A stretch of 64,000 bases of DNA from Perna viridis (taxonomy: Eukaryota): positions 5,828,001 to 5,892,000 of the forward strand of contig CM074511.1 of the NCBI GenBank assembly GCA_037379345.1, read 5' to 3'. Numbering within the stretch: the stretch's first letter is position 1; each line of letters starts with the position of its first letter. The translations under genes and the position numbers were made by a program. Below, piece by piece: positions 1-64,000 of this stretch. The notes under the pieces were generated by a model. The model did not search any database and was not told where the DNA came from. It saw only the letters and a list, made by a program, of their open reading frames with translations.

Positions 1-1024
1 GGGATTTTATATGTCATTGGATTAGACATCTGACCTTTTACTTTTGACCAAATAGAAGTCGGCAATGGCATATCTATGTATTTCTAAGTTTCCTGCAAAT
101 ATTTAACTCCTCAACTGACAAAAAATCAACATTGTTGAGATATGGATCCACCCAAAAGAATAAGATAAACTGCATCAAATTTAAGGGCTTTTTCCTTTGA
201 TCCTCAATACATCTTTAACAAAAATTTAAACATTGGTGAATAAGTGATATTTTATCAGATATATAAATATTTGACAAACTGTACGAAAAATCTTTACAAA
301 ACATCTTGTCTTCCTTTTAATCAAAGTAAAAAATTCTCTAACTTGTTTAGTGTAAGCCCTTGAGACATCTTATACTTTATTGTGAGAAATTCTTTGATTT
401 TGGAAAGAAAACCAATACGTTTTTTCCCCTTAATAGATGGTAAACATTGATAAATGATTTGCATTTTTTACTTTTCATGTTAACTCTGACTGACCTTTTG
501 CCCTTAAGGGATGTAATGGAGAAATGTTCAGATTTTCTAAAAAAAAACAAACAAAAAACAAAGAAACTAAACAAAAACAAAAACATCTCATTGATTCTTC
601 TAGCATTTTTAAATTTTTGTTTTTGGGATTGATATTTTCTTGTGATTGGGAGAATGTTTGCTTTCACGCCAGAAATTTTGTTACTTAAATTCAAAAGCTA
701 AGTTGTGAATAGGTTCAAAAATTTGGGTAAGAATATTTTTTACTTTGATACCGAATTCATTCTGATTTGTCTTAACCCCACTTAAATGGTCAGAATTTTT
801 CCCTCTAACTAAATTAAGCAAGTACTGAAAATTTACACTCACTAAATTAAGGTTTTGGGGTGATTTCTGGACTTTACCTATATGACATACAGAATTCCAC
901 TAGCAAATTTTAGTGAGTGGAAATAATTTCTACTAGAAAAATTGAATTTCAACTTGAATTTAGCTAGTATTTTCCCTTTAATTCGATCACTGTGACCTGT
1001 CAAATTTTCTAACAAGTATAATTA

Positions 1025-1390
1025 AGACTTGTACAGTGGATGTACACATTGTCACTGTAGTCAGACTTGTACAGTGTACACATTGTCATGGAAATCAGAC
1101 TTGTACAGTCAGTGTACACATTGTCACTAAAGTCAGACTTGTACAGTCAGCGTACACATTATCACTAAAGTCAGACTTGTACAGTCAGTGTGCACATTGT
1201 CACTGTTGTCAGTGTACACATTGTCACTTTAGTCAGACTTGTACAGTCAATGTACACATTATCACTAAAGTCAGACTTGTACAGTCAGTGTGCACATTGT
1301 CACTGTTGTCAGTGTACACATTGTCACTTTAGTCAGACTTGTACAGTCAATGTACACATTATCACTATAGTCAGACTTGTACAGTCATTG
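1025..1390. repeat. Minisatellite, about 38-bp unit with shorter variants
   Basis: Repeated cacattgtcactaaagtcagacttgtacagtcagtgta. Confidence 0.9.
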
Positions 1391-2513
1391 TAGTATTGTG
1401 ATTCTTACTTTTGATTATGTTTTGCATACTTCCAGAAGGTACATTTTGTATCAAACTGGTTTAACCATTGTTAGTTGGTTGAAGACAAATTTAGTCATAA
1501 CAAGTTCATATCCTAAGTAAATGAAAAAAATGAATTACCATTAAGTTTAATGCAAATTTACAGTGAAACTTGCTGTGTTGGCCAAACTGAGTCCTATTAT
1601 CTTTCTTGTCAAGCTTGTTTTAAGTATCATTTTGGTGATTAGTGCTTAACATGCCTAAGTGTCCAATCTACTTAATGAACATATTTTATTTCTTTGATTC
1701 TCGTTTCTGATTGATTAATGCATAATATTGTCAGTTTGTCCACCTCCTTTCCAACGGACACTGTCATTCCTATGATTGCTAATTCTGTAGACCTTATGGA
1801 TCAATATCTTTTCATTTGTTTTTCCAAAATGGTTTTGGATTGTTGACTTATTCTGAGTATGATAAAACTGTCATTTGTTTGTCTGATTGAATTAGTTGCT
1901 AGTATGGAGATCTGAGTTGTCAGAACTCTTATTGTTATAGTTTGCTGAAGGCTTGCATGATTAGCTCTATGTAGACAGAAGGGAAAAAAATTCAGTTTCA
2001 TATAAAAATGTGATATTTCATAGAATAAATGTAGAAACAATTTGTTTGTTTGTCAATACTAATCCCTAACTGATATGCTTTTAGAATTCTGATTATGGTA
2101 AAGTGAGTCACTGCCTCGTAAAAAAGAGACCTGCCATGTTTCAATGTTCGCTTGACATTTATATAATAGAATAACATGGAATAAAACAAATATGCCAATG
2201 ATCCAATTTTTTTTTCAAACAAATGCTAGGATGACAGGCCTTAGTAGACATTACTTATGTCATTTGGAAGATCCTACAGATATGTGGACTGTAATCTGCC
2301 AGATTGTGTTAGGAAATAAATGTTCCCTCTCTATACTTATGATTAGAAATAGGTAATTAACATGAATATTTTTCCTATGTACAGTACTTGTATGTCAGAT
2401 ATATACATGTACATGTAGAACAATCTGATTTCATGTCATTTTTCAAATCAAAGCTATAGTTCTGTGAATAAATACCAATACTGCATATGACATACATGTC
2501 TGTCTCACCACTT

Positions 2514-2516
<3 letters not shown>

Positions 2517-2550
<34 letters not shown>
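2517..2550. repeat. (CT)n microsatellite
   Basis: Uninterrupted ctct run. Confidence 0.95.
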
Positions 2551-2552
<2 letters not shown>

Positions 2553-5139
2553 CAGTTTCAGTATGACCACTTTTTCCCCTCTGAATAGATCCTTTTAGAA
2601 CTTTAGAAGCTGTGACAAAATATAACCATGCCATACATATGCCCTTAATAATGTTACACCTGTGAATATGCATCATCTATTGGCACCATAAATGTTGAAA
2701 AAAATCTTTAATCATTCTGAAAACTTCAGTATGGATTGGTTTGGTGCTGTTCAGCACGATCTTGTCTTATTTTTAGTGCTATCTTTCACTAGTAGTCTTG
2801 AATTTGCTGAGAGATTTTTCACTTCAATCCAGGTTTAGCTTTTAGCACTTTTGGTGCCCTCTACAAAATAATGCAAAAACCTTTTTTATTAGTTAAATAA
2901 TTAATTGTGCAATTAAAAGCTATTGAAGTCTAAGCTTTAGAAATAAAAAAGAGAAAGAGTTGTGTTATAAAATGTATCTGCTGGTATTATCTCTTCAGAT
3001 GTCCAACACGCCATGGTGGTAAATGATGGATCAATCAATTCGTCCACATTAAGTATTCTTCTTTGTTCAATGGTAAAAAATAACAATTATGTTCTTTTTA
3101 ATGGAGGACCATTTATGGGATGATTTTTTCAGATCATCCACAAAAGGAATACAATGTACATAACTGATCTGATAAATAAGCTAATTCTGAATGAATAAGC
3201 ATATTCTAACCAATGTGTCATAGCAACAAACTCCCTATAGTACTATAGTTTATGAGTATGATCAATAATTGTCACAAACAAAACTTTCAGTATGGTAAGT
3301 ATATAGTCCTTCACATTGTTTCTCATTAATAATTACATAGCTTTAAATAGGATATTGTTCATCATAAATGTTGCATCAAGTTCACTTAACACCACATTCT
3401 GAAAGAAATAATACATTTCTTACATAATATTTTGGTAGAATGTGAAAAAAATGTAGCCCTTAGTCTTAATGTAGCTATCCCATGTCATTTGTTCACTTTT
3501 AACAGTCTTGCACATAAATTTCTATTCATTTCTGTCATTCTGTTGTGACCTAATATCTTAAACTTGAAAGTTTCAAGTCCTTGATGCCATAATTTCAGAA
3601 GACTATTGTTAAATTCATAGTTGTAACAAAGTAGTCAAATAAGGACATTTTTTCCTTCAGAACCTCTCACAAGAGCCTAAAAATCTGATGATTTTCAAAG
3701 CTTTACCCAGATAGAGTTTAAATTCTGAACTGTCTTTCCCAATTTGAAATGCACAACAAAGACTTTATGAAAATTCATTAAATTAGATGAGTAATTCTTC
3801 CTGTGTTGGTATTTAGATAGACCAGTAACATTTCATTGCATCAGTCATCGGTACAAAAGGTCTAGAACAGCCATGTTGACAAAACATATATAAAATCTGA
3901 TATACAAGCTTCTAAACAAACCTCTTATCAAAAAATAAAATACAAGGAAATAAATAAGACTTGTGAAGGCATGTTCTTAAAATTCTTTTAGTTCAGGTGA
4001 CTTTTAGAAGCACTTATTCTGATGTCATTAGGTTCTAGAATGCATGATTTAAATATTTTATGGCAGAGATAATTTCATGAAATTCCTGGTCTTTTTTCAA
4101 AGCATTGCAAAAGTCATATGTGTAGATGGGTGTGCCTAAGGTTAAATTGTGATGTAAAAAGTTAAAGTATGTTTTCCATCACTAATATTTTCATTTTTAT
4201 ACTACATTGTATAAAGCAGAACTCCACCCAACTCATTGTTATAACCTTACAGTGTCAACATATGTTTAGTTGTGGTTTTCAGTTGAATTGCAATATGGTA
4301 AAATTTTGTTGATGTACATTTAACAATAGTTTTTTTATTAGTGAATCATTTTTGTAGAGGTCAAAAATATAACCAAAATACAATTTTAACAAACTCTACA
4401 AGTATGGTTGTGAAAACATTGATGTCTTGTTGTGGATTACATCATAATTGTACTGACTCTAGGCCAACTGTTACACAAAACTAACATGATCAAATACATT
4501 GTCAAATTATTACTACAATGTGCATATTAATCATTGATTTCTGATTGAACTGTAATTTGTATGCCATGTGCATTTTTGCACCTATAAAGTTGAATTGGTA
4601 ATCTCTATATTAAAAAAATAGCCCCTTTCTTGGAAGTTATGATTGATTGTTTCCTACATCCACTTAAGCTGTAGCCCCACAATAGTTGGATAAGGTTCAT
4701 TGACTAGTGACATAGTCACACTATAAGAAAGCTGTTACCCCTAGTAAATTGATGTCGGACTTGATCTGAATTTGTAATAAGAGCAATCTGTTGCCCATAA
4801 CCTGTATATAGTCACATAGTCACATACAGTGGGATTAGAAATGAAGTTCAAGGCTTGCTCTGATAAGTACATCTACTATCAGCATGCTGTTTTACATGTA
4901 TCATTTCTACCTTTTGATTGGAGAAAACATGTAGACACTTCCAAGAAAGTCTGATGAAAGACCACTATGAAGGTATATATTACCATTTCCTGTCACTAGG
5001 GAGTCAGGAGTATGTTGCAATCACTCGACGAACCTTAATGTTGACACTCAATGAAAAAAAACCTATTCACTATTGAGGAATACATATTGTATATACAATT
5101 ACATGTAGTTTGTGGTCTTGTAGGTTTGCTTGGATGATA

Positions 5140-5315
5140 TCTCCTGTTACTTGTAGAAGCATACATTTACCCTCAGTTTAATGGTTTCCAGTATATATCT
5201 ATATGTATCCCCAGTTGCTTGTAGAAGCATACATTTACCCCCAGCTTATGGTTTCCAGTGTATATCTTCTGTTGCTTGTAGTGGCCCCAGTTTAATAGTT
5301 TCCAGTATATCTCTC
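5140..5315. repeat. Degenerate short tandem duplication
   Basis: cttgtagaagcatacatttaccc...atggtttccagt occurs twice plus a partial third copy. Confidence 0.7.
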
Positions 5316-5899
5316 CTCTTGTCCCAACTTTAAGGATTGAGTCAGGGTGTAGCCTAGAGGGACAGTTCTATACCACCTTCTGCTGTGTAAGATTTGTCAT
5401 GTTATGTAATTAGTACAAACCTATAAAATACAGGCATATTTGTTTGTTTTTCATAGCAATAAATTATTAAGAGTCTCTTGTCTGACTTTGGTTTTATCAT
5501 TTTATGACTGGTAGTTATTAGGGATAATTCATGTCCATGGTTTATTGATAGTGGTGTGAAAAGTTCTTGTGAGTTTTTAGCCAACTTTTGGAATGTCAAG
5601 TAAAACATGATTTAATAAAGGATACCATACACAATATCAGCTTTTAGGATGTGCATTCCTAAATTACAATGGTTTTCTTCAAATTTTTGAGTGCATGTGT
5701 ATAGAAATTTTGGTCTTTACTGACATACATGTAGTTTGGTCTGTACTTAGGTTATATATACGTGTATAGGCAGTTTGGTCTATATTGAGCTACATGCATG
5801 AAATATTGTTATGTTAGGTAAACAAGTTAAGTTACAGTACTAAACAGGTTTCAGCAATACAGAATATGTTAGCATTACATCTTAACTAAACCTTAACAT

Positions 5900-6262
5900 A
5901 AATGTTGATTGAGGATTGGGAGCAGAATGTGACCACTGGTTTGGATCAGAGAAATGTTGATTGAGGATTGGGAGCAGAATGTGACCACTGGTTTGGATCA
6001 GAGAAATGTTGATTGAGAATTGGGAGCAGAATGTGACCACTGGTTTGGATCAGAGAAATGTTAATTGAGGATTGGGAGCAGAATGTGACCACTGGTTTGG
6101 ATCAGAGAAATGTTGATTGAGGATTGGGAGCAGAATGTGACCACTGGTTTGGATCAGAGAAATGTTAATTGAGGATTGGGAGCAGAATGTGTCCACTGGT
6201 TTGGATCAGAGAAATGTTGATTGAGGATTGGGAGCAGAATGTGACCACTGGTTTGGATCAGA
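5900..6262. repeat. Minisatellite, 52-bp unit x7
   Basis: aaatgttgattgaggattgggagcagaatgtgaccactggtttggatcagag repeated near-perfectly. Confidence 0.95.
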
Positions 6263-7154
6263 TGTTTAATACAGTGGTGTCTTTGTCTAGTAGTCCATCT
6301 TACACACCTTTTGTTGATCAAACCATTTGTTGATTTCACATCACAATACAGAAACATCAATGGAGGAATAGGCATTAAAACTAAAACACAGTTATAGGAA
6401 TTCTTATATTGATCTCCCTCAGGACATTTCCATATATTGGCATTACATAGACCAACAATATATATATGTGTAATACTTTTAGCTAGTTTTCCTATTCACT
6501 GAACTCTCTGTTGAAGCTTTGATGGTTCATATTGAAACTTATTGTTCTGGTTGCCTGTCTAATATGAGAAGCTCTAGGGGGTAGCAGATAGTTCTGTCAC
6601 TATGTGATATTTGTTTAAATATTAATAACATATGATCATGATTCTTTTGATTTTTACTCTGAAGTAATTGAAAATCTCTAGGATGGTTTTCCTTTGTCAA
6701 TAAAGCTGAGAGGTGGAAAGTTGATCAAAAATTAATTAAAATTCATCTGTAGGAATGAGGATAAAACATAAGATAACAAGACTTTAAAGTCCATGTGTCT
6801 GGTCTTGTAAATGTTTAGTTACAATGCATTGATATCACTGCTTCAGCTGTGTAAAACTGCTAATAGCATTTAGGTGAAAATGAACATTTCACAAATAGTA
6901 GACATTTAGTTACATGTAGTACATCTAGATGTACTTTTGTTGCTTTTCGAGTAATTGTGAGGATTGAAGTCATTTTCTCTGATTTGTGCCATGAATTGCC
7001 TATAGCAGTAAATGGAAAAAAAAAAAAATTTCAGTCACTAAGTAAATATATATACTATATTCATATTGAGTAAGGAAGGGGCAGTTTATTAGTAACTCAT
7101 TGTCAACTCATTTAAATTCATATGTCATTTGTTATATTTCTAGTAATATTAGAC

Positions 7155-7815
7155 CATTTCTTAAGAACAATTCACTTTTTTAAGTCACTAATATTGTTAG
7201 CATAAGTTACTTCTTGTACTCAGAATTTCAGTACTTTACATTCGCATATGATTTGCATAATTATACATTAGTATTCCACTATTCCAGCTGCTGATCGGTG
7301 CTCTGTTTTCCATCAATTCTACTTCATACAAGATCACTATGTACCTCTTAAATGTCCTACATGTGTTCTACCTGTGTTTTTTGCCTGTATGAGGACGGGA
7401 AGTTTACATTAAAAGATGAAATGATTGGTTAGCATTGAACATTATTCAGTTTCTGATTCAGATACAGGGGCTTGCTACAATTGACTATAAAGGTCATATG
7501 TATTACCTGGGCCCCGATATATATAAATAGCCATTGCCAGTTGATTAACCTGGTTCCTAATCTGGTTTGCTGGTCAATATCATAAGCGACACAAAGATTG
7601 CTAAAATTTTGAGAGTTGATTGAAAACCATTCAGGTCATTACAGTTTTGAAAGAGTAATCATATCAAGGGAACAAAGATTCAAGTGGAAGTCACTCAGTT
7701 CTAGAGCATATCGCATTTGTGCCATTTTTGGATGTTGAAAACAAGCCAGAATCAGTGGCATAGAATATTTGACGATTAGAACCTTGGAAGACTTCAGTCT
7801 TTGATTTATTATTGT
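7155..7815 (+). mobile_element. Interspersed repeat copy A, homologous in reverse orientation to 48720-49947
   Basis: For example catatgatttgcataattata (7245) vs tataattatgcaaatcatatg (49864), and gaagacttcagtctttgatt (7788) vs aatcaaagactgaagtcttc (48731); boundaries approximate. Confidence 0.8.
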
Positions 7816-9452
7816 TTCTTATCACCATTTATTCAGACAGTGCTGGGGCTAATGTAGACATCAGTGCTTTAGTAAATTATGTTTCAAAAATAACAATATT
7901 GACATTTTTGTCTATGTAATCTAGTGCAAAAACTTCTCCCTGTCAAAGACAAATGGGAGAGCTGAGCACAAACAAGGAGAAGTTTCTGCTCATTTCTCCC
8001 TCTAGATTAAGCCCTGACATATTCTATATTTCTTTCTGGAAACCTTTTGGTAAGGAGATGAAGAGATTTGATGATCCTAGATGAAGGGTGATATTTGACT
8101 CATCACTTGCCTCCAGTACTACTTATGTATGCATGAGATGATATTGTCTTTCTATCTATGTATTCATCAGACTGATTTGGTCAAGATCATTGATATCTGA
8201 TGCTCTATGTGAAAGCCTCCGGATATTGATTCCTTCCGTCTGTGTAAGCAATAAATCATTGTCTCCTTAAAATCTGTTCTTAAAAAGGGGGGATGATGTA
8301 TGTTTGATAGATAAAGGAAGAAATATTAGCTCCCAGGTAATTATTGGTCAAGTCTTCTTTATGGCAACTTTCTCTCTAGGCATACAAAATATATGCTTAT
8401 TTCATCATTGGAAGGTGTTCCGACAGTTAAGCAGGATTGTCTGGATTGCTTTAACTGACTGTAAAACTACAAAGATACTTATTTTGTCCTTTAAATATGT
8501 CAGTTCAGTGTAGAGGATATTTATATTTTTGAACCAATAATCATTCTCATACTTACATTCTTTATTAATAAATGGACTTATTATTGCCAATTTATTTTCT
8601 AGGTTTTTCTAAAATAAGTTTGTAAACAGTATGCTGCTTCCTGCTGCATAGTTTTAATTTTTTGTATGAAGGAAGAAAGACTTAGTCCTGCCATGTCTGT
8701 CCATGCCTTATATTGATTACAAAATTTATAACTTTAACCTTCCAATGATATTTTTTGAAACAATTTAGATGTACCAACTAGGGCATACCCTAGCTGTTGA
8801 AAATGCATTTATTCTAAGCATCAATGATTTTGGTATAGATATTCATTATTGTGCCATAAATTCATCAAATATTAATGGAGCTGTAATGAATTAATCAGGT
8901 TCACTTCATAAAATAAGAGAAAAATATTAGGGTTTTAATAAACTGGTACAAATATGCATCAGGCAATAATTGCTTTAGACATATTAATTGGGTATTTTTA
9001 ATTAAAATTTTTTGTATGATTGAAGAAATTGAATTATTTTAAAATGAGTTTTCACCCAGGATTTAAGGACATCTTGTTAATTAGGGATCAGGGGAGTAGT
9101 TTCATGAAAGCTGTTATTAGGGTTATTGATCTTTCAAAAGCAGCAATATTTGTTCTTGTAAAATAACATTTTTATTGTTATGAATGTTTTATTTATAAAT
9201 TAGTCATCTCTTCATGCTTTACTGACAGATCACTATAATAGTTACTTGTAGAACTAAAATCTCTCTCTGGGCCATTACCATATAAATTAGTTTAAAACCT
9301 CACATCCACTGAGCCTTACAAATTAATCAGATAGAATTGATCTGGTAAAAATAATCCCTTTCAGTTTTAGAACTAATTAGACATCCCTCCTTTTTCATTA
9401 TTACAGAATACTACCCAATGCTATCCCTACTTACTTTGATCTATGCCTTTAG

Positions 9453-9881
9453 CAGAGGTAAAGGTTAACTTTTTGAGGCTAGTAGCCACCTGGGCTACTA
9501 AACTATAAAGTCAATTAGCCCAGAAAAAAAGTTGGTAGCCCAGACTTTTTCAGACAGTTTCTTGGGGTTTTTTAACCCCAGAAATAAAATTCCACATTTT
9601 ATGAAATACCGGATGTGGAAATTAAAAAGCAATTCTAAATAAGAAACCAACATCGGTTATGAACAATTTCTGTATTATTAGAACTGGTTACTGATAAAAT
9701 TTAACTAGGGACACTACATTTCTGATTGAATGGTAACCAGTTAAAACTCCAACCACAACTTTTGTTTACAATAAAAAAATTTGGCAATTCGCCAGCTGGG
9801 CTACTAAAATGGAAAAAATTGTCACCCAGGCACATTTCTGGTCGCCGTTGGGGAGTGGGCTACCATTAATCTTTTACCCCG
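9453..9881. mobile_element. Probable non-autonomous DNA transposon with imperfect TIRs
   Basis: cagaggtaaaggttaa ... ttaatcttttaccccg ends; subterminal gggctac/gtagccc motifs; no clear TSD. Confidence 0.5.
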
Positions 9882-10089
9882 TTTAGTATGAAAAAGTTTA
9901 ACTACTCAAGTTATAAAGTTTTGTATCCAGTTTTTGGTTAACTGGTTCTTACTTGTTTCGTAGTTTGCAAGAAGATAAACTTAAAAATAAAAACAATCAA
10001 ACTTAGATGATAAAATTTTTGGACTAGAATGAATATCGGCAAACTATGAAAATATGTACTGTACTCATAATAACAACCCCGTACAAGCA

Positions 10090-10410
10090 TTGCCTCAGTG
10101 GTCTCTTGGGATTGTGCTTGCTTGGATCTCGGGAGGTTGTTTGTTCCCTCTCAGGCAAGGAGACAAGGTCATATCAAGGACTTTTCAATTTGAAATTACT
10201 ACTTTTCCTCTTAAGCAAACAACATGGACGACAGGTTGGCTTGGAGTCAGACTAATGTGTTAGATTGGTGACATGCTTGCCTGAGGACTGCTGCTTATGT
10301 GTGATAGCACACTTAACATTTGGCTCAGATTGTTGGTCTAGTACCAAGCAGGGTCTGTTTGATTGGTTGATCATTCTTATCCTGAAATACCTGCCATATC
10401 TACTATCAAT
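10090..10410 (+). mobile_element. Decayed SINE resembling bivalve Meta-domain SINEs
   Basis: ggtcatatcaaggac...ttaagcaaacaacat...ggttggcttggagtcagactaatgtg...gttggtctagtaccaagcagg resembles recalled mollusc SINE bodies; caat-like tail. Family call is from memory, not a search. Confidence 0.5.
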
Positions 10411-11009
10411 CTATCAATCTTAACTGTAGTGAGTAATTTGCTTGTTTTAGAAATGGGCCTTACAACAGTTCTTGTTGCAAGGTATCTAAGAAGAGTTCAT
10501 GCCTTCAGTAAAAAATTAAAATATTAAACAACTATCCTACAGAAAGGCATTACTGTTGGCTCATGGTCCAAATAGCATGAAACCATCATGAAGAATTAGA
10601 TGTGAGGGCAAACATTTATGGGGAATACTTCCAAGCTTTTAAATCTAATGAGTAGATGACATTATCGATGAACATTGCTCTTGGCCAATAACTCATTACA
10701 CTATAAATAAGAGTCATTATAATTAAATGACTGAATGATTTGGAATAAGTCTTCGAGGCTATTTTAGAGATTATTTTCTAATAACATTTGTAAATGTTGC
10801 CTAAAAATGGAAGTAGACAGAAAAATTTTCCTTATCCTTGCTTACATGTTTGAAAATTAATGATACCCATATCAATCACTTCACCTGATGATAATTCAGA
10901 AACTGCATTTTGAATATATATTTTTTAATTAATATATCATAAACAAGGTTAATTTTAATCCTGTTACTATACACTTTGATCAGCCCCATTTATACTGCTG
11001 AATAGATAA

Positions 11010-11601
11010 GTATTGTTGAACTTCACTTGCTCAAATTTGGATACATTAACAACCAGGATTTCTTGAACACAATTCAAAATACCAAACTTTCCTCCTGTAA
11101 AATCAATAGGAATAACCGTGGATTTCTCGAACACTCAAACTGACATGTTGGGCCTTTGTTAATAAATCTTAGAGAATAACCCTCACCAACTCTAACTTGT
11201 CAGCCATTTTTTTTTCAACTTTTGTAATAAAAGGTGTGAAAAACTGAAACCTCAACATTAGACAGTGTCATTTTAGTCTTCACCAATTAGTAGTTTTAAT
11301 ATAACATAGTACAGATTGAAGTTCTAAAATGTTCTGATGTCGGCATAATGAAAGCATCAAAGATAACTGTAGACAAAAATAAATTATTGACCAAGGAACT
11401 TGAAGTTTTTTAAGCCAACACAGCATTTTTTAGTGACTACAAATCAAAGTAACCTTACAAAAGTGAATGAAAAATATCCATAAAATATTTGTAGTAAGTA
11501 AGTAAATCCAGAATATACAAACCTAATTTTCTCAAACTGCCAATAACTTGAACACATTTTAATGGTCCCTTGGAGTTTGAGCTACTGAGGTTTTACTGTA
11601 T
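11010..11601. mobile_element. Decayed Tc1/mariner-type MITE
   Basis: Right end gagtttgagctactgaggttttactg-ta; internal ctcgaacac/cttgaacac repeats; left end degraded. Confidence 0.4.
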
Positions 11602-12014
11602 TAGAAATTGAGATTTTTTTTACATCTCTGTTGTGGCTACTTTATAACATGGAGTAGTTAAGGATGAGTACAATTCTATTTATAGCAGACAAAACACACA
11701 AGAAAGTTACTATTCCTCCTTTCTTCAAATATGCTGATGAAATCAATCTTAGTAAGTTAAAGATCAAACCAAAAAAGACAGGCATTACTCTATTTTTTTT
11801 ACACCTGCCCTTTATTGTATGACCCCTCGAGAGAAATGAGGGGGTCCATGGTTTTAGTCTGTGCTTCTGTTTGTGCCTTTGTCATGTTTTTTTTTTTTTC
11901 TAAATTGCTTTTCAGTATTCATTACTATTATTAACTACCTTTAATTCCTAACAGTAATGCTACTGAGATGTTATCATGATATGTATATATATACACTAAT
12001 GTCTCAGAATGTGA

Positions 12015-12339
12015 TAGGGAAGATAATGTAAGTAAGCATAGAAGGGTCTGAAAAATTCCCAACAATGTTATAACTTTAAAATTTGCGAAATTGTACCGCA
12101 GTGACATCTAAAGCAACACCGCCTGCACAAAGTCCAGCGCCTAGACCACTCAGCAAGCTTTCACTGGCTGCTCATTCCTCCTCAATCTATATAGACCTAG
12201 ATCTAAGGAGCTGGACTATGTGTAGGCTGTGATGTCCTAGTACGAGTCCTAGTCCTGCGGAGGGAACGACAAACAATTTATGAATTCTAACATACTTGGA
12301 AAATTTTCAGACCCTTCTATGCTTACATTATCTTCCCTG
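12015..12339. mobile_element. MITE with about 45-bp terminal inverted repeats
   Basis: agggaagataatgtaag(taag)catagaagggtctgaaaa ... ttttcagacccttctatgcttacattatcttccct; CpG-richer interior. Confidence 0.88.
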
Positions 12340-14227
12340 TATCAATTTGATCCGATGGAGCAGTGTAGCGAATAGAGTCATTCTGAGACGTTATATATAT
12401 GACCCATTATTTGGACATGATAGACCATTGACAACACACACACTATTAACAGGGCATTGTGTCATGTCATTTACATCTTCTTGTTTAATGTGGTCATGAC
12501 ACTCAGCTATTTGTGACATACAGAAAATTTATAAATATGATATTCATCCCCTTTTCATTCAATTGATACATGTCCCAATATTAACTATATGAAGTCTACC
12601 AGATCAAGACAATCTGTAAATCTTTGTGATATTTGATCGTTCTTATGTTTTTTATTTGATAATTTGTTTTATAAATATGTCCATGTGAAGAATTCTTCTG
12701 TGGAATATCAACTATTGTTTGTCGCTTTATACAAATACAGGTTACTCAGACAATAGAAGTCATAGAGTGAACATTTCCATGCCCATCATCATCAATCTCT
12801 GAGGGTCTATATTTAGTCTTTTCTGAATCAAAATTTGATGTTATAGTTTACTCAGAAAGATTTATTTGTTTTGTTGAACCCAGACCTGATTACGGGGACT
12901 GCATACTTTGTCTTCCTCCTGTGATTAAAGAGTTCAATTCAAAATGATATGTTCATCCTGAATTAATCAAAGACTGAGAAAAAAACATTGTTAATCAATA
13001 GGGAAAGATGGTCGTTTAAGATGTTCTTAAATTGTATGGCATTAACATTTGGTGTAAATATTGACTTCCACTACATTAAAGTAAAAACATATTTTTGAAA
13101 AGGAACAATTTGTTGTCCTTCTTTTTTTTGTGACAGTTGATTTTTTTATACTGCTTTAGTTCCCCCCCAAAAAAAAACAAAAACAAAAACAAAGTTGCTA
13201 CTATTATTTGAATCCGTTTTTCAGCCAATAATGAAACAGAAGTTGTCAATATACCTTCCTTCTTCAGAAATGCCGATATTATAATTAGTAAGTTCTGTTC
13301 AAGCTCCTCTGGCAAGGCATTATTTACATGATTCTAAAATAAACTTTCACAGCTCTAAAATTATCTTTATATTTTGTCAAAGAAAAACTGTGGATCCTAA
13401 AGTATAGGTTTATATGCCCTTTAGTTGGATGATAAGTTGTCTAAATGGTACTTCTGGATTCCCTCAGATAGACCCTCTACACTTAAAAGACTTTATTTTA
13501 AAGCTCTGTTTTAAACATCCACTTTGCGCTGCGTTATATTTTGAAGACTTTAGATGTGTGGTCACTTTTCATTTAAGTAATGCCTGTCAAAGGGATTGAT
13601 CTGCACTGACAGGAATTGCTTTTGAATGTCTTGTCCCCCTTGGGAAAACGAAACTTGTTTCAGTAATTGAATAACAATCAAGTGTTGACATACATGGTAG
13701 CTGTAAACCATCTTAACAATGAATGTATTGCCCACCACTAAAATATTGCTCATTTACAATGCCTCCTGTCTGATAACATTTTACCTTAAGAGTTTGGTTT
13801 TTGGTCAGATCTCTCAGCAATGGACCCCTTTAAATGCCAAAAAGTTTGATTATTACTTGAACAATAACTGTTTTTCATATCTGTTTACGTAGTTGAATGA
13901 ATGAATGTATAGTTTGGCCATGGTTGTCAAACATCAAACTTTATCAGATTTTAGTATAAATGAACACTTAAATTTAAAGGAACCCAATCCTGTATGGAAA
14001 ATGCTTCAGCACTGTCTTGCTAAAGTAATTAAAATATTATACAATGTCACATATTGTAACTTGAAAGGCTGTTTTTTATTGTGAAAAACATATCAAGGGA
14101 GACAATTCATTTTGCATTCCTGTCTCAAATTTTTAACAAATATTTACAAGTTTAATGTTGTATAGTAATTCTTATATTCTGAATTGTTTGTTGGGTTTAT
14201 TCTTCAACAACATATATACTCTCAATG

Positions 14228-14305
14228 TGAAAATTGTTAATTTGCAATATCTTGGATCTGATATATATATATCAGATCCAAGATACTGCAAATTAACAAT
14301 TTTCA
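14228..14305. repeat. 78-bp near-perfect palindrome centred on (AT)n
   Basis: tgaaaattgttaatttgcaatatcttggatctgatatat followed by its reverse complement with one mismatch. Confidence 0.92.
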
Positions 14306-14744
14306 AATATATATATATTTTCAAATTGATGATGTAACATAATGATCAGTTAGGTTTTAACTTACAGAAAGGAAAAATAGTTTTGTTTAAATTTGTTCTA
14401 TTTTGAAATGTATATTTTTGTGACATTGATGACTTGTATGTTATTGGAAACAACAAACTGTTTGGGATATAAGTGTTGTATTACAACTTTAGATTTACAT
14501 ATCATTTATATTTGTTAAAATCTATTTCATTTTATCCTGATAACTTACTCTCTACCTTTGAATATAAATGTTCAATCCTTATGGTAAAAGATATTATTAA
14601 TACATTCTAAAAGATAATATGCACATTTTGACAGTAATTTATGAGGATGTAATCCATATTATATATATTCCTTCCTTTGCTGTAGTGAGATACTTCTTTT
14701 ATCGTGTACAGAATGTTAATGTAGAGAACTTTCTGTCTTTTTAG

Positions 14745-15050
14745 CTGAACCAGCCATCACCTTGCCTCTGAGGAACATGTCTGTTGCTGAGGAACAGACC
14801 ATCAGCTTTGTATGTAAAGCCTCAGGTACTCCAAAACCCAATTTTGTATGGTTTCGTAATGGTAAGAGGATAAGACTTGTAAACAGGCAAAGATATGAAA
14901 TCAAAGATATGCTGTATGGTAGTGTTTTGAGAATTGAGCCAGTAAAACAGCGGCGAGATTCAGGGGAGTTTAAATGTGTGGCCAGCAATACATATGGAGA
15001 TGAAGTGGAGACAACCGCTTACTTACATGTATATCCAGTTGATCAAAGTG
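14745..15050 (+). CDS. Lar: LAR exon, Ig1 domain (306 nt, phase 1-1)
   Basis: Acceptor tctttttag|CTGAA, donor AGTG|gtaggt; [10 protein letters not shown]...[20 protein letters not shown]...FKCVASN...[10 protein letters not shown]. Confidence 0.93.
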
Positions 15051-16085
15051 GTAGGTAATTCTTGTCCGAGACAAAAACTTCCTTAATATTGTTTCCAAAT
15101 ATCTTTTCCCTTAACTTAACAATGCAGCTTAACAATGAAAGACTTTACCTAGCTTAAATCTTAACAGTTCATTAAATACAGTGTGTTTTATTTTTCGTCC
15201 TTCTTGTTTTTAGTAACATATTTCTTGTATAGACCCATAACACCGCTGCTTTCATTACAAGTATTCATTACTTGTTGAAGTTTTTGGTCTGATCAGTATA
15301 AAAACATGGCAGGCTATAAGTACATTTTAATCATATATAGATGATTATATATATTGTACTTGGTTTTTGTCCTGGGACAATGTTCATCATGTGAGCTTTC
15401 AGGAACTAACCATATGCTCTATATACCTAAATCATCATATAATTTCAAGGTCAAAGTTATTTATTATTCTTTATATTCCTATATTTGATGTTTTTTTTCT
15501 GCTTTGAGTGCCACTTTGCTGACGATATTTGACTTCTCTGCTGTTTCATTCCAATTATTAAGATATAAAAAATTTACATGTTTTCAAAAAATTCTCTTGG
15601 ATCAGTGGTGGCTTTTTTGATGAAGGAGCATTGATTGCTTCATGCATGATGGTCCAATTTATAGAATCCAATTACATCAGATTAAAATCAATAATTGTGT
15701 ACTGCATAACTTTGTTTAATTATTAATATAAGCTGATGGTAGACAAATGATATTGGTGATGTTGATAATAAGCCTGCAGGATTGGCAGTAATATACATAT
15801 ATTGGTTGGTTTTAGGTGTAAAACACTACCATTATAACTGTATGAACTGTTTAAAGTTTTTTTGTACTGTCTTTGACAGGTTTATGTCTTCATTAATTGG
15901 CTTAACTTGATGAGAACTGAGAATTCTAATTGTCATAAATCTAGATGATTGTTTGGTTATAGTCAGGATCTTAGAGGATTGTTTTGTAAGAACAGACAGA
16001 CAATTCAGTATTTACAGGGTTTCAGATTGACATGCACTATTCTGACACAAATTTATTGTCATTGTCTTCTTAAGGTACATTTGAT

Positions 16086-16116
<31 letters not shown>

Positions 16117-19100
16117 GAACAGTCAGAACTACTCAGCCATTTTTGCTACAGTAAAAAATAATGATGCTGAAAGGTGATTTTTTTCTTGAAAAAAATTGCC
16201 AGAACTGTAGATATGCAGGACTCAAAGTAGTTATTTCCACCAGGTGGCACTAAAAAGATATCACTAGAAATATAGAACAGTAACTTTGTGAAGAATTTTG
16301 GCACCAAGCCAGGATCTAGGAAAATGAGTAATGGTAAAAATTTTAACCAGTAAAACAATAATTTTAAAATCGGATCAGTCAAATTCCGGACAGATTCTTC
16401 CCCTCATAATACCTCTGAGGTTTTTCTCATGTGTAAGTAAAAAGGCTGAGGAGTTCTGATATATATAACATCTATTAGTACTTTTAGCTATTGTTTTTTC
16501 CAGTTATATGATAAAGTTTTTCTTCAGAGTACCTCATTAGTTTTGATCTGTTTTTTTTTTATTTATTGTTTTCACATAAGCTGTATAGACTGTCTCATGT
16601 CCTGACAACTTAATTTATCCATTGTTATGACTGTAGTGTCAGACAGTGCTGATGATTTATAACTTAATTAAACTTTCCCTGGTCTCTACAATGCAGGGAG
16701 AAAGCAGTGTCACTATTTACATATAGAATTCAATATGTTCCATCAAGGATACAAACATTGACCAGGCCAGGTCTGACTCAGGTCTGTATATCACATATGT
16801 ACATGTAGATTGACCAGGCCAGGTGCGACACGGGTCTGTTTATCACATATTTAGATTGACCAGGCCAGGTTTGACTCAGGTCTGTTTATCATATATGTAG
16901 ATTAATCAGGCCAGGTCTGAAAAGGGTCTGTTTATCACAAATGTAAATTGACCAGGCCAGGTCTGACAAGGGTCTGTTTGTCACATATGTAGATTGACCA
17001 AGCTAGGTCTTACTTCTGTTTTTATTTAGAAGAGGTTAAAATGAAGAACCTCTAAGTACAAAAAATGTATACATACCGTTCAATGTTAATATTTTGTTTT
17101 GTTCTTGTGGTATTTCACTGCATTGCACTTATAAAAGTGGTATACAATCTGTTTGAATATGTATGTCACATCTTATTTTATTGATTTCTTTTATTTTTTG
17201 GGGTGTTAAAATTAATTTTAATCTTGAGTTTCCTCATCTCAAGGTTCCTTACCTAATATTTCCTAACTATTCTAGTATCTGCTTTCATTGGTCTACTTTC
17301 ATCTGGTGACAGATTATGAAAACATTTTTTTTTGCAATAATAACAGCATTTGTTTGCTTGCTTCCATCTTCTTTGTTTTTTGTGTACCAGTATTTTAATT
17401 TTTTTTTTAAGTTAATGCAATCTGAGTTTATATTCACTTATAAAGGCTTTTATCTTATACTTTAAACATATTACTGTGAACAGGGAATCATCTTCTTTGA
17501 AGAATGTTGTAGTTTATCTTGAATGACATATTTTGTGTAATTTCTAATTAAATGTAACTTTCTTAGGAACTTGAATGTGTTATTGTGAAAGTAAATTTCC
17601 GTTGTAATGATGAGATCTCCCTACTCTGGGATTAGCTGGTGACAGAGACCTGCTCATTTGGCTTGTTACATGGATCTCCGATCTTTCAGATATGAATGCT
17701 TCTCAAGAATTATACTTAATGTAGGCTACTCCTATAGAAGTCTATTCATATTGATTTTATTCAAGAACAAATGTTACTATGGCAACAGAAATGAGCTCTC
17801 TAAAATTGTTTTACTTCCTTCCATGAATATTTTGGAGATTTTCGGTGAAATTGGTTTTAGTTATTGACATCCTATCGTTGTCAACTGTCAGCATAATTGA
17901 AATTTAAAAGTCATTGTGGAACCATACTGTCTTTGGCCAGAAGTTAAATATTGTTGTAAGACCCTTGTATTTCATCAGCAGGAAATTTATTCATTTAAAG
18001 AAAATTTACAACCCAATTTAAAGAGCAGATGTAAAGGTCTTATGTCCCAAGGCATAGTGAATCATCATATACAGAATACTTAATAGATAAGTCTAGGAAT
18101 TATTAAACCTCACAATTGGACTATTCTTGGCCAGTAGTGTGATAAAGTGCAGCTGATGTCTGTAAGGAGTGCAGATTATTGGAAATCAAAAATAGGATGA
18201 TAAAGATGAAAGTGTATTGAAGGACTCCTTCATTTGAATGCTCTTGGCCAATACTTCAGTTTTCAGAAATTTAGCAAAAGTAAGAGTGTGTGAGAAATAT
18301 CATTTTCCATGACATATGATGATATTAAAAATACCACCATCATGCTATGTTTACTTTTAAGCTAATGCTATATAGATTTAGTGATGAAATATGATGGCAG
18401 AGAAATTTATTTTTTATTTATATTGGCCCAAAATTGAAACAACAGAAAATCAAATTTCCCATTTGCAAAAAAAATTCTTTATAAGAAATGATGTTTCAAA
18501 TTTGTCTTAAGTAAAATATATTTTTAAAGATTATGCAAGAATATTTCTGCTGTCAAATCTTAAGGATTAGCAAACTGAGTCTGTGATATTCTATTCTTGA
18601 ATTGAATACCTGTTGTTAAGCATCTAGACCTTTGTGACAAAGAGTTGTTTCCCTTTATTCTTCTTATTTATACTGTAATAAATTATAATGGTTTAGGATT
18701 ACCGATGTCTCCATGAATGAAATAGTCTTGGTGTGACTTGTCATTCAGTGTGAACCCTTTACTTGTCTAATATACATTTATATTGTTTATTTCTACAATA
18801 CTTTATTGGTAAGGACCCAAATTTGGATTATATTCTTCTCAAGGACACGCATTCATTCAAAACACAGGTTTTACTTCAAGGTTTAAATTTCACTCTCTTT
18901 CTGTTCTGCATTTTAGACCAAACTACTTTTTGTTGATTTCAGAACTGATTTAAAAGAAAATTTTAAAAAATATAGAATAAATAAATATAAAACAAAATAA
19001 TGTCATTGAAAGTTATATTTATCTAAGATATAGCTAACTACCTTTCATGGAGGCTTTATAAGAAAAGAAAATGAATCTTTTCTGTTATAAAAATCACTTC

Positions 19101-22100
19101 AAAGTTGTGCAGGTTGAATTATAAGAGTTTACCTATACCACAAATCTGCATAGTTGATTAGAACTTTAATTCAGAAATTTTAAACTTCTTCAGGGTGTAC
19201 AATTTAACTCTTATGGGTGTGATTAAGATGATTTAGAGGAAAATTAGGTCTTAGTTTGACTATACTTCTCTTTCCCACACTTTGGTCTAAAGTAACAAGC
19301 TAATTCTTAGTTCATTCATGTTCACACCATTATAAACTAACCAAAACAGTCCTGACATGATTGTAGATCATTTATACAAATCAGTTTTTGTCAAGTTTCC
19401 AGAGAACCATGATGTAGACTATAGATATGAATCAGCAAAAATCTTCCTTACAATGGAAATGTCATCAAAATTTAAAAAAAAATAAAGATGGAGTGTTTAG
19501 CTTTAGATAGAGAAATGTCTCTGATGTGTCTACCCTAAGATTAACCCTATGCAGGAGGTTCTTATGTAAGTGTTAATGTCATATTTAAGGCCAGTAAAAT
19601 AATAGAATGGGCGGATTTAAAGATTTGAAGAAGATACTTGATTTAGTCATTGTACCCCCTGGGGATGTCAGGTGGTCAAAGGATATCTGGTTTGTATGTT
19701 ATGTTTACATTACGGTGTTAGGTGTTAGTCAACATTTACATGGTGCATTTCGTTGGGAACAATTATTCATCTTCAATATTGGAGTTACTCCCCTTTACAC
19801 ATTAGTGGCACAAACCAAAAACTAAATTACTTGTGAAAATTAGTCAATTTCTAACAAGGTTCCATTCTGAATGGTGTGGAGTCTCCCAGTCTCCAAAATT
19901 GAAAACCTTCACATTATTACTTACTGAAAATATATTTGAATGAGTTTCTTTGTATGACAGTTTCTAGACAAAAAGAGTGATATAAATGTGTATGTATTAT
20001 TTGGCTGATATTTTTTTTTACAATGTTCATTGTTATATAATGAATATGGCTGCCTTCATTAGGAAAGCCCAACTATGTGGGATTAACTTTTCTCCCAGCC
20101 AGAAGACAAAAGTTGACCACAAAAATTTTTTAACTACTGGTACTATCAGAGTCATCAAAGGTATGCATTAATCTTTACAGGTAACCCAGAATGGAAAAAA
20201 ATGTATACAGGTAAAATGTGCAATCCCTGAAGGTCAGCTGAGGTTCATGTATAAATAGAAAGTATCTTGCTGATTACACAGGATTGGTTAGGCCTGGGTA
20301 CTGTGGAACCTTCGTAATAAGACCCTTCTTTTTGCTGAATTATAGGGTTTGACAGGCTGTTGTGAAATTTAGGTAGAAACAACAATAAAAGGACCAACGA
20401 TAAAATGTCGAATTAGACAGGTTTTACTATAGTTATGGAAATTGATTTTGAAATATCTTTTACATTGTTCTCAAGTTTTAATTTGTTTTATTTTTATTTA
20501 ATTTTTTGGCAAAAAGAAATAAAAAAAAAAAACAAGGCATAGGGTATGAAACAGCATAAATCTGGGCATGTTTTACAATATTTTATTTTTTCTAGAATCC
20601 ATGTATTACATTCATAGTGATCAGCAAGAAGCCTTCAATTTTGTTGGGACCTGTTGTACCTGTGTGATCCCCAAACCTCCGATATTAAATCGGCATGATG
20701 TTGTCTACAGTGCAAATCATAGGCTTTATCCTGAGTTGATATTGTTGAAGAAAAATACTGAAAGGAGATTTAAATCTAGAAAGATGAGATAAGAAATTAT
20801 CATAAATTACTAATTTATTACATGCATATCCATCATATTGTATGCTGTTGATGTATGTTTGATAAGTATCTATGAAATTTAACCTGTTATTCCTTTTGAA
20901 TATTTGAAATTTTTATGTAAAGTAGCCATTTAAGATCTCATCTTTCTCAGTCGGGGTAAATCTGGCTTTGCTTTGTATTTTTTGTACAATAAATATCCTT
21001 GAGAATTACACCATCTTAGCAGTTGATATCCTTCCCTGTTAAAGGAGTTAAGACATACAATTTTCTTTCACCAGCTTCAGAAAAATGAAATAGAGTTTTG
21101 CTTGGTTTTGATTTTAATTGGAGTCTTTGCTATAGTTAACTGTTTTTCCCTACATTTTCTGGTACTAACTCATAAGTATGTCTTTGCTTCTTGTTTTCTT
21201 CCTTCTCTTTCCTTATATTTGTGTTGTAGATTTTTTTATGAAGAAAGGGAGACAATTCTATCACATTTGTTTTTAAAGTATTTACACATTAATACAGTTT
21301 ATTGATACATATTAAAAAGCATGCTCTTACCTTACAAACTTTATAATCAATTCACTCTTTTAATTTAGATATGTGTATGTATGCATGTGAAAAAAGCTAT
21401 TCATATTACATGTATATTGAGAAAGTATATTTAGGTATACCATTTTTCTATAAATAGTTTTCTTTCTATTTAAGGTATACCACAGGGGTATCCAAGAATT
21501 ACAGTGAACCCCAAGCTGAAGTCCGTAGAAAAAGGAAGAGATGCTATGATGAAGTGTGAGGCTGAGGCCCCAGGGGCATACAGAATGGACCCAGTCAAGA
21601 TAGAATGGTTTAAAGATAAAGTCCCAGTGGATCTCAGTAATTCAAGATTAAAGATAATAGATCCAGGTAATAGAATGATAAAGCTCAATTTTTATCACAA
21701 ACTACATGTTGGGCATTTAACACCAGTGAAATGACCGTAAAAATACATCATTAGGGCCCGCCACAAAAAGGTCACATTATAGTGATGTCTCCGTCCGTCC
21801 ATTACAAACTCGTGTCCAGACTGTAACTTTTTTTATCTTTCAATGTAGGCTTTTGATATTTTGTATATTGCTCCATGGATAGTGGTCTATGACCTTGAAC
21901 TTTGACCGCAAGGTCCAATTCATTTTTTAGCTCACCTGGCCGAAGGCCATGTGATTGATTGTTTGATTGTCAGGGTTTAACGTCCGAGCAGCAATATTTC
22001 AGCTATATTCAGACAGCATAGATGAACATGAAATGGATGATAAAATGAACATGAAATGATGATGAAATAAAAAAAAAAAAAAGGATAATAGGGTCGATAA

Positions 22101-25100
22101 ATTTTGATTGCCACTAGAAAAAGGGAGGGGTGGGTAAGGTCGGGCAATTAAGCCTCCTGTGGCGGAGCACAAAGGTTCCTACTCCTATCGAATACCACAG
22201 CAGGGTTCTTTAACGTGCCAGGAACGTGACATCTTTCCCAACACAGTGCACCACTATGGTTTGCGGTCAGGTTTTCTGTATTATAGCCTGACAACCCCAG
22301 CATGTAACACGCCAGGGGTACACATCCCAGTTGCTCTGTAGGCAGAGCACCTAGCCGCCAGCTAGTTTCTGAGCACTATTTAGTCGCCTTTTACGACACG
22401 CTTAGCACTGCTTCAGGCATATTCTTTTAACACCCGGACCTACACAGGGCCAAAGGCCATGTGAGCTATTGCCATCACTTGGCGTCCGTTATAGTCGTTA
22501 ACAATTTTTCAAAACTCTTCTCCTCTGAAACTACTTGACCAATTTGAACCAGACTTGGTGTGAATGTTCTTTGGGGTTTCCTGCATAGAACCAATGTGAG
22601 GATTTGTGATCCGTCGAAAAAAAAAACATAGGGGTCAGACAGTAGTTTTTCGCATTTATTTCCAAAACCGTTAGGTTTAGCCGAATTCTGACACCAGTAA
22701 AAGTGTTCAGCATGATGAGATCTATCTGTGGTCAAAATTTGGTGAAAATCTATTGACCCATGTTGGAGTTACTGCCCTTTTTGGACGTTTTTTTGCTGTT
22801 TAAAATGTTATTATTTTCAAAAATCTTCTCCTTAGAAATTTCTTTTCAGAATTCAATGAAAGTTGGTATTTTTGTTTTAAAGGGCATCCTTTACAAAATG
22901 ACCATTTGGATTTTTGATCTGTTATAAAGCATTGCCACTGTTACTAAAAATTGAACATTGGGGTCAGACAGCAGATTTTTGCATATATCTCCAGAACAGT
23001 TAGGTTTAGCCAAAATCTGAAGAGATCTATCTGTGATCAAATTTTGGTGAAAATTTGTTGACCCATGTTGAAGTTATTGCCCTTTTTGAAAGTTTTTTTC
23101 GTTAATGATGTTATTACTTTAAAAAATCTTCTCTCAGAAACTGCTCTACAGAATTCAATGAAAGTGACATTTTTGTTTCATATGGTAATGACAGATTTTT
23201 TTTATCACTGAAAAAACATAGCTGCCGTTTCTAAAAATAGAACAATGGGGTCAGACAGCAGATTTTTGCATACATCTCCAAATCTGTTAGGTTTAGCCAA
23301 TAGCTTTCAATTGCTGAATGATCCTTATTACAAGGCTTACAAATGTCTCCAATGAATCAAATGGAGTTAAAATTGTCTGACGATTCATTGTTAGAGTTAT
23401 TACCCTTAAAAGGCAAAAATTTAACCAGGTGAGCCATTCAGGCTCCTGGGAGCCTCTTGTTTCAGTGATAAACTTGTGTCCGGGCTGTAACTTTTTTATC
23501 TTTTCTATGTAGACTTTTGATATTTGGCATGTTGGTAGATCATGTAAAGACAATGTGTCACCTACCATGGATGGTGGCCTGTGACCTTGAACTTTGATCT
23601 CAAGGTCTAATTCCTGTTTTTTTTTTTTGTGACAAACTCTTGTCCAGACTGTAATTTTTTTTGTCTTTCAATGTAGGCTTTTTATATTTGGTATACGGGT
23701 AGATTACCTAACTCCATATCGTATATTTGCTTAATTCATCGCGGTCCCCATACAGATGGGTTCCATCTCAATGATTTGTTGTTTCATATAAGTGGAGAAT
23801 GGGCTATTCTTATTTACACATTGTCATATGGTATTCACTAATGTACACTGACATATGGAGGGCATTTTCAAATGATAATGCCAGGGCATTAATCTAGAGT
23901 ATTACTACAGAGTAATGCCTGCTTCAGATCCTACAATGAAAGAAACACTATAACTGATTATGTAGGAGGCATTATCAATGAATTGACTGCCTTTCTGGAG
24001 GACATTGCCTTTAACATTTATAATGTCTTTGTCTGTGGCTCAAGGCATTATCAGTGTTTCTGGCAACATTACTGTCCCTCAATGTGCAGTCAATTTACCA
24101 TGATAATGTCCTCTGCATTAGCAACTATTGGATAATTAATAATGTGGGAAAACTCATCAGATACTGATCAATAAGAATAGGTTGGGTTTATTTGCCTGAA
24201 GCTTTTCATTGACATCTTAGAGAGGATTTTTATCAGTGTATGATACTTCTGAACTATCTAGATGTCCATACAATGACTAGTGAGTTCAGTAGTACGTGAA
24301 AGTCCTAGAGAGAAAAGACTGAGATGCTTGTAGATCCCTAGTTACTGGCCATGAAGAGGACAAACGGGCAAGAAATCATTCAAATGAAATGCCTTTTTTG
24401 ATGATTATAGTTTTGACTTGAACAAATTTGTTTTGACAATTTTATTTTCAACCATTATCAGTGTAATGTTTGTTTTTTTGCCAGGATATTTACAGATAAA
24501 GAGCAGTATGGAATCTGATCATGGACGATACGAATGTGTAGCCTCAAACAGTATTGGTGTGGCTTATTCATTTGCTGCTATGCTGTATGTTAAAGGTCAG
24601 TATCTTGTTATGGTTGCCTTATGACTTCAGATGCAGGAGATAGTTGCCTAAGTTTTTATATGACAACAAAAAATTTGCCATCCTTGTCGTCTTCTGTAGA
24701 AACTTGCAGTAACTCGAGTATTGGATGATCTTCATCAAATTTTATAAAAGGTTCCAAACCACAAAAGGAAGGTTGGTATTAATTTTGGGGTTTATGGCCC
24801 CAGCCATTTTAGAATTAGGGGCCAAAAAGAGGCCTAAAACGAGCATTTCATGGAAGTTAACTACATGGTGTATGAGTCCAATAAAAGAATAGGAATGTCT
24901 ATGACACAATGTTTTGTTCTACAATATTCTATACTACAATGGTCAGACTTGGATTGATTTTTGAGGTAAAGCTATTTGTGAATGAATCTTTTTGAAATTG
25001 TATGACAAGGTGCCATACCACAAAATTAAGACTGGGATTGATTTTGAAGATTGTGATTTGAGCCAAGTAAGAATAAGGGGCCACAAACATGCTAGGTACA

Positions 25101-28100
25101 AGTATTTTTTAGCTTACATGGCCAAAGGCCATATGAGCTATGGCCATCACTTGGCATCTGTCGTCGTCATCGTCGTTAACAATTTTTCAAAACTTGTCTC
25201 CTCTGACACCACTTGACCAATTTGAACCAAACTTGGTATGAATGTTCCTTTGGGTATCCTGCATGGAACTGAAGTGGGGATTTTTTGATCCGTTGAAAAA
25301 CTTGGCCGCCATTACTAAAAATAGAACATAGGGGTCAGACAATAGTTTTTCACATATATCTCTTTATTCTATGCCATGGCTTGATTTTTTTCAAAACATG
25401 TTTTATTTGGATTTTAAGTTTATACTTAATTAAATAAAATACTCATGTCCTATATTTCAAGTATACAAATTTTCTTATAGAGATCCAGCTATTATAAATG
25501 TTATCATTTTCCTTACAACTCATTTTTTCTTTAATTAGGAAACATTTTGCTATCATTTTAGTATGTTCACCAAGATATACATTTTATTTCTTTTGAAATC
25601 TTCCTGTAAATATTTGGCCCTGCATTGGTTTTTATTGCACAATTTATTGTTTGTGATATAAAGTTCAAGATTAAATTCAAAATTTTCAACAAATTATTGA
25701 TATACAATGATTTTTCTTTTGCTTTAATCTCATTTTAATGATTTCGGATGTCTGTCCATTATTTCCAAATTGTCTGCTGCACTTGCAGCATGATACGTGG
25801 CTAGAAATGAATGATTTTGCCCTAATGTCAATGTTGGTCATTAATGCGTCTTTTTGTTATTATTATATGACGTTCTGATTTATTTCGAGAAAGTTTCAAC
25901 ATTTTGTTACTGTGTATTTTATTACTTTTGTTGTCGGGTCCTTCCAGAGCTTACTTGAAGGTGTGTTAACACTTATTGAAGACCTTTTATTGTCTACTCA
26001 AGTATTTACCATTTTTATAAAGGTGCATTTCACTATATCTGTTCCTTTTTTTCCATCAAATGTTGACATAACAGAGAAAATTGTTTTCATTATTCATCCC
26101 TGAACCAGCTGTAAAATTTCATGTAAAGGGCAGTAACTCTAGTGCACTTGTTAACTAATGAAACGGATATCATGTATTAGAGAAAGGTTTATCTCTGTCT
26201 TATTCAAGTAAAAAAAATTCACCATGAGATAAGTTTACATGATGTAATAACTTGTTAGCTTACACATGGATTTTGTTTCATTACACAGTTGAGAATGTAC
26301 AGTTAAAAAGCTAAAATTGAATAAAAAATAATCAGTCTGAAAACTAGAAATAAACTCTATAAATGCAAGGTTATATAATATCATGTTGATATGAACATTA
26401 ATTAAGTCTCTATACAAATACTCCCTCTATTTTCACTTAGTTAGAAAGTTACCATCAATTAGGATAATGCTGATTTAAACATAATCATCAGTCTGCAAAA
26501 ATGAAAACTTAACTTGAGAAAAATGTTACAGTGTTATGCAACATGGCTGAAAGTAAACAATAAATTGCGTCTCACCATACACACTGAGTCTATTTTCACT
26601 CTGTCGAAAATAAACCTTTTTTTTTTCTAACACAGATTAAAACAAAGTAGAAAAAACATATGGTCAAAAGGGAAATGATTTTCACAAAAATCTGTTTCAT
26701 CACCGTTTTGTAGAGTTGATCCATGTGATTTTTTTCAGTTTTTTGTCTCATTTAATGATGAATAAAAACATAGCTCCGTATTTAAGTTAACTGGCTGTGA
26801 AATGTAGAAAACATATATAAACATTTCTTAAATTACTCAATACAACTTAAACAGATGACAAGAGATCGAGCACAGATTGATTATAACACTAGTAAATGAA
26901 CCATTAGATCATGCTTCAAGGTCTTAAGAATCTTTGTGCTATAGATGTTATAATTAGTTGGCTTCTAACATTCATTATAAAGTCATTGTATAGTTTGTTA
27001 TGTGGGGCAATAACTACACCAGTAAGTTCTAAAGCAATGACAATAACCAAAGTTTATGTTTATAAGTTCCTTGGTATTACAGAATATATCAAAACAGAGA
27101 ACTTCACTAGCCAACCAGGCCTACTCAATCTGACATGTTACCAAGACAATTTTTTTAGACATTGGTGATACTAAAGTAGTAATTGAATTTAACCTGATTT
27201 TGATAAAAACACTTTTCAAAGGTGTTGAAAGAAACCTCTCAGATTAAATGATTTAAGATAGTAAATATTCCATTTATTGTTTATTGTTCTAGTGAGATTA
27301 AAGGCAAATTAAAGATATAATAATAAGATTAACAGAAAACTTCAGATATGTTATAGATAAGGTTTAAATGAGACTTTTTACCACTGATAGGCTTTGAATG
27401 ATAGAAGAAGTAGAATTTTGTGTTAAGACCTCACATGCTCTCACTGTTGATACATAGCTGTTAATTAAGTTTAATTCAGTGAGGATCTTTAAGTGACGAT
27501 TAGAGGCAATATAAAACCATATTTTTTAACTTAAAAAAAGTCTGACAAGAATGTACATATGAGCTTCAAGGACACAGCCCATCACTCAACATATCTCCAT
27601 TCTTGAAGATATTTAAGAAGAGCTTTTTTAGATGCATTATGTGGAATGTTACAAACATAATGTTTATATGACTTAGGTAACCTCTTGTAAGGGGAGACAA
27701 TCTGGAAGCAGCATGGCACTTGGAATTAGTCCACAGACATGCCCCAGAAATTATAGAATAAACCACTTTGAAAAACAGAAACTTGTTTACATAAATGTAG
27801 ATAATCAATCCATAAATATACCTTTATTGTTTCACCTTGATAAAAAAATTATTAAAAATATTTGGTGTAATTTTGATTTACAAGCATACACCTGTTGTTA
27901 ATTAGACTTTGATGTCTAGTGTTCATTAAAAGACAGGTGTTTTTGAAGAAATTTCTAGGGAGAACCTTGATAACCTGTAACTCTGATCATTGCAAGAGAA
28001 ATTCTAGATAAGTTTTGTCTGTGGAGAGAAATTGATTGAAGACCATCAGATAATGATAGTGTTATTATTATCTTCTGTTTTGCTGCTCAGTTACCTAACT

Positions 28101-31100
28101 TACTGCTGTATGGAACTAAATATTGTCTCCCAGACTGATTGGAAATTTAAGACTTCAAATTTTTGTGAAATATTAATGTTGATTAAAGTTTTCAAATAGA
28201 AAAAAAAATACTAATTGAAACTTAATTGGCAAGTACTTCTGTTGCTTTTAAAAACTCTCATTTTCCAATTATTTTTTTAAACCCTAAAGATTTGATAAAA
28301 TAAAATGATCTATTGAAAAAGAAAATAGACTTAAAGGGAAAAAAATAAATTGCTAAAATAACAATACTATATTCCATTAGTGTTATTGAAGCGTTTGTTT
28401 CTGATTTGTTTTTACTCATTTCAACTCAATACTCAATAGGCTATTCCATATATGACACTTACAATAGTGCAGTGTCAGTAAAGGGGTTGATTATTTAATA
28501 CAGTGAGAGATATTTCACTGAATGGAATGAATAAAAAAGATAGGATTTCTATGGAACATCTGTTCAGTTTGTATCAGTAGTTAAAACAGTTGTGGTTGAG
28601 TTTATATAGTATATGTACATCACATTTTGTCATGAAATTCTCTTTGTAAATAGATGAAGTGATTTTGAAAATTTCAGTTTCACAAATGTTTTGTCCCTTG
28701 AGTGTGTAACTATTACTTGATTGAATGTCAAGTGTTTCAATTTTTAATAAATGAGCAATTATGTATAAAATAATCTACTGAAACACTCCCGTAAAACAGG
28801 AATTAAAGCTGAAGTACACTTTATTCTAATAAATGTTTCACGAATATCATTTTTAATTGTTCTATCTGACATATCTAAAATTCACAACAGAATGACATTA
28901 AAGAATTTATAAACAGATATAAAAATCAAGTGCAAGAAATCTAGACTAGTACAGAAAATCACTTCCCCAAATAAATTGACCATTATTGGTTGATTATACC
29001 TTGTTCCTTGTTGTTCTACTCCAATGCCTGTCTGTACATCTTGTTCTACTCCAATGCCTGTCTGTACATCTTGTTCTACTCCAATGCCTGTCTGTACATC
29101 TTGTTCTACTCCAATGTCTGTCTGTACATCTTGTTCTACTTCTATGCCTGTCTGTACATCTTGTTCTACTCCAATGCCTGTCTGTACATCTTGTTCTACC
29201 CCTATGCCTGTCTGTACGTCTTGTTCTACTCCAATGCCTGTCTGTACATCTGGGTATGTCCTTAAGATAAATGCATTAAATTTCTAACAAGCGGAATATA
29301 TGTTGTTTCAGTCATCTTATGACATTTTGTAATTAGAGATTTTTTCACACTATGTTTATGAAGCATATCAGATTGATTTTTTTGTCCAGAAGTCAGCTGT
29401 TGTGATCATTAAAAATCCTCATTAGTCAGAAAAATCAATTAGAAACTATAAGATGAAACACATATTGGGTCATTTTTTTTCCTTGACATTTAAAAGAAAT
29501 TTTTGCTAGAAATAGAGTTTAAATGAATAAATGAATCTAATGAGAGACAAACTATTGAAGTTTTTCATAATTTTCTTTCAAATTATCGGAGGAAAGACAT
29601 GTTAAGAAATGAGGATGTCTTGTTTCAATAATGAGTTATCAGTCTTTTATCATATGTGTCCCCATCTTTGTCAGGACAATTTCATGCAGAAGTCCAGTAT
29701 TACCCATATTTCACTCGACATGACTTGGGCTATATCTTTTTAGTTTAGGTTCTTGATGACATTGATACATCTCCACTAATATACTTCATATTAGAAATAC
29801 TAAGTCCAGCAATCACATCAGTTAATACTGTAAGTGAGGGAGACATTGAGAAATACGATCTTGATAGTACTCAGTGTTCTAGGATTCCACATTCCTGTTA
29901 ACTAGGGCAAATGCAATTTTGGTGTGGGAAAATTACACATTATGTTTCACTCCCCCTTTTCTTAAATACAGAAACCAAACTTTCATTGTGGATAAGTATT
30001 TTCAAAAATCTTTTGTCGTGTTTACGGAATCCATTTAAACAAGTTTTTCAAAGGGATGTAATCCACCAACTGACAACCTGGTTTGGTGGTCTCATTGGTC
30101 AAAGGAAGAATAGCAAACATTTTTCTTTGAAACTTAGACTGTTTTCACTTCTATAGGTAGCTAAATGTTTTAAAATGAGTTATTTAAAATTATAAATGTA
30201 CTTACCAATAAGAAAAATATTTGAATTTGTAGTGTGCTGCTGTACATTGCTCCTGTCTGTCAGTAAACCAGCCTGTCAGTTTGGGGAGTTACCTACCTTT
30301 GCTCAAAGTTTAAGAAAAAAAAAACATGTCAAAGTCAGAAATATGAAAAAGGTCTATTAGAGTTTTCTTGGTGAAACCTATAATTTTCAAAAATCCTAGA
30401 CTGTACCGTAATGGCTTGTTACGTTATAGTACACTGTACTACCATTAATAATATTAATAATAAAACCTTTATTATTAAGTATAAACTATAAGTATTAAAA
30501 GTGTTCAGTACCTTTTAACCACTTAGCACATTTTGTTTACAGATAACCAGACATATCAGTACAATGATCCTGTAAATATCTTCCCCATACTGGGCTCTAT
30601 CTTTTTATGTTACGGTAATTTGGTCTTATCATTGATTCCAATAACTATTTTGGCAGCCAAGTTCTCATTATATCAGTAGGTTTCCTCTTGGGTGAAGTCT
30701 TTATTTTTCTAACCTTATCTCAAACATTTGATACTAAGAATTGGTAAAATCATATTGGGAGCGATGTACTTGATTTTTTAGCTTGATATGATCTTAACAC
30801 TTATCTGATCCCAATTCTGTGATGATGAAAATTAAATTTAGAAAAAGTTATGTGATATTCTCACTATTCCATGGGTATTCTGTACTTCAATGTTTAACTA
30901 GGCTTTCTACGGGATGAGCTGGTAGTAAAAGATTGGTAATACTCTTAATCTTCCATGGGTATTCTATACTTCAGTGTTTAACTAGGCTTTCTACAGGGTG
31001 AGCTGGTAGTAAAAGATAGGTAATACTCTTAATCTTCCATGGGTATTTTGTACTTCAGTGTTGAACTAGGCTTTCTACAGGACGAGGAGCTTGTAGTAAA

Positions 31101-34100
31101 AGATAGGTAATACTCTTAATCTCCCATGGGTATTCTGTTCTTCAGTGTTTAACTAGGCTTTCTACAGGATGAGCTGGTAGTAAAAGATAATCTCCCATGG
31201 GTATTCGGTTCCTCAGTGTTTAACTAGGCTTTCTACAGGATGAGGAGCTTGTAGGAAAAGATAGGTAATACTATTAATCTCTATTAATTTAGTAAAAGAT
31301 AGGTAATACTATTAATCTCTATTAATTTAGTAAAAGATAGGTAATACTCTTAATCTTCCATGGTATTTTATACTTCAGTGTTTAACTAGGCTTTCTACAG
31401 GATAAGTTGGTAGTAAAAGTTCCATGATACTCTCATTCTGTACTACATTGTTAATCTAGGCTTTTTATATGAAGAACTGTCACAGAGAATGTGTTCCCAT
31501 TACAATAGAACCCAATTCTATCTAGATATACCCTTTCCATTTCCTACTTTTGCCCTCTGGGGCAGTTATATTTGCAAGGCATACACATTATTTTCAATTA
31601 AAGGAAGTGCTGACTCAGGTATTAAGAAATATGCTTCAATTTCTATGGAAGTGTGTCTGAATTCATTTTGTCATTTTCAACTACTCCAGGAAATATGCTT
31701 TCCATCTGGAAGAGATTCTTGGGCATTTTAGCATGATATATTTTGTACTAATGTTTTAAATCGTTATTGTGTAAAAAAAAATTGAAACATAGATTTACCT
31801 TCAGTAATGAATGGTATATATTATTTCTCTACTCAAGATTGTAAAATTTATCTTTAACATGCAAACGTTAGCAGGCATGTTAAATCTAAATTTTACTATT
31901 GAGAGTGACAAAATGATTTAAATCATGAATAGGTTAATGGAGCATTGGTTTCTCTCACAATGTCTGTAGAAAACTAGAAAGCAGACATTTCATCATCACC
32001 CAGTCAAACGCATTTTAATCAGATGTATAGAATGGGAGAAATAAGAGATATGCATTATTTGGAAATTTTTGACTGGAACGAGAGTTCCTTCAAACATTTT
32101 AGAATAACAACACTTGCACATGCAGAAAAATGTTTGTTGACTATTCCATCACAAAGAAAACCCAAGACTTGATAAGATTATATATACTAGATATTATCTT
32201 TTATGCAGCTCTAATGGTCTATGTTAATAACCTTAGGATTGGCTTTTCTCTAAACTCCTCTTTTTATCATTGCTGTGAAAATATTCAGATTGACATTAAA
32301 GCATATTTTATCTCTAGTTTTATTTCTAGTCATAACAAAGTCTGAAGTACTAGCATTGGTAACCAAACTACTGTTTCCTTAATTGTTTCAATACAAGTCC
32401 CAGTTTTTTTTTGGCATTTTACCAAAAAAAATTATTTGGTACATGAGCAAAAATTGAAAAATATCAAATATTGTATTTTCAAAGCTAGTTGAATTTATGT
32501 GTTGTCAAGTAGGTTGTATAAATTTGAAAAAGTCATACAACAAAACACTTTTTTTTCACATGCTTTGTTGTACCAGAGTTAACTGTAGGTCTGTCATATA
32601 TTTTATATTTAGCCACATATGTACCGATGAAAAGGTGCTTTGTGATACCTTCCATTTGACTTGCAGATGATAACTTGGCAGATAAAGGATTTTTTCAAAC
32701 TTGCACAAGAGTTTAGATCAAGATCACTCCTGTTGTTAATTCTCCAATTACATTGTTTTTGTCTTTTTCCCACACCCCTTTTTATAATTTCAGTCGTGGT
32801 GTTCATACTTTATTGCCCAATGTTTTGGTTATTGTTTACAACTAGTGAGGTGCCTTTTTCTATTTTTCAACCCTAATTACAGTTTTGTTTGTCTATTTAC
32901 AGTAAGAAGAGTGCCTCCGCATTTCACCATGCCACCAAATAATGTTTCGGTCAATCCTCACACAAATGTCAGCTTGACCTGTGTAGCTGTAGGTTCACCC
33001 ATGCCAAAGGTCAAGTTCAGGGATGGTCCAATAGAGTTGACCCCTGAGGATGAGGAACATATAGGAACCAATACTCTGGTCCTTATAAATGTTACTGAGA
33101 GTAAAAACTACACATGTGTTGCTTCATCTGAACTGGGAAATATAGAACATGTTGTTGAAGTCGAGGTCAAAGGTAAGATTTTCAATAGATTCTAAATAGC
33201 AAAAGAGAAGACTTTTTAGTTATGGTGAAGTTGATATACAGGGAGTCTAAGACAGATAGATACATTTTGAATTAGTTTAAAGTTTGTTATATATGTAATA
33301 CATGCAGCAATCTACTTCTTACTAAAAACATTAACATTATTTTACAATACAATTCTAGTTATGTGTTGTTGATCACTTTTCTAGGGATAATTATGGATGA
33401 TAAAAGTCTGGTCCCATGCTGCTACTGTAAGAACCTCTCCCTTAAATCTCTTTCTCTTCATCAAAGTATATTATGAAAGGTTTTAAGCTTATCATAGTGA
33501 TTTATCATAACATAAATTTTCCAGATAAAGTGTCATGATATCATAATGTCCTTATCTTCTCAGCTTACTCAGTCCATTTATGCTACAGATATCTTGTTAT
33601 GCTGTAATATGTAAAGGCATAATGTGTAGAATGTTTAATGTTTTCTTTGTACAGACAGCTGATCAATGATAAAAATTGAAAGTATTTATAGTTTGAAAGC
33701 TCAAGAAGTATTTTTGCCATTTAAGTCACAAAACTCTCTTCTTTTACATACTTGTCAAAAGCATTGCTTGATTTTTATTTAGGTTTTAGCCACTTATTCG
33801 GTTCTGTTTAATTTTTTTTTGGCACAAGAACCCTAGTGATATTATGTATATGAAGTATATAAAATATCATTGTCTTTTCTGTCTATCTGCTGTGAAGGGT
33901 TGAGTGAATATACATGTATTTATACCCCCACAGACAAACCTAAGGGATATATTGGAATCACCCTATCTGTCTGTCTGTTGGTCTGTCTGTCAATTTTCCT
34001 GTCCACATCCTTAGTAAGCACAACATCACCTACACTGTGCAGTGATGACTGATGATCCTGAAATTATCAAGCTATCAATCAGGTTTAAATTTTAACCTCT

Positions 34101-37100
34101 TGAGAGAAAAATAATAGAGAAAATGCTTATAAATCTTTATCTGGAGGAAGAATTGTGTGTTCATGATGTCTCTGCTCCAACTCATTTGCTACTTCTTCTT
34201 AAAGTGGTTAAACAAAATGAAGTGAGTAAATTTGATTAGGCCTTATGTAAATATCAGATTTAATCTCTCTCTCTACATATATATACACCTACAATCTTGT
34301 AATTGGCCAGAGCTAATAAACCCAACTAGGAGTGTGGAATAGTGGAAATGGAAGTTAGACATGCAGGCATGATGGCCATTAATTCAATCGAAAAAAATAT
34401 CAAATATATTCATAATCATATTAATTCACATTTTTAAAAGGGTTGATGACACTCTTTCGAGACAAATACACAGCATCCATTATGAGTTTATAATTCAATA
34501 ATTTGCAAAAATAATCAGGACATTATTTCTAATTTTCCTAAACATGTCAATAAATTAGAAAAATAAATGCAGATTGATTCAGGTTCTCCTCTGTGTTTTA
34601 TATTTAATGTTCTTGGTTCAGGTAGCAAAGCCTGTTGAGGAGAGGGATTTTGTTTGAATTATTCTGTGTCTATTGGGAATATTTTGCTGTGGAGAAAATA
34701 TTGACAGATTTCAATGAAGCGTTCTTTGCGATATGTTTTAGAGAAATAGGTATCAAATTCACATTCGAAGACATTTCTGATCAATTGCTGGATATAGTTG
34801 TGAGCTAGTGTTTAATTACTTGAAGAAAATTGCTTTTTCACTATAACTTTTATTGAAGCAGGATTAAAGATTTAACGGACTGTTTGATTACATTCTTAAT
34901 AATCAACTTACAGTCATTTTATGAAAACCAGGAAATATTAATTTGGATTACTCAAAACTTCTAAAATTGATTTCTTCATATAAAAAATATATTTTTTATT
35001 TGTGAAAAATCAGTGATTATATGCAACTATTAAATAAAGCATCAGAATTTTTTAAAAAATGTTCATTAATGTTTAATCATGATATAAAATTTGTTTTTGA
35101 TGGAAGGAAATGGATGATTTCATTTAATATCCCTGTCAGAAGTTCTGTTATTTCTCTTAGAATTTTATACCCTTTATCAGTTAAACAGGTTCTTTCTGAG
35201 TCCTTATCTTAAAGATCCTCATGATAAGAATAAAGTTTGTTATAGTGCCTTGAATAAATTGGCCTCCTTGCAAAAACAAAGATTTCCTGCATTTTGAACT
35301 GAGTGTAGATTAGACAGTTAGTAGCATGGTGAGTTGCCATAGAAACGTTGATTAGGGATGATGTTGTAACCTATTGACCCACCAATCAACACTAGGTATT
35401 GCCATCACATGATAAGATGCTACTTTTAGACAGAAATAGCACTCACACATATCTTTATAGCAAGTGCATGTGGAGTGGACATCAATAACTATTCCACTGT
35501 TGGAATTTTCAGCTTTTAAGGGGATATTAATTATATTACTAAGTGATAGTGCTGTGTTCAGTGAGAGGAGTTTGTTTGATTAGGTTAGAGCATGCATTTT
35601 CTTTGATATTTGGATTAATTAACAGCGAAACCATGCAAATTCATAGGACATTTTTAGCTTTTTACTCATTATTAACCTTACTTGGGACTGGAAACTTAGC
35701 TGAGATCCCACACCCTCCAGTGAATTTTCATGCTAATGATGTAGGACCTGGATTTATTCAGTTAGCATGGACCCCTGTTCCTGGAGATGACATCCAATAT
35801 TACAAGTTACAATACAGGGAGAAAGGAGATATAAATGGATTCATTGAGGAGAGAACTAATTTACCAGGACTTAAAGTCCAAAATCTTTCTCCGTTCACAG
35901 AGTATCAATTTCAAGTTGTTGGTGTTAACAGTTTAGGGGATAGTAGACCAACAGATATTGTAGAAAAGAGAACTAGTCCAATGGGTTTGTATTACATTCT
36001 TTTAGTAGTCTTAATTTAAATATTTCAGAAACTTTTCAGTATTTTTTATTAAGTTTGATGGATAGTATAGATGTTTTTTGTAGTAGTTCTCTCTTTCTAC
36101 CAATTGTTCATTCACTCCATATATTTCTTTCTGATTGAATTTGTCATCTTCCATGTAGGAAAAGTAGTTATACTGAAAAACTTCTTAAGCCTTGAAAATT
36201 ATAGCATGAATATACTTTAACCTGACAAATTAGATATCAGTCGATTTAATAGAAGTTCTATTTATGATCTTCCTCTCAAGCACCTTTTCTAACAAGAAAC
36301 ACATGCTTATAATTGTTGCCAAGCTCAAAACTTACATTGATTTTTTGTGTGTACAATAATACATAATACAATCTAGGTTTTCATGGAGAATGAATTGTCT
36401 TTTTGTAATTAACAGGCAATTCTGGTGATAATGATGCAATTATTGTCATAATCAGATTCCATTTGTATCAATTGCTCTGTAAATTACATGTACATGTATG
36501 TAAATTATGTCAATTGGATTTGTTGTACAAGCCTACAATTTTTTGAAGAATGTTGACAACTCTGAATATTTTGTATTCAAGTAAATGTCAGTATCTTAAT
36601 TCTTTAGTAAGATTTTCCAAGTTTTTTTTTCATCTCTTAGAAATTTGATATTACTACATTTTGGATATCTAGATTTTCAAATGAAAACAAAATCAGTTAA
36701 ACTTGAAAGGTGTTATTTTGTTCTGGAAATAATGCACGGATCCCGCCAACATTACTCTACTGTTAATTTCCTGTACACGTGTCCAGAAGTTTACAGTTGC
36801 ACAACATCATCTTTAATTTCAAAATCTTTAAAATTATGTGTTGATAGAAATACTGCAAATACTCCTGTCTACTGCACCTGTGCACTTAGTGAAAAAAATG
36901 TTTATGAATGATGTAAGGAGTTAAAGTAAAAATAATGAAATTTTACAAAATAAATCATGGAAGTCTTGACATACATTCTTGACTTTTGTGATTACATAAT
37001 TAATGGTACATCTGGCATGTCTGAAACAAAACCATGGTGAGCTTATATAGAACAGGGTTCTTTCTTATCAGGTGTCCAGCTGTTGTATTGCAAGGGTATC

Positions 37101-40100
37101 TACAGGGCACTATTATTACATAGTTAATATTTCTAGTAATCATGTTGTAAATTGAAGGAACCCTTGTTAAATATTTTGATATTTATATCAGATATACGAT
37201 AGGGCTTGGTGTATTCCTTGGCCAATAAGATTAAGTATAATGAAAGGTCTATTTTTTCCTTTCCTTTCCGAAGTATTAAGGTTATGGTGTGTATAGTTCT
37301 GTCTTGTTCTTGATAAAATTTAGTCATTCAGTTATTGTCACATTAAAATAGGTCACATTTTACTAGTTCCCTTCTGGTTCTGTAACAAAATTTTCTATCT
37401 TCTTTAACCTTTAATGGTTAGATTTCTACATCAAGTAACATCATTTAATTAAAACATTAATGATGTGATTAGATTAGAAAAGATGACATATTTAATTCTG
37501 TCATTACAACACCCTAGGTCTTGGCATGCTTTAATTTCCATAATGTGAAGTAGATCTAAGGTGGTGATGTTCTATCTAGATTACATGGGGTACCAGCGAA
37601 AGAAGTAATTAGTTACCTAGTGATAAACTCAGGTCATCTATGCCATTGTCTAGATATGCTCTGATAATAACACAAGTTATGAGGGATATTAAAATAGATT
37701 GTCAGAAAAAAAAGGGGGAATGACTGATAATCAGAAGATAGCAAATTCAGAATGATGTGCAATGATTCGTCAAAAGTCAAATCAGTTCATAGGTTTAAAT
37801 GTTAGCAAGTTATTATTATTATAATGCTGATTTCGTCAGGTTAAAAAGTTGAATTTCCCTGGATCTTGTTGTCAGGAAAATGGGGAATAAATATCAGCAG
37901 CCAATTAATTCCTGTTTGTTGATATGGTAGTAATAACACCCTGATGATAAGTGGTGATAATTTACTGACCATAATATCCCACAGATTTTGGCTTGATATC
38001 ATACTGTTACATGCTTATTAATATAGCATCCAGCTGTGTACCTACCTTTTATCCTTAGCCATTGTTTATCATTTTCTGCCAGACTGTATAATTACTATTT
38101 TGATACTTTTGAAATGAACAGTATATTCTAGATTCATGCTCTCTTCATACTCTGTGCACTCAACACTTTCCTAGATTTTAAGTTTTTGTCTTGACCAATT
38201 CATTTTAATTTTCTTCAATTATTAAAATGAAGTACAAGTAACTTAACAAATTTCCCAACTGGATATACATCTGTCCAATTTGTTCTCATCCTGTTTAATT
38301 AACTTACTCTATTTATTAAGTGCTAGTTGTTTCATTCCTGGCTAAAACCACCTTAGAACAGTTTAGTGGCTTGCTCATTAATTCAAATTATATCAATGTT
38401 AACATGACTCAGTTTTTACCTTCCAAAGTTCAGTGCAGTTGTTATTAGAAGCCTAAGTAAAAGAAGAATTACAATGACTAAGCTGAGTTAAGAATCTTTT
38501 ACTTAGCATATAGGATGATTTGGACAAATGAATAATTTTACTTATCTCTCTACACCATTCACATTTGGCACAAAAGGATTTTCTGTGGGTTTTTTTTTTT
38601 TGTTTTGTTTATTTTTATTATTATTTTTCAACTTGTATAATTTTTAGAAGTTTGAAAGTATTTATATGATTTGACTCTCAGATTTTTGTGGTTTTTCAGG
38701 GTCAGAATTTAAATGAACAAACAGTAATTTAATAAATCATGCAGATAGTATACAATGTGTAACAGTATGTAGTTACAGAATCTTAGTTCATGATTGTACA
38801 ACATCTCTACTTCATTCCTTATTGAATGATATACCTGACATCCTTGCTGCACATTTAGTCAAATACATGTATGAACCATTATCATATTGTTGATCCTTAG
38901 CCAGAGATAAAATTAGATACACTTCCCCCCTGAGAGGAAAACATTTGTCCTCATCCGTTTGATGAAGTAGAAGCATTATCCAGTGCAAACAAATAATTTA
39001 TGATCCTTTTTCCACGACAAACTGTGATGGATGGTAAAGTTTCAGATGTTTGTTCAGGGAATTTTATATGCTGTTTTTGCTTTTCTACAACTTCACATTA
39101 TCTATTGAAGTTTCACATGGAATACTCTAGTCATTTGATTTAACTATCTTTTTAAATACTTTGATCCATCAAATGGTACCTAGCTTTGATCATCTTCTAC
39201 AATTCTCAGATTTTATGAAATCAGATTTTTTTTTTAATTGACATCAGAACAAAAGAATATGTCACTGCTCAGACCACTTGTTAGTCATTACAGAAGCTGA
39301 AAGCTGTTTCCAATTTATGTATTTTTTTCCCTCTTTTATATTTTCAATGTTAGGATAGAGGACCCAAGTGAGTGTCAGAGAAGAAGCACTAATCCAGGCC
39401 ATGTAGTGCCTTTCTGTACTTGTAATTTTGACTTGATACCATGATGGTGTTCATTTATATAAACATCACCCATTGTACTGCCATTAAAGTTTGATAAGAA
39501 AATAATTGCATCCAGAAATTGGTATGGTGTGAGTGTTTCTTTCTAAAGTCATGAAAATGCTTTCAAACATCTGAAATTTTCAGATAAAACCTGATTTTCA
39601 TTACTTAAGTGACAGTTTTACAAGCACCTGCTTGAGAGGTTCAGCATTATAAAGTACATGTAGCTATTTAAACCAAAGTAGCTTGATGTTTCAATTTTTT
39701 ACTTAAGAATTTAATTTAAATCTAAAACATCAATAAATAGAGGGAAAATGAAGCTTCTACAACAACAAATTTCTATAAATCTACCATCAGCTCCAGACAA
39801 GAAGCCAACATTTGTATGTGAAGAATTCTCTAGAGTTTAATAAGAAAAGAAAAAGGTGTCTTGTGACAGTAATTATATAAGTCATAAATAGCATATCTTG
39901 TTTTGCTTTCTCTACTTAGACTGTATATGACCTCAGAACATGACTTGTTAGGTTTGAGTGATTTCCTAATAGACTTCAGCTGACAGGCAGATGTTTCGTG
40001 CCTATGGTTTCCCTTCTACTAACCCCAGGACAATGCTTTCCCATACAAAGAATTTCCCCAGAGGGTGTTTCCTCTACTGATAGTTTGACACTGAAACTGT

Positions 40101-43100
40101 TGTCTTTGACTTTTCAGTAAGGTTTCTATGTCTGTGGTCAGTAAGAAGGACATCAGTTGTTTCTTTGACCTTGAACTGACCTCAGGTCAACATTATGTTA
40201 GTTATTGTTCATTCCTAGTTGACAGACCTTGTGTTAAGTTACAACTCTTGAAATAGTTAGGATTCCACTGAGTGCTGTAAACATGGGAGTATGTAGGAAA
40301 CTTTACATGGCTTTCTGTTAAACTCATCAAACCATGGCATATGGCATGTACACTATACAATAATAGGCACCTGATGGAAATTTCATGAAGTTTTCTCTGC
40401 ACTTTCTTTCAATCTTTGATGGATGTGCTGAAAGAACAATTTACAAGGATGTTTCTATGTTCATAACGAGATGAAGTTTTAACATACTTAATTTCTTTTC
40501 TTTTTTTGCTTAAATAGTACTCATCATATTTAACAGAATCTTGCTGATAATAGAAGTATGCCATTAAAACACTCTCCTACATGTAGCACTATACTGACAT
40601 TGTAATTAGTATTTATTGTGTTTAGAAACATTTTGCAGTTTCTGTATGTCACTAGGACGTCTTCAGTACATAAATTTTATGTAATTGATTCAAGACCATT
40701 ACCCCAAAACACCCATGGCAGGCGCAGATCCAAGGACTGGCGTACCAGGCATACGCCCCCTCCCTAAATCGGTAAGGGAAAATAAATCAGAAAGTTTCAC
40801 CCCATAATATTTTTTGCCTTGCTTTGGACGGCATTTAATTCGATTTACGCCCCCCTAAACTCAAATCCTGGATCCGCCCCTGCATGAACACACACACATG
40901 ACTTTAAGAGGGGCTTGATGCAAAACCATTTTTCTGGACTAATACATTTTGAATTTTTTCTTCTGACATAACTAGATTACTATACTCTTCACAGCAGTAA
41001 AGTTTACGGAGCACTCCTTTCATTGTAAATGTAATCATTCATACTCCTCAGATTATGTAGATTCAAGGTGTTAATTATATAATACCTGTTTCCTGTCATT
41101 AAAAACTCCCTCCTGACTTCCATACTAATGAATTTTTATGTACCTTCTTTAATGTGTTCAGTTAGATTGTAGACCTATAAATGTCTTTCTAGTTTCTCAC
41201 TGCAGAATATGTGTAAAACTTTGAGGAGGTATGATAAAACTCGGCAGCATTTGTCTTTCATGGCTTCTTTCAGGTTGATGCATTTGAAATTTAATTGACG
41301 TCTTAGAAATGTGCTAATGTAAAAGCACCTGAAACAAATAGATTTACTGTAATTAGAAGTTACATCCTTGTATCAAATTTTCGTGTCTGAAATGCATCAA
41401 TTAATTTTAGTTTGTAGCCATTTCTACATATTCTCTGAGTGCATTAATCAGCTCACACATTCTTGAGTGTCATTCTTTCCTAGACTGATTATTTTCTTGA
41501 GCTTCATATCTGACTATAAGATGTTGAGGTCTACCCAGTTATGTAGGATTACTGACAAGCCAATTTAGATAGAATAAATCTATTCAAGATACATGTATAC
41601 AACTACTACCCACTCATTAGAGTCGGGCAGTATTGTAATCACCTTTTCCATCAGTCCATCTCTCCATTACACTTTTCTAAAAACGGTAGATTGAGTAGAT
41701 TTGTCATCCTGTTCATTGACTACTAAATATTGGGTGACATTGTATCATGAACCCTTTCCTTACATTTCAGTTGGGGGAGGGGTATTCATTGTATCATGAA
41801 CCTTTTCGCTACATCGCTGTTGGGGAGAGGTGTCATTGCATCATGAACCCTTTTCCCAACATTTCTGTTTAACTTGACAAGATTCATATTGTTCCAGTTA
41901 CATTAAGCATATTTATTAATGAAGATCAAAGATATGAAAACCAATCTGGAGAAACTGTTCTTATCATCATAAGTTGGTCAGACTGAAACAGCTGTTAGAT
42001 ATGAATGATATGGAAATAAACAGACAGAATTTAGAATGTCAACACCAATTTGAGAATACTCAGTTGTAAAATGATTCTTGTTGATTCTAGAAAAACAGGT
42101 GGAATTATAGATTTCTGTGGTTATCATGAGTGACATGTTGATATTTGATTTGTCTCACTTCATATGTCCTTTGGCGTGTCATGTAACTGGTTATTTTTAT
42201 AGGTTAAGAAAAATGTTTAGGTCACATCAATTATGAATGATAGTGTTTTTTATCTACAATCAGAAGAAGTATGAGATATTCATTTTTGGTCGGGTTGCAC
42301 TCACAACAAATTGTCTTTAGAATGTTGGATGTCTGGTGGGTGGACAAGGAAAACTTTATGGTAACATTTTTCTCAGCACTTCTACTCCTGTTTGCTGTCT
42401 TGGTTTATTTTTAAACACTGCCATTCAAACAGAAAATTTTTGTGAAATTTTTCTTAGCAAATGTAAATCACAGCCACTAGATATTTAATAGGTAACCTTA
42501 GTATGGAGTCCAAAATCATGGGATGCTATTTCAGGTCCGTCACCAAAATAAATGATAGAAACAGTTTATGCTGCAAATACCAGGCTATTTATTACTTTGA
42601 CCCATTTTCCATTGATAAATTTTGTTATTTTACTAGAATTGAAAACATATTACTGGTCCCAACCTTATCTTCAGTACCAGTTCTCATGTGACACAATACA
42701 CAGGTATAAATTTACAGGTTGGGTTTTAATGGTTATTTCACTGTTTTAAATTATTAATTCTCTGATCAAAAATACAGATGGTATCTGTCTTGTTCATTTT
42801 ATAAGTCAGATTAATGTTGAAAAATATTGTTAATCAAAGCGAGTACTGTATTTATCAGAAGTTGAAGGTTTTATCAGTTTCCATGTGTGAAGCATATGAT
42901 GATGTTTTATGATTGAGTGGGAGGAATTAAGGAGAGGCTTGAACTCACTGGTTTTTCTTACCATTGAATACATAACATTTACCCTTCTTTTATATTGAAG
43001 AGTTGTTATGGTTTTGATATTTGAAATGTTTTAAATATGAATTTTTAATTCTTTTGATAATTCTTTGTCCAGCGGCTCCAGCCATATTATATGGCTTTAC

Positions 43101-46100
43101 CAATCTTGCATGGAATTACAAAAGAAGTTAAGTAACTAGAGGTGTTTTAGAAATTCTGTTCTAACTCAGTTTCTGCCATTGGTCTTTGTAGTAGGTTTGT
43201 TTTGTATTAGTATCATTTAGTATCTTGTTGCCATTCAGATTCTAATATTTCTAATACTGAATATATGACTCACAAGTGTCTTGGAAATGAACACTTCAGA
43301 TTGATGGCTCTGTATAGTGTTGACTTTACTTCAGGTATAAGTCAACATCATAGATTGTATAGTAACTAATGGGATTAGCTTTAAACTCCATCAAATAGTA
43401 ATTTGCTTCCAAAAGCACAATTTTCAAATTTGATGAAACATTCCTGAGATCCTCATCGATTTTGATCATTTTTCATTCAAGGGTTGTGTACTTTTTCCAT
43501 GGTGTGAATCTTTTACGGCAATCTGCATTGACAATTGCTGTTAGTTTAACATAAAGTAATCAAGTCCCAGTTTCTACAATATTGATTAAAAATTAATGAG
43601 GTTTTAATTTGATTTTGTCAACAATATCTCATTCTTCATTACTAGTTGTGTAATATTTATGATTGCACAATACAAACAAGCAAGAAGGTTTAATGTTAAA
43701 AATCCATTACATGTTACAGTTTGAAAGCCTGTACAATGTACTAAGGCATTTATCTTTTTTTCATGCAGATTCTTTTTTGCAATTGCATTATGTAGGTTGA
43801 AGTTTTTCCTATAAATCATACAGTTAAATGTTCTAATGCAATCAAGACAACTTTACACGAGTCTCTGAAGAATTGCTAAATCTTCCCATGTGTAGAATTG
43901 TGAAGGAAGCTGAATATTTTTGGATGGTTTTTAGTCAAGCTGGACAACATTTCAAGTTGACCATGCATTTATTCTTTAAAGGCTACTATGTCTGCTTTCC
44001 ATCAGTCTTTTCTAGTTGTGCCTGTCTGTAATTAAATATAGCTTTTCATCCATCTATGGTCAACCAAGTTGTCATACAATTTTAATCAGTAGAATAAGTG
44101 TCATTTACTGTAGCATATTAGTTCTGGTTTAAAATTTCCAAGTGTGTAATTAGCACAATATACTGCTGAAGGGAAGCAATTGATTAGTTTCTCTCACCAC
44201 AACTGTTTTAGAAAGGCAAGTAATTTGTTTCCAATCATCAACTGTACTTTACTTCAGATCATTGAAGATAAGTTTTTGTCTGGTATCATACAACAAAAGA
44301 CTATTATTAAGTATGTTTTAGTGAACCTTGGATTTGTTGAATTGATACTGCTCGGGGTTGTTGCTATGGTGTAGAACTTGAATTGATACTGCTCGGGGTT
44401 GTTGCTATGGTGTAGAACTTGAATTGATACTGCTCGGGGTTGTTGCTATGGTGTAGAACTTGAATTGATACTGCTCGGGGTTGTTGCTATGGTGTAGAAC
44501 TTATTAGATGTTGGCAGAGAACAAGGGACTTAAACTTTCCTGTGGATGTATGCTAGAATAATAGAACAACATATGACAATGACTCAATTATCAGTAAAAC
44601 ATTGTTGGTTGATTGGAAAGTGCTCTAAATAGTGTGCTCTATAGTACCCATCAACAATTTTCCAGTTCCAAGTTTTATATCCTAAAAAAGGAGGTCTAAC
44701 AATGTTTTGACATTTGATGTACGTGCCAGGAAATGCATGTCCTACCAATCCCCTTTTTCCTTGATCCATAGGGAATCCTTAGTTGTGAAAAATGCCTTGT
44801 TTTCATTAAACTCTGTAATTTGAACACCATGGTAAAAGATAAGAAGGGTGGAATAAGTAAGAACTTAATAAAAAGGGCAGACTCAAACTCTCTATCATAA
44901 ATTCTTCCAAGCATCACAAATTCTAAACAAGCTTAATTAACCTTACAGCTTTGGAACATATCTTAAAAAATTAAGCTAATCAATTTGGTGGCAAGTTTAT
45001 CCTCTTTCAAGGTGAAGAATTTATTGGAGAATGATGATACAAGCCAAGAGAAACATGATTAAATCCTTCCATCAGAGAATATTCAGGTGGTGATTGTATA
45101 TAATTAAACCTAACAAACTGAAATATACTGGTACTATCTACAGTACAGTGCTCTCTTTGTTAGAACAAATTGGCAGTATTGTTTGTTTATTCTCAACACC
45201 TTATACTGTTTCCTGGTGTGACAGTAGAAGGCTTGTAAGGTTCTGTTCCTGGTCTGACAGGGCTTCTAAACTTCTAAGGTTCTGTTCCAGGGCTGACAGT
45301 AGAGGACTTGTAAGGTTCTGTTCCCGGGCTGACAGTAGAGGACTTGTAAGGTTCTGTTCCCGGTCTGACAGGAGAGGACTCGTAAGGTTCTGTTCCTGGA
45401 ATCATTTAAAGCTGTCAAATCTATTAGACCTTGCTAGCTAAAACTAAAAGAAACCTACAAATATTACTACGTTTTAAAAATTTGCTTAAATATTATAACA
45501 GTTATGGAGTTAATAGGCTCATGCAAGTTTCCCAGGCTATGTAGTGAAAAAATTAGCTTCATTGTTGAAGCAAGTATATGTTATGAAATTCATTTTATTT
45601 ATTTTTTTTTCTTTGCCAGTTTGGTTGATAGTGACATTTTGCTGTCAAACATTCTTAAACAACAAAAATTGTTATATCACCTTATTAAGCATAAATGTAC
45701 TGAATACAGTTTATTTGTAGGGCCATATTTGATATAATGCTAACATAACCCTTTGGGTCAAAATGCTCAGGAATATTAGATGTTAAACTTTATCACGTAA
45801 GTGCTCAAAAGTTAGATTTGGAATGCTCAGCATTAATGTTATTATAAAGGGATAATGTAGGCATTATTTTACTCCACAATGTCTGTAATAGCTTGAGTCA
45901 GTGGTACTTCTCTTTTATTACAGAAGATTTCTTAACACCTGGAAGGTATTGTACAAATGCTGTAAACATTCCATTTCCTTCATTAAGCTTTTAATTTTAC
46001 AGTTAGACAGTATTTTAACTATCTTACTTTAATGACTGTACAGGTGTTGTGTGATGATACATGTTTCTATACACCTGTGCTTGTAATAGTGAAGGTTTTA

Positions 46101-49100
46101 TAGTAAAAATGTATAGTTGGATTATACCCAAACATTTTAAATACCTCAGATTGGGTTAAGAACAAAAGAATTTTTCTATTCTTAGTTTTTAAAGAATTCA
46201 TATTTCAAATATGCAGTCCTAGGATTTCAGACTTATTGATACCATAGTTTTTTCAGTAAAGGCTCAGAACATTACAGTTATAGAGAGAAGACGTGGTCAA
46301 AAACTGAACTTTATATTTTTTCCCAGTTTTTTTAAGCTAAAGTTAAGGTTGCTCTATTTTATTTTAATAAACAAAATCTTGAAAATGTTATTTTTATTTG
46401 ATACCTAACTGACAAGGAAGTAAATTAGCCTTTACTTTCATTAGTATCCCCCCTTTTTAAGGTTTCATGACTAATCACAATGATGTCTCTGATGACTTTC
46501 TCCTAGACCTTATCTATACAGCTTTCTGATTGATCTCCCTGACGGCCATGGCATATTTTTACCTGTCAATAAATTTCTGAACAAACAGAGGAAAATAATT
46601 GAAATTTCAATCAGTCAGGCAGTACTAAGTGACAAAAGCCTAAAAATCCTATTTTTGATGTGTGCTTTTCTCGTTGATGTAAACAGATTTTTCAATTACC
46701 ATTGAATTATTTTGATAACAATATGCTTCTAGTTAATGAGAAGCTATTACCTAGCATTATTATTTTTGTGGTATGTGACTTTCTAAATGAATTTTCTGAT
46801 TTTTTGTCAATTGATTAGTAAAAATGATGTTACAGTCTTAGAAATAGAAATAAGAAACACATCAACATTTTTATGACTAGTAGAGGTATTTCCAGCTTAC
46901 ACTATTGTTAACTCTATAAACTAACAACCCAGTAATTGATTAAACAGTGGTATCAAAAACAAAATACTTGTATGATTTTGTATAAAAATGAATAAACACC
47001 TGTCATTTGGTTAATGTATTGGAAACTAATATTAACATAATCTGGTGTTTTTGGCAGTAGCAGTGTTTGATCAGTATCTGAATTGGAACTGATGGTAGAA
47101 AATCTGAAGAAATCAAAATATTGATGTTCAAACTTTTGATGCACTGATGTGCTTTCAGACAAACAAGCTTCCTATCTGATGCTCAAAAGACAAAAGCGAC
47201 ATCTAAAACTCTTGTTATGTAAAGGGTTATAGTGAAGATTACTACAGAGGGATCAGTGGTGTATATATTGTGGTTGGTTTGGTGCTTCAGTCATGCATGT
47301 GCACAGAAGTACAAAAAGCTGGCTCTTTACCCATGCTATCTTGTTCAGACTTATCAGTTTTTCTAAAATCAGGTTTCCACAGGTGCTATGATATGTACTT
47401 TTTATTGTTTTATATTTTTGTAGCCTGCTTAGTATTGTTTTTACACCCAGTTGTATCATCAGCTGCCAGATAAGCCTTTTTTTTTGTCAGATTCAAACCT
47501 GATGTTTTATCACTGAACCATGTTTTTCTTTCCTTAAGTTAACAGAATTAATTGTACTCTATTTGTCTACATTCCAGTTAATGTGCAGTTAATACATGTC
47601 TCGTAGTGCTGGTAGAATTTCACGTCAGAAAGATAGTAATCTTCCTTTCTACATGCAGCATCTGACCATTGAGGTGTTATTAAGTCAGTGAGATTCAGCT
47701 AGACAGTTTTGAGATTTGAAAGTTTTTATAGAATTTATTTGTAGACAGAACAAGAGATTTCTAAATGGTTTCAATCTAGACACCTTCTCAGATTAAAAAT
47801 GGATAGGGTCTTTTGGAGATTAATAAGTCGATAATATTTTAATTTTAGAAAGTATATCTATGTAATTTGAATTTGATTGGTTTATCAGACAATTTTCTCT
47901 TGAAATTAATGTGTTTTCTTGAAGTATGAAGGGTTAACTGGTTTTTATACGTCAGTCTGTCAGTAGATTGATCTTCGTTCTATAATGATAAAACAAGTTT
48001 CTTGATGTCTTGATTCAAAAGGAAACAAAACTGGAAGATGTTTCTCCTTTAATCTAAGGCAGGAACCATTTGATTGCGGAAAGGGGGCTATGGATTAATT
48101 TATTATTATTATTTTTTTAATGTTTTGCTTCTTATTAATTTAGAAAAAAATTGTTTGTGATTTGAAGAAAGTTCTTTTTGGAAAAAAAATCTGTAGCCCA
48201 AACCCCCCTCTTTCCCCTGAAAAACAAATGATTGCAGCCTAATAGGAATATATATATGGCTAGTATGACAGGGACACTGTTACTACATACATTTGATCAT
48301 GATATAAGATATTTAGTAATATCTAGCAATAAGTGTGATATGAAATGAAAGTACACAATTAATTATCTTCCTGTTAATTTGTTCTGGTATCTTGTCTTAG
48401 ACATCTTTATGAGGAGGGATGTAGAAATTCTGTTGATCATATAATATGAGGAAGTAGTTCTCTATTTCAGCAATACTGTAAACATAATGACCAGTGTAAT
48501 GGTAACAATTATTACATTATCTTTTTTATATCTCTTGGTAATTTGCTGTAATACATGATAATGGCAATCTGGGGTATGGTAAGGAAACCTAACCAAAGTT
48601 TCAGAAATAAAATGGTCCTATTTTATTCAACCTTGGTGTGTGTGTGATAGTGCTGGTCTTCAAGAACAATTATTTAATGACACCAGCCACTTCCTTGGAA
48701 CCTGAATTAGTGTTGTCATCACAATAATTCAATCAAAGACTGAAGTCTTCAAAGTCTCTTATCATCAAATATTCTATACCACTGATTTTGGCTTGCTTTC
48801 AACATCCGAATCGAATATGATATGCTCTAAAATAAGGTGACTTTTGCTAGAATCTTGGTTCCCTTGTTATGATTAATCTTTCATAACCTTGATGACCCGA
48901 ATGCACATGTCCGAATGTTTTTCAATCAAAACAACTTGTTACTAGGAAGGGTAGGTAATGTTTTCATTCCTTTCTTTCAAATTTTAAGTGATCTTTTGGG
49001 TCGTTTATGATCTTGATCAGGGAACCAGATTGGGAACCAGATTAAACAACTGGCAATGATTATACCGTTACAGATCATAAACATTATCGGGCCCTTATGT

Positions 49101-52100
49101 TTTTGACCTTATATAGTTAATTGTAATGAGCCTTTGTGTCCAAATCAGAGACTGAGTAATGTTACATTGAGGTCAATGGTGGCCAATCATTTCATCTTTT
49201 AATGTAATTTTCCCATTCTCATACAAGCAAAAAACACACGTAGACGTGTATGATATTTAAGAAGTACATTTTGATCTGTTATGAAGCTAGAATTGACGGT
49301 AAACATGGCACCAATCAGCAACAGTGCCCCGTGCAGGTCCCGGTGTTAAAAGAATAGGCCTGCAGCAACGCTAAGCTTGTCGTAAAAGGTGACTAAATAG
49401 TGCTCAGAACCCTAGCCAGGGGCTAGGGCGCTCTGCCCACAGAGCAACTGGGATGTGTGCCCCAAGTGGTGGAATGGAGTACCCCTGGCGTGTTACATGC
49501 TGGGGTTGTCAGGCTATAATACGGAAAACCTGACCGCAAACCATAGTGGTGCACCGTGTTGGGAAAGATGCCACATTCCTCGCACGTTAAAGAACCCTAC
49601 TGTGGTATTCTCCCGGAGTAGGAACCATAGGGCTCCGCCACAGGAGGCTAAATTGCCCGACCCTCCCTATTTCTAGTGGCAATCAAAATTTGTCGACCCT
49701 TTTGTCCTTGTGTCCCATCCCTTTTTCATTTCATCATCATTTCATGTTCATTTTAACATCAATTTCATGTTAATCGTCTGAATATAGCTGAAATATTGCT
49801 GCTCGGACGTTAAATCCCAACAAGCAAGCCAGCCAATCAGCAGCATAATGTTGAGTAGTAATATATAATTATGCAAATCATATGCAAATGTAAAGAACTG
49901 AAATTAGAAGTGCAAGATGTCACTAACAATATTAGCGACTTAAGAAGCCTGTTCCATTAGTGTGGTTTTATTTATTACAGGGAGTAAAATAGTCAACTAA
50001 AGGGGATGGTCTTCCTTTAATATAATGACCATGGGTAGTTAACTAGGCATGTGACTGTCTATCAGACATGGATTCATTAACCTATAGAATAATACAAAGT
50101 TAACTGTGTTAAGTAGTTCATTGTGAAATGGTCATTTAATCAAAGGAAAGCAAACTCTATCCCCTGAAGTAAAATGTCTGACAGATACTTGATAGTTTTG
50201 TTCAGACCACCCGAAATAATTGGCAATATTCTGCATCTGAAGGTGAACCATTTGCACCTGAGATTTCTACTGTATTCTGTTCGTCAACTTATATCACACC
50301 TATTCTTACACCTGAATCATTTTGCTAAAGATTCTTATCTGTATTTTCTGATTGAATTCAAGCCTCTGGGAGACCTCCAGTTGTGTAACTGACATCATCA
50401 ATATTTTTTGTCCTATCTTGTGATAAATCAGACATTTGTAGTCATGCCAAATTGTACTAGATGATTACTATAATAATGTGTGTAATATGATGTGGTGCAA
50501 TATGGTTTGACATAGTGGTCAGTTAGGGAATGCTTTGATCAGAGGCTTGATTCAATCAGTTTGTTCTCATAATGCAAAAAAAAATGTTGCTCAAGCAAGT
50601 ATTGTAATTTGTTAAAAATTTGTTAAAGTCTTCATTTTTTATATAGGTGCATATATTCAATTTTGATCAGCTGTCTGCAAGGGTGTTATAGCAGTACAGT
50701 TATGCACATTATCCACTCTGCAGATATAGGATTTATTGTGTACGATGACTTGGTGATATGAAGAAGTCATCTTCCAGCTTTAGGACCCAAGTCTTTGCCA
50801 AGTTTCATATTTTTTCTATTGTTCTTTCCAGCTCCAGGAACCCCACCAAGGAATGTGGTAGCCATACCACTAAGTGCTGTGACACTCAACGTTAAATGGG
50901 ATGCCCCAGAGAAACCTAATGGAATTATCAAGGTTTGAGATGATAGTCAAATTAAACAGTAGATTAATGGAATAGAAACAAGTCAAAACTTTATTAAGCT
51001 CTCAATAACTTGTGCTGCTTGGAATACACAAATATTTTTGTTTCCAAAAGTGTAAAAACAGCTTACCTGAAGATGGGTATTTCATAAAACACAACAATTA
51101 CTCATGAAATTATATCATAACTGTAAACATCCTAATAATATGTGAATATAGTAGTTTACCAACCCTACATGTTAAAACAGTTATTGGATACACACACAGA
51201 TTCCTTGTGGAAGTTTTTTTTTATTAAGGCCAAAAAAAAATGTCTGTTTAGGGTTACATTCCTCCCAAAAATAGGGTAGGTAGGTAGGCATTTTCATTTA
51301 ATATTTTTTTTTTTTCATTTTATTTTTTCTCGACTAAAGTTGAACCTAAAATAACCTCATGTTTAAGTCATGAAAGTGTTTGGTTTTAAGTAGAAAGTTT
51401 AATTTTTAACATACACACCTATTAATCATGTCTTTTATTACAATACACTTATTTTTTGTAGGAATTTTTAATAAAATATAAGTACAATTTATTTTAAAAT
51501 TTTACCTGCAAATATATTTTAAAAAGTTACAAATTTCTCTGTTCATTGATGTACTTTTTGAAAGACAAAGTGAAAAATGCATATTTAAATGAATTAAGTG
51601 TTATCAAAATGTTTCATTCATTTGTTTTATTAAACCTTGAGTATGAAGAATGTCTGACCTGTATGTTATAGATGTACAAACGTATGTCTTGTACCGTAAA
51701 ATAAGTGGCAACAAGCAGAAACCACTACCCTGTCTTGAGCAGCTGAGTTCACTCTAGAACTAATACAAGTTCATGTTGCTGATTGTAATATGTGTATCTT
51801 CATTGTGTTGTTCTATGTGTCGTCTATGTCTAATTATTTTGTCTGGTTTTGGGTTTTGGACTTCAAAATTCAAACCTCCGTAAGGTTTTAATGTTTAGTT
51901 ATTAAAAAACTATCAGTCTAAAACTATCAGTTTGACACTGGACAAAGACGGGGGGATAAAATGCTCTTGAATATAATCTGTTTAAGTTGTAATTGAACCT
52001 GTACAAGAAAAATCTAATTATATCATGTACAATTACTTTAAATCTAGGAGAATGTTTAAAGAACTTTAATCAAGAACAAAATTTTTAAGTATTGTTCCAC

Positions 52101-55100
52101 AAAAACCAACTATGTCAAAACAACATGGATGTCCTGTTTAACACTTTAAAGTATTTAATGCAATATTTTTGTTGTTGTTGTTGCTATTTAGGCCATATCA
52201 AGTAAATTATAAATAGATTCTCATCCACATATGTTAAAAATATTTGTAAAAATTCCAAAATAAAATAACTTAGCAGTTATTAAGTTTGAGTGGTGGGGAT
52301 CAGAATCTACATATTAATTTGATGTGGCCTATGGATAGTAAAGTGAATAAAGTTTCATTAAGATCCAACTGACTTTTTCCTTAAAGTCAACCAATCAGCT
52401 TCAATGTGAAGGTCTGTGAAAGTACACGTAAATCAAACTGAGAATACACAAACTGAAACCTCTGGCATTAAAAGTAAGCCCTTCACTATACTATAATATC
52501 AAGTCTACTCTTGGTGTCTTAAGAAAAAACTAGTACAAATAAAAGTACAGGATTTATTATATTTTAGTGCCATGATACTTGTGGCTTCCATTGTGCTCAT
52601 CATCAGTAATATGCTTGGATTTACGTGATATAAATCAGTCTCCTATTCAAACGCTATTGTGACCTGGTTTTAAACATACTTTTGGTTTTACCGGAAATTG
52701 GCAAAAATTACCGATTTTGATAATTTTGGAGAAAAAATGTATTAGGGTTTGGAGAAAAAATTAGAGCCAGTTGGGAAACCCAAAACATACATTTTTTTAT
52801 TTTGGCCTTAATAGTGTATTTATTTATTGAATATTTCAGTTCTATGAGCTTAGTTTGACCACAGTAAAGGTTTCTTGTAGTACAGAGTTCTGTGATTGTA
52901 ATTTAACAGAAAAGAAAGACCTTATTTTTTTGGCAATTCTTGAAGACTTTAGGTTGATCAATAATTTTCTTTCAATGACTCTCTTTGTAGGGATACAAGA
53001 TATTTTACACATTAGAAGCAGACTTGCCCATAACTTTATGGCACCAACATGATGTACCATTACCGCAGGCAAACCAAAGACAGGCAACCATTACCCTACT
53101 GAAGCCTAACAAGACATACAGTTTGTGTGTTCTAGCCTATTCCAACCTGGGAGAAGGTCCAATCTCTGACTTGATCCAAGTCATGACCAGGCCTGGAGGT
53201 ATATCATGTTAGATAGCCCTATCTTCATCAATAATGATTTAACAGAAAATTGTAGAGGCATATTTAGCAAGTAGCACGCAAAGTTGAATGCTGGCATGAG
53301 CTAACCATGTTTTATTTCTTCAGTAAAGTTGTTCTTGCCATCTTTTCATGGAGGTAAAGTTTTAAAGATGATGAATGTACTCCATTGAGACCTTGAATAG
53401 AAATTAATTCTGATTTGATGGGAAAATTATTATGTATAGATTGGAATTTTACTGTGTGAGTTACATCACTTAGTATTATAAGAAAATTAAAGGGTTTATA
53501 TTTGATAATTCATTATAAAGCATGGTTTTATATTGTAGCGCATGCATACCTTACACATGACATAAAATAGTAATCGCATTACAATGCATGATAACATCAT
53601 TCTCCAAACTGTACTATTATTTGCATGATTTGTACCATACAACTTAAAGAGCCAGAAGAAAGCCTATTATATTATATATCCTTTACAATATCCATTAGCA
53701 CACATTCTCCTATTTCACACTTCCCACTATGACAGTTTGTGTCCTGCCAAAGTTTTGCTGACTAAACAGTCTGTGGCGTATGTGCTCATTTGTTTACGTG
53801 TCAGTATATTCTCTGTCTGTCTGTTTGTCAAGGTTAAGGTCTTTGTTAGTGATAATTAAATATGGTCATTTTATAGTAACATACCTTTCCACAGGCAATT
53901 TCTTTATTTTGAGCATATTTTGTTCCGGGTATGAGGGATCTATTTTTAGAGGTTGGCATCAAATACTGGCTTTCTTGTTATGTCATGGAAATCGTGTGCA
54001 TCTTGTTCATGCTACTTGTATCTCAAGAATTATAAAAAGATTTTAAAATTTCTCTGAATAAAACAAGACATGATTTACAATTTAAATTTTCATTTGTAGA
54101 AATAATTGATTAAAAGCATATTTTATTTACTTTGGCGCCACTTCTCATTTTTCAGTATCATCAGTGTCTCATTTATGATTACATGTCCCCTTCATAAAAT
54201 GATTTTAAATATTTGAGGAAATCAGAAATACATCATAATAATGTGTGCATGCTTAGAAATGTGATATTAAAAGTCCTGTAATGACATAAACTGTGCTGAG
54301 TAGCAACATATATAATCATTAGTTAATGTGATTGTGAATGTAATGAAGGCTCCAGAAGATCATTATCTACCTCATCCATAGAGCACTATTATCCTCGATA
54401 TATTCCTCACTGCACCAAGGTAACACTATTCTCACTGATATTTGAAAGAGCCTTGGAAGAGTGGAAGCCATACTTTTGACCAAGTCAACAACAACAACAA
54501 CAAAAAAAAACATTTATTTCAGTCATAGGTTTTCAAGACTCTACAAATCATGAAACGTCAGTTAAATTTTAATCAAAATACTCTAGCTTTAGAAAAAAAT
54601 GTTTTCCTCTTATTTTCTGTTTTTGATCATGATTTTTGTCGTATGACTAAAATAAGCATACAAAACATTAATTCTTTGTAAGTGATGTGAAATGTAAAAA
54701 TTTCTTTGTGACAAACAGTGACCTTGAATGACTTCTGGAGTCTTGGAGAAATGTTTTGTGGGAATGCTTTGTTTTGACCAATGAAAATTGTGTTTACAGA
54801 TGAATGTTTAGCTAATCCTTACAAATGTATCCAATATCCTGGTAAGTTACTACACCCGCAGGTCACTAATTTGGATGAAAAATATCAAAAAATGGGTGAA
54901 AATTGTTAAGCTGGAAAGTAAAGTAAGGTGTTCTTAGTCATGAAGGCAAAAATAGTTGGTTCAGTCAGATAAGTGTGGAGTACGTGACCACATACAGAGA
55001 TGAGGCATATTTTATGAAATTTGACAGGATGTTCTTCCATTTGTACCTTGTCGACTTTTTATCTGAAATGATTTTATCATAATTTCCATTCCTCATAGAA

Positions 55101-58100
55101 GTTCACAGTTTTCTGTATAGGCTATGAACAATGAAAATGTATTACACTGATAAAACAAATGATCTTTTCTGAAAATGATGAGAATTTGAAAGCTGACTGA
55201 TTTGTGTTAGATATGGTTCTAAATTAAAGTTTTCTTTGTGAACTTAAAGCATGATCTTCAAATAAGATAATTATCACTTTTCTAGTAAAACAACTGTTAA
55301 ACTATTAGCTAATGTCATCTTGTTATAGCCTGTCTGTCTGTTCATCTTGTTATAGCCTGTCTGTCTGCTCATTTTGTAATCATGACAACATAATTCCAGC
55401 TTAACAATTCCGAATTAGTGACACTTGCAATATATGTTCAAAATTTTTTCTCTCACGTCTTCTCTAAACTGCATGTATTTTTCCAGTTTTTACAATACTT
55501 CTATATGAAAAAATTGGGTTAAATCTCCAAATTTAATGAAAGGATCTTTCAAGTATAACATGTCGTGTGTTGTTGCCTTTATAATATGTCACTAGTATTT
55601 CTATGAATGACCGCATCCATGCGAATGTGTTATATGCGTGCATCTTTGTGAACATGCGCCTGAACCTTTTGATATATACTCCATGCGAGCATGCTCTATT
55701 TGATATTAGTGTAGACCCTATCTACATGATTTTCATTACTGATTTATATTGTTTGCGCGTTCTTTGAATGTCTGCCTCTTAAAGTTCATCTCTGGCTATT
55801 GTTCTTTCTCTTTTAAAATTTTTGTGTTGTACTTTTTTAGAACTCAATTTTTGGAAAAAAAGTAATGAAGCTCAATTTATGCTTTTGAAAATTTGATGAA
55901 GTTTTCAATTTTTTGGAAGAAGTATAACACAGTTATCTTTTCCAGTAATGTTTATTCATGAATCAAAATATTAAATTTTTTTGTAAATGAGAGTAATAGT
56001 TTTGAATGCGCTCAGAGCGCTAGCGATAAAATGATATTGCTAATTTAATGCATTTAATGATTTGTGACTGATGTTTGCGTTATTTTCTACCCTGCTGCCT
56101 TGCTCTCTAACAGGAATTTACGGTGAGCTGCGTTGATGTGTATTTTTTCAGCACTCGTTCAGATTGCAGTCTGGACATCAACTATCTCTTTATTTTTAGT
56201 TTTTTTATTGTGATATAATTTTTTACATTTGTGTATTAAGATATGTAGAATTTCCACTGGATATAATCTGACTGCTTTTTTGTTTCAGTGTGTACTATGA
56301 AGTCTTTAGTTTAGAGGCAGAGCTTTTCACTTATCTAATGCTTCTATTATTTCAGAAGTTGTTTTGGGAAAATTTAATCTCTTTCCTCAATTCAAATTAA
56401 ATTGAACAAGTTTCTGTCAGCTATTGTAAATTAGAAAATAAAATACCACGTATTTGAATGTGAGTTAACAAGCAATTTATGATATTAGCAAATTGTGGGG
56501 AGTTGATTTCCACAAGAAAAGCTTTGCTTTATGTGTTTTAGTTGTCTTCATTGTTTTTGGTGATAATTAAAATTTCAGCCTCTTAAGCTCATTGAATTAA
56601 TGTCAAAATTTATGTTTCACTAAAAATCTTTTCCAACAGTGCATGTGTCATTTGTACTCAATTTAAACTTTGAAGTAGAGGTCTGTTTTGTAATATTTAT
56701 GAACATTGTCTGGGTTTTTCAGCTTATAATGGTGGTAAGCTTTTAATGATCTAAGCTTGCTCTTGCCTGAAGACCTACATTAGTTTTGGAATGATATGAT
56801 AAACGAAATAACTAAGGCCACATGAAGTTAATTTGTAAGTTCTCATCCACTAACAACTGAAAAAAATGGGATGGTTGGGAGGATTTTCTTCTCTATTTTT
56901 TATTTCTCAGAAACTGTTCAATCATAGCAGAGAATTAATCATCTTGAGATCTCCAAGTGAAATTCATATTCACCACATTTGGTCACAATTTCAAATTGTG
57001 TTATAACCGGGAGCCAGTTGCCATTTCATTAACATAGTGTCACGATGGATAAGCTCGTGAAAAAATTTGAGAAATTTGAACTGCCAAAAAAGTAACAAAA
57101 AATTGGCTGGGTAGGAATGAGAATTATCTTGATGTGGTCTTGCAAAAGTTAACAAAAATTTTGTCTAAATATGATCTTGACAACCTAATACCAAAGCCTT
57201 TTTTCTTTTTGTATTGTTCTTGGGTTGATTTTATGACATTATCATTTTGATGACTTTTTAGTCTAGAAATCTATTGTTTGAATCAAGAGAGTTTCAAAAA
57301 TGCAACAGTTATACATGACTAAGATGTAACCTATAAAGATAATCTTTTAGGTTATTGAAATTTAGATAAGAGAGACTTTTTTTATCAAAAAGTATTTAGT
57401 TTAAAATTTCCTTCTTCATTTCTGTAAAATTTTTAAAAGTGATGTTGTGTATCAAAATTCTTCTTATATTTATTTTTAATGTACATGCATTCAAGTGCTT
57501 CAGGTTAATACCATAACAACAATTTACTACTCTTTAATAAAACAAAAACATTTTTCAGAAGAATGCATATTATGCTAATTGAAATAAATGATTTTGAGAA
57601 GTTCTGCATGGTCTTCCCTGTTGTAACTATATATCTAAACATAACATTTATTGAAGACATTAACTTATTTTATGGACTCCTTGCATGAAAAATGGAACAA
57701 ACATTGATTTTTCTAAAACAATAATATTGCTATTGATACCTAAAATTGAATATTTGATGTTCAGCAGTGTTTGTGTATTGTTTATAAATAGCTAATAATT
57801 CCCCAAAACAGAGTTTATAGTTAATAAAAAATGCATGAAACTTGTACTATTGAATATTTCTCAACAGTTTAAACAATGTATATCAAGATCTTAGGATTCA
57901 GGCCAGAGAAATCAGACTTGCATGTCTAAATAAACAAACATCTTATCTACTGGTAGCATGCATTTGTTTAAGAGCACATGAAATGAGTCATGTAAATCTA
58001 TTTGTTTACCAGTATCTCAGGATTTCAGTACATTGTATAATGGAAATTTATAAATTTGAAAATTGTATATATTGAATTGAAACAAATACTTCTTGTTTAA

Positions 58101-61100
58101 TCATAGGATAAAAACACTGCATTGTTACGAATTCATCACTTTTTCCAGCTTAATATTTTTTAGAACATTAAAACAGATGGTAAATTTTTATTGCTTTAAA
58201 ATTCTTCATTTTTCCAGCCTGCATTAAGCTGCCAGCAACCTAAGAGGACAAGCATTCTGCTCATGCCATGCAGCGATTCATGCCTTTGCCAGCAAGCTGC
58301 GATGGTACAACCTGAGTAATGAATATGTTCATTTTGTTTCTCTACTGTAGATTATAAGTGAAGCTTTGAGTATGTTACTGAAGATTTAAAATTCATTCTT
58401 CTTTTTTAGTTCCTGGCCAACCAAGAAATCTCCATGCCAATGTGAAATCACCAAACACCATAGAAGTCACATGGAGTCCGCCTGAAAACTTCCATAACAT
58501 CATCAGCTACAAGCTATATTACAATGACTCCACTTTCCGACAGGCTGCTCATGTAGTTATCTCTCCTCCCACTAACAACTACATGCTGGAGGATCTTATA
58601 CCTGATACCATTTACCATATTCAGGTTTCAGCAACCTCCAGTAATGGCGAGGGAGCAAAGTCTACAATTGTTCAGGCTCAGACCTTGCAGTTCAGTATGT
58701 ATTTGATGTTTAATTGTTGTTTCACACATGTAAAGGAGTAATCTCAAACCTAATCTGACTGTAGTCTCGTAAAATGTGAATTCCATGTTCAATGTCAGGG
58801 TCATCATAGTATTCATATATTGTGCATTACTTATGTTTTAGGAAAAAAATTCTTGGGTTATTCCATCATATTTCCATACTTGTGTTTGAAATCCTGAATC
58901 TTGGATTTATTTGTATATATAACCTTAAAAACATTGGTTATCGATTTGTTTTTCAATTCATGGAAATGCAATGTGATGACATTTTTCCATTAATAACAAC
59001 ATCCTGTTTTGCATAAATTGCCCTTACTCTGATGACCTTGACACGACCTCTTAAGTAATACTGCTTCTAGTGCAGTGACAAGTAAATGGCGAAGTGTTAT
59101 CACACTCCTTAGATACATGTTGTACAGTTATACACACAACAATTCATTTCATTTCATTTTGGTTTTGTTTTTTTTTTTATTATTATTTGACATACAGAAT
59201 GTTTTCAGTCGTCTGGATTTTAAGGTTGCTACTATTCTGTATTTAATATGAATGCTTTTCTATGGAATGTTGAAATAGGGAATATTTTATGCAACTTTTC
59301 TTGAATGTATATATAGATGCTATATGGATTAATGATCTCCCTGGAAGTAAGTAAAAACTTCAGTCGAATGAAAAGTTCACAACAAATATATCTTTACTAT
59401 TTATTTCAAATCATAATTTGACAAAATATTTCAAGAAAAACATTTTTTAAGGAAAAGATCTGTGGAAACTTTTCATTCATTTCATTTTTAATATTGAGGG
59501 TTGGTCTTTATTACAATTGAAGTAATTATTCCATGTTGCCATTTTTTTGTTGGTCGTTGGGTGTCAATATTTTAATGTATCTTATAAATCAAAGTACAGT
59601 TGTTTCATAGTATGTACAGAGTATGTTGAGTTGCAATGCTTTTGGCTTTACAGTTCTTTTTCTAATTATTTAAAGCAGTGGTTACATTCAAAGTTGAATG
59701 CAAGCTTATTTTTTGCTTCCAGTTTCCATAAATGACTGAAATATTTTGTTCTATTTTCTCTGGACTATTTTTTCTTTTGAATAATTTTTTCATAGGTACG
59801 ACTTGCATTATGGGAATCAACCCATGCAAAAATTAAAATCTTTAGATTATTAGAGAATTTGTCATGGTTAATTTAGACTATGCATCTTTGATCCTATAAG
59901 CATTTGCTTTAATCAATAATATGCTAAGCATTAACTAACTGTACCAATTTCTCAGTGCAATGTCTGACAATAAAGCCTGTCATCATGAAATTTTGAATTA
60001 TTATGTCCTTGCATCAAGTTAAGTAAAATTTGATATGTCTTCCATTTGTTTGATGCAGTGCCATCTAGTAGCCCTTACCTAGAGGAAAATGCAATTTAAT
60101 TTTTGCATGTTGATTCCATTTAAAGCATGTTTAATTTTCTGTTCTGTATACAAAGCTTTTCTTCTGTATCATTTTTTACCCATAATTTTTCTTCCACTAA
60201 AAAGTTCCAAGTGCTGCACCTCAAGCTGTCACCGGACAACCTATCAGTAAAAATAGCATCAAAGTTACATGGAAACAGCCTCCTGCAGAACATCACAATG
60301 GTGCCCTTGATGGGTATAGAATCTTTTTCCGTAAGAATGATAGTGATTTGACCAATGAGGATGCCAGCGTCATCAAGGTTGGCAAAGATGCTAGGATGTT
60401 GAAGTTAGGTGACCTTGACATTTGGACCAACTATAAGATCTGGGTCCTAGCCTTCTCCAAAGTAGGTGAAGGTCCTTCGTCTCCTCCAATCATTGTACGG
60501 ACCCAAGAAGATGGTAGGTAACCATGGCAACATATAGTTTTCCCCCAGTTGGAATGAATTTGTTGTTTTTACTGATTTTAATAACAAAATCGGTAACAGA
60601 ATGGCTGGATTTCTGTCATGCTTTATCATCTCATTGTGTGTGTCTGCAAATGGGAGGGTGGGTTTTTATTTTGCTTCTCACATTGTTAGTCATCCACATT
60701 GTTTTTTTCTTTAGTTCTCTACATTTTTTCCCCTTGTTCTGCATGACCTTAACAAGAACAAAATATGACCTTGCCCTTTACTGTGCCCATAACCTTGAAT
60801 CTGTGTCCCCTTAACCAAAAGAATGTTTGTGTTTAGGAGAAAAAATCCCAGTTGATGTTGTAAAAAATATTAAATGCCATTCAACATTCAACAGAAGTGT
60901 CTTTTTTTAACCAAAAACTCTCAATTTGAGTTTCAATTCTGGTATTGATCAAAATCAATAGTCCCTTACAAAATGATTGATGGGTCTTAGTGGTGAAACC
61001 CCTTTCAAATGGAGAATTCATTGGCAGTGATTTAAAGGTAAATCCCTCAGGATCTGTTCACCTGGGGAATTCATTGGTAGTGATTTAAAGGTGAACCTCT

Positions 61101-63506
61101 GGGGATGTGTTCACCTGGAGAACTCATTGGCAGTGATTTGAAGGTGAACCACTCAGGATCTGTTCACCTGGAGAATTCATTGATACTGACCCCTGATCAT
61201 CATCCATTCTCTTACCTTATTCATTTCATCTACATGTATTTTTCATCATTTTATATATTTTTTTTTTGGTCATTATTAATCTACTTTTGTCAAAACTATT
61301 TTCAACATTCATAACATTATCTTCTAAAACCATCAAATTACTGCATCATTATGTCATCATATCTCCTGCTGTTTATAATAATGTCATCAGTGTTCATCCA
61401 AAGTATTATTTGCAAGCAAAGTTCAAAGGTCATATAACCACCATCAAAAGTGTATCATCACTTTTTTATTTCAGTTTTCATAATTCGGCTGCATTCATTA
61501 AAGCCTTAGGTTCTATAATACTTTGGATTGATACCATGTAAAGCTAACATGTATTCTTTCATTCATCCTAGCTTGACAGAAATCCTTCAGAAAAAAAAAT
61601 TGTTTTAGCTTTTTTTTTTAAAACGAGTCCTACAACATATTACTAACTAGATAATGATGAAAATGGTGTTGCCCATGTATATTACCTACTTGTTCGAAAG
61701 AACCACAAGTTCAAATATGGAAACCTTTTGTTTAAAACCATGGAAAGAAAGAGTCCAGTCTTAATCAGTGATTATTTAATGATAAAACCTCAGCAAATTT
61801 TTATAAGATTTTTTTTTAATGTAAACATGGGGAAAAAAAAGATTTTCAAGGGACATAACTCTTTCCATGTTGTCATTTAAACTAGAGGTTGACCTGATGA
61901 ACCATTGTGTTTTACATGAGTTTGTTTACCAACTAATCTTAAAGTTATCTCCCTTTGGACCAATGTAAGTATGTTAAATGTTTGATGTTAGATGTTGCAT
62001 GATGCACGTTTTGTTATACCTATTGAATTTCTATAGATGTGGAGTGCATTCAAAATCTTTTAATTGTTACTTTTGAAATGTCTCCAAGATAACCCTTTCT
62101 GAGCTTTGCATGTTCAGAAAACCTCACTATCTCAGAAATTTATATCAACCTAGGTGCTTTTAATGTCTATATAGTTGTTTGCATTTTAACTTCATAGATC
62201 ATTGAATGTATTGGTGATTAAATTAACTTGAGTTTTAAATTTAGAAAGGTTTACTGCCTGGTATATAAAAAGCATTTTTTAATACTCTGAACTTGATTCA
62301 TGGAAGTGAAGAATTTTTTTTTTATTTATTTCATTGTCTTTCTGTTGATGACAATCCATACAATTTCTAACAAATGTAAATTTAAATTCAATTCTTGCCA
62401 ATATCCGAGCCATTTTTAATTCCCAGGTCAAAGATAAAATAACAGTTAATACATTTACATAGCACATAATGGATATTGTGGGGTTTTTTTTGAAAATAAT
62501 GATCCCCAAAATGATGACAATATTCAATATTTCCCCTGTTGATTTAAGATGATAAGACAAAAATCTTTGATTTCCTTTCTGTTCCATTGTGACTTAATGT
62601 GATAAATAGGATAGACCACAGACCTAAATCAGGGTTGTGGATAAACATTAAGATTTGTGGATTAAGGTTTGATTAGAAGTGATTCACTTATAGGTCATGA
62701 CTCATTAATTTTGTTAATCTTAGGCAAACATCATCTTTTTGATAAGAATTAGATGTATATGTCAGTTCGTGAATAAAAATGCCAACAATTTTTCCCTGTG
62801 CTGGCATCAATTACTGTATTAAATGATGCTGCAAAGATAAGGATTGGCCTTTAGTTTGAAAATAGTTGAAATGCAAACTTCATGATGTGGAAAAAATGAA
62901 AGATTTATAATTCAGTGATTCTCAAAAAATGAATGTCTTATTTGTAAAGGTGGTAAAAATCATTTTCAAGAAGCCTTAAGTACAAAAGATAATGGTGTAA
63001 AAAAATTAGGCAAGTTCATGTAATTTTGTGTAAACAAAAATAAATTTTAAATTCCAATCTTTCATTGATATAACTGGCAGACAAAATCAGGAAACTATGA
63101 AGCAGCACTTGCCTTCAGAGTAAAAATAATCAATTTCAGTACAAACATTATATAAGTTATTTCCCCTTGCTTTCATGTGCATATCCTGTTTCAGTACCTG
63201 GAGAACCAAAGCATGTGAAAGCGCAAGTTGTCAACTCTACTACACTATTTGTGAATTGGAAACCTCCTGTTGCTAGGAAACGCAATGGTATCATACGGGG
63301 ATATTATGTATATTACATTCCAGTGGATGATAAAGGTCATCCAAAAGGTCAGGAAAAAGTTTTTGACACCAAAGATGGCAGTGATGTTGACGCAGTGATA
63401 ACAGAACTTGACCCTAACACATTGTACAAGATAACTGTGGCAGGCTATACTAGGAAAGGAGATGGATCTCGGAGCTCTGATGTCAGGATAAAAACTTCAG
63501 GACCTG
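14745..63506 (+). CDS. Lar: LAR-family receptor protein tyrosine phosphatase, partial multi-exon gene (Ig1-3, FN3 1-5); 5' and 3' ends outside the identified span
   Basis: Ten exons join in frame with GT-AG introns. Motifs match LAR/PTPRD/PTPRS as I know them: [81 protein letters not shown]. Confidence 0.96.
16086..16116. repeat. (AC)n(AT)n compound microsatellite
   Basis: Direct observation. Confidence 0.85.
16757..17010. repeat. Minisatellite, about 46-bp unit x5
   Basis: agattgaccaggccaggtctgactcaggtctgtttatcacatatgt variants. Confidence 0.9.
21475..21666 (+). CDS. Lar: LAR exon, Ig2 N-terminal part (192 nt, phase 1-1)
   Basis: Acceptor tttctatttaag|GTATA, donor CCAG|gtaata; [28 protein letters not shown]...[20 protein letters not shown]. 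Confidence 0.92.
21925..23461 (+). mobile_element. HINE-like element B (ttttagctcacctg...caggtgagc...ttgtt) with internal tandem units, interrupted by a SINE
   Basis: subTIR gctcacctg (21930) / caggtgagc (23426), 3' hairpin aggctcctgggagcct, internal repeats ggggtcagacag, insertion into a T-run. Confidence 0.85.
21955..22450 (-). mobile_element. SINE-like retroposon copy 1 (Deu/Nin-like core)
   Basis: Flanked by TSD c(g/a)aaggccatgtga (21941-21954, 22451-22464); homologous to 49326-49832; caat-type tail; CpG-rich. Confidence 0.88.
24485..24595 (+). CDS. Lar: LAR exon, Ig2 C-terminal part (111 nt, phase 1-1)
   Basis: Acceptor tttttgccag|GATAT, donor AAAG|gtcagt; [37 protein letters not shown]. 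Confidence 0.95.
24650..25100 (+). mobile_element. Decayed HINE-like/satellite-bearing repeat
   Basis: Two related units (...ccacaaaa..aag..tgg.att.atttt....gaat.aggggcca..aa); family not identified with certainty. Confidence 0.45.
25106..25362 (+). mobile_element. Second, truncated copy of HINE-like element B
   Basis: tttttagcttacatggccaaaggccatatgagctatggccatcacttggc... aligns with 21925-21954 joined to 22465-22660. Confidence 0.85.
29011..29250. repeat. Minisatellite, 30-bp unit x8
   Basis: ttgttctactccaatgcctgtctgtacatc. Confidence 0.97.
30867..31465. repeat. Minisatellite, about 84-bp unit, 6-7 copies with internal rearrangement
   Basis: ccatgggtattctgtacttcagtgtttaactaggctttctacagg...gtaaaagataggtaatactcttaatc. 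Confidence 0.9.
32903..33172 (+). CDS. Lar: LAR exon, Ig3 domain (270 nt, phase 1-1)
   Basis: Acceptor tatttacag|TAAGA, donor AAAG|gtaaga; [12 protein letters not shown]...[13 protein letters not shown]...[22 protein letters not shown]. Confidence 0.95.
33919..34050 (+). mobile_element. 5' fragment of a HINE/Helentron-like element
   Basis: tttatacccc...gggatatattggaatcacc followed by a (ctgt)n microsatellite. Confidence 0.55.
35333..35386 (+). promoter_or_regulatory. Candidate internal promoter motifs: RFX X-box-like GTTGCCATAGAAAC and CCAAT box
   Basis: X-box-like at 35333-35346 and CCAAT at 35382-35386, 250-300 bp upstream of the ATG at 35633. Confidence 0.35.
35700..35984 (+). CDS. Lar: LAR exon, FN3 repeat 1 (285 nt, phase 1-1; 5' boundary uncertain)
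   Basis: AEIPHPP...LAWTP...YYKLQY...[21 protein letters not shown]; donor ATGG|gtttgt. The acceptor gaaacttag| lacks a pyrimidine tract; a second in-frame acceptor lies at 35657|35658. Confidence 0.88.
40719..40882. mobile_element. Small GC-rich MITE
   Basis: TIRs caggcgcagatccaagga / tcctggatccgcccctg. Confidence 0.75.
41738..41868. repeat. Degenerate tandem repeat x3 (about 48 bp)
   Basis: cattgtatcatgaaccctttt repeated three times. Confidence 0.75.
44337..44500. repeat. Perfect minisatellite, 41-bp unit x4
   Basis: ttgaattgatactgctcggggttgttgctatggtgtagaac. Confidence 0.97.
45206..45399. repeat. Minisatellite, about 36-39-bp unit x5
   Basis: ggttctgttcccgggctgacagtagaggacttgtaa variants. 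Confidence 0.9.
48055..48241. mobile_element. Short MITE
   Basis: taaggcaggaaccatttg ... caaatgattgcagcctaa imperfect TIRs, with inner gggggctat/tagccc..accccc. Confidence 0.55.
48720..49947 (-). mobile_element. Interspersed repeat copy B (reverse of 7155-7815), interrupted by SINE copy 2
   Basis: Reverse-complement blocks match copy A on both sides of the SINE; boundaries approximate. Confidence 0.78.
49326..49832 (+). mobile_element. SINE-like retroposon copy 2 (Deu/Nin-like core)
   Basis: TSD ccaatcagca(a/g)ca (49311-49323, 49833-49845); gcacgttaaagaaccc core; tail gctgaaatattgctgctcggacgttaaa plus caa(g) repeats. Confidence 0.88.
50832..50932 (+). CDS. Lar: LAR exon, FN3 repeat 2 first part (101 nt, phase 1-0); not in ORF track
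   Basis: Acceptor ttctttccag|CTCCA, donor CAAG|gtttga; manual translation [34 protein letters not shown]. Confidence 0.93.
51224..52811. mobile_element. About 1.6-kb non-autonomous DNA transposon
   Basis: Ends ttaaggccaaaaaaaaatgtctgtttagggtt ... aacccaaaacatacatttttttattttggccttaa. Confidence 0.75.
52191..52329. mobile_element. MITE (ggcca.atcaa...ttgatgtggcc) nested in the 1.6-kb element
   Basis: ta|ggccatatcaag...aatttgatgtggcc|ta. Confidence 0.7.
52991..53198 (+). CDS. Lar: LAR exon, FN3 repeat 2 second part (208 nt, phase 0-1)
   Basis: Acceptor ctctttgtag|GGATAC, donor GGAG|gtatat; GYKIFYT...[33 protein letters not shown]. Confidence 0.93.
56114..56122 (+). CDS. Lar: Candidate 9-nt microexon (adds GIY between FN2 and FN3)
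   Basis: ccctgctgccttgctctctaacag|GAATTTACG|gtgagc; frame-preserving, phase 1-1, strong splice sites, TGC motifs in the pyrimidine tract. Confidence 0.65.
56816..57139. mobile_element. MITE of the same family as 52191-52329
   Basis: taa|ggccacatgaag...ttctcatcc ... gaatgagaat...ttgatgtggtc. Confidence 0.65.
58410..58694 (+). CDS. Lar: LAR exon, FN3 repeat 3 (285 nt, phase 1-1)
   Basis: Acceptor cttttttag|TTCCT, donor TTCA|gtatgt; VPGQPRNL...VTWSPP...[23 protein letters not shown]...QTLQF. Confidence 0.94.
60205..60513 (+). CDS. Lar: LAR exon, FN3 repeat 4 (309 nt, phase 1-1); not in ORF track
   Basis: Acceptor ccactaaaaag|TTCCA, donor GATG|gtaggt; manual translation [42 protein letters not shown]...[33 protein letters not shown]. 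Confidence 0.93.
61011..61183. repeat. Tandem repeat, about 53-bp unit x3
   Basis: ggagaattcattggcagtgatttaaaggtgaacc...ggatctgttcacct. Confidence 0.85.
63195..63506 (+). CDS. Lar: LAR exon, FN3 repeat 5 (312 nt, phase 1-1)
   Basis: Acceptor cctgtttcag|TACCT, donor CCTG|gtaaga; [10 protein letters not shown]...[20 protein letters not shown]...[13 protein letters not shown]. Confidence 0.95.
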
Positions 63507-64000
63507 GTAAGATAAGAAAACATACAGTATAGAAAATAACATAGACACATGGTTTTCATGGCATCATCTTGAAAGGACATATTGATGCAGCCAAAACAGA
63601 TAAATAGATGTACAATAATTACTGTATTAGTAACAAATTGTTGTAATTAGTAAACACAAGAAAATAAGCATGCCTATAATGAAGTACAGGCACTGAATCT
63701 GATAGTGTTGTTTATATATATTTGGATGACCTTTTTATCATGTAGTATTTTTTTCATTTCCATTACCTATATACCAGCCATTAACTTATGTACCATATTC
63801 ATGCATTACTAACACAAGCAATGCATATCATATTCATGTGTAAGGGGTCGTACTGGACACACTAGTCTGTTTTAACCAAAATATTGATAAAATGAAACAT
63901 ACGTAGCTTTTATAAGGTAAGTTGTACTATTTATTACTACTACTGGTAACATACTATAAATGTTATCACAAGCGTGAGTTTCTATATTCATTTATGTTGC

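What the first reader, a model, noticed from the sequence alone, without database searches (positions are those of the whole stretch)
35633..35984. Hidden signal peptide fused to the FN1 exon predicts an Ig-less LAR isoform
Seen: the 'intronic' sequence just upstream of FN1 is open in the FN1 frame from an ATG at 35633 in strong context (gaaaccATGc). It reads [29 protein letters not shown], with a basic n-region, a 13-residue hydrophobic core and a small-residue c-region ending exactly at the domain start. The acceptor needed by the full-length form (cttgggactggaaacttag) lacks a pyrimidine tract, unlike the other acceptors, as expected if it is constrained as coding sequence. A good acceptor (taattaacag, 35625) sits 7 nt before the ATG and is out of frame with Ig3, which suits a non-coding first exon. 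Known: LAR Ig domains bind proteoglycans and synaptic ligands, and C. elegans ptp-3 makes a short Ig-less isoform. Inference: a dual-use exon gives a receptor starting at FN1.
Basis: partly seen in the sequence, partly recalled or inferred. Interest (0 to 1): 0.82.

Follow-up and report, generated by a model that had tools for sequence, protein, structure and literature searches.

The report
Ig-less LAR phosphatase isoform, own leader
Inside an intron of a mussel-like LAR receptor phosphatase gene, a conserved internal start site produces a second receptor that swaps the three immunoglobulin domains for its own secretion signal plus the first fibronectin domain, which probably gives the gene two different ligand-binding heads.

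Summary

- **The reading frame:** The frame from the ATG at 35633 through the FN1 domain is open.
- **RNA evidence:** RNA contigs from three independent studies run unbroken from about 35453-35484 through the ATG and the supposed acceptor at 35699 to the donor at 35984. They then splice to the FN2 exon at 50832.
- **Conservation:** Three other lineages, probably other mussels, keep the same ATG, frame and leader peptide. Only positions 2, 3 and 18 of 23 vary. DNA differences are 12-16 of 16-22 at third codon positions, pN is 0.03-0.10 against saturated pS, and P is about 1e-7. The leader is therefore protein-coding.
- **Likely promoter:** A roughly 380-nt conserved non-coding block (35108-35490, with a CCAAT box) sits at the RNA 5' ends.

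- **Not dual-use:** The exon is not shown to be dual-use. The Ig-bearing mRNA joins Ig3 (33172) directly to FN2 and skips FN1. The AG at 35698-99 is not conserved, and one lineage has no in-frame acceptor at all.
- **No upstream non-coding exon:** The acceptor at 35625 is read through, so no upstream non-coding exon is used.

The closest precedent is C. elegans PTP-3B. The mussel form differs because it starts at FN1 and FN1 appears private to it. SignalP, CAGE and annotated isoforms could not be checked. The scan had not followed this up before.

The parts
35108..35490 (+). Conserved non-coding block, taken as the promoter and transcript 5' end of the short isoform. Contains CCAAT at 35382-35386 and GATAAG at 35411-35416.
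   Evidence: 77% identity over 383 nt to L013 and 81% over 298 nt to L016, while most of the intron cannot be aligned. 84% identity to L001 over 35321-35487, higher than the coding exon at about 70%. Indels are not multiples of three. RNA contigs begin inside it.
35453..35632 (+). 5' UTR as covered by RNA. Contig starts are at 35453, 35476 and 35484. Holds two tiny uORFs (35468-35488 and 35592-35606).
   Evidence: table 8: records 5, 19 and 22 start at record position 1 with no extra upstream letters and no coverage at 35000-35452. uATGs.
35633..35701 (+). Start codon and 23-codon leader (signal-peptide-like). Basic n-region (H4, R5), 11-residue hydrophobic core at 7-17, and a small-residue c-region [G/A]-T-G-N-L-A.
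   Evidence: invariant in four lineages except positions 2, 3 and 18, with differences at third codon positions. AF2 gives a detached low-confidence helix at 7-18.
35702..35984 (+). FN1 domain coding part of the same exon. Phase-1 donor G|GT at 35984/35985.
   Evidence: Pfam fn3. The best solved matches are FN1 of human LAR (6tpw 14-105), PTP-delta (300-392) and PTP-sigma. The RNA contig continues from 35984 into the 50832 exon.
32903..33172 (+). Ig3 exon of the long isoform. Its phase-1 donor joins 50832 directly and skips FN1.
   Evidence: Pfam Ig_3/I-set; contigs of depth 55-91 in X1, X5 and X6 run from 33172 into CTCCAGGAACC..., which occurs only at 50832.
50832..50932 (+). First common exon (first half of FN2). 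It accepts either Ig3 or the leader-FN1 exon.
   Evidence: The second half, 52991-53209, matches FN2 of PTP-sigma, LAR and PTP-delta.

Best explanation
The gene is a LAR-type receptor tyrosine phosphatase with Ig1-3, about nine FN3 domains, a transmembrane segment and two phosphatase domains. An internal promoter lies in the intron after the Ig3 exon, and transcripts start at about 35450. The first exon (about 35453-35984) carries roughly 180 nt of 5' UTR, an ATG at 35633, a 20-23-residue cleavable signal peptide and the whole FN1 domain. Its phase-1 donor joins the common FN2 exon at 50832. The product is a type I receptor with the order SP-FN1-FN2...-TM-D1-D2 and no Ig domains. The long mRNA made from the upstream promoter joins Ig3 straight to FN2. 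In the RNA examined, the Ig1-3 module and the SP-FN1 module are therefore alternative, promoter-selected heads on one common body. Shown here: the transcript structure, the splice joints, coding constraint on the leader, and conservation of the upstream block. Inferred: the exact start site, cleavage of the leader, membrane topology, and a change in ligand specificity. In the family, the Ig domains carry proteoglycan and synaptic-partner binding; that statement is from general knowledge and was not tested.
For: - **RNA:** Three independent studies were laid (X1, which is the same data as X18, plus X5 and X6). Contigs of 561, 530 and 501 nt cover 35453/35484/35476 to 35984 without a break at 35625 or 35700. 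In X1 and X5 they continue 29 nt into the exon at 50832.
- **Long form:** The Ig3 contigs go from 33172 to 50832. In X6 this is inside a 3740-nt contig.
- **Relatives as genomic ORFs:** Homologous ORFs start with M[16 protein letters not shown][GA]TGNLAEIP.
- **Coding constraint on the leader:** Leader differences by codon position are 3/2/16, 6/1/15 and 3/1/12. pN is 0.03-0.10 against pS of 0.6-1.0. The binomial P is 1e-7 to 5e-7.
- **Start context:** A at -3 of the ATG in all lineages.
- **Conserved upstream block.**
- **Domain identity:** FN1, FN2 and FN3 match LAR-family FN1, FN2 and FN3 in order. Phosphatase D1 and D2 motifs lie 8-15 kb past the window end.
- **Structure:** The AF2 model has the FN3 sandwich at 30-113 with pLDDT above 90, and the leader as a detached helix.
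- **Copy number:** Single copy in its own genome.
Against: - All RNA evidence comes from assembled contigs, which drop rare variants and cannot fix a 5' end or expression level. The run type is only guessed as RNA, although the splicing shows it is.
- No CAGE, 5'RACE or long reads were available, so an unseen upstream non-coding exon cannot be excluded.
- SignalP was not available, so the signal-peptide call rests on composition rules and position.
- The window species and its nearest relative (L017) keep a phase-compatible TTAG|C at the domain boundary, and L013 has a good-looking AG at codon 18. Low-level or tissue-specific Ig3->FN1 splicing is therefore not excluded.
- Only four lineages were found, and their identities were not verified.
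Confidence: 0.8

Rival explanations
1. Dual-use exon. The same exon is both a first exon and an internal exon spliced from Ig3 at 35700, so a full-length Ig1-3-FN1-FN2 form also exists in tissues not sampled.
For: AG at 35698-99 is phase-1 compatible with the Ig3 donor and is kept in L017. L013 has a pyrimidine-rich AG at codon 18. All other known LAR-family receptors have FN1 after Ig3 (general knowledge; solved Ig1-FN1 to FN3 chains appear).
Against: There is no such joint in contigs from three studies. The unitigs pass both 33172->50832 and 35699/35700 without a branch. The AG position is not conserved, and L016/L002 have no phase-compatible AG between the upstream stop and the domain. Pyrimidine content before 35698 is 44%.
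Confidence: 0.15
2. The protein is as described, but the RNA-covered 5' end at about 35453 is not the transcription start. A further non-coding exon upstream is spliced in and was lost from the contigs.
For: Contigs cannot show true starts (notes). Conserved intronic blocks at 33417-33569 and 34571-34721 include an invariant TTCAGGTAG that resembles a donor.
Against: Three runs give ragged starts (35453, 35476, 35484) with no foreign upstream letters, and no AG precedes 35453. The conserved block with a CCAAT box about 70 nt upstream fits a proximal promoter.
Confidence: 0.12
3. Chance open frame in a T-rich intron 3' end, with the RNA signal being partial intron retention. No protein starts here.
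For: T-rich tracts translate into Phe, Leu and Ser. The crude filter finds such leaders at 0.14% of AG sites.
Against: The third-position substitution pattern and amino-acid invariance hold across four lineages with saturated synonymous sites. Coverage starts sharply about 180 nt upstream, and the rest of the 2.5-kb intron is at depth 0-2. The contig is spliced at its donor.
Confidence: 0.02
4. The leader is translated but is not cleaved. It would act as an N-terminal membrane anchor or hairpin rather than a signal peptide.
For: No signal-peptide predictor was run. Conservation of the hydrophobic core is stricter than usual for signal peptides.
Against: The hydrophobic core is only 11 residues. 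It is followed by the helix-breaking, small-residue stretch [G/A]-T-G-N-L-A, which fits the -3/-1 rule. The protein already has a C-terminal transmembrane exon, as type I receptors do.
Confidence: 0.06

Closest known systems
C. elegans PTP-3B and PTP-3C (short LAR isoforms from independent internal promoters; PMC4418752, PMC7281833)
   Same: One LAR-family gene makes a long Ig-bearing receptor and an Ig-less receptor from separate promoters. In the worm, the isoforms behave as distinct genetic units.
   Different: PTP-3B has five FN3 domains and lacks the first FN3 domains as well (PMC4418752). The form here starts at FN1 and keeps every FN3 domain. Here the long form seen in RNA lacks FN1, so the two heads are mutually exclusive. 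No homology between the leaders was tested.
Alpha- and beta-neurexins (long and short isoforms from alternative promoters; stated in PMC13546301)
   Same: An internal promoter with a private first coding exon supplies a new N-terminus for a shortened ectodomain on a shared transmembrane and cytoplasmic body.
   Different: This is an unrelated protein family. It is an analogy of mechanism only, with no membership claim.
Vertebrate LAR, PTP-sigma and PTP-delta (type IIa RPTPs)
   Same: Ig1-3, FN1-3, D1 and D2 are orthologous by sequence.
   Different: The known vertebrate variation is mini-exons and loss of FN4-7 (general knowledge; PMC10883964 covers the microexons). PMC4418752 cites a short human LAR entry with five FN3 domains. 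I found no report of an SP-FN1 first exon or of an Ig3-FN2 long form.

Membership tests
LAR-type (type IIa) receptor tyrosine phosphatase gene | Three N-terminal Ig domains | tested here: met
   Ig/I-set Pfam hits on exons at 14.7 kb, 21.5+24.4 kb and 32.9 kb.
LAR-type (type IIa) receptor tyrosine phosphatase gene | A series of FN3 domains orthologous to LAR FN1, FN2, FN3 and onward | tested here: met
   fn3 Pfam hits. The best solved matches are LAR, PTP-delta and PTP-sigma FN1, FN2 and FN3 in order. Further FN3-like ORFs lie in L003 (not scanned against Pfam).
LAR-type (type IIa) receptor tyrosine phosphatase gene | Single transmembrane segment followed by two tandem phosphatase domains with the HC(X)5R motif | tested here: met
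   Motif scan of L003/L004 finds KNRY, DYINA, FWRM, WPDHG, SAGVGRTG and QTEDQY for D1, and DYINA, FWRM and HCSAGVGR for D2. Hydrophobic transmembrane-like ORFs lie upstream of them. The evidence is motifs only, and no Pfam scan was done.
Ig-less LAR isoform of the PTP-3B kind | Transcript from an independent internal promoter | tested here: inconclusive
   RNA contigs start at 35453-35484 inside a conserved block with a CCAAT box, and no Ig exon is attached. Contigs cannot prove a start site.
Ig-less LAR isoform of the PTP-3B kind | Lacks Ig domains | tested here: met
   The ORF starts at 35633, and the leader is followed directly by FN1.
Ig-less LAR isoform of the PTP-3B kind | Also lacks the first FN3 domains (five FN3 domains remain) | tested here: not met
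   It begins with FN1 and joins FN2. It works like PTP-3B but is a different architecture.
Cleavable Sec-type signal peptide | Basic n-region, 7-15-residue hydrophobic core, polar c-region with small residues at -3/-1, positioned directly at the N-terminus before an extracellular domain | tested here: met
   H4 and R5. The core [11 protein letters not shown] has mean Kyte-Doolittle hydropathy of 2.15. [G/A]-T-G|N or N-L-A|E fit the -3/-1 rule. FN1 starts at about residue 25. These are rule-of-thumb checks only.
Cleavable Sec-type signal peptide | Positive call by a trained predictor (SignalP) or experimental cleavage | not testable with these tools
Dual-use (first and internal) exon | A splice joint from the upstream exon into the same exon | tested here: not met
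   No 33172|35700 joint in the contigs of X1, X5 and X6, and the acceptor AG is not conserved. Rare use is not excluded.

The most novel reading that the evidence does not exclude
In this mussel lineage the LAR gene has turned its canonical FN1 into the private N-terminal domain of a second receptor. Ig1-3 and SP-FN1 would be strictly mutually exclusive, promoter-selected heads, so FN1 never sits behind the Ig domains. FN1 would then act as an exposed recognition domain with its own ligands. This arrangement has not been described for any LAR-family gene.
Probability: 0.45. Interest if true: 0.68.

Novelty: new variant of a known kind. Interest (0 to 1): 0.58.

Why it matters
LAR-family receptors read proteoglycans and synaptic partners through their Ig domains. 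A conserved isoform that drops those domains but keeps the whole phosphatase machinery would signal from different cues.

Together with C. elegans PTP-3B, this lophotrochozoan case suggests that Ig-less LAR receptors arose more than once, or are older than thought. The apparent exclusion of FN1 from the long form is unusual and gives a clean natural domain swap to study.

For annotation, it shows that 'intron' sequence directly upstream of a domain exon can be a conserved signal peptide, which exon-by-homology gene models would miss.

Tried and rejected
- **Exhaustive profile search with leader+FN1:** Giant multi-FN3 proteins swamped the result. No LAR orthologue came back, so I could not check whether annotated mollusc LAR proteins carry FN1 after Ig3 or list an Ig-less isoform. 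Among the returned proteins only P0143 has a phosphatase motif, and only one.
- **Word-based search with the alignment:** It added no lineage beyond the first search. It sees only proteins of 64-205 aa, so its silence about oysters, scallops and snails means nothing.
- **The search for related loci in metagenome contigs:** 113 pattern matches, none confirmed.
- **Own-genome search:** No paralogous copy.
- **Second FN1-like exon between 36 and 50.8 kb:** tblastn found none, so the long form has no substitute FN1.
- **Literature:** No paper on mollusc LAR isoforms was found.
- **Chance reading and intron retention:** Rejected on the codon-position evidence.
- I ran no further search on the Ig3 exon, because RNA-derived ORFs of these runs are evidently not in that collection.

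Full report
**What is in the sequence.** The + strand of the window carries a LAR-type receptor tyrosine phosphatase gene.
- Pfam finds Ig domains on exons near 14.7 kb, 21.5+24.4 kb and 32.9 kb. It finds FN3 domains at 35.7, 53.0, 58.4, 60.2 and 63.1 kb.
- I fetched the 100 kb past the window end. It holds further FN3-like ORFs, transmembrane-like exons and the motifs of two tandem phosphatase domains: KNRY, DYINA, WPDHG and QTEDQY, then a second DYINA, FWRM and HCSAGVGR. These lie 8.5-15 kb beyond the window.
- The exon in question is the true orthologue of LAR FN1. Its best solved matches are FN1 of human LAR (6tpw 14-105), PTP-delta (300-392) and PTP-sigma.
- The 52991 exon matches FN2 and the 58382 exon matches FN3 of the same proteins.

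**The observation.**
- The Ig3 exon is 32903-33172 with a phase-1 donor. An acceptor at 35699|35700 would therefore be in frame, and so would the AG at 35656-57.
- A crude signal-peptide filter placed in frame upstream of every AG in the window passes only 10 of 7141 sites. The feature is already uncommon before any other evidence.

**RNA evidence.** One reads call was allowed (runs found). Four runs were laid on 31000-36999. X1 and X18 give identical contigs and count as one, so three studies are independent. They are listed only as 'RNA?', but exon-only coverage and splice joints show they are cDNA. There are two results.
- **Long form.** The abundant contig covering Ig3 (32897-33172, depth 55-91) continues into CTCCAGGAACCCCACC.... 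That string occurs once in the window, at 50832, directly after a good acceptor. In X6 the joint lies inside a 3740-nt contig. The Ig-bearing mRNA therefore skips the FN1 exon and joins Ig3 to FN2, in frame.
- **Short form.** A second contig (depth 4-17) starts at 35453, 35484 or 35476 with no foreign letters before it. It runs without a break through 35625, the ATG, 35657 and 35699 to 35984. In X1 and X5 it continues 29 nt into the same 50832 exon.
- **Background.** The intron between 33173 and 35452 is at depth 0-2.
- **Branch test.** The contigs end 29 letters into the shared exon. This is what a k=31 graph does where two paths merge. No branch is seen at 33172 or at 35700, so an Ig3->FN1 joint is absent or rare in these samples.
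- **Polymorphisms.** The two polymorphisms seen, 35686 G>A and 35899 A>G, are both synonymous in the proposed frame.

**Conservation.**
- The word search with the 117-aa product returned two other clusters at 69-70% identity.
- Cluster look-up added a third lineage at about 93% protein identity.
- All are ORFs called on genomic contigs, because they read on into the intron after the donor.
- Every one starts with Met and carries the leader, which varies only at positions 2, 3 and 18 of 23.
- **Codon positions.** The DNA behind this invariant peptide has diverged freely. Differences fall 3/2/16, 6/1/15 and 3/1/12 on codon positions 1/2/3.
- **Substitution rates.** pS is 0.6-1.0 (saturated). pN is 0.03-0.10, no higher than in most FN1 comparisons.
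- **Probability.** The chance of so few replacement changes is 1e-7 to 5e-7.
- This is the signature of a translated sequence, not of a splice-signal tract.
- All lineages have A at -3 of the ATG.

**The acceptor.** The AG at 35698-99 exists because Leu22 is TTA and the next codon starts with G.
- The nearest relative, L017, keeps it.
- In L013/L001 that codon is TTG, and a different AG sits at codon 18.
- In L016/L002 no phase-1-compatible AG exists anywhere between the upstream in-frame stop and the domain. At least that lineage cannot place FN1 behind Ig3.

**Promoter.**
- Most of the 2.5-kb intron cannot be aligned between lineages. The exception is 35108-35490, which is 77-81% identical to L013 and L016 with long invariant runs. 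It contains a CCAAT box at 35382-86 and GATAAG at 35411-16.
- Over 35321-35487 it is 84% identical to L001, more than the coding exon at about 70%.
- Its indels are not multiples of three.
- The RNA contigs begin in its last 40 nt.
- I read it as the proximal promoter and start region. This is an inference, because contigs cannot fix a 5' end.
- The 5' UTR holds two uORFs of 6 and 4 codons.

**The leader as a signal peptide.**
- It has a basic n-region (H4, R5) and an 11-residue hydrophobic core (mean Kyte-Doolittle 2.15).
- A small-residue c-region follows. [G/A]-T-G fits the -3/-1 rule for cleavage before N21, and N-L-A would give cleavage before E24.
- The FN3 fold begins at about residue 27.
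- AlphaFold models 30-113 as a confident beta-sandwich (pLDDT above 90). The leader is a detached, low-confidence helix at 7-18.
- No trained predictor was available, so cleavage remains inferred.

**Interpretation.**
- The gene has two promoter-selected heads on a common body that starts at 50832. One is the upstream first exons plus Ig1-3. The other is the SP-FN1 exon.
- The short product is a type I receptor with FN1 at its mature N-terminus and no Ig domains.
- In the samples examined FN1 belongs to the short form only.
The 'dual-use' and 'non-coding first exon' details are not supported.

**Comparison with known systems.**
- C. elegans ptp-3 gives three transcripts from independent promoters. 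PTP-3B has five FN3 domains and no Ig, and acts as a separate genetic unit from PTP-3A (PMC4418752, PMC7281833).
- The mussel form works the same way but keeps all FN3 domains and owns FN1. It fails the 'lacks the first FN3 domains' feature and is a different architecture.
- Neurexin alpha/beta is the same mechanism in another family (PMC13546301).
- Literature searches found nothing on mollusc LAR isoforms. Automated genome annotation may already list the isoform, and I could not check this.

**Limits.**
- Contigs only, from three studies of unknown tissue.
- Four lineages of unverified identity. Earlier notes of this scan call the genome a mussel, which I did not test.
- The large profile search was uninformative.

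Noticed in passing
L003:6835-7155, L003:7264-7503, L003:7516-7740 (window-equivalent about 70.8-71.7 kb, just past the window end): Three neighbouring ORFs each end in a similar hydrophobic transmembrane-like stretch. Two of them share the pattern ...PVCAGVAL.I.GCI.... They look like tandem duplicated transmembrane exons and could be mutually exclusive.
   Followed up: no
window 34571-34721 and 33417-33569: Two further intronic blocks are conserved with the other lineages (72-75% identity). The first has an invariant TTCAGGTAG that resembles a splice donor. Indels are not multiples of three, and only depth-2 read-sized contigs touch 33411-33561.
   Followed up: partly
window 35324-35340: Inside the conserved upstream block, the string AGCATGGTGAGTTG looks like an ATG followed by a donor (GTGAGT). 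The relatives have GTGGGT and GTGTGT instead. There is no RNA coverage here.
   Followed up: no
window 33948-33968 and 36485-36506: Short (about 20 nt) matches to well-covered, unrelated contigs in all runs. They are probably fragments of a transcribed repeat, not part of this gene.
   Followed up: no
window 28975-29284 and 45094-45438: Tandem repeats inside introns that stay open in several frames (repeating [10 protein letters not shown]-like and [12 protein letters not shown]-like units). They look like minisatellites.
   Followed up: no
They are likely one data set deposited twice.
   Followed up: no

Follow-up and report, generated by a model that had tools for sequence, protein, structure and literature searches.

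The window (the whole 64 kb stretch of Perna viridis DNA that was analysed) carries on its + strand, in order, open frames for domains Ig1-3 and FN1-5, the ectodomain layout of Lar/PTPRF/D/S. The exon for the third fibronectin domain (FN3) has as its closest solved relatives the third FN domains of PTPRF, PTPRD and PTPRS, and the FN2-FN3 hinge with its flanking exons aligns to proteins named Lar-like or PTPRF/D/S-like. The gene is a LAR-type (type IIa) receptor tyrosine phosphatase, read here over its ectodomain; the window ends before the two cytoplasmic phosphatase domains, D1 and D2, which follow on its 3' side. A single full match to the FN3 exon exists in the genome, the next best being 37% identical, and the region around the 9-nt exon described below is single-copy. 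A paralogue on contig 13, only 36-37% identical in FN3, was rejected as too distant to inform on the hinge. The features between FN2 and FN3 are:

52991-53198, + strand: second exon of FN2 (FN2b); Pfam fn3 match at 3.7e-6, read depth 30-50; contigs end or join here
54800-54841, + strand: E42, a 42-nt cassette exon encoding 14 residues, two of them cysteines; acceptor gtgtttacag, donor gtaagt, phase 1-1
56065-56113, + strand: control region upstream of me9; CTGAT at -46, pyrimidine tract with UCUC, four TGC, CTAAC at -7
56114-56122, + strand: me9, the 9-nt cassette microexon GAATTTACG, inserting G-I-Y, phase 1-1; seen in junction reads
56123-56128, + strand: donor of me9, gtgagc; reads splice from it into either FN3 or the 12-nt exon
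56723-56734, + strand: me12, the 12-nt cassette microexon CTTATAATGGTG, inserting A-Y-N-G; acceptor gggtttttcag, donor gtaagc, phase 1-1
58410-58694, + strand: exon of the third fibronectin domain (FN3); Pfam fn3 match at 3.2e-16, read depth 84-91

FN2b ends in phase 1 with ...RPG and the first base of a split codon (...CCTGGAG at 53198), followed by a gtatat donor. The FN3 exon begins with TTCCTGGCC at 58410, directly after ttttttag, and its first two bases complete the split Val codon; its own donor is gtatgt. The intron between the two is 5,211 bases long, and since both of its boundaries are phase 1, inclusion of me9 keeps the frame. The original prediction had proposed an exon at this hinge, written as ctaacag/GAATTTACG/gtgagc, that would add GIY between FN2 and FN3. 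That string is present as described and places the exon at 56114-56122, and both the phases and the junction reads agree that the three residues are added with the frame intact; the included form reads G/GA ATT TAC G/TT, or G-I-Y-V, without a stop. The 9-mer occurs once on the two strands of the 64 kb window (0.13 expected). It is the sole candidate of the form YAG/3-30 nt/GTRAG with a pyrimidine tract in the FN2-FN3 intron, and it has the dimensions of a cassette microexon, being no longer than 27-30 nt, flanked by AG and GT sites and frame-preserving.

Searching RNA for the FN2b-me9-FN3 junction recovered it as predicted, in two reads of run X21 and three of run X24. The X24 reads, from three different starts, carry the joint 53199>58409 with AATTTAC between its sides; each side of the joint absorbed one matching G, so AATTTAC represents the whole 9-mer. 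Both X21 reads (two starts) have the same joint as those of X24, where the inserted letters were read out. Two further X24 reads contain AATTTACG and CTTATAATGGT between 54842 and 58409, which is the arrangement E42-me9-me12-FN3. In all, me9 was recovered from two runs, each of a different study, and across four kinds of junction (FN2b-me9, E42-me9, me9-FN3 and me9-me12). Every raw read has the orientation that a + strand gene predicts, and the reads are not unspliced, since read depth in the intron around me9 is 0.9 and 0. The junction reads of X21 divide into 19 that skip, 44 with the 12-nt insert and 2 with the 9-nt insert; those of X24 into 11 that skip, 46 with 12 nt, 3 with 9 nt, 3 at the E42 joint, 2 with E42 and 12 nt, and 2 with E42, 9 nt and 12 nt. 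Inclusion of me9 is low (2 of 65 junction reads in X21 and 5 of 64 in X24, or 3-8%). The remaining 63 and 59 reads, respectively, skip it or carry another insert, so that included and skipped forms both exist; runs X14 and X10 gave one contig each, with the direct FN2b-FN3 joint, and these two contig runs contain the skipped form only. The 9 nt are a true exon, included in some transcripts and not in others, and one of three cassette exons in this intron.

The other two had been missed in the original prediction, which stands as to the exon it named and was incomplete as to the intron. Transcripts with the 12-nt exon me12 predominate in the raw RNA of X21 and X24 alike (68-78% of junction reads), with 43 reads in X21 and 46 in X24 at the joint 53198>58409, plus loose ends. 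E42 is joined at 53196>54798 (cut +2) in three X24 reads, and leaves from 54841/54842 either into me12 and then FN3 (two reads of X24) or into me9, me12 and then FN3 (the two tandem reads above). The genomic order within the intron is E42, me9, me12, and single as well as tandem use of the exons is seen. Since each of the three is phase 1-1, they can together yield hinge inserts of 0 to 21 residues; linkers seen in reads gain 0, 3 (GIY), 4 (AYNG), 18 or 21 residues.

The three cassette exons do not share their upstream signals. Ahead of me9 lies the branch-like motif tgactgat noted in the original prediction (56065-56072), followed by a tract for which three TGC triplets had been counted; the triplets are there, but number four within 45 bases, at 56076, 56093, 56096 and 56101 (-38, -21, -18 and -13 from the exon). 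Three UCUC-type motifs accompany them. The AG-free zone extends over 90 nt, against 26-51 nt at the other four acceptors, which have 0-1 TGC against the four of me9; me12 has no TGC in the 60 nt upstream. Windows of 45 bases with at least four TGC form only seven clusters in the 64 kb. Published descriptions of SRRM3/4-dependent and fly eMIC exons give a CUAAY branch point, UCUC...UGC in the interval from there to the AG, and an extended AG exclusion zone. The layout upstream of me9 matches this, in line with the original prediction, which took UGC close to the 3' splice site as an SRRM3/4 signature. Like the SRRM3/4 (eMIC) neural microexons of vertebrates and flies, me9 is no longer than 27 nt, preserves the frame, belongs to a synaptic adhesion receptor and has its UGC between a distal branch point with UCUC-rich tract and the AG, within a long AG-free zone. 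Among the cassette exons of the intron this layout is confined to me9, and chance is far from accounting for it, as the shuffles below show.

What differs from those systems is the factor, whose eMIC domain shows up in the genome only as two sub-threshold exon matches. A search of the genome with PF15230 at E <= 0.01 gave no match; at E <= 10 it gave two colinear exons on contig 9 (G000:C9:2083595-2083762 and 2086700-2086744) that match Pfam SRRM_C positions 7-56 and 54-67. Scanned singly, these score E 2.4e-4 and 3.6e-4 (22.1 and 21.5 bits), below the 27-bit Pfam cut-off. From the UGC-rich, UCUC-rich 3' splice site with its long AG-free zone, together with this eMIC-like locus, we infer that me9, alone of the three exons, may be under an SRRM234/eMIC programme and so be included mainly in neurons; we give this roughly an even chance. 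The regulation of me12 would then differ from that of me9.

A real and regulated me9 could instead be controlled by another factor or used in a non-neural cell type, with the TGC-rich flank serving something other than SRRM234/eMIC. The low inclusion in the two runs would suit this reading, as would the sub-threshold SRRM_C scores; moreover, UGC is reported to be neither strictly necessary for nor exclusive to the SRRM4 response, and the same upstream element is reported to be bound by other positive and negative regulators, for example SRSF11, U2AF2 and PTBP1. Against it, the full combination at me9 (a very short exon, a distal CTGAT, UCUC, the 90-nt AG-free zone and four UGC no more than 40 nt from the AG) fits the eMIC layout published for vertebrates and flies, and is missing from the other exons in this intron. 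We consider control by another factor, or use outside neurons, somewhat unlikely.

Inserts at the same hinge are found in the LAR proteins of scallops, where gene models place them between ...QVMTRQG and VPLQP in 19 of 21 sequences (Pecten maximus isoforms X1-X13, Mizuhopecten yessoensis, Ylistrum balloti and Argopecten irradians). The scallop-type module, with a 3-residue insert after a two-cysteine exon and a 4-residue insert, is present in the mussel. The counterpart of mussel E42 is the two-cysteine exon ARTNCSRKTCFS in Pecten or ARDSQCSRKTCFP in Mizuhopecten; directly after it comes EFV (Pecten) or EIV (Mizuhopecten), corresponding to mussel GIY, and the 4-residue insert is GDSM or GVSA, corresponding to AYNG. 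EFV is found by itself as well (P0340), and GDSM by itself (P0345). The residues differ between the two groups, and the scallop inserts are known here from gene models rather than from DNA or splice signals; the 4-residue insert stands alone in the scallop models, whereas mussel AYNG also follows the other two inserts. GIY and EFV/EIV have only the central hydrophobic residue in common; because the insert sequences differ, homology of the 3-residue inserts is argued from position, size and order only.

Hinge inserts are also present in six further mollusc genera (abalone, Gigantopelta, Pomacea, a chiton, octopuses and Biomphalaria) and in a nemertean, so that the description of me9 as a lineage-specific switch is not supported. 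No hinge insert was found in the examined models of vertebrates (0 of 11 sequences), chelicerates, annelids and other bivalves. These counts leave out sequences of fewer than 600 residues (P0242, P0244, P0265-P0268, P0314, P0350-P0356) and those with an FN3 alignment score below 120 (P0194-P0200, P0202, P0203, P0291, P0297, P0329-P0331, P0349); nine of the sequences left out are from fish, and have no insert by pattern match. A search of protein representatives with the FN3 exon, from which the full-length query P0007 was taken, put giant multi-FN3 proteins on top, with LAR orthologues in only some rows, and all the representatives inspected have a skipped hinge. Four metagenome loci (L007-L010) were rejected as close relatives, being a distant LAR orthologue at 46-48% identity; L007 has no FN2 exon within 6 kb upstream of its FN3 exon, and a 15-nt microexon candidate in the metagenome contigs has no TGC and does not exceed chance expectation. 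A protein search with the FN3 exon alone yielded nothing but single-exon ORF fragments from a different bivalve, 71-74% identical, which are intron read-through and hold no hinge information.

The low read counts could also be taken as splicing noise, me9 being a cryptic pseudo-exon of occasional use and no function, and chance does produce such objects: among 2,000 dinucleotide-preserving shuffles of the FN2-FN3 intron, 227 contained some in-frame, stop-free candidate. Only six of these shuffles gave one with at least three TGC, however, and none reached the four or more TGC of me9. Its recurrence in two runs of two studies and in four junction types, and the 3-residue (9-nt) insert that scallop models show in the matching position and order, also speak against noise; exons as short as 9 nt are not expected to splice without dedicated signals. 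We regard a functionless me9 as improbable. An artefact, whether a paralogue or allele with a 9-base insertion or a misplacement by the aligner, which reported the nine bases as unplaced letters at the joint, has a negligible chance: the letters are those of the only copy of the 9-mer in the window, between AG and GT; the FN3 exon has no second full match and the region around me9 is single-copy, as set out above; and tandem reads show the 9-mer flanked by two other exons of the intron, in the order of the genome.

A real me9 within a three-exon hinge module that has scallop counterparts and lengthens the FN2-FN3 linker is, as a whole account, very probable. None of the known vertebrate mini-exons lies at this position, in keeping with the original prediction: meA is described in Ig2, meB between Ig2 and Ig3, meC in FN5 and meD near D1 (PMC8711739), whereas me9 falls exactly where FN2 ends and FN3 begins. 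The nearest parallel is meB of PTPRF/PTPRD/PTPRS, encoded by a micro-exon (PMC8711739) and described as lengthening the Ig2-Ig3 linker and setting how the domains on either side are spaced and oriented (PMC6078854). Both are small, frame-preserving spliced inserts exactly at an ectodomain linker of the same receptor family; the mussel site differs in lying at FN2-FN3, in using three combinatorial exons (0-21 residues) rather than one, and in its dissimilar sequences. Tandem use recalls meA, for which two micro-exons in Ig2 are reported to give meA3, meA6 and meA9 (PMC8711739); mussel tandem micro-exons likewise combine into graded insert lengths, but sit between two FN domains, and meA is inside Ig2 as part of a ligand interface. 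As meB does between Ig2 and Ig3, the mussel inserts would lengthen and loosen an interdomain linker that has no length without them, and would so change both the spacing and the angle of the FN1-2 module relative to the membrane-proximal domains. Binding of NGL-3 in mammals has been reported to map to FN1-2, and the linker whose length the three cassette exons determine lies immediately beneath this module.

LAR-family phosphatases are presynaptic organisers, and in vertebrates very small inserts added by alternative splicing (meA, meB) decide which partners they bind. To the four vertebrate sites, none of them at FN2-FN3, the mussel adds a further mini-exon site, in a mollusc and shown by RNA; no paper among those listed in the literature searches describes an FN2-FN3 mini-exon, which does not prove that none exists, and supplementary microexon catalogues may list such exons. 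There is a practical warning too, in that gene models lacking exons of 9 and 12 bases give a wrong picture of the main isoform, which in both runs is the +12 form. Carrying the cis-signature of the bilaterian neural microexon programme, me9 offers a test case outside vertebrates and insects, for asking if the programme operates in molluscs and how it would act on a synaptic receptor. More tentatively, and with a chance we put at rather less than even, the FN2-FN3 hinge would be a fifth, ancient LAR mini-exon site across molluscs (bivalves, gastropods, cephalopods and a chiton), perhaps shared with a nemertean and missing from the vertebrate, chelicerate and annelid models covered, at which the mussel would have a graded linker code of 0-21 residues, with me9 as the neuron-specific, SRRM234/eMIC-driven part. 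If this is true, molluscs would have built a meB-like linker switch of their own beside the FN1-2 ligand module, drawing on the splicing programme that serves vertebrates at Ig2-Ig3.

The + strand of the window (32% G+C) carries open frames for Ig1–3 and FN1–5 of a LAR-type receptor tyrosine phosphatase. The exon translations match Pfam fn3, and the best solved relatives of the FN3 exon are the third FN domains of PTPRF, PTPRD and PTPRS. FN2 is encoded by two exons, the second of which (FN2b) is separated from FN3 by a 5,211-base intron, phase 1 on either side. The exon–domain boundary is exact: the FN2 exon stops at the last FN2 residues and the next exon opens with the VPGQP of FN3, so inserts at this hinge lengthen an otherwise nil linker. 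The original prediction placed a single 9-nt exon (me9) here; we find three cassette exons, the others being of 42 nt (E42) and 12 nt (me12).

Features of the FN2–FN3 intron
53198, + strand: 3′ end of FN2b, ...CCTGGAG/gtatat, phase 1
54800–54841, + strand: E42, gtgtttacag / gtaagt, phase 1-1, encoding 14 residues with two cysteines six residues apart
56065–56072, + strand: tgactgat, upstream of me9
56114–56122, + strand: me9, ctaacag/GAATTTACG/gtgagc, phase 1-1, encoding GIY
56723–56734, + strand: me12, gggtttttcag / gtaagc, phase 1-1, encoding AYNG
58410, + strand: FN3 exon start, ttttttag/TTCCTGG, phase 1

RNA runs were found using the FN3 exon as query, and reads were mapped to 52900–58800. 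X21 and X24 are raw RNA from two studies, with all reads on the strand fitting a + strand gene; X14 and X10 are contig runs.

Joints across the hinge in raw RNA (thresholded tables; rarer combinations may exist)
Direct FN2b–FN3 joint: X21, 19 reads; X24, 11 reads
+12 nt, joint 53198>58409 with CTTATAATGGT between: X21, 43–44 reads; X24, 46 reads
+9 nt, joint 53199>58409 with AATTTAC between (inserted letters given for X24 only): X21, 2 reads; X24, 3 reads
Joint 53198>54800 into E42: X21, none listed; X24, 3 reads
E42 then 12-mer: X21, none listed; X24, 2 reads
E42 then 9-mer then 12-mer: X21, none listed; X24, 2 reads

In the +12 form, the commonest in both X21 and X24, the next base is G, giving an insert of 12 nt. 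In the +9 form one matching G is absorbed per side, so that the intervening letters are exactly the predicted 9-mer. The junction reads (two in X21, three in X24) thus show me9 to be a real exon; read depth in the intron beside it is 0.9 and 0, against 30–91 over exons. Inclusion gives G/GA ATT TAC G/TT, converting RPG-V to RPG-GIY-V, and hinge inserts of 0, 3, 4, 18 and 21 residues are observed. Among reads entering FN3, me9 accounts for 2/65 (X21) and 5/64 (X24), and me12 for 44/65 and 50/64. me9 is therefore a minor exon among the three of the hinge module, and the main one, me12, escaped the original prediction. X14 and X10 each hold the direct joint in one contig; since contigs drop rare variants, all that follows is that skipping predominates in these two runs.

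Further observations came from the same runs. Most X21 and X24 reads leaving the FN3 exon (donor at 58694) run on into the start of the FN5 exon (~63173–63520), with consensus agreement past the donor of 0.66–0.72, a mixed population, whereas an X14 contig joins FN3 to the FN4 exon (~60201–60518); the FN4 exon, which encodes a whole domain, thus seems to be subject to alternative skipping. All four runs contain abundant foreign transcripts, one of them a 2,365-base contig at depth 28.7, whose central portion matches a 36-base intron patch (56813–56848) with three mismatches and with unrelated sequence on either side. Rather than a LAR exon, the patch is probably a repeat fragment or a piece of another gene. 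Elsewhere in the genome, a second gene on contig 13 (15320414–15320692, − strand) has an FN3 exon 36–37% identical to that of LAR, with a further FN exon 1.2 kb upstream. This gene is possibly a different Ig/FN receptor, or else a LAR-like paralogue that has diverged.

The sequence features on which me9 was proposed are all present, and the upstream TGC triplets number four (at −38, −21, −18 and −13). Its 9-mer occurs once in the window, counting both strands, and the 201 bases around it have a single copy in the 723-Mb genome. Scanning the whole window for YAG, 3–30 nt and GTRAG with a pyrimidine tract returned nine + strand and two − strand sites, me9 being the only one within the FN2–FN3 intron. 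Among 2000 dinucleotide-preserving shuffles of the intron, an in-frame, stop-free candidate arose in 227/2000, with at least two TGC in 34/2000, at least three in 6/2000 and four in 0/2000. A 23-nt YAG...GTAAGG candidate at 36890–36912, ~0.9 kb past the FN1 exon and with three TGC upstream, breaks the reading frame. Windows of 45 bases containing four or more TGC fall into just seven clusters across the 64 kb. One lies at 55613–55665; another is a G+C-richer patch full of TGC/GCA at 58215–58310, 100–190 bases upstream of the FN3 acceptor, a patch that might, as an intronic splicing element, influence which hinge exon is chosen.

Comparing five acceptors (FN2b, E42, me9, me12 and FN3) sets me9 apart in its AG-free zone (90 nt, against 26–51 nt) and in TGC within 60 nt upstream (four, against 0–1); UCUC-type motifs number three at me9 and at FN2b and zero at the rest. 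CTGAT lies at −46 and CTAAC at −7. In the layouts published in bioRxiv 10.1101/2024.09.17.613571, an enhancer of the form UCU_CUC[N1-50]_UGC precedes SRRM3/4-dependent microexons, and 57/73 and 51/71 microexons carry UGC between branch point and AG. The arrangement upstream of me9 agrees, upholding the predicted SRRM-type signature; judged by sequence, me9 bears the cis-signature of an eMIC exon.

A candidate regulator lies on contig 9, where two colinear RS-rich exons (2083595–2083762 and 2086700–2086744) match Pfam SRRM_C positions 7–56 (E 2.4e-4) and 54–67 (E 3.6e-4), each, scanned singly, under the 27-bit cut-off. Their motifs resemble the conserved eMIC core, and the pair is a probable Srrm234 locus; the eMIC factor is probably present. 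me12 has no upstream TGC, yet dominates in X21/X24 and is absent from X14/X10 contigs; it therefore seems to be regulated differently from me9, by another route.

For relatives, we collected mollusc and other LAR proteins, with cluster members, using full-length orthologues P0007 (from the representative search) and P0160 as queries. The hinge in each was located by aligning it locally with the window's own FN2b and FN3 translations.

Inserts at the same hinge in relatives
Scallops: 19/21
Pecten maximus: 12/12; ten ARTNCSRKTCFSEFV, one EFV alone, one GDSM alone
Mizuhopecten: 5/6; ARDSQCSRKTCFPEIV
Ylistrum: 1/2; GVSA
Argopecten: 1/1; GDSM
Haliotis: 13/16; APIFD and AGLP/VGPT, singly or combined
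Gigantopelta: 3/4; AGPP
Pomacea: 6/8; AGFQ, GFQ once
Liolophura (chiton): 7/8; GMSRLYP or DDSAKA
Octopuses: 13/17; VPVNKPVIFD with or without QS, ES once
Biomphalaria: 10/13; 20 residues
Lineus (nemertean): 8/8; 13 residues

Hinge inserts are absent from 31 non-pteriomorph bivalve sequences (Mercenaria 11, Mya 8, Ruditapes 8, Mactra, Potamilus, Sinanodonta and Solemya), 10 further gastropod sequences (representatives only), and 4 annelid, 11 chelicerate, 11 vertebrate (9 by pattern match only) and 4 unnamed sequences. No own-species or close-mussel protein appeared among any search matches; the metagenome scan may leave aside records from this genome or a near-identical one. Scallop LAR has, as in mussel, a two-cysteine exon followed by a 3-residue insert, plus a separate 4-residue insert, but the 3-residue insert reads EFV/EIV rather than GIY. 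The proposed lineage specificity is thus not supported, although the residues differ; by its mirrored composition, the module would date to the mussel–scallop split or earlier.

In Pomacea canaliculata, P0170 (GFQ) and P0173/P0259 (AGFQ) differ by one residue at the insert start, suggesting a single 12-nt exon with a tandem (NAGNAG-type) acceptor, not two separate exons. In metagenome contigs of a distant LAR orthologue, a 15-nt in-frame candidate ~3.1 kb upstream of FN3 (L007 2891–2905, = L008 277–291) has no TGC upstream and is at chance level only.

The four LAR-RPTP mini-exons described in the review PMC8711739 are meA (Ig2), meB (Ig2–Ig3), meC (FN5) and meD (near D1). The hinge site coincides with none of these four and, as predicted, is new relative to them in print, although public scallop gene models already hold such inserts; among the papers listed by the literature searches, none dealt with an FN2–FN3 mini-exon. 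Of the original interpretation, the new site and the SRRM-type signature stand, neural use is putative, and lineage specificity does not hold. meA resembles the mussel module in that two tandem micro-exons yield three insert variants, in the same review. Nearest in logic is meB, an interdomain linker insert that, as PMC6078854 presents it, lengthens the linker and determines how the adjoining domains are spaced and oriented. NGL-3 is bound by the FN1-2 module in mammals, according to PMC12155224. The hinge lies directly below this module, so the most likely consequence of the inserts would be a change in how far the ligand-binding head extends or at what angle it sits.
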